Below are positions 1-64,000 of a stretch of 64,000 bases of DNA, one piece after another. Positions within the stretch are counted from its first letter, which is position 1; every line of letters starts with the position of its first letter. The notes beneath the pieces were generated by a model that ran no database searches, had not been told where the DNA came from, and saw only the letters and a program-made list of their open reading frames with translations. The stretch spans positions 375 through 64,374 of the forward strand of contig JAHFJP010000004.1 in NCBI GenBank assembly GCA_023245765.1, given 5' to 3'. This DNA is from Candidatus Peribacteria bacterium (lineage in GTDB: Bacteria; Patescibacteriota; Gracilibacteria; Peribacterales; Peribacteraceae). A program made the position numbers and the translations under genes.

Positions 1-2
1 GG

Positions 3-119
3 CAACGTGGTGGCAGATTTCCCCTGCGGACTATCCAAGACCTGCAGCATCCCGATATTGAAGAATTGAGGAGAGTCCGCAGTTATCTGCTGCAAAAAAT
101 TGAGTCACAGTTGCAGTAG
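3..119 (+). CDS. 3' end of a CDS entering from upstream of the window (partial)
   Basis: Frame is open from the window edge to TAG 117-119. The tail ...DLQHPDIEELRRVRSYLLQKIESQLQ looks protein-like. No family recognised. Confidence 0.3.
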   Translation, partial: QRGGRFPLRTIQDLQHPDIEELRRVRSYLLQKIESQLQ

Positions 120-160
120 TCGCAACAGCTGGTCTCGTTATTCAGATCGAAGTATTGATA

Positions 161-191
161 AAAGAAAACCGCCTTTGGAGTCGGAATTCGA
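161..191. repeat. Copy 1 of a ~31-nt direct repeat (AAAGAAAACCGCCTTTGGAGTCGGAATTCGA)
   Basis: Near-identical to 1464-1495. It contains a short hairpin (CCGCC/GGCGG-like) that on the minus strand is followed by TTTTCTTT, so it looks terminator-like in that orientation. Confidence 0.75.
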
Positions 192-259
192 TGAGCAATG
201 AGAAAAATCTTGCGTAGCGTTCGGAACACTTATAGGCTGCTGCCCTTTTTCGAGCAACT

Positions 260-583
260 ATGAACTCTGCACCTCAGTGGACTCCCCCTCGCAGCAAACA
301 AGAACTTCAGGTAGCGGAGGAACTGTTTGACCAAGAGCAGCACACGCTCAAGGGTGCCATGAGCGAGGGCATGTTTGATCGCGCGAAAACATTATCCATG
401 ATGCATCGTCTCTACGATCTGGGATTCCGCGACGACTTTGATTTTTCATATTTGAGTCTCGAGAAGCTCATAGTGCTCGTCGGCATCGTGAGCGCCCGAG
501 TGGCAGAGACGATGATTCCCAATTTTGATGGGAACGGTAATCAGGATATTCGCGGCGCGATTGAGCTTTTTGAGGGTCGATAA
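260..583 (+). CDS. hypothetical protein (107 aa)
   Basis: ATG-initiated ORF immediately upstream of the 604-1320 ORF on the same strand. No motif recognised. Confidence 0.5.
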   Translation: MNSAPQWTPPRSKQELQVAEELFDQEQHTLKGAMSEGMFDRAKTLSMMHRLYDLGFRDDFDFSYLSLEKLIVLVGIVSARVAETMIPNFDGNGNQDIRGAIELFEGR

Positions 584-603
584 AAGCCTTCATCCTACCA
601 AAT

Positions 604-1320
604 ATGTCGTTCGACTGGCAAAGTCTGGAGAAGATCGGTGAGGGGACCGAACATGAGGTTTTTGTACATCCTCATGATCAATCCCGCGTGTTAAAAATTC
701 CGAGGAAAAGCTTGTTGGGAAGCAGGACCTATCGTGAGATTGTTGAAGAGCTTCGGGTTGCACGTGGTTCGTTTGGACGTTGGATCGCGGAGACAGCCAT
801 CGAAAAAGAACAGGAACACGGATATGTTATTCATCAGCGCAGGTTACATGGTCCCCATCTCAATCCTTCTGTTCTTGTTGATGGAGTGTTCGATGAGTAT
901 CAAGAGTTGCTTGCAGACCATCATGCCTTGTTCGATGCCAAAGGTATCGGCGTTGATTTCATCGGCTTGGAAGGAGCATGGAAATGCATACTTTCCCACA
1001 TGCGTTCGTACCGTTGCAGTCTGATAGATACGCTGTGCATCGCTCCATTTACACGGATGGCGTCGGGATTAGGAAGTCGCTTCCCGAATCTCCTGTGTCC
1101 ACGGAATGCGTCGGAGCTCTGGTCGAAGTCGGAATCGCTGCAGCCGGAATTGACCAACATTCTCGTTAACGGTTATGGAGGCAATTCGCGCGCACTCTCC
1201 ATTGTCGATTTCAATCCATTGATCGTCAGAGGCGTATCATTCGGTCGCATGGTGAGAGCGAGGATCGTGAATGCCGTTCAGAATTTTTTTATGGAACGCT
1301 ATTTCGTACGGAAAGTCTAA
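604..1320 (+). CDS. protein-kinase-like fold protein (atypical, possibly inactive)
   Basis: LEKIGEGTEHEVFV...VLKIPRK resembles a Gly-rich loop plus VxK lysine. NILVN...IVDFN resembles the catalytic-loop Asn and a DFG-like motif. No clear HRD Asp is present (QPELTNILV). Confidence 0.55.
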   Translation: MSFDWQSLEKIGEGTEHEVFVHPHDQSRVLKIPRKSLLGSRTYREIVEELRVARGSFGRWIAETAIEKEQEHGYVIHQRRLHGPHLNPSVLVDGVFDEYQELLADHHALFDAKGIGVDFIGLEGAWKCILSHMRSYRCSLIDTLCIAPFTRMASGLGSRFPNLLCPRNASELWSKSESLQPELTNILVNGYGGNSRALSIVDFNPLIVRGVSFGRMVRARIVNAVQNFFMERYFVRKV

Positions 1321-1463
1321 GATTCAGTGGGTTGTATTTCTGTGAGATTCGCTGACCTCAAAAATCACTTTTCGGAAATCCTGGTTTTCCTCTTCAGCAA
1401 GGCAACCCCGGATGTTCCATGGGGTCGTGGAACATCCCAAACTGACTATAGTTTTGTGACACA

Positions 1464-1495
1464 AAGAAAACCGCCCTTTGGAGGCGGAATTCGAG
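1464..1495. repeat. Copy 2 of the ~31-nt direct repeat (AAAGAAAACCGCCCTTTGGAGGCGGAATTCGA)
   Basis: Matches 161-191 with 2-3 differences. Perfect 5-bp hairpin CCGCC-CTTTGGA-GGCGG. The minus-strand reading is hairpin + TTTTCTTT. Confidence 0.75.
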
Positions 1496-1599
1496 TCCCC
1501 AGGTAGGGAACCCAGACCTTGACAGCTGACTACAGGATAGAGCCCTGAAAACGCATTGTCAAATATCTTTCACTACCCTGCGCTGTGCCGAATGTGTAT

Positions 1600-1671
1600 G
1601 GGGCCAGTCCTACGGTAGGACTCAGATCTTGACAGCTCTGAGGAGGGGTTCGACTCCCCCTGGCTCCACCA
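1600..1671 (+). ncRNA. tRNA-like element (Ala-type acceptor stem, T arm, encoded CCA), possibly the tRNA-like domain of tmRNA or a novel tRNA mimic
   Basis: 5' GGGGCCA pairs 7/7 with 3' TGGCTCC, including G3.U70, followed by A-CCA. T arm is AGGGG-TTCGACT-CCCCC. The central 37 nt form two hairpins (GTCC-TACGGTA-GGAC and TCAGA-10 nt-TCTGA) rather than D and anticodon arms. Confidence 0.45.
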
Positions 1672-1867
1672 TTCGGCTTCGTGCGCCTTCGGTGACACTA
1701 CGCCGAAATTGCCCATGAAAAAATTGAGCTTAAGCCGAATGCCGCGGCGTAGTCCGCAGACGGAGCCGGGCACTTCGGCGCGCCAAAACGACAATTGCAT
1801 CCCCAAGCCCTTTTCCCTACACTCTCCCAGCTTTTGAGGATGCCTTGCATCCTATTCCCTTTGATCT

Positions 1868-3964
1868 ATGGACTTAAAAAACGTACGCAACTTCGGAATC
1901 ATTGCCCACATCGATGCGGGAAAGACGACGACGTCCGAGCGCATTCTCTTCTACACCGGCCGCGTCCATAAGATCGGCGAAGTGCATGAGGGCGAAGCGA
2001 CCATGGACTGGATGGAACAGGAACAGGAACGCGGCATCACCATCACGGCCGCTGCCACACAGTGCCAGTGGAAGGCTCCGATGCCCGACGGCAATGTGGT
2101 CGAGGCCACGCTCAACCTGATCGATACTCCGGGGCACGTGGACTTCACGGCCGAAGTCGAACGCTCTCTTCGCGTTCTCGACGGGGGAGTCGTGGTCTTC
2201 GATGGATCCCAGGGGGTTGAGCCGCAGAGCGAAACGGTCTGGCGACAAGCGGATAAGTACGGCGTTCCGCGTCTCGCGTTCGTCAACAAAATGGACAAGA
2301 CCGGTGGCGACTTCTTCATGACGCTCGGCAGTATCTTCGACCGTCTCAGCAAGAACGCGGTGGCCATCCAGCTCCCCATCGGGGCCGAGAGTGAGTTTAG
2401 CGGCATCGTCGATCTCGTCGGTAAAAAGGCTTACACCTTCGAAGGCAAGAACGGCGAAATCCGCAAGGAGATCCCGATTCCCGAGGAGATGCAGAATCAG
2501 ATCACCGAGTACCGCATGACACTCATGGAGAAGGTCGCGGAGAACAGCAATAACGAACTCATGGACAAGTTCCTGGAGAACGGCGCCCTCACGGACGAAG
2601 AACTCCGCAGGGGGATCCGGATCGCGACGGTCGCGAACAAAATCTACCCGGTCGTCTGCGGTTCCTCGCTCCAGAACATGGGCGTGCAGCTCGTGCTCGA
2701 TGCCGTCGTCGCCTACCTGCCGTGTCCGCTCGATATTCCGCCCGTACAGGGAACCAATCCGAAGGAAGAAAAAGAGGAGCGCAAAGCGAGCAATGACGAG
2801 CCCATGGCCGCCATCGCCTTCAAAATCGCCACGGACCCGTTCGTGGGCCGCCTCACCTTCATCCGCGTGTATTCCGGCGTGCTCAAGTCCGGAACGGCGG
2901 TGACCAATTCCCGCACCGGCAAGGGTGAACGCATTGGACGCATCGTGCGTTTGCATGCCAACCACCGTCAGGAAATCGATAAGATCGAAGCAGGGGATAT
3001 CGGCGCCGTCATCGGCCTCAAAGACACGCGCACGGGCGATACCATTTGCGATGACGCGCACCCCATCAAGCTCGAATCGATCACCTTCGCCGAGCCGGTG
3101 ATCTCGCTCGCGGTCGAGCCCAAAACCAAGGCCGATCAGGAGAAGATGGGTGTGGCTCTCCAGAAGCTCACCGAAGAAGATCCGACCCTCCGCGTGCGGT
3201 CCGATGAAGAAACCGGTCAGACCATTCTCTCGGGCATGGGCGAACTGCACCTCGATATCATCGTCGATCGCATGAAGCGCGAGTTCAAAGTCGAAACGAA
3301 CGTCGGTAAGCCGCAGGTCGCGTATCGTGAGACGATCCAGAAGAAGATCGAACACGAAGAGAAGTACATCAAGCAGTCCGGTGGTCGCGGTCAGTACGGT
3401 CACGTGGTGTTCACCCTGGAACCGCAGGAGCCTGGCAAAGGCTACGAATTCGTCGACGAGATCGTCTCCGGCCGCATCCCCCGCGAATTCATCAAGCCGT
3501 GCGACCAGGGTTTCCAGGAGGGCATGAGTCGCGGCATCCTCGCTGGCTACCCCGTGGTCGACGTGAAAGTGACGCTCACGGACGGTTCCTACCACGACGT
3601 CGACTCCAACGAATTCGCCTTCAAAATGTGCGCTTCCATCGGTCTGCAGGCTGCCGCACGCAAAGCCGATCCCGTGATCCTCGAACCGGTCATGAAGGTC
3701 GAAGTCGTGTGTCCCGAGAACTTCTTCGGCGACATCATGGGCGATATCAATGCCCGACGCGGTCTCGTACTCGACACCTCCGACCGCGGCATGGCCAAGG
3801 TCGTCTCGGCCCACGTGCCGCTGAGTGAAATGTTCGGCTACGCCACCGATATGCGCAGCATGACCCAGGGCCGCGCGAGCTACTCGATGGAGCCGAGCCA
3901 CTACGCCAAAGTGCCGAAGAACAAGGCAGATGAAGTTATAGCTGCACGGGCTGGAGGAAAGTAA
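1868..3964 (+). CDS. fusA: translation elongation factor G
   Basis: 698 aa. [40 protein letters not shown] and the full EF-G domain order are recognisable. Confidence 0.97.
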
Positions 3965-4052
3965 TACTGTCATCCCGAGTAGCTCACGGCGGAGCCGGGA
4001 GCGTACGAGGGAGCAGCGCGGGCGGGCGGCAAGTAAGAGGCTTGCTCTGCGT

Positions 4053-5768
4053 CTACGCGACAGTGGAGGGTTGTTCTGTCGGCGGCGTGGGGGCAGAGGA
4101 TTCACGTCGGCTGATTTCCTTATTTTTGTCGAGTATTTGTGCTTCCACGACAGCACGATCGACCATGCGCAAGGCTTTGGCCTGGCGTTGCTCGACGGTG
4201 TGACTGCAGCGAATGAGAATCTTCTCGACCACGTATCCTTTGGGTACGGGCATGCGCATGGAACCAATACCCTGGCGAATGAGCAGGATCATCTGTGATC
4301 GCACTGTCTCGTTGTGTCTGTGCAAGTACCGTCCCAGTTCCTGGCAAAAACTCTTCAGCAATTCTAAGTACTCTTTTTCGAATTGAGCAAAGCCCTGATC
4401 TCGCAATGATCTATAACGATTCGCGTCTCCTTTTGCTGCTTTGGCATAACTTTCCTGCGCCTCCATTTCCTTGCAGTACAGTCTGCGGATCCACAGGGGA
4501 AACTGTTCGAGGACAGGAGCTGCGTGTTCCCGTGCAGTACTCTGTTGAATCTGCTGATATGCACGTGTCCATGGTTGCAAGAATTCGGAGTCGCCATCTG
4601 CCGGGACTTCCGCGATCTTTCCGAGTGCACCCAGTGTGTGTTCAAACTGCCCGCGGAAGACAGCAACATATGCCTGTGCGGCGGCCTTCGGGTCGAATGT
4701 GGCGATTTCCCGCCGTTTGTCTTCCAATTCGTTCAGACGATTTTGCAATCGTCGGTTGCTGGTGGCTTCGTCTTTCCTTGCATCGGCTAATTCCTGTTTG
4801 CGCTGCTGCGCAATTCTGCTGTCCGCATGTTTGGAAACCTTCTGTCCGGACTTTCCGACGCGGACTTTGATTTCGCCGTTGCCCATTGTGCCTTGCGGTT
4901 CCACGATTTGTGCTAGTGACCCGACACGTCTTTTCGCTTGTTCAAGGTCTTCTTGGGCTCTCCGGCAACTATCGAGCAGTGCGCGAATGTCATCCTCGAG
5001 AGATTGCCTTTCGCTTGCCCCGGGTTGGTCCAGGTATGTACTCAGCTCCTCCAATTGTTGGGCAAGTGTCTGCAGGTGTGGTTGGGCACGATCAAAGAAT
5101 TTTGCATTCTGAAAGAGCAGCAGCGGAGCCGTTCTGCTGGTGGAGTCCAGTACAAAAATCTTGATATCGTCGATGCACTTGGCGAGCTTTTCCCGTGCCT
5201 CAATGCGTAGACGAGATGGCAGTTCTTTCTTTTGCCAGCGAAGCTTCAGTTCGTACAAGAAGTTCATGAAGATGCCCCATCTGCCTTGCGGCCCGTCCAA
5301 ATCGTCGGGAATCGACCGAATGTTTTCCACGTGCGCAAAGAAATTCCGCACATCTTCGGGCGTCGCTCGCTCCATAAAAAATCCGTACAGCGACGTCGTT
5401 TCTTGATTAAGAGCAAATAATTTTGCCAGACGTGCTTTTGCGTCAGACGCTTCCCCTGTGGGAATGCCTTCTTTCATCTCATCGAACATCGTTTCAAAAA
5501 GCGCCATATTCGCTTTTTGGGCTTTGTCTTCAATCTTCGGAGGCAAGGTGACATCAGGAAGTTCCACCTCGAGTGCGAGTGCACGTGCTTTCTCCCGGAT
5601 TTCCCCTATGCGTTCTCCAATCATCCGTATCATGTCGGAGCAACGTTCTTCCTGCATTGCTGTCTCTCTTCCGAGTTCTTCGCGGAGAAGATCATTCGTC
5701 CTTCCACTCATTTCATGTTCAATAGTCGGAGAGACAGCCGGCAGGGGCTGGATTTCTACGGACAACAT
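4053..5768 (-). CDS. hypothetical protein, 571 aa, charged and helical (coiled-coil-like by eye)
   Basis: Long ORF convergent with fusA. GC is lower than in neighbouring genes. Competing ORFs are short. No family recognised. Confidence 0.7.
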   Translation of the reverse strand: MLSVEIQPLPAVSPTIEHEMSGRTNDLLREELGRETAMQEERCSDMIRMIGERIGEIREKARALALEVELPDVTLPPKIEDKAQKANMALFETMFDEMKEGIPTGEASDAKARLAKLFALNQETTSLYGFFMERATPEDVRNFFAHVENIRSIPDDLDGPQGRWGIFMNFLYELKLRWQKKELPSRLRIEAREKLAKCIDDIKIFVLDSTSRTAPLLLFQNAKFFDRAQPHLQTLAQQLEELSTYLDQPGASERQSLEDDIRALLDSCRRAQEDLEQAKRRVGSLAQIVEPQGTMGNGEIKVRVGKSGQKVSKHADSRIAQQRKQELADARKDEATSNRRLQNRLNELEDKRREIATFDPKAAAQAYVAVFRGQFEHTLGALGKIAEVPADGDSEFLQPWTRAYQQIQQSTAREHAAPVLEQFPLWIRRLYCKEMEAQESYAKAAKGDANRYRSLRDQGFAQFEKEYLELLKSFCQELGRYLHRHNETVRSQMILLIRQGIGSMRMPVPKGYVVEKILIRCSHTVEQRQAKALRMVDRAVVEAQILDKNKEISRRESSAPTPPTEQPSTVA

Positions 5769-5851
5769 AATAATAAAATAAGATATTTTTCTAATTTAGT
5801 CAATAATTTGCAACAGACAGACGAATCCGCTCGTACCAGTGTGATAAAACA

Positions 5852-5880
5852 TTGACCCACCTTCGCTCGGTGTGTATATT
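5852..5880 (+). promoter_or_regulatory. sigma-70-like promoter candidate (TTGACC-17 nt-TATATT)
   Basis: -35 at 5852-5857 and -10 at 5875-5880, with a 17-nt spacer, in an AT-rich divergent intergenic region about 50 nt upstream of ATG 5932. Confidence 0.35.
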
Positions 5881-5931
5881 CAGTAGCCGCACGGCCGAGC
5901 TTCGGCGGGCAGGCATTTTTCCCCCGAAACG

Positions 5932-6135
5932 ATGAGCAGCAATTTTGCATCTATGGATCACTTCGATGGTATGGCCTGGGGCAGAGAATCGGCTGCAATC
6001 ATCCTGGATCGCGTCGGAAATGATCCCGCCAGAGCGCAGGCTGAGCTGCATAACTTGTCCCACGGCTTCGGAAAAGACGGAGAGTTCGCAAATGAAATGT
6101 CTCTTCTCTTGAGCCGAGTTATCAATCAACATTAG
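5932..6135 (+). CDS. small hypothetical protein (67 aa)
   Basis: ORF ends 4 nt before the YerC-like gene start, suggesting cotranscription. An antisense 120-aa ORF (5800-6162) competes with it. Confidence 0.4.
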   Translation: MSSNFASMDHFDGMAWGRESAAIILDRVGNDPARAQAELHNLSHGFGKDGEFANEMSLLLSRVINQH

Positions 6136-6139
6136 GACT

Positions 6140-6541
6140 ATGCCCACCCGCAAACGCTTCACCGAAGACAGTTACAAGAAGGAACCGTGGTTTCGTTCCC
6201 TGTGTCAGGCACTTCTTGGGTGCAAGAACGAAGAGGAAATGGGCAACTTCCTGCGTGATGTTGGGACTCTCAGTGAGCTCCAAGCCTGGGGTGAGCGTCT
6301 CGAGGTTGCCCGGCAGCTGAGTAAAGGCCTGAGTTACCGCGAAGTTGCACGCCTAACAGGTGCAAGCACGACGACCGTTACAAGAGTGGCCAAATTCATC
6401 GAAAACGGCCCCGGAGGTTATCGAAAGACACTCAACGTCCACCGGCATCATCGGATGCTCCATGCCCCCCAGGAGGCCAGTAAAGACCAACACAAAGCGG
6501 CAGCATCGGTCCTCCAGAAGTATCTGGACAAGAAGGCCTGA
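6140..6541 (+). CDS. TrpR-related YerC/YecD family DNA-binding protein
   Basis: LSELQAWGERLEVARQLSKGLSYREVARLTGASTTTVTRVAKFIENGPGGYR matches the YerC/YecD (Trp-repressor-like) HTH pattern. Confidence 0.8.
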   Translation: MPTRKRFTEDSYKKEPWFRSLCQALLGCKNEEEMGNFLRDVGTLSELQAWGERLEVARQLSKGLSYREVARLTGASTTTVTRVAKFIENGPGGYRKTLNVHRHHRMLHAPQEASKDQHKAAASVLQKYLDKKA

Positions 6542-6806
6542 GGGGCCTGTTTATGAGCTTTGACGGATAACCCCGACCGGCATTGTGCGCTGCCAGTTCG
6601 TCATCTTCTGGGCGAGCCAGATAAAGGGTTTCACAGTGGCGCTGTTGCGGCGGAAGCGGCCGTAATGGAGTGTCCGCTGCCAGGTGCGTGGTGAGAGCAG
6701 TGGTGTGGGAGGAGTGCGTTGCATGCCCTGTAGACGCGGCAATCGATCGATACTTACAGAATTACCCGGTCTTTCACTCCCCTCTCTGTATTACTGTGTT
6801 AATACA

Positions 6807-6835
6807 TTGACATCGTAACAGTAGGGGATTATCCT
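6807..6835 (+). promoter_or_regulatory. sigma-70-like promoter candidate (TTGACA-17 nt-TATCCT)
   Basis: Perfect -35 at 6807-6812, a 17-nt spacer, and a weak -10 at 6830-6835. It lies about 130 nt upstream of the 6965-6990 terminator. Confidence 0.3.
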
Positions 6836-6964
6836 GCCCCCGTGTTCAGAACTTTCACGAGTCACCGGCATGCCCATCATCACTCCCACGCAGGTGAGGA
6901 GAGGATGGCGTCGGCTGAACTCCAGTTCTGAATTGTATTGAGCCCTACTGGAAGCCGAAATCAT

Positions 6965-6990
6965 TCCCTCCACACTGGAGGGATTTTTTT
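6965..6990 (+). terminator. Rho-independent terminator
   Basis: 8-bp stem TCCCTCCA/TGGAGGGA with a 3-nt loop, followed by T7 (6984-6990). Confidence 0.6.
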
Positions 6991-7052
6991 GGCTCTTTTA
7001 CATCATCGTGGATCAACTTTTCTAACCTATTTATTTCTTTCTTCCCTTCACA

Positions 7053-7802
7053 ATGGATTCTGAATCTTTCAGACCTCGATCGGGTAGCGATGAGGCCGCA
7101 CTAGAAGAATACATACTTGAACTCATCAACAAACTTTCTCCCGAAGATAAACCAATGGCTCTGAGAGCTCTTACTCGTTACGAGCGCGAAGGAGCGGAAA
7201 GCACCTACAGCACCGAACCCCAGTCACTTATCCAACTCATCGATGATTTGCGTCTCCTTCGAAACGCTAACTGGGTTGGGGACTTGGGTGCGGGTCCCGG
7301 TGATGTCGTGGGTGCATTGGCAGATAAATACCCCCAACTTCAGGTTACTGGCATTGATATCAGTCCGACGTTCGTGGCGAAATTTAATCGCAACAAAAAA
7401 CGACAGAATGCTGGAATGGCAGTCGGGTTGATCGATCAGCCTCTCTCGATTGGTGCGGATAATCGAACAGCCGCCATCTCCGTCCTGACGCTTGATCGTC
7501 TGGTGAATCCCAAAATGCTTATCGACAACATGGCGAAATTCAATGCCGCAAAAATTCTTGCCACTCTTTTACCCATTGTGGCTGAAGATGATAATCCCAG
7601 TCTCCAGGGCACAAAAAACATCTACACAGCTCCCGAGAAGCGCGTTGTTCCCGGCAAGAATGCGCGTGATGATCGCCAAGAGCTTTGGAAGCTTCTGCAG
7701 CGCAGTTGGAACAGCCCGGTTGAATTTGCCACTGTTCCGTACGTGGTATCGAGCTCTGGTGACCGTCAGGAATATGAACTCGGTGTCTTTTTTACTTCTT
7801 AA
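7053..7802 (+). CDS. class I SAM-dependent methyltransferase
   Basis: VGDLGAGPGDVVGALADKYPQLQVTGIDISP is SAM-binding motif I plus the acidic post-I residue. Confidence 0.8.
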   Translation: MDSESFRPRSGSDEAALEEYILELINKLSPEDKPMALRALTRYEREGAESTYSTEPQSLIQLIDDLRLLRNANWVGDLGAGPGDVVGALADKYPQLQVTGIDISPTFVAKFNRNKKRQNAGMAVGLIDQPLSIGADNRTAAISVLTLDRLVNPKMLIDNMAKFNAAKILATLLPIVAEDDNPSLQGTKNIYTAPEKRVVPGKNARDDRQELWKLLQRSWNSPVEFATVPYVVSSSGDRQEYELGVFFTS

Positions 7803-7814
7803 CTTTTTCATCCC

Positions 7815-8609
7815 ATGAAAACGCAACAACTCGATCAAGTCTTTCGCATTCTGAGTCCTCGATACAGCGAAGAATTCTTCGCGGAAAATACATCGAAGCT
7901 CGGCGAAGAACTCAGCCGCGAAGGCATCCTGGTTCTCAATGATTTTCTCTCCCCGCGGGCCATCAAAGAACTCCAGGCGGAGGCCGCGGCGCTCAAGCCA
8001 GACGCATTCCGCAGCTCGTCCGCGTATAACCTGTACATCCTCCCCACAGATCCGAATTTCCCCGACGATTCGCCGCGTAACCGCAAATTCAAGACGACCA
8101 AAGGCTGCATTCCGGATGACAAGATTCCCCGCAGCTCCGCTCTGCGGACGCTCTACGATTCCCCCGCGTTCCGCAGCTTTCTCTGCAAGCTCCTCAAGCT
8201 GCAGGTGCTCTATCCCTACGCCGACGCGCTCTCAAGCATCAACATCAACTACTACGATCCAGGCGACGCGCTCGAATGGCACTTCGACAACGCCGACTTC
8301 GCCATCACGCTCCTCGTGAAGAAGCCGACAAAGGGCGGTGACTACGAATACTTCACCGACATGCGCTACGACGATGATGGCGACGAGAATTACGAGCTTG
8401 TCCGCCAGTGTATCGATGGCGAAGTCCCCCCGCAGCGCAAGTCCCTCGATGAAGGCGGACTCATGCTCTTCCGCGGCAACAAGTCACTGCACAGAGTGAC
8501 GCCCGTCGAAGCCGGCGAACGGATCCTCATCACACTCAACTTCAATACCAAGCCCGGTATCGCGCTCTCCGAAAAGTCCCGGCAGACATTCTTCGGGAGG
8601 ACGACATAA
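7815..8609 (+). CDS. Fe(II)/2-oxoglutarate-dependent oxygenase (HxD type)
   Basis: LEWHFDNADFAITLL (HxD), a distal His in NKSLHRVTPV, and a following Arg. Overall similarity by eye to ArpA/BesD-family free-amino-acid hydroxylases. Confidence 0.75.
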   Translation: MKTQQLDQVFRILSPRYSEEFFAENTSKLGEELSREGILVLNDFLSPRAIKELQAEAAALKPDAFRSSSAYNLYILPTDPNFPDDSPRNRKFKTTKGCIPDDKIPRSSALRTLYDSPAFRSFLCKLLKLQVLYPYADALSSININYYDPGDALEWHFDNADFAITLLVKKPTKGGDYEYFTDMRYDDDGDENYELVRQCIDGEVPPQRKSLDEGGLMLFRGNKSLHRVTPVEAGERILITLNFNTKPGIALSEKSRQTFFGRTT

Positions 8610-8633
8610 GTATTTTTATTCACCAAACTTTTT

Positions 8634-9233
8634 ATGAAATACAATGTTATTTTAAATCCGCCTATCGAAGACGACCTTCCAGATGATCCGGATGCTGCTC
8701 TGACAATAGCTGTTGAACGAGGCGTGCAATGCGAGAACGGTGTATACCGATTTCTTGATCCCGCGATTTCGATACCCGTTCTTTGCAATCTCGATCGCAT
8801 ACGCCCTCTGCTCAAGGGTGATTGGTGGAAGGATGACGTCTTGCAGTCCAAGGAAAAAGAAGAAGCAGGAGAGAAAACACTTCTCATTCCCGAAAGTTCT
8901 TTCGGCAAACCTCTGGAGATTGAGAATGATGAGTACTTCTGGAGAACGCTTTCGGCACGCGTTTTGACCCGATTCCTTCTCATCAACGTATTATCCGGAG
9001 GACCGCGGGCACTGGGGAATGACAGGTTTGTCCGGTCAGGCACTTCGGAGCCGATAAGGGATGCCCTCACTGCTCCGCCATTCTACGAGGTTGGAAACAA
9101 TGTCGTCGTTGGGTTTGATACCTATGGTTTTCTCAAGGCCTTCTATATTCAGAACTTTCAAAAAAGACCCAATATCGGTATCGCATTGAACGAAGAAGAT
9201 TGGAGGAAAACATATCGAAATAGAAAAACATAA
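8634..9233 (+). CDS. hypothetical protein (199 aa)
   Basis: Same strand, 24 nt after the oxygenase gene. Lower GC. No motif recognised. Confidence 0.6.
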   Translation: MKYNVILNPPIEDDLPDDPDAALTIAVERGVQCENGVYRFLDPAISIPVLCNLDRIRPLLKGDWWKDDVLQSKEKEEAGEKTLLIPESSFGKPLEIENDEYFWRTLSARVLTRFLLINVLSGGPRALGNDRFVRSGTSEPIRDALTAPPFYEVGNNVVVGFDTYGFLKAFYIQNFQKRPNIGIALNEEDWRKTYRNRKT

Positions 9234-9423
9234 TGCTATATCGAGCTGTCTCAGAGATCTGAGACAAGCTCTCTGGGCACTCGTTGTTCCTGGGGAGCTT
9301 GTCTCTAAAAGCGAGCACTGGCTTCGAGATTTTTTGAATCTGGGAGCCAGTATCTCTATCTCAAAATACCACCGTGGTAAAACAGTGATACTGGCGTTTT
9401 CCGGGGTCATCTATGATGCCTGC

Positions 9424-10461
9424 ATGGTCAATCCAGAGTTCATGCGCCGGTGTCTGGACCTCGCCTCCCGTGGTCGCGGCAGGGTCGGCAATGGCGCCCT
9501 GGTGGGGGCCGTCTTCGTCCGTCAGGGGATGATCATCGCCGAGGGGTTCCATGCCGCCTACGGAGCGTCCCATGCTGAGCGGGCACTCTTGGATGCGTAC
9601 ACCGGTGAAATCCTTCCTGAGGACGTTTTGTATGTGAATCTAGAACCATGCTGTCATCAGGGTAAGACTCCACCTTGTACAAATTTATTGATCGAGAAAG
9701 GCATCAAAACGGTCGTCTACGGAATGCTCGATCCAGACCCTCGTGTTAGCGGTCAGGGAGTGCAGGCTCTCAGGGCAGCTGGTATCAACGTCATCGGTCC
9801 TCTGGAGCGCGCTCTGTGTGAGCGTATGAATAGGGGATTCGTCTCGCTACGTACTAAGGGCAGGCCGTGGATCACACTCAAGCAAGCTCGTGATGCACAG
9901 GGGGCAATCAGCAATGACGATGGATCCTTCAAAAAGATCACCTCTGCCGATCAAGATGCCTGGTCCCACACATTCCTTCGTGCCCGCCATGACGCGATAT
10001 TGGTCGGTGTAGGATCAATTATTTCCGATAATCCTCTATTGAATATCAGATTTGCTCAAATAGTGAAATTTTCTCAAATGGAAGGGCTTAATGAAGATAA
10101 AATTAATGAAAATAATTTCATTAATCCCTACAGAATAGTATTGGATCCGCAGTGCCGTATTCCGATGGATGCAAAGGTCGTGACTGATACGCCGGAGAGG
10201 ACGATTATCTGCTTCAACGAAGGGCAAGAACAGGATGAAAAGGCCCTGACTCTAGGCGGACGGGGAGTTCATCTCGTTTCGCTCCCCATGCATGACGATG
10301 CATTCAACTGGGAGGCGCTTTGGCGTGTGCTCATAACGCCCACGGCAACATTCCCGGGAATAGCATCAATCCTCGTCGAAGGTGGCAGCAGAACATGGAA
10401 GGAATTCCAGAGGGCGCTCTTGGTGGACGAAGCCATTCATCTCGTTGGCAGGTTCCTGTAA
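9424..10461 (+). CDS. ribD: bifunctional riboflavin biosynthesis deaminase/reductase
   Basis: HAERALL and NLEPCCHQGKTPPC (CDA zinc motifs) plus a C-terminal RibD reductase domain (ILVEGGSRTW). The ORF opens at TTG 9334, but ATG 9424 (MVNPEFMRRCLDLA) fits the family N-terminus. Confidence 0.9.
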   Translation: MVNPEFMRRCLDLASRGRGRVGNGALVGAVFVRQGMIIAEGFHAAYGASHAERALLDAYTGEILPEDVLYVNLEPCCHQGKTPPCTNLLIEKGIKTVVYGMLDPDPRVSGQGVQALRAAGINVIGPLERALCERMNRGFVSLRTKGRPWITLKQARDAQGAISNDDGSFKKITSADQDAWSHTFLRARHDAILVGVGSIISDNPLLNIRFAQIVKFSQMEGLNEDKINENNFINPYRIVLDPQCRIPMDAKVVTDTPERTIICFNEGQEQDEKALTLGGRGVHLVSLPMHDDAFNWEALWRVLITPTATFPGIASILVEGGSRTWKEFQRALLVDEAIHLVGRFL

Positions 10462-10839
10462 TGGCGTACCTGTTTCTTTTGAATGCATGGGAACAAGACG
10501 ATACCCCTTCAGAGCCATATCAAGCTGCTGCATGATTGCAGTTTTTGCACTTCCCTTGATCCCTTCAATTCTGTAGTCATCTATCGTCACCCATGTAGTG
10601 ATAGGCTCAGATCTGCCTGCAATCTTGATCTGAACGACGGCGCTCTTTTCATCATCTTCGATAATCACATCAACGATACGATTGTGATACAGAAAGTCGA
10701 GCGTCCGAAAAGCAGCATCAGCCCGCGACAATATTGTCTCTGCCGTTTTGGGTGCTGCATCAATTTTGCCGTTGAGATGGAGTCCCTCTGTTGATTCAAC
10801 AAGTATGTTCAATTGATGATCGGTAAAGGACCGGGACAT
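10366..10839 (-). CDS. hypothetical protein (157 aa)
   Basis: ATG ORF convergent with ribD. Its last ~31 codons overlap the ribD 3' end by 96 nt. No family recognised. Confidence 0.45.
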   Translation of the reverse strand: MSRSFTDHQLNILVESTEGLHLNGKIDAAPKTAETILSRADAAFRTLDFLYHNRIVDVIIEDDEKSAVVQIKIAGRSEPITTWVTIDDYRIEGIKGSAKTAIMQQLDMALKGYRLVPMHSKETGTPLQEPANEMNGFVHQERPLEFLPCSAATFDED

Positions 10840-10870
10840 TATGGATATTCTGCTCGCCAGTCAAACAATC

Positions 10871-11545
10871 TCAGAGCCCCAGTCGCCGTTTGAGCTTCTG
10901 GCCCGTCTTAAAGAGCCAGACCAGGAACCGTTCTCGGAAGGGGAGTCGGCCCGTCTCCGCAAACGTCTTCACCACCTCCGCGAAGTGCTTGCCTTGGGCT
11001 TTGACGCTCGCGATGGAATCGGCGCGGCAGTCGACCACCATGCCGAATTGGCCCTTGCCCTTGGTGCAGCGGCCTTCGTAATGGGTGCCGATCACGACGC
11101 CGCCGAAGTAGCGGATGCTCACGGGAAGATGACTGACTGTGCGCCTCTGCAGGCCGGTCCAGGCGGGGTAGGGGGATCCACCGGTGTAGATCAAGAAGAA
11201 GGGTTTCCCTTTGAGCATGCCAAGTGACCGGGTCTCGGGCTCCAGGCAGAAACTCCCCATGCGGTCGATCAGATTCTTGAGATGACCCGGTACGCCGAAG
11301 TTCCAGATGGGGCTTGCGATCACCACGCCATCGCTCTTCTGGACGAGTTCCTGGAGTCGGCGAAAATCTTCCCCCTGATCGGTTGCCGCGTCGTAGTACT
11401 TCATCTGGAAGTGATCGATCGAGAGATCCTTCAGACGGATCTTGTTGAGCTCCGCACCGCTGCCGATTCCCTCTGCGAAACGATCTGCGAGGAAATCGCT
11501 GTTGCTCGGGTCGTTGGTGCCGGCCACGAGGAGGAGGATCTTCAT
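10871..11545 (-). CDS. NAD(P)H-dependent FMN reductase / flavodoxin-like fold protein
   Basis: MKILLLVAGTNDPSNSDFLA...SDGVVIASPIWNFGVPGHLKNLIDR is the typical FMN_red pattern. Confidence 0.8.
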   Translation of the reverse strand: MKILLLVAGTNDPSNSDFLADRFAEGIGSGAELNKIRLKDLSIDHFQMKYYDAATDQGEDFRRLQELVQKSDGVVIASPIWNFGVPGHLKNLIDRMGSFCLEPETRSLGMLKGKPFFLIYTGGSPYPAWTGLQRRTVSHLPVSIRYFGGVVIGTHYEGRCTKGKGQFGMVVDCRADSIASVKAQGKHFAEVVKTFAETGRLPFRERFLVWLFKTGQKLKRRLGL

Positions 11546-11590
11546 GATTATAGTGTAGGTTTGTGGAAGCGGTTGATCCAGTCACGAAAG

Positions 11591-11657
11591 GAAACCGAGG
11601 AAACCGACGTAACCAAGGTAACCGAGGATCGTCGGTTTCTTCGGTTTCGTCGGTTAC
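11591..11657. repeat. Family-A long imperfect palindrome built of 9-mers (GAAACCGAG-type), copy A1
   Basis: GAAACCGAG GAAACCGAC GTAACCAAG GTAACCGAG-GATC-GTCGGTTTC TTCGGTTTC GTCGGTTAC. Located between the divergent FMN-reductase and nrdJ genes. Confidence 0.85.
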
Positions 11658-11763
11658 TTTTTTCGGAATATTCTGATCATTTTCGGACAGAGTGTGACGT
11701 GGAAAACTTTCCGTCCGCGTGTCGAGCAATAATAAGGCAAAAATGCTTCCACGAAGCTCCGCA

Positions 11764-11811
11764 CTTCGATACCTTGTGTCGTTGTTCCCCTCGATGCCCT
11801 ACATATTGTGT
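11764..11811 (+). promoter_or_regulatory. putative tandem NrdR boxes
   Basis: Two 16-mers, 11764-11779 (10/16) and 11796-11811 (12/16, right half ATATTGTGT exact), compared with ACACAATATATTGTGT. Starts are 32 nt apart. The second box ends about 50 nt upstream of the nrdJ ATG. Confidence 0.4.
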
Positions 11812-11863
11812 TTGGTCGGCTCATCCGATAGCCGGGCGTCCTTCCCCATTTCCCCTCGTTCGT

Positions 11864-14800
11864 ATGAACCCCTCGTCCTCTTCCGCTGCGTCCAAATCTT
11901 CTCACCGCGGACTCGGACAAGAGGGGGTTATCCAGCGTTTAAAGAAGGGAGAAACGGTCGAAACCCCGCGTGGGAAGAAGGACGTGGGTCATCATAAAGC
12001 ACTCACCATCAAGCGCGTCTTCACGACTGTCGGGAGCGATCCGCTGGAGCATGTCGTCTACGAAAAGCGGACCAGTAAAATCATGAATACCAACGGGTCG
12101 GTCGTCTTCGAAATGCAGGGGGCCGAGATCCCCGCCGACTGGAGCCAGGTGGCGACGGATATCGTCGTCAGCAAGTACTTTCGCAAAGCGGGAGTGCCCC
12201 AATTCGATGCGCAGGGAAACATTCTGAAGAACGACAAAGGGGAGGTCATCACGGGGCCAGAGCGCAGCGTCAAACAGGTGGTGCGGCGGTTGGCCGGCTG
12301 CTGGCGGCACTGGGGCGAGACGCACGGATACTTCGAATCCAAACTCGATGCACAGGCGTTCGAAGACGAACTGAGCCACATGCTGACGCACCAGATGGCG
12401 GCCCCCAACAGCCCGCAGTGGTTCAACACCGGCCTCAACACTGCCTACGGCATCACGGGCCCGTCCCAGGGGCACTACTACTGCGATCCGGAGACGGGGG
12501 AGGTCCGCCGCAGCGAGGATGCCTACACGCACCCCCAGCCCCATGCCTGCTTCATTCAATCCGTCGATGATGACATGGTCAACGAGGGGGGCATCATGGA
12601 TCTGTGGGTCCGCGAGGCGCGCTTGTTCAAGTTCGGATCCGGCACGGGCACGAACTTCAGCAAGCTGCGCAGCGCCGGCGAGCCGCTCTCGGGCGGCGGC
12701 CAGAGTTCCGGGCTCATGAGTTTCCTCAAGATCGGGGACCGTGCGGCAGGCGCCATCAAATCGGGGGGCACCACGCGACGCGCGGCCAAGATGGTCTGTC
12801 TCGATCTCGACCATCCGGATATCGAGGAATTCATCAACTGGAAGGTCAACGAAGAGAAAAAAGTCGCCGCGATGGCCGCGGCCGGCTACGACACCGACTT
12901 TAACGGCGAGGCGTACCTCACGGTCTCGGGTCAGAACAGCAATAACTCCATCCGCATCCCGCACGCGTTCTTCGAAGCAATCGAACACGACGGCGACTGG
13001 GCACTCACGTGGCGCACGGAACTCAAAAAGGCCGCTACCGAAGGACGCGCACCTGTTCCCAAGAAGATGCTCAAGGCACGCAATCTCTGGGATCAGATCA
13101 GCTACGCCGCGTGGTCGTGTGCCGATCCCGGCGTCCAGTACGACACCACGATCAACGACTGGCACACGTGTCCGGAGGATGGCCGGATCAACGCAAGCAA
13201 CCCCTGTAGCGAGTACATGTTCCTCGATAACACGGCGTGCAACCTCGCGTCGATCAACCTCCTCAAGTTCTATAACCAAGAGCATGGAACCTTCGAAATC
13301 GAGCGCTTTATCCATGCGGTGCACCTGTGGACCATCGTCCTCGAAATTTCGGTGCTCATGGCGCAGTTCCCCAGCAAAGAAATCGCCGAGCTCAGCTACA
13401 AGTTCCGGACACTCGGCCTCGGATTTGCCAATCTCGGCGCGATGCTGATGCAGATGGGTATTCCCTACGATTCGCCTAAGGGACGCGCGATCTGTGGCGC
13501 GATCACGGCGATTCTCACCGGCGAGAGCTACGCGACCTCGGCCGACATGGCGCAGTTCCTTGGCGCCTTTCCCGGCTACAATAAAAACCGTGACCACATG
13601 CTCAAAGTCATCCGTAATCACCGCCGGGCTGCCTACAACGCGCCGGCGCGCGAATACGAGAATCTCCACGTGCTGCCCGTCGGCATCCAGGCCGCCGATT
13701 GTCCTGACGATCTCCTCCATGCCGCCAAAGAAGCATGGGACCGCGCGCTCGCAAAGGGTGAAAAATACGGTTACCGCAACGCGCAGGTCACCGTCATCGC
13801 CCCCACGGGCACGATCGGCCTCCTCATGGATTGCGACACCACGGGCGTCGAGCCCGACTTCGCGCTCGTGAAGTTCAAAAAACTCGCCGGTGGCGGCTAC
13901 ATGAAGATCGCAAACCAATCAGTCTTCCCCGCGATGCAGGCACTCGGCTACAGCGAGGCCGAGGTGCGCGACATCATGCGCTACGTGATGGGAACGCTCA
14001 GTCTCGAAGGCGCCCCGCACATCAACCGCGTCAGTCTCAAACAGAAGGGCTTCACCGACGAGGATATTGCCGCAGTGGAGAAAAACCTCTCACAGGTCTT
14101 CGAGATTGGCTTTGCCTTCAACAAATGGACGCTCGGCGACAAGACGATGGAACGTCTTGGCTTCACGGCCGATCAAACCGCTGACTTCAACTTCAATCTC
14201 CTCAAGGCACTCGGATTCACCCAGGAACAGATCGACGAGGCGAACCTCGTCATCTGTGGACACATGACGGTCGAAGGTGCGCCTCTCCTGCGCGATGAAC
14301 ATCTCCCGGTCTTCGACTGCGCCAACAAGTGCGGCAAGACGGGCAAGCGCTTCATCAGCGCCGAGGGGCATATCCGGATGATGGCCGTGTGTCAGTCGTT
14401 CATCAGTGGCGCGATCAGCAAGACCATCAACCTCCCCAACGAAGCGACGATCGAGGACTGCAAGAATGCCTATCTCCTCAGCTGGAAGCTCGGGATCAAG
14501 GCGAATGCCCTGTATCGGGACGGTTCAAAAATGAGTCAGGTGCTCAGCAATAAATCCGACACGAAAGATTTCAAAGATTCCAGCGCAGGTGTTCCACCTG
14601 CGGAGGTAAAAATAGTCGAAAAGATCGTGATAAAAGAGGTTCCGAGACGCAGGAAATTGCCCGACGAACGGCTCGCGATTGCCCACAAGTTCAGCATTGC
14701 CGGGCACGAGGGCTACATCCATGTCGGCATGTACGAAGATGGCGCGCCGGGCGAGATCTTCATCAAAATGAGCAAGGAAGGTTCAACACTCTCCGGCGTG

Positions 14801-15316
14801 ATGGATACGCTAGCGATCAGCCTCTCGATGAACTTCCAGTACGGTGTGCCGCTCGAAAGTCTCTGCGAGAAACTCGTCGGCGCACGCTTTGAACCCATGG
14901 GTATGACGGCCAACAAGGAAATCCCAATCGTCCGCTCTGTCATGGATTACCTCGGCCGCTGGATGGCGCTCAAGTTCCTCACGAAGGACAAAGCCAAGAA
15001 GTTCCACAACGGCGAGCTCGTCGACAAAGCGTACGCAATCGGCAGCAAGAGCAAGGAAGCATTCGCGATGCGGTTGCCTGTGGTCGACGAAGGATCTTCC
15101 GTTGCGATGGACTTTTCCATGGTGACAGAAGAGAAAGCCCAGACCGAACTCACACAGGCCGTCAGTGACGTCGAGCACAGCACAGACAAGATTAGCAACG
15201 CGAAGCTCCAGGGTTATACGGGGTCCATGTGCAGCGGGTGCGGGAGCTTCAAATTGAAGAGGAATGGGAGTTGTGAGGTTTGTCTGGATTGTGGGGCGAC
15301 GTCGGGGTGTTCCTAA
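11864..15316 (+). CDS. nrdJ: adenosylcobalamin-dependent (class II) ribonucleotide reductase
   Basis: WSQVATDIVVSKYFRKAG, NPCSEYMFLDNTACNLASINL, and a C-terminal Cys cluster CSGCGSFKLKRNGSCEVCLDCG. The computed ORF (from 11282) is over-extended across repeat A1 and the opposite-strand gene. ATG 11864 is the first plausible start. Confidence 0.93.
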   Translation: MNPSSSSAASKSSHRGLGQEGVIQRLKKGETVETPRGKKDVGHHKALTIKRVFTTVGSDPLEHVVYEKRTSKIMNTNGSVVFEMQGAEIPADWSQVATDIVVSKYFRKAGVPQFDAQGNILKNDKGEVITGPERSVKQVVRRLAGCWRHWGETHGYFESKLDAQAFEDELSHMLTHQMAAPNSPQWFNTGLNTAYGITGPSQGHYYCDPETGEVRRSEDAYTHPQPHACFIQSVDDDMVNEGGIMDLWVREARLFKFGSGTGTNFSKLRSAGEPLSGGGQSSGLMSFLKIGDRAAGAIKSGGTTRRAAKMVCLDLDHPDIEEFINWKVNEEKKVAAMAAAGYDTDFNGEAYLTVSGQNSNNSIRIPHAFFEAIEHDGDWALTWRTELKKAATEGRAPVPKKMLKARNLWDQISYAAWSCADPGVQYDTTINDWHTCPEDGRINASNPCSEYMFLDNTACNLASINLLKFYNQEHGTFEIERFIHAVHLWTIVLEISVLMAQFPSKEIAELSYKFRTLGLGFANLGAMLMQMGIPYDSPKGRAICGAITAILTGESYATSADMAQFLGAFPGYNKNRDHMLKVIRNHRRAAYNAPAREYENLHVLPVGIQAADCPDDLLHAAKEAWDRALAKGEKYGYRNAQVTVIAPTGTIGLLMDCDTTGVEPDFALVKFKKLAGGGYMKIANQSVFPAMQALGYSEAEVRDIMRYVMGTLSLEGAPHINRVSLKQKGFTDEDIAAVEKNLSQVFEIGFAFNKWTLGDKTMERLGFTADQTADFNFNLLKALGFTQEQIDEANLVICGHMTVEGAPLLRDEHLPVFDCANKCGKTGKRFISAEGHIRMMAVCQSFISGAISKTINLPNEATIEDCKNAYLLSWKLGIKANALYRDGSKMSQVLSNKSDTKDFKDSSAGVPPAEVKIVEKIVIKEVPRRRKLPDERLAIAHKFSIAGHEGYIHVGMYEDGAPGEIFIKMSKEGSTLSGVMDTLAISLSMNFQYGVPLESLCEKLVGARFEPMGMTANKEIPIVRSVMDYLGRWMALKFLTKDKAKKFHNGELVDKAYAIGSKSKEAFAMRLPVVDEGSSVAMDFSMVTEEKAQTELTQAVSDVEHSTDKISNAKLQGYTGSMCSGCGSFKLKRNGSCEVCLDCGATSGCS

Positions 15317-15384
15317 GAAACCGATGTAACCGAGGGAACCGAGGATCGTCGGTTGCTTCGGTTTCGTCGGTTGCCTCGGTTGCC
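15317..15384. repeat. Family-A 9-mer palindrome, copy A2
   Basis: Begins at the nucleotide after the nrdJ TAA. Centre GATC at 15344-15347. Confidence 0.85.
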
Positions 15385-15396
15385 TATACTCGCTCT

Positions 15397-15894
15397 ATGT
15401 CCGACTCTTTCCTCGACAACCTTCCCAGCAACGAGCGCCGCAAGCTCAAGCAGATGATGAGCCCCGAGGCGTACGAGCGCCTGCGGGAGAAGGTCAAAGG
15501 TCCGGAGGATTTGGAGAAAGAACTCAAGCGCGGCGAGCAGCTGGCCGAGCTCAGCTTTGAGCTGCAGACGGATGAGAAGCTGCGCGAGCGGCTCAAGGGT
15601 CAGTGCGAGAAGGACGTGCGGGAGCAGGGGATTGAGGCCGTCATGGACGTCCAGAAGCTCAGTCCAGAACTCAAGAAAGCGCTACAGCAAGGCAAATTCA
15701 TGCTGGCGGTCTCCAGTCATCCCTCAACGCACGATGATCAGCTCGTGGCGGTTCCCGAAGGCAACGTGCAGGAGAAAATTCCGCTCAAGCCAGCGTTCAG
15801 CGACCGGTACGTGGCGCAATTTTTGCAGAGCGCGTCACCCACAATAAAACTTCAGGATTTATCGAAGAAGACCTCGCGGAAGAAGGCGGCGTGA
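15397..15894 (+). CDS. hypothetical protein (165 aa, charged and helical)
   Basis: ATG 15397 lies just after repeat A2. The computed ORF start at 15280 would read through the repeat. No family recognised. Confidence 0.6.
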   Translation: MSDSFLDNLPSNERRKLKQMMSPEAYERLREKVKGPEDLEKELKRGEQLAELSFELQTDEKLRERLKGQCEKDVREQGIEAVMDVQKLSPELKKALQQGKFMLAVSSHPSTHDDQLVAVPEGNVQEKIPLKPAFSDRYVAQFLQSASPTIKLQDLSKKTSRKKAA

Positions 15895-16033
15895 GGATTC
15901 ACTCGCGGGCCCTTCTCCCTTCGCAAAGGGAGAAGGGTAGGGATGAGGGTCTCTTGGTCATGCTCCGCCACCCTCACCCTGCCCTCTCCCTCCGCGCCCT
16001 CGCTCCGCTCGGGCGGAGGGAGAGGGTTCCCGT

Positions 16034-16438
16034 TTATTGGAGGAAGAACAGCAGACACGCCGCCGCTGCCGTCGATGCATCAACTTCTGCGGTGATGCGT
16101 CCCAGAACCTCCTTCCCCTTGCCGTAGCACTCGATGCCGTTCTCGAGCGTGCCGACGGGGTTGTCGTTTGCATCCTCGATCATGACATGTCCGTCTTGCT
16201 CCACCACGGTCCCCACGTGCTTGCCCGAATCGTCGCGAATCACGGTGCCTCGGACCTTCCCCCGCACGTCGCCGTGAGTGTTGAGAATAGTTGCTGTCTG
16301 TGCCGCCTGTACCTGGATCTCCCCGATGACTTTTCCATTGCTGTTCTCGACAGTGATGGCACCGGTTCCGCCGCAGGAAGTCAAGATGAGCAGGCCGAGA
16401 ACCGAGAGGATGAGAACGAAGCGGTGCATGAGAGACAC
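16034..16438 (-). CDS. putative lipoprotein
   Basis: Signal peptide with lipobox (LLILTSCGG). Confidence 0.65.
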   Translation of the reverse strand: MSLMHRFVLILSVLGLLILTSCGGTGAITVENSNGKVIGEIQVQAAQTATILNTHGDVRGKVRGTVIRDDSGKHVGTVVEQDGHVMIEDANDNPVGTLENGIECYGKGKEVLGRITAEVDASTAAAACLLFFLQ

Positions 16439-16492
16439 GGGAAGAGGAGCTGCGCATCAAAAGATGTGCATCGCGACCAATCGTACTGTCCT

Positions 16493-16801
16493 TCATGCGG
16501 AATGCAAGTTTTCGTTGAGCCCTTCCCATTGGTCGTCCTCAGCCAACTTATTCGGGATCCGTTTCGCGCACGTCAAACACTCATGAATGACCATCCAGCC
16601 TTTCTTTCCCGTTTGATCCAGCCCGACTGGGCGCATCATTCCGCCGCAGAGGGAAGCCCGATCGCCGGGGCCCTCGTCATCGACATGCTTGCTCCACAGG
16701 CAGTGGGGGCAGTGATTCCTGTAGGTCCCGCGGAGGAGGGGAGCAACCGATGCTCCGCAGTGTCCGCAGATGAAGGGCTCTTCGCGGGCGATGAAGGTCA
16801 T
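16493..16801 (-). CDS. RNHCP domain protein (Cys-rich, zinc-ribbon-like)
   Basis: Literal YRNHCPHCLWSKHVD motif plus additional CxxC pairs. Confidence 0.75.
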   Translation of the reverse strand: MTFIAREEPFICGHCGASVAPLLRGTYRNHCPHCLWSKHVDDEGPGDRASLCGGMMRPVGLDQTGKKGWMVIHECLTCAKRIPNKLAEDDQWEGLNENLHSA

Positions 16802-17082
16802 CGGGAATGAGGAGGTTCGGTGGGAAGAATCATGTCTGATTTCGTTTGCTTCATCAATTTACGTGCGTTCATTCTGATGACCGCCACGTCAAACCAACTA
16901 ACATTCATTTTCGGATCTCTCGCGGTTTCGTCGAGATGCTCGTCGAGTTTTCTGGCAGAAGCAGCATCCTGGTCAAAAACGAATATGTGAAACTCTTCAC
17001 CTTTGCGTAACGTCACAACATTGAGATCATGCTGATTCTTGTCGCTCATGCAGCCATCGGAGAATTCTCCGGGATCGTTCAT
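16798..17082 (-). CDS. hypothetical protein (94 aa)
   Basis: 4-nt overlaps with both ychF (upstream) and the RNHCP gene (downstream) suggest a translationally coupled operon. Confidence 0.55.
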   Translation of the reverse strand: MNDPGEFSDGCMSDKNQHDLNVVTLRKGEEFHIFVFDQDAASARKLDEHLDETARDPKMNVSWFDVAVIRMNARKLMKQTKSDMILPTEPPHSR

Positions 17083-18173
17083 ACGTTAAATCGGAAGTGC
17101 ATCACATCGCCGTCCTGCACGACGTACGTCTTCCCTTCCTGTCGCATCTTCCCCGCTTCTTTGGCTTTCAATTCAGAACCATACTGAACAAAATCCTTGT
17201 ACGAAATTGTCTCTGCGCAGATGAATCCGCGTTCGAAATCCGTATGAATCACGCCTGCTGCCTGTGGTCCGGTCCATCCGATATGGATCGTCCACGCGCG
17301 CACTTCCTCCGGTCCCGCCGTGAAGTACGTGGCGTACCCGAGACGGTGATAGGCGGCGCGAATCAGTCTGTCCAACCCGGAGGATTCGACGCCGAGGTCT
17401 TTCAAAAAGGTCTTCGCTTCGTCCGGAGTCAGGTCCTGCAGATCTTCTTCGATCTTGGCGCTGATGATCACCAGTTCATCGTCAGTCGAAAGCTGAAGGC
17501 GCTTACGGACCTCATCAAGATTGAGCGACTTCATCTGTTCTTCCGATGCATTGGCGGCGAAAATCACCGGCTTGAGTGTCATCAACTGCATGCCTTCCGC
17601 GAGCGGCCGTTCATCTTTGTCGAAGGTGATGGTCGATGCCGGTTTACCCTGTTCCAGAACGGCTTTGATCTTCTCCGCGACGGCCAGTTCCAGTTTTGCT
17701 TCTTTGTTGCCAGTGCGCGCGCCGCCCTGCACCCGATCAATCCGCTTCTTGATTGTGTCCAAATCCGCGAGCGCGAGTTCGGTATCAATCGTCTCCCGGT
17801 CGCGCTTGGGATCAACGCTCCCGTCGACGTGAATGATGTCGCCACCTTCAAAGACGCGGACTACGTGGCAGATGGCATCGACTTCGCGGATGTGGCTCAG
17901 GAATTTATTGCCTAAGCCTTCTCCTGCCGAGGCGCCTTTCACGAGTCCCGCGATATCGACGAACTCGACTGCTGCGGGAATCGTCTTTTTCGGCTTCACC
18001 AGATCGGTGAGAACCTTCAGGCGTTCATCGGGAACTTCGACAATGCCGATGTTCGGATCGATCGTGCAGAAGGGATAGTTGGCCGCCTGTGCGCCTTTAC
18101 TCCGCGTGAGCGCGTTAAACAGCGTGGATTTCCCCACGTTTGGGAGGCCGACGATTCCTATTCTAAGAGGCAT
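17079..18173 (-). CDS. ychF: redox-regulated ATPase YchF
   Basis: [18 protein letters not shown], the [13 protein letters not shown]-motifs, and a C-terminal TGS-like domain. Confidence 0.95.
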
Positions 18174-18280
18174 TTTCAGGGGCAGTATGCATCAAGGAAA
18201 AGCCATTTAGAAGCCATAATCTTCAAATGAGCCTGTAATTGACAAAATTAAAGAAAATACTTAAAATAGCAATCCTTTCC

Positions 18281-19381
18281 ATGCGTCTTCGCCTCCTCAC
18301 CTTCGGCGTTCTCGTCCTGTATTCAGCGGCTCTTGTTCCTGTTGCCAGTGCCCAGGATACCGGTAGTCAGCAGATTAGTCGCGTGGAACTCCTCCAGGTG
18401 CTGCTCGACGCGCGAGAGGAGACGAGAGGCAAGGTGGAGAAGACCAAGTCACGACTGTCCAAGCAACCGCTCTTCATCGATGTGGCGCGCGACGAGTGGT
18501 ACGCGCCGTACGCCGAAGTCGCCTTCACGACCCGAGTGACATCGGGATTCCCGGATCGCACCCTCAGGCCGCACGATCCCGTGCCGGTCGAGGAGGCGAT
18601 CACGCTCCTCATGCGCAGTTACCATCAGAGTGGGCTGCGGGTCGAGAGCGATACCGAATGGTTCGCGCCGTTTGTGCGCGGAGCGCTTGCCAAACGTCTC
18701 ATCGCCTCACCACGAACGATGTCGATCGGCCAACCGATCACACGCGCGCAATTCCAAGACATGGTCAGCCGGATGGAGACGGTCACGCGTGATGGACTCG
18801 CCGTTTTCCCCGATCCTGTCCGTGCGCCCCAGCAAGCGGGCAGCGCGGTTGCCACTGGCGCATCGCAGGATATTCCCGTGGGTGGGCCGGTGATTGTCGC
18901 CGCTCCCACGGCCGATCAGAGTGAAATCGAGCAGTATGCGTCCGGACAGAACTTCGCCATCACGATTCCGTCGCTCGGCATTCGCGACATGCAGGTGAGT
19001 CATCCGGAAGATTCTGTGAGCAAAAACGGCTTGCTCGAGCCGCTCAAGAGCGGCGTGGGGCACCTGTTCAGTTACCCCGGCCGCGGTGGAAAGATCATGA
19101 TCTACGGCCACAGCAGCGGCTATGCGTGGGACGTCTCGAAGTTTACGAAAATTTTCACGCAGGTGAACAAGCTTAAGAAGGGCGACAAGGTCTACGTCAC
19201 CTACAACGGGCACCTCTACGCCTATAGCGTCACAGGGCAACAGAAGATCAGACCAGATGACCGCGCTCCGTTTGCCGGCCAGGGCGAAGAGCTGATCCTC
19301 TACACCTGCTGGCCCGTCGGGAGCAACAAGTCGCGGTTGATCATCCGGGCGGAGCCGGTGGAAACTGTCGCCATGCGATAA
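18281..19381 (+). CDS. sortase-family transpeptidase with N-terminal SLH-like repeats
   Basis: Signal peptide MRLRLLTFGVLVLYSAALVPVASA. SLH-like segments (FIDVARDEWYAPYAE...). Sortase core with IYGHSS and LILYTCWP (TLxTC-like) plus a conserved Arg (SRLIIRA). Confidence 0.8.
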   Translation: MRLRLLTFGVLVLYSAALVPVASAQDTGSQQISRVELLQVLLDAREETRGKVEKTKSRLSKQPLFIDVARDEWYAPYAEVAFTTRVTSGFPDRTLRPHDPVPVEEAITLLMRSYHQSGLRVESDTEWFAPFVRGALAKRLIASPRTMSIGQPITRAQFQDMVSRMETVTRDGLAVFPDPVRAPQQAGSAVATGASQDIPVGGPVIVAAPTADQSEIEQYASGQNFAITIPSLGIRDMQVSHPEDSVSKNGLLEPLKSGVGHLFSYPGRGGKIMIYGHSSGYAWDVSKFTKIFTQVNKLKKGDKVYVTYNGHLYAYSVTGQQKIRPDDRAPFAGQGEELILYTCWPVGSNKSRLIIRAEPVETVAMR

Positions 19382-19385
19382 TCCC

Positions 19386-19814
19386 ATGAACGCACCTGAA
19401 GCAGAGCAACGGCTGAGATTGGAGGCGGCGGCTTCTGCGCTGCCGGAACCTTCGCGGGGCTCTGCTCTCGCCACGGGAAAAACGCTGTTGGAGGGAGTTC
19501 GCTGTTCTGGTGAGCAGAAAGAGGCTCTTGCCGAACATGTCGTGCGGCTCTACTCCCCGTCGAGATTTCTGGTGCGTGAAGACAAACTCTTTGATTTTTA
19601 TGATGGGTCGTGGCCCGGGGACTTCACGATCTTCTCCCAAGGCCAGAAGGATATCGCCGTCGCGAACAGCATGTACGTCAGTGGGGATGCGGACAGCCCC
19701 AATCCACTCTGCGTGTTAAAACTCGTGCAGAATGTTGATACGAAACATGTCGATTTGGAAGCGGTCGTGGCGCACATCATCGGAAGCTGGGAATCCCTCT
19801 ACCGTGCGGGCTAG
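19386..19814 (+). CDS. hypothetical protein (142 aa)
   Basis: ORF begins 4 nt after the sortase stop. No family recognised. Confidence 0.5.
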   Translation: MNAPEAEQRLRLEAAASALPEPSRGSALATGKTLLEGVRCSGEQKEALAEHVVRLYSPSRFLVREDKLFDFYDGSWPGDFTIFSQGQKDIAVANSMYVSGDADSPNPLCVLKLVQNVDTKHVDLEAVVAHIIGSWESLYRAG

Positions 19815-19817
19815 GAC

Positions 19818-20003
19818 TTGCTGCTCAAGAATCCCATGAGCTTCAAGATGGGATTCGAACCGGGTCGCTACAACTGGATCCGCGACCGGTTTTTTTCGAG
19901 GCAGCCCATGCCGTCGCCGTTCGGTGAAAGTTCGGACTACGTGACGTACCATGCCGTGAATACCAACCGGAAGCGCGTGAAGGAGTTATGGAGTGAGAGA
20001 TAG
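19818..20003 (+). CDS. small hypothetical protein (61 aa, TTG start)
   Basis: Fills the gap between two ORFs, starting 3 nt after the previous stop and overlapping the next ORF by 11 nt. Weak support. Confidence 0.3.
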   Translation: MLLKNPMSFKMGFEPGRYNWIRDRFFSRQPMPSPFGESSDYVTYHAVNTNRKRVKELWSER

Positions 20004-20823
20004 GACCATTCATGCTTCAATGCAGAATTCATCTTCCACTATCGGCGAAAATTCCATCACCACAGATATTCACATTACCGAAAATCCTGATCCTCCAAAA
20101 ACACTCTACGATGTCGTATCAGGGAACAGCAAAACGGAGGTCTTCATCGTCTTCAAAACCGGTGATGTGGACGTGAAGAGAATCAGCAAGGATACGGTCG
20201 ACTGGAAACACATCTATGCATGCAAGGATGCTCATGTCGGCGCGATGGAAAAACTCATCGGATTTCCTCTCACTGCCGAACAAGCCGATTCGTGGAAGTT
20301 TCCCGACGGACATGTCAGCAAGGCTCAGGGCGACGCCCCGTTTGTCATTTTTCGCGACGCGGAGACCAATGATCCGGCGGTGTTCCTCTGGTTGATGTAT
20401 CGGGATAACGACTCGATGTTCGTGGACGACCGGTTTCCTCTCAAGTGCATGATTCTGAGCATGCAGGGGATCAAAGGGTACGATGCCGCGGCGTTCCGCA
20501 AGGAAAACGGCTGCACACCGCAGGAATGCGCCGTCGATATGCTCATCATGGGCGGCAAAAATTTGTGGAGAGATGGATGGCAACTGGAACTGAGTCCCGG
20601 TGCGTCGTATGCCGGTATGGAGCATCGCCCCGTTTCCTGGATGAAATTTCTCCGTGACCGGTATTTTGCGGATACGCCGATGTTCTGCGGTTCGCTTCGA
20701 TTGATGAGTGCTACGAAGAAGCGCGTGCGGGAAATTTTCAGTCTGGCTGGTTGTGGTCCAGTTCCTCGTACGCCCGTAGGGGCGCAGCATGCTGCGCCCC
20801 TACAAAACGCATCCACACCGTAG
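19993..20823 (+). CDS. hypothetical protein (276 aa)
   Basis: GTG 19993 or ATG 20020. The 3' end reads into the REP-like palindromes. No family recognised. Confidence 0.5.
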   Translation: MRDRTIHASMQNSSSTIGENSITTDIHITENPDPPKTLYDVVSGNSKTEVFIVFKTGDVDVKRISKDTVDWKHIYACKDAHVGAMEKLIGFPLTAEQADSWKFPDGHVSKAQGDAPFVIFRDAETNDPAVFLWLMYRDNDSMFVDDRFPLKCMILSMQGIKGYDAAAFRKENGCTPQECAVDMLIMGGKNLWRDGWQLELSPGASYAGMEHRPVSWMKFLRDRYFADTPMFCGSLRLMSATKKRVREIFSLAGCGPVPRTPVGAQHAAPLQNASTP

Positions 20824-20847
20824 GGGCGTTGCATGCAACGCCCCTAC
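20776..20847. repeat. Two adjacent REP-like palindromes (GTAGGGGCGCAGCATGCTGCGCCCCTAC and variant GTAGGGGCGTTGCATGCAACGCCCCTAC)
   Basis: Perfect 28-nt palindromes at 20776-20803 and 20820-20847. A third copy lies at 28243-28266. Confidence 0.85.
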
Positions 20848-20928
20848 ATCCGCGAAAATGCGTTCACAAAAAATGTCATCCCGGTAGATCGCGCCGGCGG
20901 CGCGAACGTACGAGGAACGCACAAACAA

Positions 20929-23415
20929 CTACGCCCCAATTCTCCGAATAATCTCCCGATCGACGAATTCCTTCGCCCGCCCGTACTTGAGCCGGCTCAG
21001 CTGCTTGAACGCTTCGGCCGCCTGCGGATCCTTCGGGTAGGTCTTATCCGTCCACGGGCGCGGAACGTCGATACTGAAGGGGCGGCTGGGCTGGCCATCG
21101 ACGCTGAGTTTCATCGCGCCCTTGAATGCCTCGACGTTCACCAGATCCTGCTCGGTGAAGACCGGCGCCATTTCCTTGGCGCAGACTTCGGCATCCTGCG
21201 GGCCGATCTTGTAGAACATCATGGTGCCAACGTTGCCGAAGATGGCGCCCTTCAAACTCACATTGCCGCTGAGCTTGCTCTCCTTCTCGAGCTGGTCGAT
21301 GTACTGATGCGCGAGCACAAGCCCGAGGCGGTACTTGCGAGCCTCGGAGAGGATCGATTCGATCGAGGGCGTCACGAAGTTCTGGAATTCATCGATGTAG
21401 AGGAAGAAGTCCCGGCGCGTTTTTGCGTCCTCGCGCTGCCGGCGCATCGCAGCGACCTGGATTTTGTTGACGACCATCAAGCCGAGCAGCGTGGAGTTAA
21501 TATCGCCGATGAGACCTTTACTGAGGTTCATCAACAGAATCTTCCCCGTGTTCATGCAGTCGGCGATATCGAATGCGCTCTTCGTCTGGCCGACGATGTT
21601 GCGGATCAGCGTGTTGGTCGTAAATTGCCCGAACTTGGCCGCGAAGTAGGGGATCATTTCCTGCTTTTCGCGCTGGCCGGTCGCGGCCATCTGCTTTTCC
21701 CAGAAGGAGCGGACGATCGGGTTCTTCACCTTCGCGACCTTGTACTTCATCCACTCATCATCGGTAAAGAGCCGCACGAGATCGGTGATCGCGCCGCCTT
21801 CCTCTTCGTCTTCCATCAGCGTCAAACAGCCGTTACGGAAGTAGTCCTGGATGCGGGGGCCGAAGATCTCCTCACCGAACATTTTCACCATCATGTTCAT
21901 CGCATCGAGCGCAATGAGGTCCCTCTCCTCCGGCGTCTTGCCTTCGAGCAGGTTGAGGCCCAGCGGGCGCTCGGTATCGGCGGGGTTAAAGTAGATCACG
22001 TCGTCGGCACGCGAACGGGGAATGTAAGGGAGCAGGTCCTCGATCAACGATCCGTGCGGATCCACCACGCAGAGGCCTTTTCCCTGGTTGAAGTCCTGGC
22101 GGGCCATTACCTGCATGATCGACGATTTTCCCGTACCCGTTTGTCCGATGATGTAGAAGTGGCGGAAGCGGTCTTCGTTCTTGATGAAGATCTTGCGCTT
22201 CTCGCCGCGGAAGGCGTTGACGCCGAGGAACATGCCTTCATCGGGGATATTCTTGGGGGAGGGAGCGAGCTTGAAGTTCTGCCACTTGATCGTCTCCATC
22301 TTGTTGTACTTGATGTTCGGCAGGTGCCAGAAGCTCGTGAGCTCCGCGGTGCCGAGCAGCATTTTGCGGAATCGCAGCGCCTGGAGAATCGTCCTGCGCG
22401 GGGAGCGGCGAACGAAGCCGGCGACAACGGACCTCGGGAGCATGAACCGCGGGTGATGCCAGTGATTGCCCTGAATGCTGTTGAACTGGCTGAACGAGGC
22501 AATGACTCCTTCGAGCAGCCCCTCGGCACGCGGATGACTTTGCGCGGAGGTGACGACCCGCGCGATGCAGCGGAATCCGGGATTGCCAGCTTTTTCATCC
22601 AGCGCCTTGCTGTACTCCTCCGTCAGCTGCGACACGCGTTCACCTGTCGCCTGGTCTTCCTTCAGATCCATCGGGCTATCCGCACCCGCGAACATATCGA
22701 ACACCGCGCTGGCCCACGAGATGGGATTCCACCACCGCCATCCATTCCTCTTTTTGGGATTGATCAGTCTTTTCGCTTCCTCTTCGACCTTGTGCTGCCA
22801 TCCCTGCTTGACCGGGCGGAGAACGAACTGCACTGCCGCGCCCTCATCGGTCTTCAGTTTCGAGAAGGCGTTCGTGATGGTGTTGAGCGGATCGGTCTTG
22901 AGCTGCTGGTAGGTTTTAAACGACGACGGCCAAGCTTTGATCGGAACAAGGAGGGAGGCGGAAGTCACCGAGTGTTCGGTGAAGATGTCGTAGTCTTCGA
23001 CTTCGTCGACGATCGCGTCGGGGTAAAATGACGTGATCTGCTTTTCGACGAGGTGGGCCAGCGGGCGCGGGCTGACGATGAAGAAGAGGATTTCGCCGGC
23101 AAGAGCCGCGTACTCAACCGAAATGAACGGCTGGCCGTCCATAAAGCGGCGGGGAGTGTGGTCGTAGAGACCGGAGAGGGCCTGGAAGAGGTGGTCGGTG
23201 AGACCCAGCACTTCGCGGAAATCGGTGCCCACGGTGAACTGTTCCGACTGCACTTCCTTGTCTTCCTTGCTTTCCTTCTTTGGCATCTGGATCTGCAGAA
23301 AAACGAGTTCGCGCTCCCGCTGCAGGTCTTTCCTCCAACGCAGCAGCAACAGAACGCCGCCGGTTGCCCCACAGAGGATGAGGATCGTGCCGAGGATCTG
23401 GAAGAAGAACATCAT
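20929..23415 (-). CDS. VirD4/TraG/TraD-like type IV secretion coupling-protein-family ATPase with N-terminal membrane anchor
   Basis: Walker A IIGQTGTGKSS, Walker B FFLYIDEFQNF, then ARKYRLGLVLAHQY. An N-terminal TM helix precedes a domain shared with the partial ORF at 63176-64000. Confidence 0.8.
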   Translation of the reverse strand: MMFFFQILGTILILCGATGGVLLLLRWRKDLQRERELVFLQIQMPKKESKEDKEVQSEQFTVGTDFREVLGLTDHLFQALSGLYDHTPRRFMDGQPFISVEYAALAGEILFFIVSPRPLAHLVEKQITSFYPDAIVDEVEDYDIFTEHSVTSASLLVPIKAWPSSFKTYQQLKTDPLNTITNAFSKLKTDEGAAVQFVLRPVKQGWQHKVEEEAKRLINPKKRNGWRWWNPISWASAVFDMFAGADSPMDLKEDQATGERVSQLTEEYSKALDEKAGNPGFRCIARVVTSAQSHPRAEGLLEGVIASFSQFNSIQGNHWHHPRFMLPRSVVAGFVRRSPRRTILQALRFRKMLLGTAELTSFWHLPNIKYNKMETIKWQNFKLAPSPKNIPDEGMFLGVNAFRGEKRKIFIKNEDRFRHFYIIGQTGTGKSSIMQVMARQDFNQGKGLCVVDPHGSLIEDLLPYIPRSRADDVIYFNPADTERPLGLNLLEGKTPEERDLIALDAMNMMVKMFGEEIFGPRIQDYFRNGCLTLMEDEEEGGAITDLVRLFTDDEWMKYKVAKVKNPIVRSFWEKQMAATGQREKQEMIPYFAAKFGQFTTNTLIRNIVGQTKSAFDIADCMNTGKILLMNLSKGLIGDINSTLLGLMVVNKIQVAAMRRQREDAKTRRDFFLYIDEFQNFVTPSIESILSEARKYRLGLVLAHQYIDQLEKESKLSGNVSLKGAIFGNVGTMMFYKIGPQDAEVCAKEMAPVFTEQDLVNVEAFKGAMKLSVDGQPSRPFSIDVPRPWTDKTYPKDPQAAEAFKQLSRLKYGRAKEFVDREIIRRIGA

Positions 23416-23572
23416 GGAATACTATGCCGTATCGTAGCATTATAGCACAGAAATAGCGTGGTCCTCCATCCTCACCCGGCGTGGTCTTCGGTCCGTTCTC
23501 CGCGGAGCCCTGACCTATGTGTTCGGCAAGCGCGGACAGCGGCGTATATCGGGCTGGCGGCTCTTCTACAAG

Positions 23573-24610
23573 ATGCGTGTGGAGGTGATGATGCGTTCAC
23601 CAAAACCCATCCGTGGCATCTCGCGCTTCAGAACGACCAAGCTCTGGGTGGACACCGAGGCATTCCCCCGCATCAAGAAGCTCATTCGTCGTGCGCGCCA
23701 CACGGTCGTCATTCAGATGTTCATTTGGAAAGACGATGTACTTGGCCGGGAAATGGCCGAGGTCCTCGTGGGAGTCGCAGACAGGGGAGTGCGGGTAGAA
23801 ATCAGCAAAGAAGCGGTGGGAGACATGTTTGAGTTTCAGCAGGACTTCCTGGGGACGCGGGACGGGAGCGACGCGGTGTGGAAACGGTTCTGGAGCCATC
23901 CGAAGATCCGGATCGATCACGAGACCCGCAACGACCACGCCAAGGTGTTCATCATCGACGACCGAATCCTGCTGCTCACCGGCATGAACATCGCAGACGA
24001 GTACCATGCGGACTGGCACGATTATCTGGTAGAGCTGCGGGGGCGGAGATTCGTCGAGCATTATCTGACCGACGGAGATCTTCCCGGTGATGCCGGAGAA
24101 GCGAGACTCGTCCTCAATACCGGGCATCGCAAAGAAATCCGGACGGTTGTCCGGGAACTGTTGCAATCTGCCAAAGACTCCATTGTCGTGGAGCACTGCT
24201 ATCTCGCGGATCCCGCCGTGCTCGAGCTGCTCATCAAGAGGAGCCAGGATGGCGTGCGCGTGGTGATCATCCTTCCAGCCCAGACCGACTTCCACCACTA
24301 CGCCAATATGCAGTCGATTTCACGCCTGCGGACCGCTGGGAAGAGGATCGAAATCTTCCTGTATCCCCGGATGTTCCATGGAAAAATTATCCTGGTAGAC
24401 CGGCGTCGCGCGTTCGTTGGGTCGGCGAATCTCATGACGACATCGCTCGATGACATGGGTGAACTCAACGTGCTGCTCGAAGGACGCTCACACTCGGCTA
24501 TCCGCAAACTGCGCGATGTGCTGCGTGATGACATTCTCAAAAGCACGCCGGTCTCGCGCACGCCGAGATTCGTGTGGCTGTGGAGATGGCTGGCATGGTT
24601 ACAGCTTTAG
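23573..24610 (+). CDS. phospholipase D family protein (cardiolipin-synthase-like, two HKD motifs)
   Basis: HAKVFIIDDRILLLTGMNI and HGKIILVDRRRAFVGSANL. The ORF opens at GTG 23519, so the start is uncertain. Confidence 0.8.
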   Translation: MRVEVMMRSPKPIRGISRFRTTKLWVDTEAFPRIKKLIRRARHTVVIQMFIWKDDVLGREMAEVLVGVADRGVRVEISKEAVGDMFEFQQDFLGTRDGSDAVWKRFWSHPKIRIDHETRNDHAKVFIIDDRILLLTGMNIADEYHADWHDYLVELRGRRFVEHYLTDGDLPGDAGEARLVLNTGHRKEIRTVVRELLQSAKDSIVVEHCYLADPAVLELLIKRSQDGVRVVIILPAQTDFHHYANMQSISRLRTAGKRIEIFLYPRMFHGKIILVDRRRAFVGSANLMTTSLDDMGELNVLLEGRSHSAIRKLRDVLRDDILKSTPVSRTPRFVWLWRWLAWLQL

Positions 24611-24979
24611 CAACCGCTTCACCATTTCCAATAACGTCCGCATCGTCATGTCTTTCTTCACAAAATAGTCGTCCGCTCCCAATTCCATCGCGCGCAATTT
24701 GAATTCTGACTGGTCGAAGTTCGTCAGCATAATCACGGGGAACGTCCGGGTGGCTTTCGGGAATTCCTTGAGCACCTGGAACCCGTCGGCTTTGGGCATG
24801 TGGATATCGAGCAGGAGGATATCGGGCGCCTTTTCCTGGAGCATCCGGATGGCCTGCTCGCCATCTTCTGCCGTACGGACAGCCATGCCTTCCAGCGTGA
24901 ATTTCTTCTCGTAGAGGCTGCGCAGAACCGCATCATCTTCACCGATCAGGATGTCGGGTTTGTTCACTGTAACGGCCAT
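24599..24979 (-). CDS. single-domain response regulator (CheY-like receiver)
   Basis: ILIGEDD...PDILLLDIHMPKADGF...PVIMLTN...K pattern. Overlaps the PLD gene 3' end by 12 nt (convergent). Confidence 0.85.
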   Translation of the reverse strand: MAVTVNKPDILIGEDDAVLRSLYEKKFTLEGMAVRTAEDGEQAIRMLQEKAPDILLLDIHMPKADGFQVLKEFPKATRTFPVIMLTNFDQSEFKLRAMELGADDYFVKKDMTMRTLLEMVKRLLKL

Positions 24980-25036
24980 TATACGGTATTTTGTGGTGGA
25001 AGTACAGCACGTTTTCTGCTATACTTAGAAGATTTC

Positions 25037-26545
25037 ATGACCAAAAACATCCACCGTTCGTCGCTCGCAGTGACAGGGTCGCTGACCCTGCTCCTGGCAA
25101 TCACGTTCGTTCTCCGGGCGGGCAGCGCGTCGGCGGTCGATTGCGTCGGCAAACCCTACGGATATTCGGGCTGTCCCACGCGTCCCGCACAGTCGAGTGC
25201 GGTCTCGTCCGGGGGCATCACTTCCTGCGGCAATGCCATTGTTGATACTGGTGAAGATTGCGATAAGGGGCGCTTCAACGGTAAGACGGAATGCGGCACC
25301 GATTGTAAATTTCTCTACTGTGGTGACGGCATCATTACCCGAGATGCCGGTGAAGAGTGTGAACCGCAGTCGGAGGAGGTCTATGTCGAAGACAAGAACG
25401 GAAACCTGACGACCGAAATCCGGTTCACTGGAACGAGTACATGTGGATGGTTTTGCCAGCCCCCGGTCTGCAACGACAGCGGCAAATGTACAGGTGGTTG
25501 CAAAATGAAGTACGTCGATGACTGTGCCGCGTCGGGGTCTACGCTCGCGCCTGCAGCCCCGGAAAAACCGGTGCCGCCCGTGACGCAGAAGAGCTTCGTT
25601 GCTCCCGTCTGCGGAAACGGCACGATCGAGAGGGACGAAGAATGTGACGACGGTAACCGCAATCCCGTGGATGAATGCGGCAACGACTGTATGCTCCCGG
25701 TCTGCGGCGACGGCACGGTGCAGAAAGGCGAAGAGTGTGACGACGGCAACGACGAGTTCGCCGACGGCTGCACCAGCGACTGCATGCTCCCGGTCTGCGG
25801 GGACGGCATCGTGCAGCTCAAAGAACAGTGCGATGATGCTGACGACAATTCCGACACGATCCCTGATGCCTGCCGCACCACATGTATGGCGCCGCGATGC
25901 GGCGACGGAGTCACAGACAAAGGCGAACAGTGTGATGCCGATGGCGGGAATTCCGATACCGCCCCCAACGGTTGCCGTACGACCTGCCGCCTCGCGTCGT
26001 GTGGGGATGGCGTCAAAGACGCAAACGAGGAATGTGATGATGGCAACAAGAGCGATACCGATACGTGCACCATCACCTGCAAGCGTCCGGTCTGCGGTGA
26101 CGGCATCGTTCAGGCCGGCGAAGAATGTGACTGGGGAACGAAGAACTCGGATACAGCGGGCAACGCCTGCCGCAGCAGCTGCAAGCTCCCGCGCTGCGGC
26201 GATATGGTCACCGATACCGGTGAGCAATGCGATGGCGGCCAAAATTGCACCAAGGAATGCAAGACGCAGGCGGCAGCCTCCAGCCGTCCGGCTACTGCGG
26301 GAACATCGGTAAAGAAACTCGCTGGCAAATCGTCATCCGCACCCAAAGTTGCGGCGGTCACCAAACCCTCAAGCGACTCCGGCATGATCAGCATTCTGCT
26401 GCTCGCAGCAGGAGGGATCGGGTTGCTCGTTGCAGTCTATCTGCTGCGGAGAAAGATCACCGGTCTCTTCTCGGGCAGCAAGAAATCAAAAGATCTGGAT
26501 GATATTCCGCTCGATCAGATCGAGATGCCGTGGCATAAGTGGTAG
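25037..26545 (+). CDS. secreted, membrane-anchored Cys-rich repeat protein (DUF4215 / Myxococcus cysteine-rich repeat type)
   Basis: Signal peptide, at least 7 repeats of CGDG/CGNG-x5-7-EECDDGN...C...C, and a C-terminal TM helix (ISILLLAAGGIGLLVAVYLL). The computed ORF start (24800) overlaps the receiver gene, so ATG 25037 is preferred. Confidence 0.8.
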   Translation: MTKNIHRSSLAVTGSLTLLLAITFVLRAGSASAVDCVGKPYGYSGCPTRPAQSSAVSSGGITSCGNAIVDTGEDCDKGRFNGKTECGTDCKFLYCGDGIITRDAGEECEPQSEEVYVEDKNGNLTTEIRFTGTSTCGWFCQPPVCNDSGKCTGGCKMKYVDDCAASGSTLAPAAPEKPVPPVTQKSFVAPVCGNGTIERDEECDDGNRNPVDECGNDCMLPVCGDGTVQKGEECDDGNDEFADGCTSDCMLPVCGDGIVQLKEQCDDADDNSDTIPDACRTTCMAPRCGDGVTDKGEQCDADGGNSDTAPNGCRTTCRLASCGDGVKDANEECDDGNKSDTDTCTITCKRPVCGDGIVQAGEECDWGTKNSDTAGNACRSSCKLPRCGDMVTDTGEQCDGGQNCTKECKTQAAASSRPATAGTSVKKLAGKSSSAPKVAAVTKPSSDSGMISILLLAAGGIGLLVAVYLLRRKITGLFSGSKKSKDLDDIPLDQIEMPWHKW

Positions 26546-26546
26546 A

Positions 26547-26672
26547 GGGGGAAGAGGGCTCAAGAGGGTCAAGAGGGTCAAGAGGGTCAAGAGGGTCAAG
26601 AGGGTCAAGAGGGTCAGGAAGAAGCCTTTTTCCTCTTCACCGTCTTTACCCTCTCAGCCCTTTTTACCCTTC
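26547..26672. repeat. Tandem 9-mer array (AAGAGGGTC x6-7) followed by a partially complementary arm (long imperfect hairpin)
   Basis: Fills the whole convergent spacer between the Cys-rich gene stop (26545) and the tsf stop (26671). Confidence 0.85.
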
Positions 26673-27459
26673 AAATAGCCACCCGCTGATAACTCGACAC
26701 CTTTGCGCCGCCGAGATACTTCTCGACCGTCATCGACGTATCCTTCACGAACGCTTGCTTGATCAACGCGTTCTCTTCGCGGAACTTGCGCTCTTTGCCC
26801 ATCATGATTTTCTCCAGGATCTCGGGGGGCTTCTTGCCGGCGGACGGATCTTTCTTCATCTGTTCCTGCCAGATCTCTTTCTCCTTCGCGATCGCCTCCG
26901 CAGGCACATCGTCGGGATGGACGTACATCGGGTTCATCGCCGCGGCGTGCATGGCGACATCTTTCGCTTTGGCAACATCACCGGATTCCATGCCGATGAT
27001 GACGCCGATCTTGCGGTTGCTGTGGACGTAACTGCCGATGACTGGCGCAGTGACTTCGAGCGTTTCGCCGACGGAAATGTTCTCTCCAAGTTTCTGCACG
27101 GCTTCCGGCAGCTTTGCATCAGCAAGAGCTTTTGCCTTCACTGATCCGTCTTTTGCGAGTGCGGTTGCAAGCTCCTGTCCCAGCGCCTGGAACGCCTCGT
27201 TGCGCCCGACGAAGTCCGTTTCGCACTTGAGGACGATCAGCGACGCCTTGCCCGCGGATTCCGCGATGAAGATGCCGCCTTCCGTCTGATCACGATCAGC
27301 TTTCTTGACGGCCTGCGAGAGGCCGCGCTTGCGCAGGAGCTCAATCGCTTTCTCTTCGTCTCCACCGGCGTCCTGAAGAGCCTGTTTGACTGCGACGATG
27401 CCGACACCCGTGCGGGCGCGGAGTTGCTGGACGGCGGTGGCGGTGATCTCGGGAGACAT
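26671..27459 (-). CDS. tsf: translation elongation factor Ts
   Basis: MSPEITATAVQQLRARTGVGIVAVKQALQDAGGDEEKAIELLRKRG and the CETDFV motif. ATG 27459 is preferred over the upstream ORF start at 27516. Confidence 0.93.
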   Translation of the reverse strand: MSPEITATAVQQLRARTGVGIVAVKQALQDAGGDEEKAIELLRKRGLSQAVKKADRDQTEGGIFIAESAGKASLIVLKCETDFVGRNEAFQALGQELATALAKDGSVKAKALADAKLPEAVQKLGENISVGETLEVTAPVIGSYVHSNRKIGVIIGMESGDVAKAKDVAMHAAAMNPMYVHPDDVPAEAIAKEKEIWQEQMKKDPSAGKKPPEILEKIMMGKERKFREENALIKQAFVKDTSMTVEKYLGGAKVSSYQRVAI

Positions 27460-27512
27460 AGATAGGTGGGGAATCAGGAAGGAAAAATGTGAGTGGCCTT
27501 TCTGGCCGCGAA

Positions 27513-28229
27513 TCATGCTGCAACCAACTCGTCATCAACGTGTGCTTTCTTCGGTGAGGCTTCGAGGAGTTCGTTCTCGATGGTCGAGAGGATCATGAGG
27601 AGCGATTTGACCGCATCATCGTTGCCCGGAATGAAGGCGGTAAAGAGATCGGGATCGGCGTTGCTGTCGCAGATGCCGAAGAGCGGGATCTTGAGTTTTG
27701 CGGCTTCCAGCACCGCGACGCGATCCAGAATCGCATCGACGATAAAGACGGCGTCGGGCAGGCCCGTCATGCGTGACACACCGGCAAGCGCGGTATCGAG
27801 CTTGGCAAGTTTCTTGCGCAGGCTCGTCTGCTCCTTCTTGGTGTACTTCTCCACCTCCCCGGTCTGGAACGAGCGCTGGAGGTCCAGGTAGTACTTGAGC
27901 CGGCGCTTGATCGTGCTCCAGTTGGTCAGCAGTCCCGGAATCCACTTTTTGGTGACCATCGGCTGGTTCAGCTTCTTGGCGATACTCTCGAGCATCGGGA
28001 TGCTCTGTTGCTTGGTGGAGACGAAGAGGATCGTCTTCCCTTCGGTCTGCAGTTTCTTCATATGGTCGCAGACCTTCTTGAGGCCGTTACAGGTCTTGGT
28101 GAGATCGAAGATGTGAATTCCGCGGCGTGTGCCGTACAGGAACGGTGCCATCTTGGGGTTCCACTTCTCTTTGCGGTGACCAAAGTGACAAGCGGATTCG
28201 AGGAGTTGTTTCTCGGAAGGAATGGACAT
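27513..28229 (-). CDS. rpsB: 30S ribosomal protein S2
   Basis: LLESACHFGHRKEKWNPKMAPFLYGTRRGIHIFDL. Canonical rpsB-tsf order. Confidence 0.95.
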   Translation of the reverse strand: MSIPSEKQLLESACHFGHRKEKWNPKMAPFLYGTRRGIHIFDLTKTCNGLKKVCDHMKKLQTEGKTILFVSTKQQSIPMLESIAKKLNQPMVTKKWIPGLLTNWSTIKRRLKYYLDLQRSFQTGEVEKYTKKEQTSLRKKLAKLDTALAGVSRMTGLPDAVFIVDAILDRVAVLEAAKLKIPLFGICDSNADPDLFTAFIPGNDDAVKSLLMILSTIENELLEASPKKAHVDDELVAA

Positions 28230-28242
28230 GGGAATGAGAGGG

Positions 28243-28266
28243 GTAGGGGCGCAGCATGCTGCGCCC
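28243..28266. repeat. REP-like palindrome GGGGCGCAGCATGCTGCGCCC (third copy)
   Basis: Same core as 20776-20803. Located just upstream of the rpsB start. Confidence 0.8.
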
Positions 28267-28444
28267 GGGGAAGGGAGGAATAATCACAATGGTGGGAATC
28301 CTTGTTCAGCCCCCCAACGTCATTTCGCCTGATGCGTAGGCTCCTTTCGGAGAGGACCGCAGCGATCGGTCGGGAGGGATCTGCTTTCGCAGTGGGTGGA
28401 CTGTAAGCCAAGCATTGATCGAGTGCAAGTGGCTTCTCACCCAT

Positions 28445-28468
28445 AAAAAACCCCGCCACCGGGCGGGG
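28445..28468 (-). terminator. Rho-independent terminator (minus strand)
   Basis: Minus strand reads CCCCGCC-CGGT-GGCGGGG followed by TTTTTT, 24 nt after the stop of the 28492-29712 gene. Confidence 0.7.
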
Positions 28469-28491
28469 TCTTGTGAACATCGAGGAGCGTC

Positions 28492-29712
28492 TCACTCGAT
28501 CTCGCACGTCATGCTGCACCCGTCGCCGTTGATCATATTCCCGTCATCGCACGTTTCCGGCGTTTGGACGATGAGGTCCCCGCAGTAGCCCATGGGTGGG
28601 GGTGGTGGAAGAGGGGAGAGCGACGAAGATGATGACGAGGAGCCCCCCATGCAGTCGGTCGGGCATGTCATAGAAGTCTCATCGGCCTCGCAGATCAGGT
28701 TGCCGCAGACAGTCGGAGGTGTTTCGAGAGAGCATGCGACGCTGCATCCATCACCATCGATTGCATTGCCATCATCGCACTGCTCGCCCGTCTCGGTCTC
28801 GAGGATTCCGTTGCCGCAGGTCTGGGTGATACTCATTGCAGTACTATCGTATAAGCAGAGGGATGAGCAGCCGTCGCCATTGACGACATTCCCGTCGTCA
28901 CATTCCTCACCCTGCTCCACCGCGCTGTTGCCGCAGACGGTGTTCACGGTCTGCATGGTCATCACGGGATCCGTGTCGCGTTCGATCTGACAAGCGGCAC
29001 TGCATCCGTCGCCGTTGACCGCGTTGCCGTCGTCACATTCTTCCAGCATGTCCGCATCCACGAACTGGTCGCCGCAGACTCCCGGCGCCATCGCCATCTG
29101 GCGCTGACAAATCGGCGTGAATCCAGCCGTCGCATCGGCATCGGCATCGATCAGCACAGTGCTGCCGTCCGAGGCGAGCCATGGGCCTTCGTTTGCCGTG
29201 CTGAAGCGGCGAATGCTCGTGAAGATGCGGGAGCGGCGAGACGTGATGTGTGCTCCCCAGATGTTATTGTTGTTCGGAGCGAGGCCGAGCCGGGTGATTT
29301 CGACCTCCGGGGAGATCGGTTCCAAATGCAGGATCGCGGGATTCGGGTTGGGGTTGAGAACGCCCATCGAGTTTCCCGTCGCTTGCATCGTCATGACGAT
29401 AATGCCCTGGCGGTTGCGCCATGCGCGCTCGGTCACGTTGACCGTGGCGTTGGCTCCCCCGATCAGAACGAAACCGCGCGGGCAGTGTTGATTACGGAAC
29501 GCATGCACCCATTCATAACCACGGGCATGGTTCATGCCGATCTGCATTGCGCCGCCGATCATTAAGCTGGCCCAGGTACCGTTGGATCGGGCTGCCATTC
29601 CCTGGAGGCTGACGGGTGCTGGTCCGTTGAACGGCGGATACGCAAAAGCAGTGGCGATCGTGCCAACTGCGAGTGCGGTGGCAGCGATCATGGAAAGAGA
29701 ACGTTTAAGCAT
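28492..29712 (-). CDS. secreted Cys-rich repeat protein (DUF4215-type repeats in C-terminal half)
   Basis: Signal peptide MLKRSLSMIAATALAVGTIATAFA. Repeats EECDDGNAVNGDGCSAAC, EECDDGNVVNGDGCSSLC, EQCDDGNAIDGDGCSVAC and ETCDDGNMINGDGCSMTC. The upstream part of the computed ORF (to 29925) is not supported. Confidence 0.8.
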   Translation of the reverse strand: MLKRSLSMIAATALAVGTIATAFAYPPFNGPAPVSLQGMAARSNGTWASLMIGGAMQIGMNHARGYEWVHAFRNQHCPRGFVLIGGANATVNVTERAWRNRQGIIVMTMQATGNSMGVLNPNPNPAILHLEPISPEVEITRLGLAPNNNNIWGAHITSRRSRIFTSIRRFSTANEGPWLASDGSTVLIDADADATAGFTPICQRQMAMAPGVCGDQFVDADMLEECDDGNAVNGDGCSAACQIERDTDPVMTMQTVNTVCGNSAVEQGEECDDGNVVNGDGCSSLCLYDSTAMSITQTCGNGILETETGEQCDDGNAIDGDGCSVACSLETPPTVCGNLICEADETSMTCPTDCMGGSSSSSSSLSPLPPPPPMGYCGDLIVQTPETCDDGNMINGDGCSMTCEIE

Positions 29713-30281
29713 GAACGATGGGGGAAGGAGTTTCCGGCATGGTAATGAACCGGTCCTCGGCATTGCAACACGAAACAATCGCGTCACTAATTGCCATTCG
29801 GCAGTCCGCAACTGACCAGAACCTTCCAAATGTTCTTTGTGAACTTGCCGTCCTTCAGCACATTTCCCAATGGGCTGAGAGCTCCATCCGCGGGTTGCCT
29901 TCCTCGTTTCTCCACGGGAGACCACGCTCTTGGCGGAGTGACTGTCGGCATATTTTCGTTGCCGGTTTTACCAAATCCGTATGCTCCCATGTGTAAGGGG
30001 GAAAGTATTATGCCGCATTGCGATGGCCAACTGTTTCGTCATCAACGAAGAGAGTCCAAAAATCCAAGCCGCACTTCTTCAGCCAGAGGCCGAGATCGCT
30101 GAGGACTTTTTCCTGCACTTTGGGTCCCCTCCGCTCCGGCTCAGTCCATTCACGGGGAGGAGGAGTTTCATGAAGATACTGAGAAATATTGATGTGCTCG
30201 CGAGCGCCACGGTGAGGACTCATTCTCATAGCCATGATCGAAATCTAGACCATTGGAATACAGATGCAAGTGCGATGATGC

Positions 30282-31691
30282 TCACTGCGCTTTTTTCAGC
30301 TTCTCCATGAGCAAAGAAAGGCTGACACGTTCCTGTTTCAGAGTATCCCGATCTCTGATCGTTACCGTATCCTTCTCGCCTTGCTCAGCGTCTTCGCCGA
30401 TCGTGCCGAAATCGACGGTAATGCATTTGGGCGTGCCGATTTCGTCCTGGCGGCGGTAGCGTTTGCCGATACTGCCAGTGACGTCGAAGTCGACGCGCAG
30501 ATCGGTCTCATGAATAATTTTGTTGTACAGTTCTTGTCCGTAGGAGATAAGGTTATCCTTCTTGCTCAACGGGAGAATGGCGACCTGCACGGGGGCGATA
30601 CGGGGATGCAGATGGAGGACAGTTCGCGTGTCATCGCCTTCGAGTTTCTCCTCATCGTACGCTTCCAGCAGCGTCATCAATGTCAGACGCGAGAGGCCGA
30701 AGGTCGGTTCGATCACGTGGGGGATGAATTTGATCTTGGCGTCGTCGGGATCGGTGTACTGCAGATCCTCGCCCGACTTCTCCATGTGGTTTTTGAGATC
30801 GAAGTCGGTCCGGTATGCGAGACCGAACATTTCCTTCCAGCCGAACGGCGTGTTGTACTCCACGTCAGCCGTCCGCCTGGAGTAATGCGAGAGTTCGTCT
30901 TTGGAATGCTCGCGAATCCGGATGCGCTCCGATGAGAATCCAATTTCTTTGATCCATGCCTGCTGCTCGGCAAGCCAGTAGTCGAACGTTTTCTCCCACT
31001 CCTCGGGCCGGATGAAATATTCAAATTCCATCAGATCAAACTCCAGTGTGCGGAAGGTGAAGTTGCCCGGCGTGATTTCGTTGCGGAATGCCTTGCCGAC
31101 GGACGCGATACCGAAGGGAAGGCGCTTGCGCGTGGTGCCGAGAATATTCTTAAAGTCGACAAACATCGCCTGCGCGATTTCGCCGCGCAGGTAGACTGTC
31201 TGGCTCTTCTCCTGATCGATCGGGCCCAGGTGGGTTCCGAAGAGGAGGTTGAACTTGCGGGCGTCGGTCAGCTGCGTCTTGTCGCCGCAGTTGGGACAGG
31301 CGATTTGTTTTTCTTTGATAATCGCGGTGAGCTCGGCGGGGGATTTCCCTTCTACTTTGATGTCCGGATACGCGTTCTCGATCAGATGATCCGCGCGGTG
31401 GCGCGCCTTGCATTTTTTGCAGTCGACCATCGCGTCGTTGAAATTCGCGACGTGGCCGCTCGCTTCCCACACTTTGGGATTCATCATGATCGCCGCGTCG
31501 AGCCCCACCATATCCTGCCGGCGGCGGACGAACCGGTCCCACCACCAGTCGCGGATCGCGTTCTTCATCTCGGTTCCGAGCGGACCGTAGTCCCAGCTGT
31601 TGCTCAATCCTCCGTAAATCTCCGAGCCCGGAAAGATGAATCCGCGGCGTTTGCAGAGGGATACCAGGACATCGAGGGAAGGGGCAGGCAT
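30282..31691 (-). CDS. glyQS: glycine--tRNA ligase (dimeric class II type)
   Basis: LCKRRGFIFPGSEIYGGLSNSWDYGPLG, and the length (469 aa) and C-terminal anticodon-binding region are typical of GlyQS. Confidence 0.93.
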   Translation of the reverse strand: MPAPSLDVLVSLCKRRGFIFPGSEIYGGLSNSWDYGPLGTEMKNAIRDWWWDRFVRRRQDMVGLDAAIMMNPKVWEASGHVANFNDAMVDCKKCKARHRADHLIENAYPDIKVEGKSPAELTAIIKEKQIACPNCGDKTQLTDARKFNLLFGTHLGPIDQEKSQTVYLRGEIAQAMFVDFKNILGTTRKRLPFGIASVGKAFRNEITPGNFTFRTLEFDLMEFEYFIRPEEWEKTFDYWLAEQQAWIKEIGFSSERIRIREHSKDELSHYSRRTADVEYNTPFGWKEMFGLAYRTDFDLKNHMEKSGEDLQYTDPDDAKIKFIPHVIEPTFGLSRLTLMTLLEAYDEEKLEGDDTRTVLHLHPRIAPVQVAILPLSKKDNLISYGQELYNKIIHETDLRVDFDVTGSIGKRYRRQDEIGTPKCITVDFGTIGEDAEQGEKDTVTIRDRDTLKQERVSLSLLMEKLKKAQ

Positions 31692-31717
31692 GTTTGCAGT
31701 CTAGCAGAATCATGACT

Positions 31718-31996
31718 TCATGCCTCCATTCTTCTGTCATGACGAGATGTTCCCGCGTCATCAGAATGCTCAGCACGGGGTTGAGACAGTACCGTGCTCT
31801 GCTCATCTCGTGTTGCCTGCAAGAGAGGTTCCATCATGGTCAGGACGTACCTCTGGTCGTGTTTGCTCAGTTCGTCATAAGCGCTGACATCAAGTTTTCT
31901 CATCCGCGCGAATCTAAAGAGGTCACCGGATGCTGTAAAGAGGTGTTGCAGTAATTTTGAGCTCAAGGATGCTGCTCGGCAGTGTGAAGATGTCAA
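31718..31996 (-). CDS. small hypothetical protein (92 aa)
   Basis: Minus-strand ORF 26 nt upstream of glyQS. More protein-like than the competing plus-strand ORFs. Weak support. Confidence 0.3.
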   Translation of the reverse strand: MTSSHCRAASLSSKLLQHLFTASGDLFRFARMRKLDVSAYDELSKHDQRYVLTMMEPLLQATRDEQSTVLSQPRAEHSDDAGTSRHDRRMEA

Positions 31997-32001
31997 AACT
32001 C

Positions 32002-32217
32002 TTATTTGGAGTTCATGGCTTTTTTTTCGAGCAAATTTTGCAATCGCTGTTGTACCTCCTCATCCGAAAGCATGCTCACGTTCTCATGCGGAAGTCCATG
32101 TTCTCTCAGGGCCCTTCGATAGGTAAACCTGACACATCCGGATTCGAGCCATCCGCCGAATTGCTGCGCATCGTAACTTCCTTGGTCGAAGGTGTAGCCC
32201 CTGAATACCTCTGCCAT
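32002..32217 (-). CDS. small hypothetical protein (71 aa)
   Basis: Minus-strand ORF ending 5 nt before the 92-aa ORF start. Lower-GC patch. Weak support. Confidence 0.35.
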   Translation of the reverse strand: MAEVFRGYTFDQGSYDAQQFGGWLESGCVRFTYRRALREHGLPHENVSMLSDEEVQQRLQNLLEKKAMNSK

Positions 32218-32297
32218 AATAGAATTATAAGCTGAAATTTGTGAGTGTCAAAATTAGGTGTTTGCTTTCTCCGAAGCTGAAACCTCGGCGTAGCCAT

Positions 32298-33686
32298 ATG
32301 GCGAAGCCGGGCAAAATCTGGTATACTGTCCTGATGTCACCGAGCCTGCTTTCACTGGAATTCTCGCTCCCCAAAACGCTCGTCGTGATCGCGGCGCTCG
32401 CGGTGATTGTGGCGCTCGATCTCGTGTCGCGCGTCCGGGGCAAGCCCACGCGGTATGCACTGGGAGTCCTGATCGGCACAATCCTTTCGCTGGGACTCAT
32501 CAAAGCCTCGCAGGTGATCTTTGGTCCGGATCTGCCCAAGCAGGGCACGGCGATCGCCCTCGGGGTCTTCTTGATCTTCATCGCGTGGCGGCTCCTGTTC
32601 GGTACCTGGGAAGCACGGACGAAGGCGACGGTGCTCGGCACATTCGTATTCTGGATTTTCTTCCACGTGCTCTCCGGTGAGATGCCGGACGATCGGACCG
32701 CGCATCTTATTGCGATTGGCACGGCGGCGATTCCCGCCGTTGTTTGGTGTCTCCTGTTTCTGCCGTATCACCGCGAGCGTTTGAGCATCGTGTTCTGCAT
32801 GGTGCTCGCCGGCATGCTCGCGACGATTCCGATCCTCTTCTACGACGCGCTCGTGCGTGGTGGGGCGGAGCTCCACTTCTTTCTCTTCCGCATTGCGCCG
32901 GAGAGTTTCAATAGCAGCGCGCGGGTCTTCGTCAGTGGACACTGGCCGGGAATCTCGCCGCTGCAGACGTCGCTGCTCTCCATGTTCCTCTCGTTCGTGC
33001 TCGTCGGTGTGATCGAAGAGGGGAGCAAGCTCTGGGTGCTGTGGCGCGCAGGCCGGCAGTATGTCAGTTCCATTGATGACGTGATGCAGATGGCCGTGCT
33101 CGTCGCGATCGGTTTTGCGTTCGCCGAGAACGTGACGAACTCCGGTTACTTCCTCGGCTTCGTCCGGGAGTTCCTGCTCACGCCCGGCAGCCGCAACTGG
33201 GCGGGATTCCTGGGCAACGTCGCCGGCCGGTCCATTCTGACGAGCATGGTGCACATCGTCTCGACCGGGCTCATGGGCTACTACGTCGGACTCGCGCTCT
33301 TCGCCGGACCATTCCTGCGGGAACAGCAGGCCAAGGGCGTCCGGTATCGCGCGCTCGAGTGGTGCCACGATGTGCTCGGCATTCCCAAGCGCGATCTCTA
33401 CCGCCGCCTCAAGATCCTCACGGGATTCACGATCGCGATCTTCCTGCACGCGCTCAGTAACTTCCTCGTCTCGCTGCCCGATGCTCTTCCGGGAAATCCT
33501 CGGACCGTCGGTGATCTGCTCCATTCGGCACCCTCGTCGCCGCTGCACTACATCGCGTTGCTGCTCGCTCCCACCCTCCTCTACGTCGTAGGCGGATTCT
33601 CACTGCTGACGTATCTGTTTGAGAAGAAGGAGAATATGAAGGAGTTGGGACACATTGTTGAGGATGGTGTTGAAACAGGCGAATAG
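32298..33686 (+). CDS. PrsW-family intramembrane protease-like membrane protein
   Basis: Multi-pass membrane protein with EEGSK (ExxK), GFAFAEN and HALSN motifs typical of PrsW. Start is uncertain (GTG 32241, ATG 32298 or ATG 32337). Confidence 0.75.
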   Translation: MAKPGKIWYTVLMSPSLLSLEFSLPKTLVVIAALAVIVALDLVSRVRGKPTRYALGVLIGTILSLGLIKASQVIFGPDLPKQGTAIALGVFLIFIAWRLLFGTWEARTKATVLGTFVFWIFFHVLSGEMPDDRTAHLIAIGTAAIPAVVWCLLFLPYHRERLSIVFCMVLAGMLATIPILFYDALVRGGAELHFFLFRIAPESFNSSARVFVSGHWPGISPLQTSLLSMFLSFVLVGVIEEGSKLWVLWRAGRQYVSSIDDVMQMAVLVAIGFAFAENVTNSGYFLGFVREFLLTPGSRNWAGFLGNVAGRSILTSMVHIVSTGLMGYYVGLALFAGPFLREQQAKGVRYRALEWCHDVLGIPKRDLYRRLKILTGFTIAIFLHALSNFLVSLPDALPGNPRTVGDLLHSAPSSPLHYIALLLAPTLLYVVGGFSLLTYLFEKKENMKELGHIVEDGVETGE

Positions 33687-33730
33687 GAGAAAAAGTGAAA
33701 AGTGGAAAGTGAAAAGTGAAAAGTGAAAAA
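33687..33730. repeat. Tandem 9-mer array (AGTGAAAAG x ~4.5)
   Basis: Starts at the nucleotide after the PrsW-like gene TAG. No obvious complementary arm. Confidence 0.8.
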
Positions 33731-33783
33731 TTTTTCGCCTGATATCTCTGGTGACATCTTTTGGGGACTGTTACAGTGCTCAT

Positions 33784-35448
33784 ATGAGTAATCTTCCTGT
33801 ATGGACCAAGCGGGCAATCGGTGTGTGCATGGTGCTGACGTTGGCGCTTCCGGCTGCGGCAGGGGCCGCGACCGTCACGACGCTCCTCAATGCCCGGGAG
33901 ACGGAGCGTGTTACGCGTAGTGACTTCCTGCGCGCGGCGGTAAAGGCGTCGGGCATGCCGACTCCCCAGTCGGGTGCCGTCCCGTACGACAAGGTTCCCG
34001 AAGCGTTGCTCCCGTACGTCCGTGCCGCCGAGGTGAAACATGCCCTCAAGATCTTCGGCAGCGAAGGCCGTGCGCTCAACTTCCAGAAGACGCTCACCCG
34101 CGGCGAGGCGCTCGCGATCATCGAGGAACTCCTGCAGGCGGTTCCTTCGTTTGCCAAGAAAACTGATGCGAAAAAGTTCACCGATGCCGTCAGCGATAGC
34201 GACGCTACGCTCATCGCGCTGGCCATCGAACGCAACTGGATGAAAGCCGAGAATGCAACGCTCTTCGGTCTCAAGCGTCCTCTGCGTGGGAAAGAGGCGA
34301 GGTTACTCCTCACGCGCGCGTTCCAGATTTCCTCCAACAACGATCAGGGAACCGAAACGCTTTCTTCCCCGGTGATTCGCATCAATATCCAGCGAGCCAG
34401 CACGGTCGAACCGGTGCCCAAGCAGGATCTGCTTGAAGGCGTGTGGAACGCGCTGCGCCGTAACTACCTCTACCGCGACCGCCTGACCGTCGACAAAGCC
34501 GGCGACAAAGCGATCGAAGGTTTGGTGAATTCCCTCGGCGATCCATATACGGTCTACATGCCGAAGACGAAGAACGAAGACTTCAAGCTGCAGATGAAGG
34601 GCGAAGTCGAAGGTATCGGCGCGACGGTCGAAATGACGGGAGGTGTTCTCACTATTGTCTCGCCTCTGCGTGGTTCCCCGGCCGAGAAGTCGGGGCTCAA
34701 ACCCAAAGATCAAATCCTCTCCGTTGATGGCACCACTCTGAACGGCATGACACTCGATGATGCCGTCCGCTATGTGCGGGGCCCCAAGGGATCCTCGGCG
34801 GTGCTCAAGATTCGCCGCGGGGGCACGGAGTTTGAGGTGACCGTCACGCGCGAGAAAGTCTTCATTCCCGAAGTGGAAGTGATCGATGACCGCAACGTCG
34901 CAATCGTCAAGATCCTCCAGTTCTGGGACACCACGGATACCAAATTCCGTACCACGATGGGCGAGGTCCAGAGCCGCAATCCCCGCGGGATCATCCTCGA
35001 TCTGCGCAACAATCCCGGCGGGCTCTTGCATGCGGCAGGCACCGTCGTCGGCACGTTCCTCCCCAAGGGGAGTCCGTACGTCTCGATCATGGAGATCGAT
35101 ACCACGCGCGCGGAGACGACGGAAGACGAACTCGTGGTCAAGGAATCCATTCCGATGATCGTCCTCGTCAACAAGGGATCGGCCAGTGCGTCGGAGATTG
35201 TCGCGGGCGCTCTGCAGGACGCCGGCCGTGCCAAGATCGTCGGCGAAACCAGTTACGGAAAGGGAACGGTGCAGCAGGTGATGCAGTTCCCGGACGGCTC
35301 CAGTCTCAAGTACACGATTGCCGAGTGGCGCACGCCCAAGGGCCGCAAGATCGACAAGCTCGGCATCACGCCGGACGTTCTCGTCAGCAATGAAGGCAGC
35401 AAGGACAAGGATCTGCAGATGGAGAAGGCGATGGAACTATTGCGATAG
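33784..35448 (+). CDS. ctpA: S41 carboxyl-terminal processing protease with N-terminal SLH-like region
   Basis: PDZ (GSPAEKSGLKPKDQILSVDG), LDLRNNPGGLL, VLVNKGSASASEIVAGALQD and GKGTVQ. Signal peptide follows ATG 33784. Confidence 0.9.
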   Translation: MSNLPVWTKRAIGVCMVLTLALPAAAGAATVTTLLNARETERVTRSDFLRAAVKASGMPTPQSGAVPYDKVPEALLPYVRAAEVKHALKIFGSEGRALNFQKTLTRGEALAIIEELLQAVPSFAKKTDAKKFTDAVSDSDATLIALAIERNWMKAENATLFGLKRPLRGKEARLLLTRAFQISSNNDQGTETLSSPVIRINIQRASTVEPVPKQDLLEGVWNALRRNYLYRDRLTVDKAGDKAIEGLVNSLGDPYTVYMPKTKNEDFKLQMKGEVEGIGATVEMTGGVLTIVSPLRGSPAEKSGLKPKDQILSVDGTTLNGMTLDDAVRYVRGPKGSSAVLKIRRGGTEFEVTVTREKVFIPEVEVIDDRNVAIVKILQFWDTTDTKFRTTMGEVQSRNPRGIILDLRNNPGGLLHAAGTVVGTFLPKGSPYVSIMEIDTTRAETTEDELVVKESIPMIVLVNKGSASASEIVAGALQDAGRAKIVGETSYGKGTVQQVMQFPDGSSLKYTIAEWRTPKGRKIDKLGITPDVLVSNEGSKDKDLQMEKAMELLR

Positions 35449-35526
35449 GAAACCGAGGTAACCGAAGACTCCGAGGTAACCGAGGATCGTCGGTTTCTTC
35501 GGTTGCATTGGTTGCTTCGGTTTCTT
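35449..35526. repeat. Family-A 9-mer palindrome, copy A3
   Basis: Begins at the nucleotide after the protease TAG. Centre GATC at 35485-35488. Confidence 0.85.
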
Positions 35527-35544
35527 GCGTCTACACTTCTGTCC

Positions 35545-36183
35545 ATGAACCTTCTCCAGCACGCCCTCGACCTCTTCCTCCACCTCGACGTCCATCTCGC
35601 CGCGATCATCGAGCAGTTCGGGTTCTTTACCTACCTCATCCTCTTCATCACGATTTTCTGCGAGACCGGCCTCGTCTTTACGCCGTTCCTGCCCGGTGAT
35701 TCTCTCCTCTTTGCGGCTGGTGCATTTGCCGCGCGGGGATCACTCAATCCATTCTTCCTGACATTGCTTCTCGGTGCCGCGGCGATCCTCGGCGATTCCT
35801 GTAACTACTGGTTCGGCGGACTGCTCGGCCGGCGCGTGTTCAAAGAACACCGGAAAATTCTGAGCCTGGAGAATCTGCGTGCCACCGAAGAGTTCTACAA
35901 GCGGCACGGGAGCAAGGCTGTCATCTTCGCGCGCTTCCTCCCGATGCTTCGGACGATCGTTCCGTTCGTCGCGGGTGTGGCGAAGATGCCGTACCACGTC
36001 TTCTTTTTCTACAACGTCGTCGGCGGTGCCGTGTGGGTGCTCCTCTTCGTCTGGGGCGGGTACTTCTTCGGAACGATTCCGGCGGTCGAGAAGAATTTCT
36101 CGCTCGTGATTCTGGCGATCATCGTCGTTTCGCTATTGCCTGCCGCTGTGCATGCAATCAGACATTGGTGGAAGAGAAGGTAG
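35545..36183 (+). CDS. dedA: DedA/SNARE-associated family membrane protein
   Basis: FCETGLVFTPFLPGDSLLFAAG and RHGSKAVIFARFLPMLRTIVPFVAG. ATG 35545 lies after the repeat. Confidence 0.85.
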   Translation: MNLLQHALDLFLHLDVHLAAIIEQFGFFTYLILFITIFCETGLVFTPFLPGDSLLFAAGAFAARGSLNPFFLTLLLGAAAILGDSCNYWFGGLLGRRVFKEHRKILSLENLRATEEFYKRHGSKAVIFARFLPMLRTIVPFVAGVAKMPYHVFFFYNVVGGAVWVLLFVWGGYFFGTIPAVEKNFSLVILAIIVVSLLPAAVHAIRHWWKRR

Positions 36184-36229
36184 CAGCCACAGGCGATTTT
36201 CTTGCTTTTTGAGGAGGGGAACATAAAGT

Positions 36230-37306
36230 GTGCGGCCAATGAACAATATCGATCCACCCATTGCGAGTACCTTCTTGAGCCTACAACGCGGCGAGGCACC
36301 AGCCGATCTCCAGATGCGTCAGGAAGTGGGATTCGTCATCGAGAAGGATCCCGCTATGGTTGAACTGTGGCGGAGAATCAGGATGCTTCGGAACAGGATG
36401 ATGGACACCTTGGTGTTCGGTGAGACGGGGACAGGGAAGGAGATCCTTCCAATCTTGATCGGAAGATTTCTGGGCAAAGAACCCGTCACAATCAATTGCA
36501 GCACAATCCATGGGGACATGGCAGAATCCGAACTGTTTGGTCATGTGAAGAACGCCTTCACCGGTGCCGCAAAAGAAGACCGTCCGGGACTCTTCGGTGC
36601 AACGAAGGACGGTGGCCTGGCGGTGCTTGACGAGGTCAACCATCTACCCGAGGCGATTGCTCCGAAGTTGCTGCGCGTTTTTGATCCCCGCAAATTCAAG
36701 CCTGTCGGCGCGGACAAGGAGAAGGACTATGGCGGACATGTGATTGCGATGGGCAGTGATCCGCTTCATAAAATGCTTCTGGCCCTCCAAAACCGCATAC
36801 AGGCGTGGGAGCTTGAAGTTCCCGCTGTTCGAGATCGGACGCCCGAACATAAGATAGTCCTGGCGAATTTTCTCGCGGCAAAAAGCGGATTTGCTCTTGC
36901 TGAGAATGCGGTTCAGAGATTGACAGAATTGGAATACCGGAAGGGGAACGTTCGGGAAATGCGCAACCTCGTTAACAGGGCCATCATGTTTACTCTTGAA
37001 CGGGATAACACGCAGACACAGATTGAATTGGACGATATTGAGGAGGCGGGAAAGATTAGCGCCAAGAATGGAGATGAGAATAACGGCATGCTGGAATCAC
37101 CAAACATGGAGAAATTAGTCGCAAACCTCGCTGATCAATTAATCTTAGGGAAAATTGCTCTGGGGGCAGCCAAGAACCTCTTTGCGACGTTCGAGAACAG
37201 CTTGATTCGGGCGGTTTTCGAGAGAAGCGGCAGAAATGTAGCGAAAACAGCCGGACTCCTGGGGCTCGACAGAAAAACCGTGCAGACCCGCTTAGCCGCA
37301 GCATAG
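36230..37306 (+). CDS. sigma-54 interaction domain AAA+ activator (bEBP-like, no N-terminal sensor domain, C-terminal Fis-type HTH)
   Basis: Walker A GETGTGKE, ELFGHVKNAFTGA (a GAFTGA-loop variant), Walker B AVLDEV, NVREMRN, and HTH RNVAKTAGLLGLDRKTVQTRL. Confidence 0.8.
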   Translation: MRPMNNIDPPIASTFLSLQRGEAPADLQMRQEVGFVIEKDPAMVELWRRIRMLRNRMMDTLVFGETGTGKEILPILIGRFLGKEPVTINCSTIHGDMAESELFGHVKNAFTGAAKEDRPGLFGATKDGGLAVLDEVNHLPEAIAPKLLRVFDPRKFKPVGADKEKDYGGHVIAMGSDPLHKMLLALQNRIQAWELEVPAVRDRTPEHKIVLANFLAAKSGFALAENAVQRLTELEYRKGNVREMRNLVNRAIMFTLERDNTQTQIELDDIEEAGKISAKNGDENNGMLESPNMEKLVANLADQLILGKIALGAAKNLFATFENSLIRAVFERSGRNVAKTAGLLGLDRKTVQTRLAAA

Positions 37307-37338
37307 GTCCCGTCGATTTCATAAACCAGAAAGGCATG

Positions 37339-37354
37339 GGGACCCTTGTTTGCC
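37339..37354 (+). promoter_or_regulatory. sigma-54-type -24/-12 promoter candidate (GG-N10-GC with TTGC)
   Basis: gGGACCCTTGTTTGCc has GG at 37340-37341 and GC at 37352-37353. It lies about 43 nt upstream of the atpD ATG and just downstream of the bEBP-like gene. Confidence 0.25.
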
Positions 37355-37371
37355 ATTGTCTCTTCTAGTAG

Positions 37372-38766
<1,395 letters not shown>

Positions 38767-38768
38767 CT

Positions 38769-39191
38769 ATGATCCACGCAAGCATCATCACACCGGACGG
38801 TTCCATCTTCGATGGCGATGTCGATGCCATCTCGCTGCCCACGCCCGATGGCGAAATCACCGTGCTCCCACATCACATCCCGCTCATCAGCATCGTGAAC
38901 GCCGGAACGATCATGGTCCGTCAGGGCAAAGAGGAAACGCTCTTCGCCTGCTCGAGTGGCGTTATCGAAGTCGACGGGAAGTCCATCCGCGTCCTCACCG
39001 ATACTGCTGATCGCGCCGAGAAACTTGAAGAAGCGGCGGTCGAGGCGGCGAAGGCGCGCGCCGAAAAACTGCGCAGCGAAAAGCGTCACGACGAAGAAGG
39101 CTTCGCTGAAGCGACAGCGCTCATGGAACGCGAATTGGCCCGCCTTTCGACGATTCGACGTCAGAAAGCGCGGGGGCATCATGCGAAATAA
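38769..39191 (+). CDS. atpC: F-type ATP synthase subunit epsilon
   Basis: Directly follows atpD. IITPDGSIFDGDVDAISLPTPDGEITVLPHHIPLIS is the typical epsilon N-terminal barrel. Confidence 0.9.
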   Translation: MIHASIITPDGSIFDGDVDAISLPTPDGEITVLPHHIPLISIVNAGTIMVRQGKEETLFACSSGVIEVDGKSIRVLTDTADRAEKLEEAAVEAAKARAEKLRSEKRHDEEGFAEATALMERELARLSTIRRQKARGHHAK

Positions 39192-39226
39192 TCCTTGCCA
39201 GGTCAGTGCCGTGCCGCCGCGGGATG

Positions 39227-40840
39227 TTACGCTACCAATCCTTTTTCTTTGAGGATGTGATCCACGTCGGACGGTTGCTTGGGTCGCACCCTCACGACAG
39301 TAATTTTCCCGTGCTGCAGAAGCATCGCATCCCGTAATCGATCAAGGTGAGGATGTCGGTCATGACCAGCGCTGTCGATTTCGAGGTTGATACCCGCATG
39401 CGGAAAAAAAATATCCAGTTGATATCCGTGTTTCTGGACGTCTGTCTCGAAGCAGGTGATGTCCGGAATTTTCCTCATATAGTTAATCACATCCCGTTCA
39501 TTCTTTCCGATGAGAGATGAGTTGTTCCACGTTTGCAGAGCACTCGTAATCTGCGGCGGCACAGGCACTCCAGCATAGAGACACGCATGGTACATCTGGC
39601 ACGTGTGTGTATAGCCTTCGGAATCTTTCTTTGTGGCGTCGAGAATGAATTCTCGGATCACTTCCCACTCCTGATTCCCGGATAGACGTGTCAGCACCGC
39701 TGCTGACCACGCAATGTTGATTGATCCTTGTGTATCGAACTGCACGGTTTTCATAAGACTCTCCCTGCAAACCTTTACGATGAACTTCATCACGTCCGGA
39801 TGCGTGATTCCCAGCCATGCTGCTGCCGTACAGATGGTCGAGATCGCCTGCGGGTCGAAAAAATCCGGTTGCTTGCCGCGTTCACAGGCGAACAACAGTA
39901 ATTTTTCCACCGCGGGATCACGGATCGGCATGGATGCGGCAGTATGGAGAATCTTGCAGATATCCAGACCGCTGAACTTGCTCTGTTGACTCGTTACTTT
40001 GGTGCACGCATTGGCCACGAATGCCTCGGTCACCGGGGCAATTTTTTGGCAGTGGAATGTGGCGCTCGCACCGCACATGTCTGCCGTTTGTCGCGCATTA
40101 TAGAAATCAGCGTTTTGTGAGATTTTGTCATAGGCTCTGCAAAGCAAAAAAATCATGTCGTCGTCAAATTTTTCCTCTCCTTTGCTGTTTCGTGCCAACG
40201 CATTCACCATCGTCGTGATGAGAACCGGGTGCCCTGTCAGTATTGCGATGTCCTGATGTTTCGCGAAATCCAATAATACTGAAAAATCATTTTGCTTTCT
40301 CAGTCTCAGGATATCAAAGAACATCTTTTGTTGAACGTCAGTCATTCCACTGATGTCGGGTCCTTGTTCACCAACATCTTCGAAGCGTTCTCTGTACCCG
40401 TCCAGAATGGATCCAATTTTTCGCGCCTTCCTTTGCAGCATATCGTCACCCTGCAGATTGCAATCATCCACATAGTCGAGCAGCCGGTAGATTTCCTTCG
40501 TTCCCTCGGGTGGCGGATTGTCATCATCATTGTCAAATCGACTGAGCCACGCGGCAAAGCTCCCCGGCGGCTTTTCGCTCAGCGCAGACGCATCCATACG
40601 GTAGACATTCCAGATAGCCTCCTTCCATCGTTGCAGCAAACATGCCTGCAACATGCTTCGGATCTTTGGAATGGACCACCCGCGGTTCGCATTCGTATGC
40701 CTGCCCGATAGAGCATCGACCTGCTGACTGCATATCTGCAGTACCCGGACATCGGAACTCTTTGCCAAGACATGTATTTCCTCATGCGGAAGTGGCATCG
40801 ATCTCGGTTTCATAATCAACAATATGAACTTAAATTGCAT
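39227..40840 (-). CDS. helical-repeat protein with C-terminal DUF559/RAP-type (Vsr-like PD-(D/E)XK fold) domain
   Basis: C-terminus GYQLDIFFPHAGINLEIDSAGHDRHPHLDRLRDAMLLQHGKITVVRV fits the DUF559/RAP pattern. It is preceded by at least 4 repeats of ~38-40 aa (F-x-pQ-x-IS-x-I-x-x-A-A-x-LGI...) reminiscent of FASTK/OPR repeats. GC is lower than in the flanking genes. Start is ATG 40840 or 40813, because the longer computed ORF would overlap atpZ. Confidence 0.7.
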   Translation of the reverse strand: MQFKFILLIMKPRSMPLPHEEIHVLAKSSDVRVLQICSQQVDALSGRHTNANRGWSIPKIRSMLQACLLQRWKEAIWNVYRMDASALSEKPPGSFAAWLSRFDNDDDNPPPEGTKEIYRLLDYVDDCNLQGDDMLQRKARKIGSILDGYRERFEDVGEQGPDISGMTDVQQKMFFDILRLRKQNDFSVLLDFAKHQDIAILTGHPVLITTMVNALARNSKGEEKFDDDMIFLLCRAYDKISQNADFYNARQTADMCGASATFHCQKIAPVTEAFVANACTKVTSQQSKFSGLDICKILHTAASMPIRDPAVEKLLLFACERGKQPDFFDPQAISTICTAAAWLGITHPDVMKFIVKVCRESLMKTVQFDTQGSINIAWSAAVLTRLSGNQEWEVIREFILDATKKDSEGYTHTCQMYHACLYAGVPVPPQITSALQTWNNSSLIGKNERDVINYMRKIPDITCFETDVQKHGYQLDIFFPHAGINLEIDSAGHDRHPHLDRLRDAMLLQHGKITVVRVRPKQPSDVDHILKEKGLVA

Positions 40841-40870
40841 GTAGTCAAACTCAGGATTATTATCTGTTTG

Positions 40871-41110
40871 ATGAGATCTTCTCAGCGTTCCATTGGAGCC
40901 GACCTTCTCCTCGCGGTCCGCCTGGCCTGGAATTTCGGCTACATCATCGCGATCCCGGCAGTCGCGTTCGGCTTTGGTGGGGCGTCCCTCGATAAGCACT
41001 ACGGAACCTCTCCCACGTTTATCCTGATCGGCTTCGCGCTGGCCCTCGCGCTCTCGGGATTGGGGATTTGGCGGGCGGTGAAGGAGATTGTGCGGGAGCA
41101 GGGGAGGTGA
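40871..41110 (+). CDS. atpZ: AtpZ/AtpI-like small membrane protein of the ATP synthase operon
   Basis: 79 aa with two TM helices (LAWNFGYIIAIPAVAFGFGG...TFILIGFALALALSGLGIW), immediately upstream of atpB. Confidence 0.55.
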   Translation: MRSSQRSIGADLLLAVRLAWNFGYIIAIPAVAFGFGGASLDKHYGTSPTFILIGFALALALSGLGIWRAVKEIVREQGR

Positions 41111-41188
41111 GGGAACCGAGGCAACCGACGGAACCGAAGAAACCGAGGATCGTCGGTTACTTTGGTTGCTTCGGTTTCCTCGGTTGCT
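41111..41188. repeat. Family-A 9-mer palindrome, copy A4
   Basis: Begins at the nucleotide after the atpZ TGA. Centre GATC at 41148-41151. Lies inside the atp operon, between atpZ and atpB. Confidence 0.85.
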
Positions 41189-41240
41189 TTAGCGCGTCCC
41201 TTGAACCTCTCCCTCCCCCCTGCTAGGTTTCCTCCACTCC

Positions 41241-42008
41241 ATGGCCGCAATTGAAGCCCCATCACTGGCCTCCGAAGCTGTCGGACATCTCGGATTCTTC
41301 GAGATTCGCAATACCATGCTGATGGCATGGCTCGCGATGGCCGTGTTCATTGTTCTTGGATTGCTCCTCCGGCGCACGAAGTACAAAGAAGTTCCTGGGC
41401 GCTTCCAGGCGTTCATGGAGCTGATCGTCGAGGGCCTCTTCGACTTCTTCGATTCGATCGTCGGTGACCGTGCGCGGACTAGGAAATTCTTCCCGCTGGT
41501 CGCAACGATCTTCCTCTTCTTGGTTCTCGCCAACTGGATGGGCATCCTCCCGGGTGTGGGAAGCATCACAATCCAGGGCATGCATGAAGGGCATATGACG
41601 GCTATCCCCCTGTTCCGTTCGATGAATGCCGACGTGAACATGACCCTCGCGATCGCGATTGTCTCCGTGGTCATGACCCAAGTCTTCGGCATCGCCGCGC
41701 TCGGCATCCTGCCGTATGCCGGCAAGTACTTCGTGGCACCGTGGAAGGATCCCATCATGAGCTTCGTCGGCATCCTTGAGCTCATTGCGGAATTCGCCAA
41801 GGTCATCTCGTTCACCTTCCGTCTCTTCGGCAATATCTTCGCGGGCGAAGTCCTCCTCGTTGTCATCTCCTTCCTGCTGCCGTACTTCGGTCCGCTCCCG
41901 TTTCTCGGGCTCGAGCTCTTCGTCGGATTCATTCAGGGGCTCGTGTTCGCGCTGCTGACGATTGTCTTCCTGGCGATGGCGACGGTGAGTCACGGAGAGC
42001 ATGCCTAG
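41241..42008 (+). CDS. atpB: F-type ATP synthase subunit a
   Basis: Multi-pass membrane protein with SFTFRLFGNIFAGEVLL (essential Arg motif). Confidence 0.93.
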   Translation: MAAIEAPSLASEAVGHLGFFEIRNTMLMAWLAMAVFIVLGLLLRRTKYKEVPGRFQAFMELIVEGLFDFFDSIVGDRARTRKFFPLVATIFLFLVLANWMGILPGVGSITIQGMHEGHMTAIPLFRSMNADVNMTLAIAIVSVVMTQVFGIAALGILPYAGKYFVAPWKDPIMSFVGILELIAEFAKVISFTFRLFGNIFAGEVLLVVISFLLPYFGPLPFLGLELFVGFIQGLVFALLTIVFLAMATVSHGEHA

Positions 42009-42107
42009 ACGCGGGTCTTCGACCCGCGTACGCACGCCGAAGGCGTGCGCTGGTTCATCATAGATTGGGCTTCTACTCCGGTCTTGAACAATCTCTTAGA
42101 CCCTTGA

Positions 42108-42437
<330 letters not shown>

Positions 42438-42489
42438 TCGTTATTCAGGAAAGGGCGTGCCATCGGCGCGCCCCTACGTCCAACCAATT

Positions 42490-42996
42490 ATGGAACTTCT
42501 CTTGAAGCTCGGCGTTGACTGGAAGCTGTTGATCGCGCAGATCGTGAACTTCACGATTCTGGTCTCGGTCCTGACGTACTTTGTCTACCGGCCGCTGCTC
42601 AATCTGCTCGATGCCCGCCGCGCGAGGATCGCCAAAGCGATGGAGGATGCCGCACGCATCGAGGAGCAGAACCGGGAACTTGAACAATTCCGCACCGAGC
42701 AACTCAAGAAGATCGACCAGGAAGTCGGCGCGTTACTCGAGCGCGGCAAGCGGCAGGGCGAGACGATGCGCGACGAGATTTTGGCTTCCGCAAAGCGCGA
42801 AGCCGATGCCATCCTCGCGAAGGGGGAACGGCAGCTGGAGGAGGAGCGCACCCGGGTCTTCCAGGAGATTCAGGCGTCACTCGCATCCATGATCGTCCGC
42901 ATGACCGAGAAGATCCTCACGCGCGAGTTCTCCGCTGCCGATCAGCAGCGCATTCTCTCCGATCTCGAAAAGAACATCCCCTCGCTCCTCCGATGA
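42490..42996 (+). CDS. atpF: F-type ATP synthase subunit b
   Basis: N-terminal TM helix then a long charged helix (FVYRPLLNLLDARRARI...). ATG 42490 or GTG 42457. Confidence 0.85.
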   Translation: MELLLKLGVDWKLLIAQIVNFTILVSVLTYFVYRPLLNLLDARRARIAKAMEDAARIEEQNRELEQFRTEQLKKIDQEVGALLERGKRQGETMRDEILASAKREADAILAKGERQLEEERTRVFQEIQASLASMIVRMTEKILTREFSAADQQRILSDLEKNIPSLLR

Positions 42997-43394
42997 ACGC
43001 CGCCCTCACCCTCGCCGCACGGACTCTCGTGGAGCATCTGCGTTCCGGCATGTCCCGGGAAGAGATGGCAGCTGCCTGTGATGCGGTTCTCCATTCGCTG
43101 CATAGTAGCGGTCTTTCCGGCAGTCAGATCGCGCAGTTTCCCAAGGTCGTCGCCCAGGAACTGCGCAGGCACGGACCCGTTGGTGCTGTTCTCTCCACGT
43201 CGTCGGGGACCACCGGCGCGTCGGCTCCTGCCATCGGTACAGCTCTCGAACAGTCGCTCGGGCGTTCCATCGATCTGGAAGAGTCCGCTGAGCCGTCTCT
43301 CATCGGTGGCGTTCTTCTCACTGTGGGCGATGAACGTGTTGATTTCACTCTGCGCGGGGCGCTCAACCAATTGAATGCTCATCTTACTTCGTAA
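42993..43394 (+). CDS. atpH: F-type ATP synthase subunit delta (short, 133 aa)
   Basis: Position between atpF and atpA, with ATGA overlap with atpF. C-terminal [25 protein letters not shown] is OSCP-like. Shorter than typical delta subunits. Confidence 0.75.
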
Positions 43395-43435
43395 TGTACA
43401 GACGCCCCGTCGGGGCGTCTCTACCACCCCATCAC

Positions 43436-44962
43436 ATGACTCTCTCTCAAACTCTCCTCAAGACGCTCAACGAACGCATGGCGTCGTACAGCAAACAGGC
43501 GGGCCACGAACACGTCGGCACCGTTCTCTCCGTCGGTGACGGCATTGCGAGCATCGACGGGCTCTCGAAGATTGGTGCGATGGAAATGATCGACTTCGGC
43601 AACGGCGTGCTCGGGAGTGCACTCAACCTGGGTCAGGATACGATTGGTTCCATCATCTTCGGCGATTACGGAAAGGTGAAGGAGGGTGACACGGTCAAAT
43701 CGCTCGGCAAAGTGCTTTCAGTTCCTGTTGGCGAAGAGCTGATCGGGCGCGTCGTCTCGCCGCTTGGTGTTCCCAAAGACGGCGGAGCGCCGATCGCGAG
43801 TAAAAAGTTCTACCCCGTCGAGAAAATCGCACCGCGCGTCATCGAGCGCAAATCGGTGACCACTCCGCTCCAGACCGGCATCACCGCCATCGACGCAATG
43901 ATCCCGATCGGGCGCGGCCAGCGCGAACTGATCATCGGTGACCGTCAAACAGGCAAGACTGCGGTTGTCATCGATACGATCATTAACCAGAAGCACACGC
44001 AGGGCACCGACCGGCCCGTCATCTGCATCTACGTCGCGATCGGCCAGAAGGAATCGAAAGTCGCGAAAATCGTCACCGAGCTCCAGAAGCACGGTGCCAT
44101 GGACTACACGATCGTCGTCTCCGCCGGCGCCTCCGAGCCCGCGGCGCTTGCGTACATCGCCCCGTTCGCAGGATGCGCGATGGGCGAGTACTTCGTCGAC
44201 CAGGGCAAAGATGTGCTCTGCATCTACGATGATCTTTCCAAACACGCGTGGGCCTACCGCCAGATCTCCCTCCTTCTGAGGAGACCTCCTGGTCGCGAAG
44301 CCTATCCCGGCGACGTCTTCTATCTCCATTCGCGACTCCTCGAGCGCGCGGTCTGCATGGCCGATGCCAACGGCGGCGGCACCCTCACGGCTCTGCCGAT
44401 CATTGAAACACAGGAAGGCAACGTCTCGGCCTACATTCCGACGAACGTTATTTCTATTACAGACGGCCAAATCTTCCTCGTCGGCGATCTCTTCTACAAA
44501 GGCATCCGGCCCGCGGTCGACGTCGGTATCTCCGTCTCGCGCGTCGGCTCCGCCGCGCAAGTGAAGGCGATGAAGAAGGTCGCGGGGAAACTGCGTCTCG
44601 ACATGGCCCAGTATCGCGAGCTCGCCGTGTTCGCACAGTTCGGGTCCGATCTGGATGCCGCGACGCGCAAGCAGCTCGACCGCGGTGCGCGATTGACCGA
44701 GATCCTCAAGCAGGGCCAATACGAGCCGCTGCCGGTCGGTGAGCAAGTCGCGATGCTCTACGCCGGCGTCAATGGACTCCTCGACGAGATCCCCGCTGAG
44801 TCGGTGAAGAAATTCCAGGAGGACTTTCTCGGGCTCCTCCGGAGCAAGCACCCCGATGTTCTCCAGACGCTTGGGAAGGAAATCACGCCGGAGGTGGAGG
44901 AGAAGCTGAAGCGGCTCGTTTCGACGCTGAAAGAACAGAAGCGATATTCTTCAGCTGCTTAG
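43436..44962 (+). CDS. atpA: F-type ATP synthase subunit alpha
   Basis: [21 protein letters not shown], and full-length similarity to the family. ATG 43436 follows the inter-cistronic hairpin. Confidence 0.97.
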
Positions 44963-45068
44963 CTGTTTAGCTTTTTAGCTTCTTCGCTTTTCCGAAGTCA
45001 TGCATTTCCAGACGAAAGCTAACAAGCTAAACAGCTAACAAGCTAAACAGCTAACAAGCTAAACAGCT
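44953..45068. repeat. Long imperfect hairpin built of tandem 8-mers (AGCTGTTT / AGCTAAAC type) between atpA and atpG
   Basis: The left arm of 4 units overlaps the atpA stop (44960-44962). The right arm has about 6.5 complementary units and ends 8 nt before the atpG ATG. Confidence 0.85.
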
Positions 45069-45076
45069 CCGTCACT

Positions 45077-46012
45077 ATGGCCAGCTCCCTCCGCGATCTC
45101 CGGCGCAAAATGAAGGCGATCAAGTCGACCAAGCAAGTCACGAAGGCGATGGAACTGGTCGCGGCATCCAAGATGCGCCGGGCCGTGCAAAATGCGGTGC
45201 TACTGCGCAAATACGCACTCACCGCGTGGGCGATCCTCCAGAAGATCGCGCTCAGCCACCGGGGCAGGCATCTGTGGCTCACGGAGCGGCCGGTGAAGCG
45301 CATTCTCGCGATCCTCATCACCAGTGACCGTGGTCTCTGCGGTAGCCTCAATACGCAGCTCTTCCGTTCGGTGGGGCACTACGTGGCGGCATGCAAAGAT
45401 ATGCAGGGATTCGAAACCATCGATTTCATCGCCGTGGGGAGGAAAGGCCAGCAATACCTCCAGCGATCCGGGCAAACCGTGACGGGCGCTTTTCCCGCAC
45501 TCAGCAATCATCCGTCGTTCCGCGATGTGCTGCCCATCGCCCGCATGGCGATCGATGCGTTTAAAGAGGGGACCTACGATCACGTGGTCCTGCTCTCCAC
45601 CGATTTCCTCTCCGCGCTCGTCCAGGAACCGGCCACCAAACTCCTGCTGCCGTTTTCGGAAACGGCGTTCCAGGAGATGATCCGCGAACTGCTCCCCCGC
45701 AAGCGCATCTCCAAAGAGGAAGAAGAGGCGATCAAATCCGTGACCCGTCTTTCATCCGATTACCTCTTCGAACCGACCGAACCCGAAGTCCTCAACCGCA
45801 TTTTGCCGCAGCTGACCGAAATGCAGATCTATCAGGCGGTGCTGGAGTCGGCCGCCTCCGAACACTCCGCCCGGATGGTCGCGATGCGCAACGCCACCGA
45901 TAACGCGTCCGATATCCTCTCCGACCTCAATCTGACCTACAACCAGACGCGCCAGGCCAATATCACGGCGGAATTGGCGGAACTCTCGGGCGCTGCGGCG
46001 GCGCTCAATTGA
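45077..46012 (+). CDS. atpG: F-type ATP synthase subunit gamma
   Basis: LRDLRRKMKAIKSTKQVTKAMELVAASKMRRA N-terminus and C-terminal YNQTRQANITAELAE. Confidence 0.93.
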   Translation: MASSLRDLRRKMKAIKSTKQVTKAMELVAASKMRRAVQNAVLLRKYALTAWAILQKIALSHRGRHLWLTERPVKRILAILITSDRGLCGSLNTQLFRSVGHYVAACKDMQGFETIDFIAVGRKGQQYLQRSGQTVTGAFPALSNHPSFRDVLPIARMAIDAFKEGTYDHVVLLSTDFLSALVQEPATKLLLPFSETAFQEMIRELLPRKRISKEEEEAIKSVTRLSSDYLFEPTEPEVLNRILPQLTEMQIYQAVLESAASEHSARMVAMRNATDNASDILSDLNLTYNQTRQANITAELAELSGAAAALN

Positions 46013-46146
46013 GAAATCCCCGGATATTTCGGTAAGAGTTGGGAATTTGGCATGTCTGCGTGAGTGAGAGGAATGTGCAGTGGACTTTCCGTTTGGCAGT
46101 CCCTACGATGTACCCCTTTCTGTCGACTTTCTTCCCCCTTCCGTTT

Positions 46147-46821
46147 ATGCGTTTCTTCACTCAATTGTCCGCAGCAGCGCTCGCGGTTGCCCTGAGCTGC
46201 CCCGTCGCGCTTGCCAAAATTTACCCCGACGATTTCATGATTCCCGCCCGGCAGCCGGTTCAGGCAGCACCGACGCCTGCACCGACGCCGAAAAATGCCA
46301 ATGCCTCCGGTGATTCATTCTTCTTTGCATCGGAGATTCCCGACGGCAAACTCACCCGCGCGGAGTTCGCTGATGCAATCGGTACGCGTCTGTACGATGC
46401 CGATGCGCATGACAACTGCTTCGGCGATCTGATCCTCTCCGAGGCGATCGATTACTCGCTCCTCTACAACGACGTTTCCCTCGATGCCCCATACGCATCA
46501 TCGGTGTGCGTCGATATGCGAAACGGCATTGCGCAGGGGTTTAACGACTACACCTTCCGTCCGAACCAGCAGATTAAGGTCTCGGAGGCGGCGGGAATGT
46601 TGGGCGATATCGGCGGATTGCCTCTCCGCGATTCCAACCACGTCACCGCAGGCGAGCCATGGTACCAGCGGTATATGGATGCGATCCGTTCGGTCGATCG
46701 TGAGTTCACCATGCGCGCTGACGACATCCTGACGGGCAAAGAGCTCAAGCACACGCTCTGCGTTCTCAAGCGGTACACGCCGGCCCTCGATCCGCTGGAT
46801 GAATTTGGTGGGGGATGCTAA
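46147..46821 (+). CDS. secreted protein with SLH-like domain
   Basis: Signal peptide MRFFTQLSAAALAVALSCPVALA. GFNDYTFRPNQQIKVSEAAGML is SLH-like. The ORF opens at TTG 46039. Confidence 0.6.
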   Translation: MRFFTQLSAAALAVALSCPVALAKIYPDDFMIPARQPVQAAPTPAPTPKNANASGDSFFFASEIPDGKLTRAEFADAIGTRLYDADAHDNCFGDLILSEAIDYSLLYNDVSLDAPYASSVCVDMRNGIAQGFNDYTFRPNQQIKVSEAAGMLGDIGGLPLRDSNHVTAGEPWYQRYMDAIRSVDREFTMRADDILTGKELKHTLCVLKRYTPALDPLDEFGGGC

Positions 46822-46890
46822 TCAGAAAAGCATTTACACCGGGACTGACGAATCGAAAGATTCCTCAGCCCCGGTTTTTGTTGGTACGCT

Positions 46891-47247
46891 ATGTTCATGA
46901 GACCTCTTCGCCCAACGCAGAAAATCCTTCTGTCCTGTGTGGCACTGGCGATTCTCGTGACGCTCGTCGTCATGTTCTGGCAACAGACGGAGCTCCTCGC
47001 GGGCATTCTTCTCATGCTTTCGTTTCTTGTCCTGCTGCTCTCGCACGATCGCAGGCGCGACGCCGTGCCGTTTGTTATCGGGGCTGTTCTCGGTCCCGCA
47101 ATGGAGGCTGTGGTGATCCGGAGCGGCGCATGGCAGTACACCAGCCCGACCGCGCTCGGCATACCGCTCTGGCTCCCGTTTCTGTGGGGACTCACCGCAA
47201 TGTTCATCATGAAAATCAGCAGATGGTACGCAGCATGGACCGCCTGA
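46891..47247 (+). CDS. small membrane protein (118 aa, about 4 TM)
   Basis: Hydrophobic ORF. Its 3' end overlaps the convergent P-type ATPase gene by 32 nt. No family recognised. Confidence 0.5.
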   Translation: MFMRPLRPTQKILLSCVALAILVTLVVMFWQQTELLAGILLMLSFLVLLLSHDRRRDAVPFVIGAVLGPAMEAVVIRSGAWQYTSPTALGIPLWLPFLWGLTAMFIMKISRWYAAWTA

Positions 47248-49942
47248 GGATGAACTTCGCGGTCTCGAGGACCGGAATAATGCTCAGCGCGAGGACGACG
47301 ATCACTGTCCAGTCATGCACTGTCAGTGCATAGGTCCCGAATGCGATCTGCAGGAAGGGCACGTAGACGATGCACATGAGCAGGATGAGTTCCCAGAGGA
47401 TCGCGATGTTGAGCCAGCGGTTTGTAAACGTCCCGCGCAGTGCGCTCAGGTGGTCCGAACGGAAGTTGTAGGCTTTCACAAACTCCGCGACGACGAGCAG
47501 CACGAACGCCATCGTCATCGATTCGTTGATTCCCCGGCCGGAATGGGCGGCCCAGTAGAAGATTCCGAGGATCAGTGCGGCCAGCCACATGCTGCCGGTG
47601 AGCATCAGCGCCATCACGCGTTTCGTGAAGATACCGGTGTGCGGATTGCGCGGTTTCTGCAGCATCAGATCCCGTTCCGGTGGATCCACCGCGAGTGCGA
47701 GTGCCGGGAAGCCGTCGGTGGCGAGGTTGAGGTACAGCAGTTGCACCGCGGAGAGGGGGAGCGGCCAGCCGAGCAGCGTTGCCGCCGTCATGATGATGAT
47801 TTCGCCGATGTTGGAACTCAGCAGGTACATCAGATACTTCTTGATGTTGCCGAAGATGCCGCGGCCCTCCTCTATGGCGGCCACAATCGATGCGAAGTTA
47901 TCATCCGTGAGCGTCATCGCCGCCGCCTCTTTGGTTACATCCGTTCCTGTGATGCCCATCGCGATGCCGATGTCGGCTTTCTTGAGCGCGGGGGCGTCGT
48001 TGACGCCATCGCCCGTCATCGCGACGATCTTGCCCTGTTTCTGCAGAGCCGTGACGAGCCGGAGCTTGTCGCTTGGGGAGACGCGCGCAAAGACCGCGAT
48101 GTCTTTGAGCTGATGGTCGAGCGTCTCGGCGCTCATTTTCTCGAGTTCGATTCCCGTTACAACGCGGGTCGCCTGCCCTGAGTCGTGTCGAAGGGAAGAC
48201 CCGCGCTGGGGGTTCAAAATTCCCAGTTCCCGCGCAATCGCCTCGGCCGTCACCGGATGATCTCCCGTGATCATGATCACGCGGATGCCCGCGTCATGGC
48301 ACTCTTCGATTGCACTCTTCACCTCCGGCCGCGGCGGATCGATCATTCCCACGAGGCCGATGAACTTCATGTCAGTAGATGATCCTGCCAGATCGGTTCT
48401 GCCCTTCCGTGCGATCGCGAGCACGCGCAGTGCCTGCGAGGCCATGGTGCTCGCGGCTCCCAGGATTTCCGCACGCAGCGCGTCGGTCAGCGGGACTTCA
48501 TTCTGCTTTTCCCAGAGACGTGTGCAGAGCGGCAGCAGCATCTCGGGGGCGCCTTTCGCATAGGCCATTGTCTCGCGGCCAGGTATGGCCGCGTTGAGAT
48601 CATGCAAGGTTGTCATTCTCTTGGTTTCGGAGGTGAATGGTATTTCGCCGATGCGCGGAGCCTGTTTTTCCAGATCGCCGCGATACAGTCCCGCCTTGGC
48701 CGCCGCGACCACGAGCGCCCCCTCGGTGGGATCCCCCGCGATGTCGAAGATCCCGTCTTCTTCCTCAATGAGTCTGGCATCTGAAGCCAGCACCCCCGCG
48801 CGCAGGAGTTCCCGCAACCCGTCGTGCGGCGTCTCCTGTTTCCCATCCAGCGAGAATGTGCCGACCGGTGCGTACCCCGCTCCAGAAACATCATAGGTCT
48901 TCCCGACAACCCAGATCTTGCGGATCGTCATCTCGTCTTTCGTCAGTGTTCCCGTCTTGTCCGTACAGATCACCGACGTGCATCCGAGCGTTTCCACTGC
49001 GGGAAGTTTGCGGATCAGTGCGTGGCGGCGGACCATCCGCTGCACGCCGATGGCGAGTGAAATCGTGACGACCGCGGGCAACGCTTCGGGGACGACCGCG
49101 ACCGCAAGCGCGATACCGAACAGAAACATGTCGATGAGCGCTTCTCCCCGGTACCACCCGATCACACTGATCAACGTCACTACGGCCAGAGCGACCTTTG
49201 CGAGTGTCTTGCCCACCCGGTCGAGGTTTTTCTGGAGCGGTGTTTCCTCGGTTTCCACCTGCTCGAGCATCGCGGCGATCTTGCCGAATTCCGACCGCAT
49301 CCCCGTGGCGATCACGACTGCTTTGCCGCGGCCATGACTTACCGAGGTCCCGCCGTAGACGATGTTGCGCCGGTCTCCGACGGAAGCCGAGGGATTGGCA
49401 ACGACCTCTGCAGTCTTCTCCGCGGGCAGTGACTCTCCGGTCAGAGCAGCTTCCTCTGTCCGCAGATTCGCCTGCTCCAGGATTCGTGCGTCGGCGGGTA
49501 TCCGGTCGCCCGCTGCGAGCAGGATGATGTCGCCGGGGACCAGTTGCTCCGCTGGAATCTCCAATTCTTCTCCGTCCCGAATGACTTTCGCGCTGGGTGC
49601 CGCCATCTTCTTGAGCGCCTCCATCGCGCGTTCGGCCCGGTACTCCTGCACGAATCCGAGAACGACCGCGAGCAGCACAATCGCGGCGATCGTGATCGCC
49701 TCCACCGTTTCGCCCAAAAAACCCGAGAGCGCGGTCGCGATCAGCAAGATGATCACGAGCACGTTCTGGAACTGACCGAGGAGGAGCGCCCACGGCGAAA
49801 TTTTCTTCCCTTCCGTCAGTCGGTTACGGCCATATTCCGTAATCCGCCGTTGCGCTTCCGCATCATTGAGACCGGTGGAAGCTGTTTGCAGGGCGGAGAG
49901 GGTGTTGGCGGGGGAGAGCGTATGCCAAAGAGAAGAAGCCAT
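47216..49942 (-). CDS. P-type cation-transporting ATPase (P2, Ca2+-ATPase-like)
   Basis: ICTDKTGTLT, MITGDHPVTA, TGDGVNDAPALKKADIGIAMG, and the N-terminal cation_ATPase_N-like segment. 908 aa. Confidence 0.93.
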   Translation of the reverse strand: MASSLWHTLSPANTLSALQTASTGLNDAEAQRRITEYGRNRLTEGKKISPWALLLGQFQNVLVIILLIATALSGFLGETVEAITIAAIVLLAVVLGFVQEYRAERAMEALKKMAAPSAKVIRDGEELEIPAEQLVPGDIILLAAGDRIPADARILEQANLRTEEAALTGESLPAEKTAEVVANPSASVGDRRNIVYGGTSVSHGRGKAVVIATGMRSEFGKIAAMLEQVETEETPLQKNLDRVGKTLAKVALAVVTLISVIGWYRGEALIDMFLFGIALAVAVVPEALPAVVTISLAIGVQRMVRRHALIRKLPAVETLGCTSVICTDKTGTLTKDEMTIRKIWVVGKTYDVSGAGYAPVGTFSLDGKQETPHDGLRELLRAGVLASDARLIEEEDGIFDIAGDPTEGALVVAAAKAGLYRGDLEKQAPRIGEIPFTSETKRMTTLHDLNAAIPGRETMAYAKGAPEMLLPLCTRLWEKQNEVPLTDALRAEILGAASTMASQALRVLAIARKGRTDLAGSSTDMKFIGLVGMIDPPRPEVKSAIEECHDAGIRVIMITGDHPVTAEAIARELGILNPQRGSSLRHDSGQATRVVTGIELEKMSAETLDHQLKDIAVFARVSPSDKLRLVTALQKQGKIVAMTGDGVNDAPALKKADIGIAMGITGTDVTKEAAAMTLTDDNFASIVAAIEEGRGIFGNIKKYLMYLLSSNIGEIIIMTAATLLGWPLPLSAVQLLYLNLATDGFPALALAVDPPERDLMLQKPRNPHTGIFTKRVMALMLTGSMWLAALILGIFYWAAHSGRGINESMTMAFVLLVVAEFVKAYNFRSDHLSALRGTFTNRWLNIAILWELILLMCIVYVPFLQIAFGTYALTVHDWTVIVVLALSIIPVLETAKFILRRSMLRTIC

Positions 49943-49960
49943 GCCCGGCAGTGTATCTGC

Positions 49961-50176
49961 TTACATGTTCGAGTAGAATTGCTTCTTCCGGTTATCCTGC
50001 CGGTACCCCTCGCGCTTGAGTGCGCGGATGCGCTCCAGGCGGCGGGTCTTGTGGCGCTTGTGGGTCCGACGCTCGCGCAGAATCTTGATCAGGTTGCTTT
50101 TCTGCACCTGCTTCTTGAACCGCTGCTGGAGGCGGTCCGTCGATTCATCCCCGTGTTTGATTGCGTAGATGGCCAT
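49961..50176 (-). CDS. rpsU: 30S ribosomal protein S21
   Basis: 71 aa, basic. ESTDRLQQRFKKQVQKSNLIKILRERRTHKRHKTRRLER fits the S21 pattern. Confidence 0.85.
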   Translation of the reverse strand: MAIYAIKHGDESTDRLQQRFKKQVQKSNLIKILRERRTHKRHKTRRLERIRALKREGYRQDNRKKQFYSNM

Positions 50177-50230
50177 AAGGGCTGGAGGATGGTACCCATG
50201 TAGACAGCCTGCTGCAAGCTAAATTCTCAG

Positions 50231-50309
50231 AGGAAACCGAGGGAACCGAAGAGTCCGACGCAACCGAGGATCCTCGGTTCCTTCGGTTTCGTCGGTTACT
50301 TCGGTTGCT
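50231..50309. repeat. Family-A 9-mer palindrome, copy A5
   Basis: Centre GGATCC at 50268-50273. Lies between divergent rpsU and gyrB. Confidence 0.85.
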
Positions 50310-50347
50310 TTCCGTCGACCGTTGCCCAACCTCCAAAACCTCCCTAG

Positions 50348-52402
<2,055 letters not shown>

Positions 52403-52509
52403 TGTCATCCTTCGCTACGCTCAGGATGACAGAGACTCTAATTACATGATGGTCTTCGCTACGCTCAGGCATGACCCTGAGCGGAGCGAAGGGTCACTCT
52501 TACAATAAT
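52403..52509. repeat. Family-B composite repeat B1 (hairpin units with conserved loop TTCGCTACGCTCAG or its complement)
   Basis: Starts at the nucleotide after the gyrB TAA. About 85% identical by eye over ~107 nt to 53019-53127. Confidence 0.85.
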
Positions 52510-52530
52510 CCGCGAACATGGCTGAGGGGT

Positions 52531-53016
52531 ATGATACTCACGATGAATTTCCTCTTTTTCCGATGGCGCATTCCGAAGAATCTCCCGCCGGAGATCCAGA
52601 CAGTTTGTGACGAGCTCGCTGCTCTGACTGATCAAGAATCCGTCGTGCGCAGGGCGCATGAAATCCTCAGCACGCGTTTCCGTGCTCGCAAGTACCTCAC
52701 GTATCCTTTGCTCTGGAAGATCTTCGATAGAGATCTTTCCCGTATCTGGTCCAGGACGTCTTTCCTCCACTGCACGCACATGAACTGGCTACTGAAGATC
52801 GTGCTCGTTCGAAGCGGTCACTTCGTCGAAGCGGATGTCCGGGAGAAGTGGACATTCCTGACGGTCATTTCTCCACATCAGTATGCGAAAGTTCGTATGC
52901 ACGATGGTCAATGGATCAATGTGGACGTGTGGGGAAGTACGTATGGGATTCCGTTTGGGAATTATGCGCATGGGTTCATGCTTCGCTACGCTCAGCATGA
53001 CAAAAAACCTCAGTAA
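52531..53016 (+). CDS. hypothetical protein, possible transglutaminase-like Cys protease fold
   Basis: Ordered C...H...D candidates (LHCTHMNWLLKIVLVRSG, SPHQYAKV, WINVDVW). The last 12 codons are encoded by a family-B hairpin unit. Flanked by B1 and B2. Confidence 0.5.
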   Translation: MILTMNFLFFRWRIPKNLPPEIQTVCDELAALTDQESVVRRAHEILSTRFRARKYLTYPLLWKIFDRDLSRIWSRTSFLHCTHMNWLLKIVLVRSGHFVEADVREKWTFLTVISPHQYAKVRMHDGQWINVDVWGSTYGIPFGNYAHGFMLRYAQHDKKPQ

Positions 53017-53018
53017 GT

Positions 53019-53160
53019 CTGTCATCCTTCGCTTCGCTCAGGATGACAAGAGGCCATTTCTTAGATGGTCTTCGCTACGCTCAGACCGTCGAACCCTGAG
53101 TGGAGCGAAGGGTCACTCTTACAATAATTCACTGTCATGGTGAGCGTAGCGAACCATGAC
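53019..53160. repeat. Family-B composite repeat B2 (at least 4 hairpin units, both orientations)
   Basis: 53019-53127 is a direct repeat of B1. An extra inverted unit GTCATGGTGAGCGTAGCGAACCATGAC follows. Ends 4 nt before the hisS stop. Confidence 0.85.
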
Positions 53161-53164
53161 CTCT

Positions 53165-54502
53165 TTAATCCTCCCCCACGTGATCCCTCATCACATAGGT
53201 ATCCAGGTTCTCCTTTCCGAGCAGACTGATGATCTCGGGCACCGCGTCTTTAAAGGCCATCTGCTTCTGCTTTCCCGCCTTCATATCGCGCAGAATGATC
53301 GTGCCTTCCTTCACTTCCATTTTGCCGAGGAGCAGCGTGTAGCGGGCCTCGAACTTATCCGCGAGCCGCATCTGGCTTTTAAGGCTCGCTTCGCCGAGCG
53401 CCCCGAGTGTGTGGACGCCAAGATCGCGGAGTTCTGAGACGAGTGTGAGGCACTGCTTCTTCGCTTCGGGCCCCAGCTGCGCCACGAACACATCGACCTG
53501 GTCTTTATTGGGGGCCTGCACGCCGGCTTCCTTCATGTGCCAGATCATTCGTTCCACGCCGCCGGCAAAACCGACGCCGGGCGTCGGCTTGCCGCCGAGC
53601 AGCTCGATGAGCCCGTCGTACCGTCCGCCGCCACCCACCGCGTTCTGCGCACCGGTGCTGCTGTCCCAGAATTCAAAGACCGTCTGGCAGTAGTAATCGA
53701 GACCGCGGACGAGGCCGGGATTGGCGATCGTTTTGACGCCGAGCGCGTCGAGGTATTCGAGCAGCGTCTCGTGGTACTTCTTACTCTCATCATCCAGGAA
53801 CTGATCCAGCTTGGGTGCGTTCTTGATCAAAATAATCGTGTCTTCTTCCTTGCTGTCGAGCAGCCGCAGGGGATTGGTCTGCAGACGCCTGGCGTCATCG
53901 GGCGGGAGTTGCCGTTCTTTGCCGATGAAGAAGTCCTTCAATGCTTCCATGTAGGCCTTGCGGTTGTCGGCAGTGCCGATGTTGTTCATCTGCAGCGTGA
54001 GGCGGTCAAAAATCCGCAGATCCGAGAGAATCTTCGTGATTACGTGGATCAGCTGCGCATCGATGCTGGGGTCGCGCAGGCCGATCACCTCCAGGTCGAT
54101 CTGGTGGAACTGCCGGTAGCGTCCCTTCTGCGGACGGTCGTAGCGGAAGCACTGTCCGATGGAGTAGAGCTCCACCGGCTGCGGCAGCTGCTGCATGCCG
54201 TGTTCGATGTACGAGCGGCAGATACCGGCGGTGAATTCGGGTCTGAGCGCGAACTCGCGCGCCTCGCCCTCGCTGTCGCGTTTGCCTGTTACGGTGAAAA
54301 GCTCCTTCTCGACGATATCCGTGTGCTCACCGATGCCGCGCTCAAACACACCTTTGTGCTCGAACATCGGCGGATCGATGCGCTTGTACCCGGCTTGCCG
54401 GCAGCGGTGACGCACGACCTTCTTGATGTACGTCTGGTACTGGTGATCCTCGGGCAGGACGTCGTGGGTACCCTTTGGAGTGCGGAAGAGGGGTTCGGCC
54501 AT
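53165..54502 (-). CDS. hisS: histidine--tRNA ligase
   Basis: PKGTHDVLPED, FRYDRPQKGRYRQFHQ (motif 2), GGGGRYDGL (motif 3), and a C-terminal anticodon-binding domain. Confidence 0.95.
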   Translation of the reverse strand: MAEPLFRTPKGTHDVLPEDHQYQTYIKKVVRHRCRQAGYKRIDPPMFEHKGVFERGIGEHTDIVEKELFTVTGKRDSEGEAREFALRPEFTAGICRSYIEHGMQQLPQPVELYSIGQCFRYDRPQKGRYRQFHQIDLEVIGLRDPSIDAQLIHVITKILSDLRIFDRLTLQMNNIGTADNRKAYMEALKDFFIGKERQLPPDDARRLQTNPLRLLDSKEEDTIILIKNAPKLDQFLDDESKKYHETLLEYLDALGVKTIANPGLVRGLDYYCQTVFEFWDSSTGAQNAVGGGGRYDGLIELLGGKPTPGVGFAGGVERMIWHMKEAGVQAPNKDQVDVFVAQLGPEAKKQCLTLVSELRDLGVHTLGALGEASLKSQMRLADKFEARYTLLLGKMEVKEGTIILRDMKAGKQKQMAFKDAVPEIISLLGKENLDTYVMRDHVGED

Positions 54503-54587
54503 AGAAAAAGGAGTGTATCACCTTAGTAATACGATCGAAGGTGAAGTCTACCAGTCTCTTTTCGGTTTGAGAAGGGTCTTTTGTGAA

Positions 54588-54759
54588 GGATGGGGCGAGC
54601 GACCCGGCTTCGCCTCCGGCTACGCCGAGGTCTCATGCTCGCCAAATCGCGGCGAAGTCCGAAGGACGAAGCCGGATGGGGCGAGCGACCCGGCTTCGCC
54701 TCCGGCTACGCCGAGGTCTCATGCTCGCCAAATCGCGGCGAAGTCCGAAGGACGAAGCC
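54588..54759 (-). repeat. Two tandem 86-nt units, each containing a tRNA-His acceptor-stem mimic ending in CCA
   Basis: Period is 86 nt (54588-54673 and 54674-54759), near-identical. Each shares TGGCGAGC (G-1 plus positions 1-6) and GTCGCTCGCCCCA (3' strand, C73, CCA) with the adjacent tRNA-His. Confidence 0.9.
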
Positions 54760-54762
54760 GGA

Positions 54763-54839
54763 TGGGGCGAGCGACGGGGATCGAACCCGCGACCCTCTGG
54801 ACCACAACCAGATGCTCTAACCACTGAGCTACGCTCGCC
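54763..54839 (-). tRNA. tRNA-His (anticodon GTG) with encoded G-1 and CCA
   Basis: Manual cloverleaf: G-1, GCGAGCG/CGCTCGC acceptor, GCTC-AGTGGTTA-GAGC D arm, TCTGG-TTGTGGT-CCAGA anticodon arm, GCGGG-TTCGATC-CCCGT T arm, C73, CCA. Confidence 0.9.
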
Positions 54840-55043
54840 ACGGGCTCGAAGATTGTACACAGGTAATCTTTGTTTGAAAGGCTTGCCAACAGCATCCTGT
54901 ACGATACAGTTCCTTCGCATGCAGCGTTCTGCTCTGACTCTCGGCCTCCTCCCCCTGCTCCTTATTGCGGGAAGGCGGCTGCGTGCGTAGATGATTCGTG
55001 AAGAACATGACGAGCCTCCTTCCCCAGAGAGCTCTCTTTATTC

Positions 55044-55976
55044 ATGTTCCCACTATTCATCATGGATTCAACGAAAATCATCGTGTACGACAATACAATC
55101 GAGACAATAGAACGCTACGGACATGACATCGTGCCGGGGAAGAAGATCGAGATTGCAAAGATGTTGGAGGCGATGAATGTCGATGTCATCGGTGCGGGAT
55201 TTCCCATTCGATCCCCCAATGATCGCGAGACCGTCCAGGGCGTCAGCGAAACATGCCACCGGGCAACCATATCGGCATTGGCCCGTTGCTCGCATCCCTC
55301 GGATATCGATCAGGCATGGCAATCGGTCGCGTCCGCCGCCCGCCCGCGTCTGCACGTATTTCAAACCACGCGGGGAATGCGGGGCTTCGAAGTGTGTATG
55401 TCGGAGAAACAGGTTATCGAATCGGCCATCACCGGCGTACGGCATGCGAAAGGACTCTGTGACGACGTGCAATTTTCTGCCGAGGATACGACGTTGCTCG
55501 ACCCGGGATTTGCCCGCGAACTCTACCGCGAAGCGGCCATTGCCGGTGCAACGACGGTGAACGTCGTCGATCCGCCGATTACGCTTCAGGAAATGCTGCG
55601 CAGTCCAGGACGTCGTCGCAACGGCGATATCGGACAAAGTCGCATGCGCGATACGGTGGAGACAATTGTAAAAGCAGTGAAGGGTATGGATGTGATGATC
55701 GGTGGTCACTGCTACGGTCCTGCCGATCCCCACATGAATGCGCCGATCGCTCCGCATTCCGCCGTGACGGCAGTACATGCGGCGGAAGAAGGAGCGCGTC
55801 AGCTCACATGCTGCGTGCGCGGCCCTCGCGATATTGATCAGGAAGGCAATCCATCGATCACATCGTTGTCACTTCTGTCCGGAGTAGTCAGCGTCTTGCT
55901 AGGCAATCGTTTCCGTTTTGGAGTGACGCTTCAGGATATGCACAAAATCGGGCAAATCTTGAAGAGTCAACGGTAA
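55044..55976 (+). CDS. degenerate 2-isopropylmalate synthase / HMGL-like domain protein (probable pseudoenzyme or decaying gene)
   Basis: Collinear with the LeuA N-terminal TIM barrel (MNVDVIGAGFPIRSPND, ALARC, DIDQAW, PRLHVF, VQFSAEDTT, AGATTVNV). Catalytic motifs are replaced (RDGEQ to ETIERY, HxH to HCY, PDTVG to VDPPIT). The C-terminal subdomains are absent. Confidence 0.7.
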   Translation: MFPLFIMDSTKIIVYDNTIETIERYGHDIVPGKKIEIAKMLEAMNVDVIGAGFPIRSPNDRETVQGVSETCHRATISALARCSHPSDIDQAWQSVASAARPRLHVFQTTRGMRGFEVCMSEKQVIESAITGVRHAKGLCDDVQFSAEDTTLLDPGFARELYREAAIAGATTVNVVDPPITLQEMLRSPGRRRNGDIGQSRMRDTVETIVKAVKGMDVMIGGHCYGPADPHMNAPIAPHSAVTAVHAAEEGARQLTCCVRGPRDIDQEGNPSITSLSLLSGVVSVLLGNRFRFGVTLQDMHKIGQILKSQR

Positions 55977-56009
55977 CCGAACGCGACCGGGTGCTCAGGA
56001 GCGCCCGGT

Positions 56010-58532
56010 TTAGCGTGTTGCGGAATCCCCCGATTCTTTCTTCTTCTCATTCATTTTCTTCTTCTTACTGCCGTTCTGCTTCGTCACCCCCTCCGCCTTG
56101 ATCACGAACGCGACCTTGTCGTCTGAGGATGATGCGGGAGCTGCGGTTGTCGACGGTTCCGCCAGAGGAATATCCTGCGGAACAGGTTTGGCCTTGGGAG
56201 TTTTGGGAGTCGGTGCTGGAGTTGGAGCGGGAGCCGGAGCGGGAAGCTGAGCGGTGACGGCGGGAGCGGCCAGAGCGGTGGGTTCGGCAGGGGCATCGAT
56301 CTGGACGACTTCTTCTCTGCGCTTCTTCAGATTTTCGCGGTACCGCTGTCGCTTGCGGCGCTTTCGTTCACGTTCGCGCTCCAATCGCTCGACGTCGGCC
56401 GCTGGTGTCGAGACTGTCTGCGGAGCTGCAGGACTGATCGGAGCGGGAGGGGCAGGGGGAGGTGGTGCAACAGGCGGGGTTGGTATCGCTGCCACAGGCG
56501 CAGGTTCAGGAAGAGGTGTTGGAGACGGAGGGGCAGGCTCAGGGAGAGGCTGTGGAGCGGGGGGCTCTGCCTGTGCGACCGGCGGTTCTACTGTGGGTGG
56601 GGGAGGAGGTTCCACGGGAGGTGCGACAGGAGTCGGCTGAGGCTCAGTGACCACCGGGGGAGGTGGCTGCGGTGGAGGAGGAGGCGGGGGAGGGGTCGAC
56701 TCTGCGGGGGCAACCTCTGTGACGGGTGTTCCGTTTGTTCCATTCGTGTTCGCATCGTTCTCTTCCTTCAACCACGGCGGGAGCATGTCGTCCTCAGATG
56801 GAGCAGGGGCGGTGACGGAAGAAGATTGTGCAGACGTGTCTGCAGGAGCTGCCGCGGTTTGCTGCAGCCACGGCGGGGTTGTATCAGCGGCGGGAGTTTG
56901 CGCGGGCGGTTCAGATACCGGCGCAGGCTGCGTCGGTGGCGGTGCAGAAATCGTTTCGGGAAGCGCGGGGGGTTCTGCGAGTGGCACAGTCGACGGAGTC
57001 GTTTCGGTCGGGAGCGTTGGCGGGCCGGGCTCAAACGGCGTGGCAGAGGAAGTATCCGGAATCGGTGGGGGAGCGTCCTTCGCTGTTTCAAGACCTTTCT
57101 GGAGCCATGCTGGTGCCGCGACTTCCGTGGCGGCAGGAGCTGATGGAGGAGCGGCAGATTCGGCAGCCTTTGTCGTGTCGATAGCCTGCTCAATGCTCTC
57201 CTCTTTTTTTACGTCTGGCTTTTCTTCTGGTTTCTCTTCCGGCTTTTCCGCCGGAGGTTCCGGCCGCTTCAGCTTCATGGTTGCGGGAGCGGTGTCGGGT
57301 GTCGCTGCCGGACTTCCGGGTTCTTTCTTGAGGAGTTTTCCCTCAGCCATTTCCAGTGCTTTCTGCAGACTCCCCGGGCGGTACAGGAATTTGCGCACTC
57401 CCCACACACCGAGCGCGCCAAGGCCGGCGGCGAGCAGGAGGACGACGAGAATTTTGATGAACGTCCATACCATGGATCCTCCACCCGATGTCGTCTGGTC
57501 GGGGGGTGTCGCAGCGGCGGAAGAAGATGCCGATGAGACCGACGATGCGCTGCTCGCGGTCTCCGGAATACTGTTGATGGTGATCTGTCTCTCGCCTTCA
57601 GCAAGAACCCTTCCCGTGGACATCTCCCGAGTGATCACATGTACCGTGTACTGCCCATTTTGGAGATAGTGGTGGCGCGGTTCCTCGAGCAAACTCTGGT
57701 ATCCATCGCCGAAGTCCCAGTGCGTGATGACGGACACAGGCGAAATGCCAATATCGTTTGCAAAAGAAAAATGGACGAAGCCTTCTTGTTCGGGACTGTC
57801 GGCGATCGATCCGCCCGGAACAGGCAGCTCCCCTCCAGCAACGTTGATGGTCTGCTCGATGACGGTTCCATCGTCCGCGGTCGTTTCAAGATGCATCGGC
57901 GACGCGTTTTCCGGGATGGGGTACCAGATATGGAGCGCATTGTGTTCCGTGGCGAACAGGGTGTCGGCCGTGTCGTTGTCGTTGCCGGTGACGCCATCTC
58001 CGTCGCTGTCCGCGTCAGTATCGAGATCCACGCTGATCGGGCCCGTGAGCGCGACCGACGGTGTCAGTGTCAGCAGCGGGCTCTCCGGGGGAATCTGCAC
58101 GCCGCTCTCACCTACGGGAATATTGACGGAGACAATCTCGAGACCGATGCCTTCGGGCGGGGGATTCTCCTGGATGTCGTTTTCGTCGCGTTCCAGAACT
58201 TTGATCTCCATGTGTAGGCGGGGATTTCCCGACTGCGCGTGAAACTGGCCATCGAGCACATAGGTTCCCGCCTGCGTAAAACGCGTGCGGAAGATTGCCT
58301 CGCGTCCGGCCTCCACAAAATCACCGTTCTGCGTGAGTATCCAGTCCAATTGTTCCTCCGGATTGCTCTTCATGCCGAGGATTTCGAACACGTCTCCGGC
58401 AACAATCTCCGCGTGTGCCTGGGCAATCGCGGGGTCACTGCCGCTCTGCGCGAATGCATGCGGAAGAATCAAGAATGCCGTGAGTGCGAGACTCACGAGC
58501 GCAAGCAGCCGGCGGGGACCGAGCATGTGCAT
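56010..58532 (-). CDS. large membrane protein: signal peptide, extracellular region with PKD-like domain, one TM helix, long Pro-rich basic tail
   Basis: Signal peptide LLALVSLALTAFLILPHAFA. WDFGDGYQSLLEEPRHHYLQNGQYTVHV is PKD-like. TM helix WTFIKILVVLLLAAGLGALGVWGV. The PPPPxP-rich tail contains an ERLERERERKRRKRQRYR segment. Confidence 0.75.
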   Translation of the reverse strand: MHMLGPRRLLALVSLALTAFLILPHAFAQSGSDPAIAQAHAEIVAGDVFEILGMKSNPEEQLDWILTQNGDFVEAGREAIFRTRFTQAGTYVLDGQFHAQSGNPRLHMEIKVLERDENDIQENPPPEGIGLEIVSVNIPVGESGVQIPPESPLLTLTPSVALTGPISVDLDTDADSDGDGVTGNDNDTADTLFATEHNALHIWYPIPENASPMHLETTADDGTVIEQTINVAGGELPVPGGSIADSPEQEGFVHFSFANDIGISPVSVITHWDFGDGYQSLLEEPRHHYLQNGQYTVHVITREMSTGRVLAEGERQITINSIPETASSASSVSSASSSAAATPPDQTTSGGGSMVWTFIKILVVLLLAAGLGALGVWGVRKFLYRPGSLQKALEMAEGKLLKKEPGSPAATPDTAPATMKLKRPEPPAEKPEEKPEEKPDVKKEESIEQAIDTTKAAESAAPPSAPAATEVAAPAWLQKGLETAKDAPPPIPDTSSATPFEPGPPTLPTETTPSTVPLAEPPALPETISAPPPTQPAPVSEPPAQTPAADTTPPWLQQTAAAPADTSAQSSSVTAPAPSEDDMLPPWLKEENDANTNGTNGTPVTEVAPAESTPPPPPPPPQPPPPVVTEPQPTPVAPPVEPPPPPTVEPPVAQAEPPAPQPLPEPAPPSPTPLPEPAPVAAIPTPPVAPPPPAPPAPISPAAPQTVSTPAADVERLERERERKRRKRQRYRENLKKRREEVVQIDAPAEPTALAAPAVTAQLPAPAPAPTPAPTPKTPKAKPVPQDIPLAEPSTTAAPASSSDDKVAFVIKAEGVTKQNGSKKKKMNEKKKESGDSATR

Positions 58533-58539
58533 GGGAAAA

Positions 58540-58887
58540 TCACTGCAAACCGTTGACGAAGAGTCCCACGAGCGATCGTGCGAGGAAGACGATGATGAGA
58601 CCGATGACCACGTACAGGATGATCTTCTTCGCCTTGTCCTTGGCTCCCTCCTCGCCTCCGCTCAGGACCATGTAGATGCCCGCAGCCACGACCATGATCA
58701 CGCCGGCGAGCGCGAGGAAGCCGAGCGCCTTGTACAGGAACGAGAGGATGACCGCCCGCAGCGGCTGTTTGATCGGCCCGTTGATCTGGGCCGCCTGAGC
58801 CACGCCACCCTCCAGTCCGGGGCCGTTGAAGACTTGCGCCGATGCTGTGGAAACGAAGAAGTACGCACGCAGGAGGAGAGTGTTCAT
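58540..58887 (-). CDS. VirB2/TrbC-like type IV secretion pilin-family small membrane protein
   Basis: Signal peptide then two hydrophobic helices separated by SGGEEGAKDKAKK. This architecture is typical of T4SS pilins found in small-genome bacteria. It lies 7 nt upstream of the 840-aa gene. Confidence 0.65.
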   Translation of the reverse strand: MNTLLLRAYFFVSTASAQVFNGPGLEGGVAQAAQINGPIKQPLRAVILSFLYKALGFLALAGVIMVVAAGIYMVLSGGEEGAKDKAKKIILYVVIGLIIVFLARSLVGLFVNGLQ

Positions 58888-58975
58888 AGCGGTGTGAGAG
58901 GAGTGGGTTTTCGTTTGTATTATAGCAGAATACGCGAATTTGGGCCAGATCCAATCCCGACCCTATACTCGTCCC

Positions 58976-59965
58976 ATGCGCCCCTCCTCCTCTGTCCTTC
59001 TCAAGCATGCAGGTTGCTCCGCGTTCCTCGTCACCAACCTCGTCAACATTCGCTATTTGACGGGCCTGCCGGTCTCCGCGGGCGTCGTTCTGGCGCTCCC
59101 TCGGCGCTACGTGCTCTTCGTTGATTCTCGTTACCGCGACATGGCTGAGAGGATCTCCGGCTCGGTGTCCGTCAAAGATGTGTCCGAGCTTCCCGACATG
59201 ATGAAGGACGTCCGCGAATGCGGGTTCGAATCCGAAGACGTCACGGTGCTGCGTAAATCTTCCTGGAGGAAAAAATTTCCGAAGACGACCTTCGTTCCCA
59301 CCGTCGGTGTGCTGCAGGATTTCCGCCGGCAGAAGGACAGAGAAGAACTCGTGAATTTGCGCAGGGCGCACCGGATGACGAAAGAGCTCCTGCGTCGTGT
59401 CCCCTCGCTCCTGCGCCGCTCAATCACCGAGGAGCGGCTCGCACGGCAACTCATCGTTTGGGCGCTTGAACTCGGTGCCGAGGGATTATCGTTTGATCCC
59501 ATCGTCGCGTTCGGTACGCACACGGCATGTCCGCATCACCGACCGACTTCCAGGCTTCTCCAGAAAGGTCACCTCGTGCAGATTGATGTTGGCGTCAAAT
59601 ATCGCGGCTACTGCGCCGACATGAGCGAGGTCTACTTCACCGTGAAGCCAACCAAGACTCAGGACCAGGTCTACAGGACCCTGTGTCTCGCAAAGAACCG
59701 CGCGACGAAAGCCGTGAAGATCGGAGCGAGTACGCATGATCTGGATAACATTGCCCGCGGCATTCTCACGAAAGCCGGTATCGAACAGTACTTCACGCAC
59801 TCACTTGGTCACGGAGTGGGGCTCGACATTCACGAGGGACCGTCGCTGAGCAAGAAGGCGAAAGATCTCGCATTACTCAAGAATGAAGTGATCACCATTG
59901 AGCCGGGGGTCTATTTCCCCGGCAAGTTCGGCATGCGCGTGGAGGATATGGTCTATGTAGAGTAA
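58976..59965 (+). CDS. M24 family Xaa-Pro aminopeptidase
   Basis: HSLGHGVGLDIHEGP, ITIEPGVY and GMRVEDMV metal-ligand motifs. Confidence 0.9.
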   Translation: MRPSSSVLLKHAGCSAFLVTNLVNIRYLTGLPVSAGVVLALPRRYVLFVDSRYRDMAERISGSVSVKDVSELPDMMKDVRECGFESEDVTVLRKSSWRKKFPKTTFVPTVGVLQDFRRQKDREELVNLRRAHRMTKELLRRVPSLLRRSITEERLARQLIVWALELGAEGLSFDPIVAFGTHTACPHHRPTSRLLQKGHLVQIDVGVKYRGYCADMSEVYFTVKPTKTQDQVYRTLCLAKNRATKAVKIGASTHDLDNIARGILTKAGIEQYFTHSLGHGVGLDIHEGPSLSKKAKDLALLKNEVITIEPGVYFPGKFGMRVEDMVYVE

Positions 59966-60010
59966 AGTTGACAGACCAGCCAAGAAGATTGCGCTATACT
60001 GAGGAGAAAC

Positions 60011-61408
60011 ATGCACACCAAAACCGACATCCTTCTGGCTGCGTTTGTGATGGCACTGCTGATGCCGTGGAATGTCTTGACGCAGGGAACGGGACCGACC
60101 GCCGGAGCGGACGCGCTGTTTCAAAAAGGGGAGGCATTTGAACAGGATCTCGTCATCACCGCGTACTACTCACCGTTGCCGGATCAATGTTGCTACATCA
60201 GAGGAAGTCTTTCGGCGGATATCGAGCTCAATGGTGAGGGTCATCATGGCGCCGATGGCACCGAGGTCTATCCGGGAATGGTCGCCGCGCCGCCGAGTTA
60301 CCCGTTTGGTACGCGCATCATTCTGCCGGGGATCGGCACTGTCACGGTGCACGATCGTGGCGGTGCGATTCAGGAATGGAAGAGTGCACATCGGCTCGAT
60401 CTCTGGGCGGGTTACGGAGAAGAAGGCCTCGCACGAGCGATTGCGTTCGGTGTGAAGAGAGTGCATGCAGTCGTGTATCCGCCAGGGACGCCACAGCCGA
60501 CGGAGTCCATTGATCTCGCCGCACTCGAAGCTCCTCCGGATCAGCTGCGCCCGTATTTATCAGACACGACGACGCTCCTCGATATCCACGCCGAGCTCGG
60601 ACAGAAAACGGCATCGGTCGTGTTCCTGCAGGAGCGTCTCAAAGCAGTCGGATATTTTGATGAGAACGTGAACGGCTTTTTTGGTCCGGCGACCCAGAAA
60701 AGTCTCGCGGGTTTCCTCAAAGATATGGCGCTCGCCGAGCCCGATACAACGCTGACCGAAATCTCTGCCGCGCATCTGGAAGCCGCTTTCCGCCGCGTTG
60801 ATGCCGTGGATCCCATTGCGTTTCCCGTGGATCCCGAGAGCGCTCCGGCGCGTGTGGCGGAGGCACAGCGGACGTTGCGGTTCCTCGGTGCCTACAATGG
60901 CCGCAGCAATGGTCTCTACGACAAGCCATTCAAGGATGCCGTCCTCGCGTTCCAGAAAAATCAGGGCATCGTCGTGTCGGATTCCGCGGCAGGTGCTGGG
61001 AGAATCGGGCCGCAGACGCGCGCGCGAATCATTGCGCTGTGGCGACGCAAGCTTGCCGGCATCGGTGCGACGCGGCTGATCGCCATGCGGAAGATCGATC
61101 AGATCATCGCGAAGCGCGGATTTGATCTTCGTCAGTACCTCGGCAAAGGCGACCATGGCGACGACGTCCGCGCGCTCCAGAAGCTCCTTGCTTCGAAAGG
61201 CTATCTTGAGAACGAAAACGTGACGGGCAAGTTCGGAGCGCAGACGGAACTGGCGCTCATCGCGTACCAGAAAGATTCCGGCATCATCGCCGACGCGTCC
61301 GATGCGGGTGCGGGCTATGCAGGACCAGCGACGCTTGCGCGGTATCGGCAGGATGTCCGTCATTCCCTGATTCAAATCGTCCGTGCGCGCGGCTGGAATG
61401 CAATCTAA
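60011..61408 (+). CDS. 3D-domain (MltA-like) cell-wall protein with three PG_binding_1 repeats
   Basis: ITAYYSPLPDQ...ELNGEGHHGADGT...VHDRGGAI...RLDLW (3D domain). Three repeats of the LQxxLxxxGYxxxxxxGxFGxxTxxAxxxFQ type. Confidence 0.85.
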   Translation: MHTKTDILLAAFVMALLMPWNVLTQGTGPTAGADALFQKGEAFEQDLVITAYYSPLPDQCCYIRGSLSADIELNGEGHHGADGTEVYPGMVAAPPSYPFGTRIILPGIGTVTVHDRGGAIQEWKSAHRLDLWAGYGEEGLARAIAFGVKRVHAVVYPPGTPQPTESIDLAALEAPPDQLRPYLSDTTTLLDIHAELGQKTASVVFLQERLKAVGYFDENVNGFFGPATQKSLAGFLKDMALAEPDTTLTEISAAHLEAAFRRVDAVDPIAFPVDPESAPARVAEAQRTLRFLGAYNGRSNGLYDKPFKDAVLAFQKNQGIVVSDSAAGAGRIGPQTRARIIALWRRKLAGIGATRLIAMRKIDQIIAKRGFDLRQYLGKGDHGDDVRALQKLLASKGYLENENVTGKFGAQTELALIAYQKDSGIIADASDAGAGYAGPATLARYRQDVRHSLIQIVRARGWNAI

Positions 61409-61517
61409 TGTGATGCGTCGCACGGCTTTTTAAGCCGTGCGGCTACAGCACGACCACCCTACTCACGGCTTGAAAAGCCGTGACACCCACCCCTCCCACC
61501 TCTATCATTGTTTCCTC

Positions 61518-62591
61518 ATGCGCCGCTTGATCCTCGGTCTCTTTTTGGCGTTGTCCGTTCTCCCATCTCTTGCAGCCGCGCAGTCTCCGGCGCTCACCCG
61601 CCGAGATGGATTTCTGCTGCTCTGGAACAGTATTCATCGCAAGATCGAAGACAATCGCGAGAAGCCGTTCACGGACGTTCCGAAGGGTTCGTCAGGCTTT
61701 GATGAAATCACCTACGCGAAGTACCGCGGCATCCTCGATGATGATGAAAATTTTCACCCCGACAATCCACTACTGCTTTCGGACGCTCTGCTCTGGCTCT
61801 ATCGGACGCGCAGCGTGGATGATCTCTCCCGGCTGGCAGTGAATGATCTCCCGGCGCTCCTGCTGCGCTATCCTCTCGGAGAATTTGTCGAGCGCGTTGC
61901 CGGGGAAAAGCGTGATGAAACCCGCGTCATTTCTCGCCCAGTAAGCGAAGATGAATTGCTCTCCCTGATGCGGAAAATCGACGATCTTCTTGTTCACGAG
62001 GATCATGAAGTCAGCCTCTATGGAGAGAAGTTCCAAGGGAAGGGGACGGCCTTCGGCGAAACATTCGACATGAACGCGTTCACTGCCGCGCACCGGACCT
62101 TCCCGTACAACACACTCGTGAAGGTGACGAACATCGCGAACGGAAAATCCGTCACCGTCCGGATCAACGATCGCGGGCCGTATGTGGAGGGTCGCGACAT
62201 GGATTTGAGCGTTGCAGGATTCACCGCGATCGAAGATCGTTCCAAGGGTGTGCTGCGCGCCACGTTCCAGCGCCTGGGGGATGCGACGCTCGTCGGGCAA
62301 TGTTCAGATTCTGATCCGAGGCGCGCGATTCGCATCACCAAAGACGTCCGTCTCATCGGCGGCGTTCCGGCCACGCTCCCGCTCGGCAAAGATCTTGTTT
62401 TCCGCTCCACGCGGGCGTTCGTTCTGCGTTCTGTCCGGTATCCCGATGGCACCGTGACCTCACTCGAAGACTGGATTCTCCCGGGCGAGTCGCATCCGTT
62501 CACTCCGTCCGTCCAAGGCGAGTATCTGTTCACGCTCGGATCGAAAGAGGGGAGGAAGAGAGAGTTGAGAATGGTGGTGGTATCTTGCTGA
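61518..62591 (+). CDS. rlpA: RlpA-like double-psi beta-barrel lytic transglycosylase family protein
   Basis: Signal peptide MRRLILGLFLALSVLPSLAAA. GKGTAFGETFDMNAFTAAHRTFPYNTLVKVTNIANGKSVTVRINDRGPY. Confidence 0.85.
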   Translation: MRRLILGLFLALSVLPSLAAAQSPALTRRDGFLLLWNSIHRKIEDNREKPFTDVPKGSSGFDEITYAKYRGILDDDENFHPDNPLLLSDALLWLYRTRSVDDLSRLAVNDLPALLLRYPLGEFVERVAGEKRDETRVISRPVSEDELLSLMRKIDDLLVHEDHEVSLYGEKFQGKGTAFGETFDMNAFTAAHRTFPYNTLVKVTNIANGKSVTVRINDRGPYVEGRDMDLSVAGFTAIEDRSKGVLRATFQRLGDATLVGQCSDSDPRRAIRITKDVRLIGGVPATLPLGKDLVFRSTRAFVLRSVRYPDGTVTSLEDWILPGESHPFTPSVQGEYLFTLGSKEGRKRELRMVVVSC

Positions 62592-63122
62592 TCAATTGGT
62601 CTCGATGATTCTTCTCGCATTCTCACGGTCACGCAGCCCGAATTCAAAACCCAGTGCCAGAGTTTTATTCAAAACACTGGCGAATGTCGCAGACATATCC
62701 CTGATCGTTTTTTCAAGTTCAACCAGTTCCGGCATCGAACCACTTGTGATCCCTTCACTCTCTGGATCAACACTGACTGATCCTCTTCCACTCGCTGCGA
62801 AAGAAATTCCTTGCGAGAATTGCGCACCCAAGACCAGGAAGATTTTTCGTCCAAACGTCGCCAGCAGTTGTTCAAAGGCTGCCGCTTCGTCCTCATTCAT
62901 CGGTACGCATGAAATATGTACCAGTTCTCTGCCGAATTGTTTCAAAAAGGGATGTAACAATTTGATGGCACCATCAATCGAATCTTCTTCCAGCGTATCA
63001 GCAGAAACAGCATGATTCCGATTTTTTTCGGCTGAAATGTATACACACAGCATCAATGGCATTAAAACATAAAAATTATTATTGTGCAATTTCTGCTTCG
63101 GCAGAGAAGCCATCTTCCTCAA
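62592..63122 (-). CDS. hypothetical protein (176 aa)
   Basis: ATG ORF in a lower-GC patch. Its stop directly abuts the rlpA-like stop (convergent). No family recognised. Confidence 0.5.
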   Translation of the reverse strand: MRKMASLPKQKLHNNNFYVLMPLMLCVYISAEKNRNHAVSADTLEEDSIDGAIKLLHPFLKQFGRELVHISCVPMNEDEAAAFEQLLATFGRKIFLVLGAQFSQGISFAASGRGSVSVDPESEGITSGSMPELVELEKTIRDMSATFASVLNKTLALGFEFGLRDRENARRIIETN

Positions 63123-63175
63123 AAATGCTTTTTCTGCTATAATTAACAGATTTCCCCGTACCCAAAAAAGACCCT

Positions 63176-64000
63176 GTGGTCACGTTCCTCCGCATCCTCA
63201 TCTGGCCCATCGCGCTGCTGACCATCGAGATCGTCAGCCGCTTCCTCGGCTCTGATTTCCTCGAATGGGTATGGCACTGGTACATCCAGCATCCGTTCTG
63301 GAATTTGCTGATGCTCTGGTGTTACTGGGAGGTCTGGAAACTCGTGGTCTTCGACATGCGCTTCTACTACGCGTGGTGGAAGGCAAAATCGCTCGTATCA
63401 CTCAAGGTTCTGCTGCCGCGCAGCGACAGCAAAATCGATCAGGAGAAGCGCACCGAGAAAGACTTCAAGGAAAAAGTGGCGGTGATGGAGCAGCTCTACC
63501 GCGCGCTCTGGGAGGTCAAGAACCTGAGCTTCTGGCAGCTGATTCATTTCTGGATCTTCCGGTACGCGACGATGTGCTTTGAGATGTACGTCGAAAAGGG
63601 CGAACTCGCGTTCTACGTCATCACGCAGCCGAGTCTCGTTTCGATCGTCGAAAAGCAGATCACGTCGTTTTACTCCGATGCCGAAGTGACGCTCCAGAAG
63701 ACGCCCGAAATCTGGACCAAGGGCAGCAAGCTCGTCGGCTACAACATGCGCACGCGCAAGTCGTGGGCGTACCCAATCCGCTTCTACGAGGAAATGCAGG
63801 ACGATCCGCTCAACGATATCGCCAACGTTCTGAGCAAACTTCTGCCGGACGAAGAGGCATGTATCCAGCTGATCATCACGCCGGTTTTCAGTGATTCGTG
63901 GAGCGCCAAGGTCAAGCGGTACGCAAGCATGAAGTTCAAAGGCAAGAACGACAGCTGGGCCGGCCGGATTCCGATTCTCTCGACTCTCGTGAAAGTGTTC
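63176..64000 (+). CDS. N-terminal part of a second VirD4/TraG-like ATPase paralog (runs off the window end)
   Basis: Frame is open from stop 63140-63142 to the window end, with a GTG 63176 candidate start. FYVITQPSLVSIVEKQITSFYSDAEV parallels FFIVSPRPLAHLVEKQITSFYPDAIV of the 20929-23415 protein. N-terminal TM helices are present. Confidence 0.65.
   Translation, partial: MVTFLRILIWPIALLTIEIVSRFLGSDFLEWVWHWYIQHPFWNLLMLWCYWEVWKLVVFDMRFYYAWWKAKSLVSLKVLLPRSDSKIDQEKRTEKDFKEKVAVMEQLYRALWEVKNLSFWQLIHFWIFRYATMCFEMYVEKGELAFYVITQPSLVSIVEKQITSFYSDAEVTLQKTPEIWTKGSKLVGYNMRTRKSWAYPIRFYEEMQDDPLNDIANVLSKLLPDEEACIQLIITPVFSDSWSAKVKRYASMKFKGKNDSWAGRIPILSTLVKVF

Follow-up and report, generated by a model that had tools for sequence, protein, structure and literature searches.

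The stretch of DNA examined here (hereafter the window), 64,000 nucleotides from a Candidatus Peribacteria bacterium, which is a tiny CPR organism of symbiotic type, carries an ATP synthase gene cluster that is interrupted by a gene which we call X. Pfam analysis gave the gene order as a sigma54-activator-like gene, atpD and atpC on the plus strand, X on the minus strand, and atpZ (ATPase_gene1), atpB, atpE, atpF, atpH, atpA and atpG on the plus strand. This agrees with an earlier description made from the nucleotide sequence alone (the sequence-only reading), in which X was an opposite-strand gene lying between atpDC and atpZBEFHAG. On the left, atpC, coding for F1 epsilon (38769..39191, plus strand), is convergent with X across a 35-nt spacer in which no significant terminator hairpin was found (z = -0.5), and on the right the atpZ/atpI-like gene (ATPase_gene1; 40871..41110, plus strand) is divergent from it. 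The GC content of the window is 57%, in agreement with the 58.5% of Ca. Peribacter (PMC4736985), and the AtpC that it encodes is 74% identical to a 'Candidatus Peribacteria bacterium' AtpC. The window contains no paralogue of X.

The coding sequence of X was originally taken as 39227..40840 on the minus strand, giving 537 amino acids from an ATG at 40840. The longest open reading frame spans 39227..40999 on the same strand and would give 590 amino acids from a GTG, a start that would overlap atpZ; further candidate starts lie at 40813, 40798 and 40654, the last of these being the one used in the public gene call (P0001, 475 amino acids). Depending on the start, the product of X therefore has 475-590 amino acids. 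There is no Shine-Dalgarno signal in this genome by which the start could be chosen, and the atp genes are also without one. The gap of 30-58 nt to atpZ that had been described holds for the start at 40840, given that atpZ begins at 40871, but not for the start at 40654, which leaves a spacer of 216 nt. In this divergent region (40655..40870) sigma70-like hexamers were seen on the minus strand only (40848-40819 and 40885-40856), and we infer that the promoter serving atpZBEFHAG after the insertion must lie within it. A run of 537 codons without a stop has a chance probability of ~6e-12, and the locus recurs in two independent metagenome assemblies with 0 differences within X, so that it is not an assembly chimera. 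The absence of SNPs within X among the three assemblies also means that there is no variation from which selection could be read. The peptides quoted in the sequence-only reading were all found at the positions given for them, and we conclude that X is a real gene whose open reading frame is intact and identical across three assemblies.

DNA comparison with relatives showed that the segment between atpC and atpZ (39192..40870) is a lineage-specific insertion, with similarity ending at ~39180 and restarting at 40901. We compared nine related atpC-atpZ junctions, from loci at which AtpC is 74-89% identical, and X was missing from all of them. At some of these (L011, L015/16 and L017) atpC directly abuts atpZ, while others contain a PhdYeFM and PIN toxin-antitoxin pair (L009/10), a 359-amino-acid orphan (L013/14), a minus-strand AAA_14/DUF4143 ATPase gene (L027) or long spacers without called genes (L012 and L026). 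An open reading frame in the L012 spacer looks spurious. X showed no homology to the 359-residue protein of L013, the L012 reading frame, the L026 spacer or the AAA_14/DUF4143 gene. The insertion is flanked by neither a target-site duplication nor terminal inverted repeats, no small open reading frame that might encode a partner or immunity protein was found within it, and no Rfam family was detected around it. It can be seen from these junctions that X was correctly described as 'inserted' inside the ATP synthase cluster, and that the Peribacteria atpDC-ZBEFHAG operon has, between atpC and atpZ, a slot whose inserted content is hypervariable. As the slot is empty or holds unrelated cargo in relatives, we conclude that X is a strain-specific accessory insertion in a hotspot and most likely not an atp regulator.

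That X might regulate atp transcripts had been suggested from its position between atpC and atpZ, divergent from the latter, where it could be dedicated to regulating or processing these transcripts post-transcriptionally, as a bacterial analogue of organellar OPR/FASTK factors. Eukaryotic members of this family often act on particular organellar mRNAs, ATP synthase transcripts included. The ATP8/6-CO3 transcript is one such organellar mRNA target of a FASTK-type factor (PMC12242768). However, a regulator of this kind is difficult to reconcile with nine related junctions that are either tight or occupied by unrelated cargo, with an insertion that interrupts an otherwise contiguous operon, or with bacterial homologues (described below) that adjoin genes for SLH-domain and unknown proteins rather than atp genes. 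The composition of X also marks it as foreign. As had been noted, its GC is lower than that of its neighbours (GC 0.50 and GC3 0.57 for X, against GC 0.58-0.62 and GC3 0.76-0.79 for the atp genes, with the exceptions of atpC at 0.68 and atpH at 0.62), although X is only ~1 SD under the mean of the window's open reading frames (0.67 +/- 0.10) and the window contains other low-GC genes. Regulation of atp transcripts is therefore a highly improbable function for X, and this part of the earlier description is not upheld.

Searches for relatives of X by standard means returned little. Pfam and NCBIfam gave no hits to the full-length protein (Pfam E<=10), a word-indexed search with X alone recovered only X itself, and there is no close homologue among ~15 billion proteins. 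We then used an unfiltered phmmer scan of 1.84 billion (1.84e9) representative proteins at E<=1e-3, which recovered 26 remote relatives besides X. Most of these (24 of the 26; E 2.5e-10 to 8e-4) are apparently eukaryotic, and they include two from Paulinella and one on a gene-dense, eukaryote-like contig; the identity of X to any eukaryotic match is 24-35%, over parts of the protein. When 20 of the relatives were scanned with Pfam, FAST_1, RAP, DUF1601 or DUF6832 was found in 18, and DUF559 in both of the bacterial ones; FAST_1 was above its cut-off in 16 of the 18 apparently eukaryotic proteins scanned.

The two bacterial relatives, P0003 (the KKW39028.1 / OGJ71533.1 cluster) and P0005, are uncharacterised hypothetical proteins of Peribacteria, with loci in MFYJ01000013.1 and DATDVK010000089.1. 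They are 730-770 amino acids long and end in a bona fide DUF559 domain. X matches P0003 by BLASTP at 1e-16 across residues 271-526, covering both the repeats and the nuclease domain discussed below, and P0005 at 4e-14, with 25-26% identity over ~260-290 residues. The similarity between the three proteins is collinear across repeats and nuclease domain, and a tblastn search also matched loci L007 and L008, which belong to the P0003-type family. Like X, both proteins have a C-terminal half in which FAST/OPR-like repeats are followed by a DUF559-type domain with the motif D...EIDG.HH (BLASTP alignment over X residues 269-532). Unlike X, they have N-terminal halves that cannot be aligned with it, they are ~200 amino acids longer, their motif reads EIDGPHH where X has S-A instead of G-P, and their genomic context is an SLH-protein neighbourhood rather than atp genes. 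A word-indexed search with the alignment of these three sequences added one eukaryote-type protein and missed P0003 and P0005. No viral relative was found in GTDB representative genomes (from which the window's own genome is absent), JGI metagenome contigs or IMG/VR, only Peribacter P0003-type loci being recovered, and X has been seen in one population only. X has diverged far from the other members of what is, to judge from these alignments, a small protein family restricted to Peribacteria.

The relationship to the eukaryotic proteins was also apparent from profiles. A profile of X and the two Peribacteria proteins (A1) was aligned using hhalign with a profile of 13 eukaryotic-type OPR/FAST/RAP proteins (A3), and the match had a probability of 99.9% (E 4.6e-37) over 473 columns, including both the repeats and the nuclease domain. 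The repeats themselves lie within residues 203-440 (39521..40234, minus strand), where AlphaFold2 with a multiple alignment predicted an alpha-solenoid in which six helix-turn-helix hairpins recur every 39-45 amino acids, beginning at residues 205, 249, 291, 330, 370 and 410. The clearest units begin at F289, F328 and F368 and share the pattern F-x-x-Q...I...A-A...L; their in-register similarity has z = 5.8, and the score was reached anywhere in only 3 of 1000 whole-protein shuffles. The phmmer matches to FAST_1/RAP proteins cover residues 238-400 of this region. Self-BLAST of X detected no internal repeat, an HMM for the repeat unit, for which strictly anchored units were taken from the relatives, gave a convincing match to one unit of X only (352-383), and the FAST_1 and FAST_2 HMMs gave 0 Pfam hits at E<=10 with either full-length X or the repeat region alone. 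We conclude that the repeats of X are degenerate yet real. The sequence-only reading had proposed at least four FASTK/OPR-like repeats of ~38-40 amino acids, and this is supported by the modelled hairpins and their periodicity, by phmmer (to 2.5e-10), hhalign and Foldseek, although not by direct Pfam hits. By its repeat homology and its modelled tandem hairpin solenoid, X falls with the FASTK / OPR / HPR superfamily in its broad sense.

The structural model requires some care in its interpretation. Single-sequence AlphaFold gave a pLDDT of 49.7, which was too poor, and we therefore used the AlphaFold2 model based on a 16-sequence alignment, in which block-mean pLDDT for residues 201-537 is mostly 70-97 (range 63-97). 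The hairpins are followed in this model by an alpha-beta-beta-beta-alpha-beta-alpha arrangement (residues 446-532, block-mean pLDDT 73-90). The best 16 Foldseek matches in the PDB were all organellar helical-repeat proteins, with E from 7e-6: mitoribosome proteins of T. gondii, Polytomella and Tetrahymena (several of them annotated as RAP-domain proteins), RESC6, and Polytomella ASA2. TM-scores were low (0.2-0.4), and as the alignment behind the model consists mostly of FAST/RAP proteins, the structural matches depend in part on what the sequence had already shown. In BFVD, proteins of the DUF559 and Vsr types matched locally, at 3.3-4.4 A and across 95-114 columns. ASA2 ranked eighth in the Foldseek search, and our A2 profile also matched Polytomella ASA2 (E 2.4e-16) and ASA3 (5e-6), which together with the location of X inside the atp cluster might point to a structural subunit associated with the ATP synthase, like ASA2/ASA3 of the chlorophycean mitochondrial enzyme. 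However, the A2 profile is mostly eukaryotic, so the ASA2 match tells little about X, and an opposite-strand, strain-specific gene of foreign composition that is missing from the relatives examined, whose ATP synthase genes are the same, is an extremely unlikely candidate for such a subunit.

The C-terminal part of X (residues 446-532; 39245..39505, minus strand) is, from its sequence and the model, a predicted DUF559/Vsr-like PD-(D/E)XK domain, the model showing the Vsr-like core fold alpha-beta-beta-beta-alpha-beta. The putative active-site residues D476 (39413-39415), E487 (39380-39382), D489 (39374-39376) and H493 (39362-39364), which together span 39362..39415 on the minus strand, occupy the positions of the D...E-x-D-G..H motif when X is aligned with 3hrl (a DUF559 protein), P0003, P0005 and seven RAP domains, and D476 is nearly invariant in the A2 alignment. 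Taken alone, the last 91 residues of X score 13.6 bits against the DUF559 HMM (E 0.062), below the cut-off of 20.6 bits. The P0003 and P0005 domains, to both of which X aligns end to end, pass the Pfam DUF559 cut-off with 39.3 and 33.7 bits. The RAP HMM (PF08373, gathering threshold 24.2 bits) matched neither full-length X (E<=10) nor its last 91 residues. With the A1 profile the match to 3hrl had E 0.003, and PvuRts1I was matched weakly. PADLOC returned only a weak nuclease-core match for X (mREase_II, 14.3 bits, E 0.0047) and no match to a defence-system model with partner genes. The nuclease fold of the DUF559/RAP type recognised earlier is thus borne out by the alignment with the Peribacteria domains and the retained D...ExD...H motif, and on sequence comparison the domain of X falls nearer to DUF559 than to RAP.

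This assignment bears on whether the bacterium gained X recently by horizontal transfer of a eukaryotic RAP/OPR gene, as might be thought given that most detectable relatives are apparently eukaryotic (including those from Paulinella and the gene-dense, eukaryote-like contig) and that its GC is below that of its neighbours. The best full-architecture matches are however the Peribacteria proteins, the eukaryotic matches being partial and at 24-35% identity. The C-termini of the Peribacteria proteins score 39 and 34 bits with DUF559, against 17 bits with RAP for P0003 (16.9 bits, below the 24.2-bit threshold), whereas a eukaryotic control shows the reverse (RAP 49 bits, DUF559 13.6 bits), and X is without the RAP-type insertion that follows the His. 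A recent eukaryotic origin is thus very unlikely.

A further possibility is that X is a free-standing, homing-endonuclease-like selfish gene, in which a repeat array recognising DNA and a Vsr-like nuclease would together cut atpC|atpZ junctions without X, repair then spreading the gene ('intronless homing'). Its presence/absence pattern between two conserved genes and its intact predicted catalytic residues would fit with this, and the Vsr/DUF559 clade contains the homing endonuclease I-Bth0305I (PMC3424549; PMC11879112). However, the several unrelated cargos found in the slot mean that a general hotspot accounts for the pattern, the homology of the repeats is to FAST/OPR arrays that bind RNA, the Peribacteria homologues sit at another, apparently stable locus, and X is known from one population only. 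We give homing little credence.

The N-terminal ~200 residues (40241..40840, minus strand) consist of predicted helices with pLDDT <50 and an acidic DNDDDNPPPEG stretch, with no detectable homologue; part of this region may be a 5' leader if the real start is 40654. The poor prediction here, the ambiguous start codon and the lack of any close homologue among ~15 billion proteins could indicate a decaying or functionless reading frame left by an insertion event. Against this, 537-590 codons are intact (P ~6e-12), all of the motif residues are conserved and the helical array is confidently modelled, and so we regard decay as having only a slim chance of being correct.

The same N-terminal region, with its low model confidence, and the strain specificity of X might instead suggest an effector that is exported by an episymbiotic CPR cell into its host, there to bind or cut host RNA. 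Ralstonia, with its OPR-like RipS/SKWP type III effectors, and Orientia, with a RAP protein, would offer precedents. Peribacteria are inferred to be symbionts, and the differences between their strains cluster in proteins for interaction (PMC4736985), and the bacterial OPR/RAP-like proteins described so far come from host-associated bacteria (PMC7729196). However, no signal peptide or recognisable secretion signal was found (the h-region of MQFKFILLIMK is too short), secretion-system genes are not adjacent, and the nuclease domain belongs with bacterial DUF559 and not with RAP. Export to a host is accordingly improbable, if less so than homing or decay.

We favour, with reasonable though far from complete confidence, the explanation that X is a real, strain-specific accessory gene, encoding a solenoid joined to a DUF559-type nuclease, that was inserted into a variable slot and would have a conflict-related or other accessory role. 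By analogy, the alpha-solenoid (residues ~203-440) of ~40-amino-acid hairpins would read single-stranded nucleic acid, and most likely the repeat array would position X on a particular RNA or, with lower probability, DNA, and the nuclease domain would cut nearby. The C-terminal Vsr-like PD-(D/E)XK endonuclease would be of the bacterial DUF559 type, with its predicted metal-binding and catalytic residues (D476, E487, D489 and H493) intact. DUF559, Vsr, I-Bth0305I and PvuRts1I proteins are DNA enzymes, so RNA can only be called a presumed target of X. RNA cleavage in vitro by FASTKD5 (PMC12242768) is a precedent for activity, while FASTKD4 is among the proteins whose RAP domain has no catalytic activity even though the Asp is conserved (PMC11879112). 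The location of X would be explained by the atpC|atpZ junction being a hypervariable slot and, as this slot carries varied accessory cargo in sister lineages, a role in conflict or another accessory function (defence, toxin-like activity, or interaction with a host or competitor) is more likely than one in ATP synthase regulation. X is thus most likely an accessory protein that cuts nucleic acid. The gene, its setting, its homology and modelled fold, the conserved residues and the variability of the slot are observations, and nucleic-acid binding, catalysis, the target and the biological role are predictions drawn from them.

The architecture of repeats followed by a Vsr-like nuclease is already known, and what is new here is the bacterial variant. 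Eukaryotic organellar FASTK/OPR/HPR-RAP proteins (human FASTKD1-5, OPR-RAP proteins of Chlamydomonas and Paulinella, apicomplexan RAP proteins and trypanosome RESC6) share with X an array of ~37-40-amino-acid hairpins and a C-terminal Vsr-like PD-(D/E)XK domain. They differ in that X is bacterial, has no organelle-targeting peptide, has only ~6 repeats and ends in a domain closer to DUF559 and without the RAP insertion; those proteins are nuclear-encoded and organelle-targeted, whereas X is encoded between atpC and atpZ of a Peribacteria genome. Bacterial DUF559/Vsr-like endonucleases (PF04480; N. gonorrhoeae 3hrl, E. coli Vsr and I-Bth0305I) have the same core fold and D...E-x-D...H residues, but are small stand-alone proteins or other fusions that act on DNA where this is known, and X has a FAST/OPR-type solenoid of ~240 residues upstream. 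Bacterial OPR-like repeats of ~38-42 amino acids have been described in the Ralstonia RipS/SKWP type III effectors and in Orientia tsutsugamushi KJV97331.1, which also has a RAP domain (PMC7729196). By description these resemble X in their repeats; unlike X they come from Proteobacteria whose eukaryotic hosts and secretion systems are known, and they were not among its phmmer relatives at E<=1e-3.

FASTK/OPR/HPR-RAP proteins are regarded as a eukaryotic invention for organellar RNA control, and the handful of bacterial cases on record, which are from intracellular or plant-pathogenic species, have been interpreted as transfers from the host. The occurrence of this architecture in CPR bacteria with a bacterial DUF559-type nuclease bears on its origin, and also on what CPR symbionts do to the nucleic acids of other cells. 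A bolder and doubtful idea is that X and its Peribacteria repeat-DUF559 relatives form a prokaryotic sister group of the eukaryotic factors, or even represent the type from which these arose. In them a programmable repeat array would be coupled to a Vsr/DUF559 nuclease that has stayed bacterial, and CPR cells would direct it by sequence against RNA or DNA in conflicts with hosts, phages or competitors. If this were true, an RNA-processing architecture supposed to be specific to eukaryotes would have begun in bacteria. Should the repeats read sequence in a modular manner and the nuclease be active, X would be a small natural repeat-guided nuclease. The atpC|atpZ slot itself is useful as a marker of accessory genes that vary between Peribacteria strains.

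The minus-strand gene between atpC and atpZ (hereafter X) has a longest open reading frame that starts at a GTG and encodes 590 aa (39227..40999); from the ATG at 40840 it encodes 537 aa (39227..40840), and a public gene call, P0001, is shorter still, with 475 aa from a start at 40654. The chance of 537 stop-free codons is ~6e-12. For none of the candidate starts did we find a Shine–Dalgarno motif at the proper distance, and the motif is also absent from the leaders of the atp genes of this genome, so that start codons cannot be selected here by such spacing; these leaders are C/T-rich (ccctcc, tttcctccc) upstream of atpD, atpB, atpE, atpH, atpA and atpG, for example at 41211–41240 and 42141–42170. 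Two independent ENA metagenome assemblies contain the same 8–10 kb, identical throughout X, and we conclude that the junctions of X are real. The sequence-only reading of this gene was confirmed overall, including the open reading frame, the peptides it quoted (all of which were found in X) and the atp context. The divergence of 30–58 nt from atpZ that it described holds with the 40840 start, as atpZ begins at 40871, and fails with the 40654 start, which leaves a spacer of 216 nt.

X has a GC content of 0.50 and a GC3 of 0.57, compared with GC3 values of 0.76–0.79 for the atp genes other than atpC (0.68) and atpH (0.62), which agrees with the earlier description of the gene as lower in GC than its neighbours. 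Across all long open reading frames of the window GC3 is 0.67 ± 0.10, placing X in the low tail, where it is not unique. Other blocks of low GC and GC3 (0.41–0.56) lie at 604–1320, 4295–10800 and 62592–63122, and may represent further accessory or recently acquired genes.

The AtpC protein encoded here matched metagenome proteins at up to 92%, and its best named matches were from Candidatus Peribacteria (74%) and Peregrinibacteria; the window's GC content of 56.7% fits the 58.5% reported for Ca. Peribacter (PMC4736985). Pfam confirmed the gene order as Sigma54_activat/HTH_8, atpD, atpC, X (opposite strand), ATPase_gene1 (atpZ/I), atpB, E, F, H, A, G. In nine related atpC neighbourhoods the order was PrsW – S41 peptidase – VTT_dom – atpD – atpC – atpZ – atpB-E-F-H-A-G, all on one strand, and the Peribacteria F-type ATP synthase block (37396–46012 in the window, and loci L009–L018 and L026 of related genomes) was always preceded by the PrsW, S41 peptidase and VTT_dom genes. 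We conclude that the unusual order, with the beta and epsilon genes (DC) first, is characteristic of the lineage, and that atpDC-ZBEFHAG normally forms an uninterrupted block. Between the VTT_dom gene and atpD the window carries a gene (36230–37306, plus strand; GC3 0.60) for a Sigma54_activat/AAA+ protein that has an HTH_8 domain and no receiver domain. This gene was not found at that position in L009, L011, L015, L017 or L026, and is a second lineage-specific insertion adjoining the atp operon.

Comparison with the related loci showed the atpC–atpZ junction of Peribacteria to be a hypervariable slot. The junction is tight, with an overlap or a gap of ~18 nt, in L011, L015/L016 and L017; it is occupied by a PhdYeFM antitoxin and PIN toxin pair in L009/L010 (L009 6585–7257), by an orphan of 359 aa whose N-terminus is Tat-like in L013/L014 (L013 811–1890), and, in L027 (686–2017) and on a second contig, by a minus-strand AAA_14/DUF4143 ATPase gene in exactly the arrangement seen for X. 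Stretches of 530 bp (L012 768–1295) and 875 bp (L026 5427–6301) without convincing genes were also seen, and none of the cargo in the relatives was found to be kin to X. DNA similarity between the window and its relatives stops at ~39180 and restarts at 40901, which delimits a lineage-specific segment (39192–40870) with X as its sole content. This bears out the earlier view that X was inserted into the atp cluster. No partner open reading frame and no Rfam element was detected in the segment, no target-site duplication or terminal inverted repeats surround the insertion, and no relative of X was found on viral contigs. X is a real gene with accessory status in a hypervariable slot.

Full-length X gave no matches to Pfam or NCBIfam even at E ≤ 10, and a word-indexed search of 5.8 billion clusters returned only X itself; the negatives of this method need care, since the same search with an alignment of X and its Peribacteria relatives P0003 and P0005 (A1) missed both relatives, which were query rows and present in the collection. 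When 1.84 billion cluster representatives were scanned with HMMER without filters, 26 relatives were recovered at E ≤ 1e-3, self excluded, and 20 of these were scanned against Pfam. Eighteen were FAST_1, RAP, DUF1601 or DUF6832 proteins, including two from Paulinella and one on a gene-dense eukaryote-like contig with a protein kinase and clathrin light chain. The remaining two were bacterial: P0003, a 730-aa protein that carries no annotation beyond hypothetical in MAGs of Candidatus Peribacteria/Peregrinibacteria, and the 770-aa P0005. Their C-termini passed the DUF559 model both within the whole proteins (34 and 29.5 bits) and as isolated domains (39.3 and 33.7 bits); for the C-terminal 91 residues of X alone, the score of 13.6 bits (E 0.062) fell short of the cut-off of 20.6 bits. 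X is collinear with P0003 (BLASTP 1e-16) and P0005 (4e-14) from residues ~270 to ~530, an alignment that takes in three repeats, the linker helices and the entire nuclease domain. When the A1 profile was compared with that of 13 eukaryote-type FAST/RAP proteins, the match had a probability of 99.9% (E 4.6e-37) over 473 columns, covering both the repeat array and the nuclease domain. The C-terminal ~340 residues of X are thus homologous to the FAST/OPR-RAP architecture. As X did not reach the Pfam thresholds for RAP, FAST_1 or FAST_2 and was sub-threshold for DUF559, it is not filed in any of these families; we conclude that it belongs, as a diverged member, to the broader FAST/OPR-RAP superfamily and to a Peribacteria repeat–DUF559 group.

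A single-sequence AlphaFold model of X was unusable. With a 16-sequence alignment, mostly of FAST/RAP proteins (A2), block-mean pLDDT was 63–97, mostly >70, from residue 201 to the end, and <50 for residues 1–200. The model has six helix-turn-helix hairpins starting at residues 205, 249, 291, 330, 370 and 410 (period 39–45 aa), followed by H446–456, E465–470, E473–479, E484–488, H491–511, E514–518 and H523–532, the predicted alpha-beta-beta-beta-alpha-beta core of PD-(D/E)XK enzymes. The 16 best Foldseek matches in the PDB were all organellar helical-repeat proteins (E from 7e-6), among them Toxoplasma gondii mitoribosome proteins, several annotated as RAP-domain (9i05, 9g6k), trypanosome RESC6, Polytomella (mL123, mS107) and Tetrahymena mitoribosome proteins, and Polytomella ASA2. 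Among viral models, the sole high-probability matches were local (~100 residues), to DUF559/Vsr proteins at 3.3–4.4 Å. Global TM-scores were low (0.2–0.4), which is to be expected when a solenoid is flexible and its N-terminus disordered. As the alignment consisted largely of FAST/RAP proteins, the fold does not count as evidence independent of the sequence comparison.

Self-BLAST of X showed no internal repeat, and a strict repeat-unit HMM built from the relatives recognised only the unit at 352–383 well. Units starting at F289, F328 and F368 were in register with z = 5.8 over within-unit shuffles, z stayed near 5 when units at 203 and 248 were added, and when the whole protein was shuffled, only 3 of 1000 versions reached the observed score at any position, with all spacings of 38–41 allowed. 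The original count of at least four ~38–40-aa repeats was therefore fair; the model suggests six.

We also aligned the nuclease domain of X with the solved DUF559 protein 3hrl, P0003, P0005 and seven RAP domains. D476 aligns to the conserved Asp, E487-I-D489 to the E-x-D motif and H493 to the conserved His, with S-A in X at the position of G-P/G-G in the others. RAP domains carry a 5–10-residue insertion after the His, whereas X and the bacterial proteins do not. The Peribacteria C-termini scored 39 and 34 bits for DUF559 against 17 bits or none for RAP, the eukaryotic control P0009 scored 49 for RAP against 13.6 for DUF559, and the A1 profile matched 3hrl at E 0.003 and PvuRts1I weakly. X thus joins repeats of FAST/OPR type to a nuclease of bacterial DUF559 type. 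The proposed structure of FASTK/OPR-like repeats with a DUF559/RAP-type domain is therefore supported, with the nuclease on the bacterial side, and X is predicted to be a solenoid joined to a Vsr-like fold with conserved catalytic-type residues.

RAP domains have been described as chiefly eukaryotic; a few bacteria and archaea have one or two candidates (PMC8190603), and a Parachlamydia sequence has been placed among eukaryotic RAP sequences (PMC3424549). OPR-like repeats have been noted in the Ralstonia RipS/SKWP effectors, and an Orientia RAP protein also has them (PMC7729196). A published link between DUF559 and FAST/OPR repeats in bacteria or CPR was not found in the limited literature searched, which is no proof of absence. 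X itself is a single-population orphan; public databases already contain related proteins from Peribacteria, as hypotheticals only. In combining an organelle-type RNA-factor architecture with a bacterial-type nuclease in a CPR bacterium, X bears on the origin of RAP proteins and on CPR biology.

Judging from its families, the repeat array of X may bind single-stranded nucleic acid, which the nuclease domain would then cut. In vitro, FASTKD5 cuts the RNAs that are its substrates, and a conserved Asp is required (PMC12242768); FASTKD4 has the fold and is apparently inactive (PMC11879112). DNA is a possible alternative target, since DUF559, Vsr, I-Bth0305I and PvuRts1I act on it (PMC3424549). The company that X keeps in the slot (a toxin–antitoxin pair, a DUF4143 ATPase and orphans), together with its foreign composition, points to a conflict-related or otherwise dispensable role. 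The suggestion that X regulates atp transcripts fits its position only; it is contradicted by the absence of X from all relatives examined and by the different, non-atp context of its Peribacteria homologues, which lie beside an SLH-domain protein and small uncharacterised genes, and is not supported. The A2 profile also matched the Polytomella ATP-synthase-associated subunits ASA2 (E 2.4e-16) and ASA3 (5e-6) of PDB entries 6rd4_2/6rd4_3, likewise listed by Foldseek; given where X lies this is a curious coincidence, and the evidence argues against a link.

If anything, the insertion of X would split the operon and force atpZBEFHAG onto a promoter within 40655–40870, an interval in which a consensus promoter scan found minus-strand sites only. 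The intergenic regions also contain a family of REP-like palindromes, in which 9-nt units of approximately AACCGANGN occur three or four times and are followed by their reverse complement. Copies lie at 11593–11655, 15310–15381, 35451–35522, 41105–41185 and 50226–50306, with a partial copy at 52102–52125 and another in L012 (248–331). Each lies just downstream of a gene and forms a ~70–80 nt hairpin; for the atpZ–atpB copy the folding energy is −59.3 kcal/mol (z = −7.4). The pattern gave 22 matches against 0 expected.
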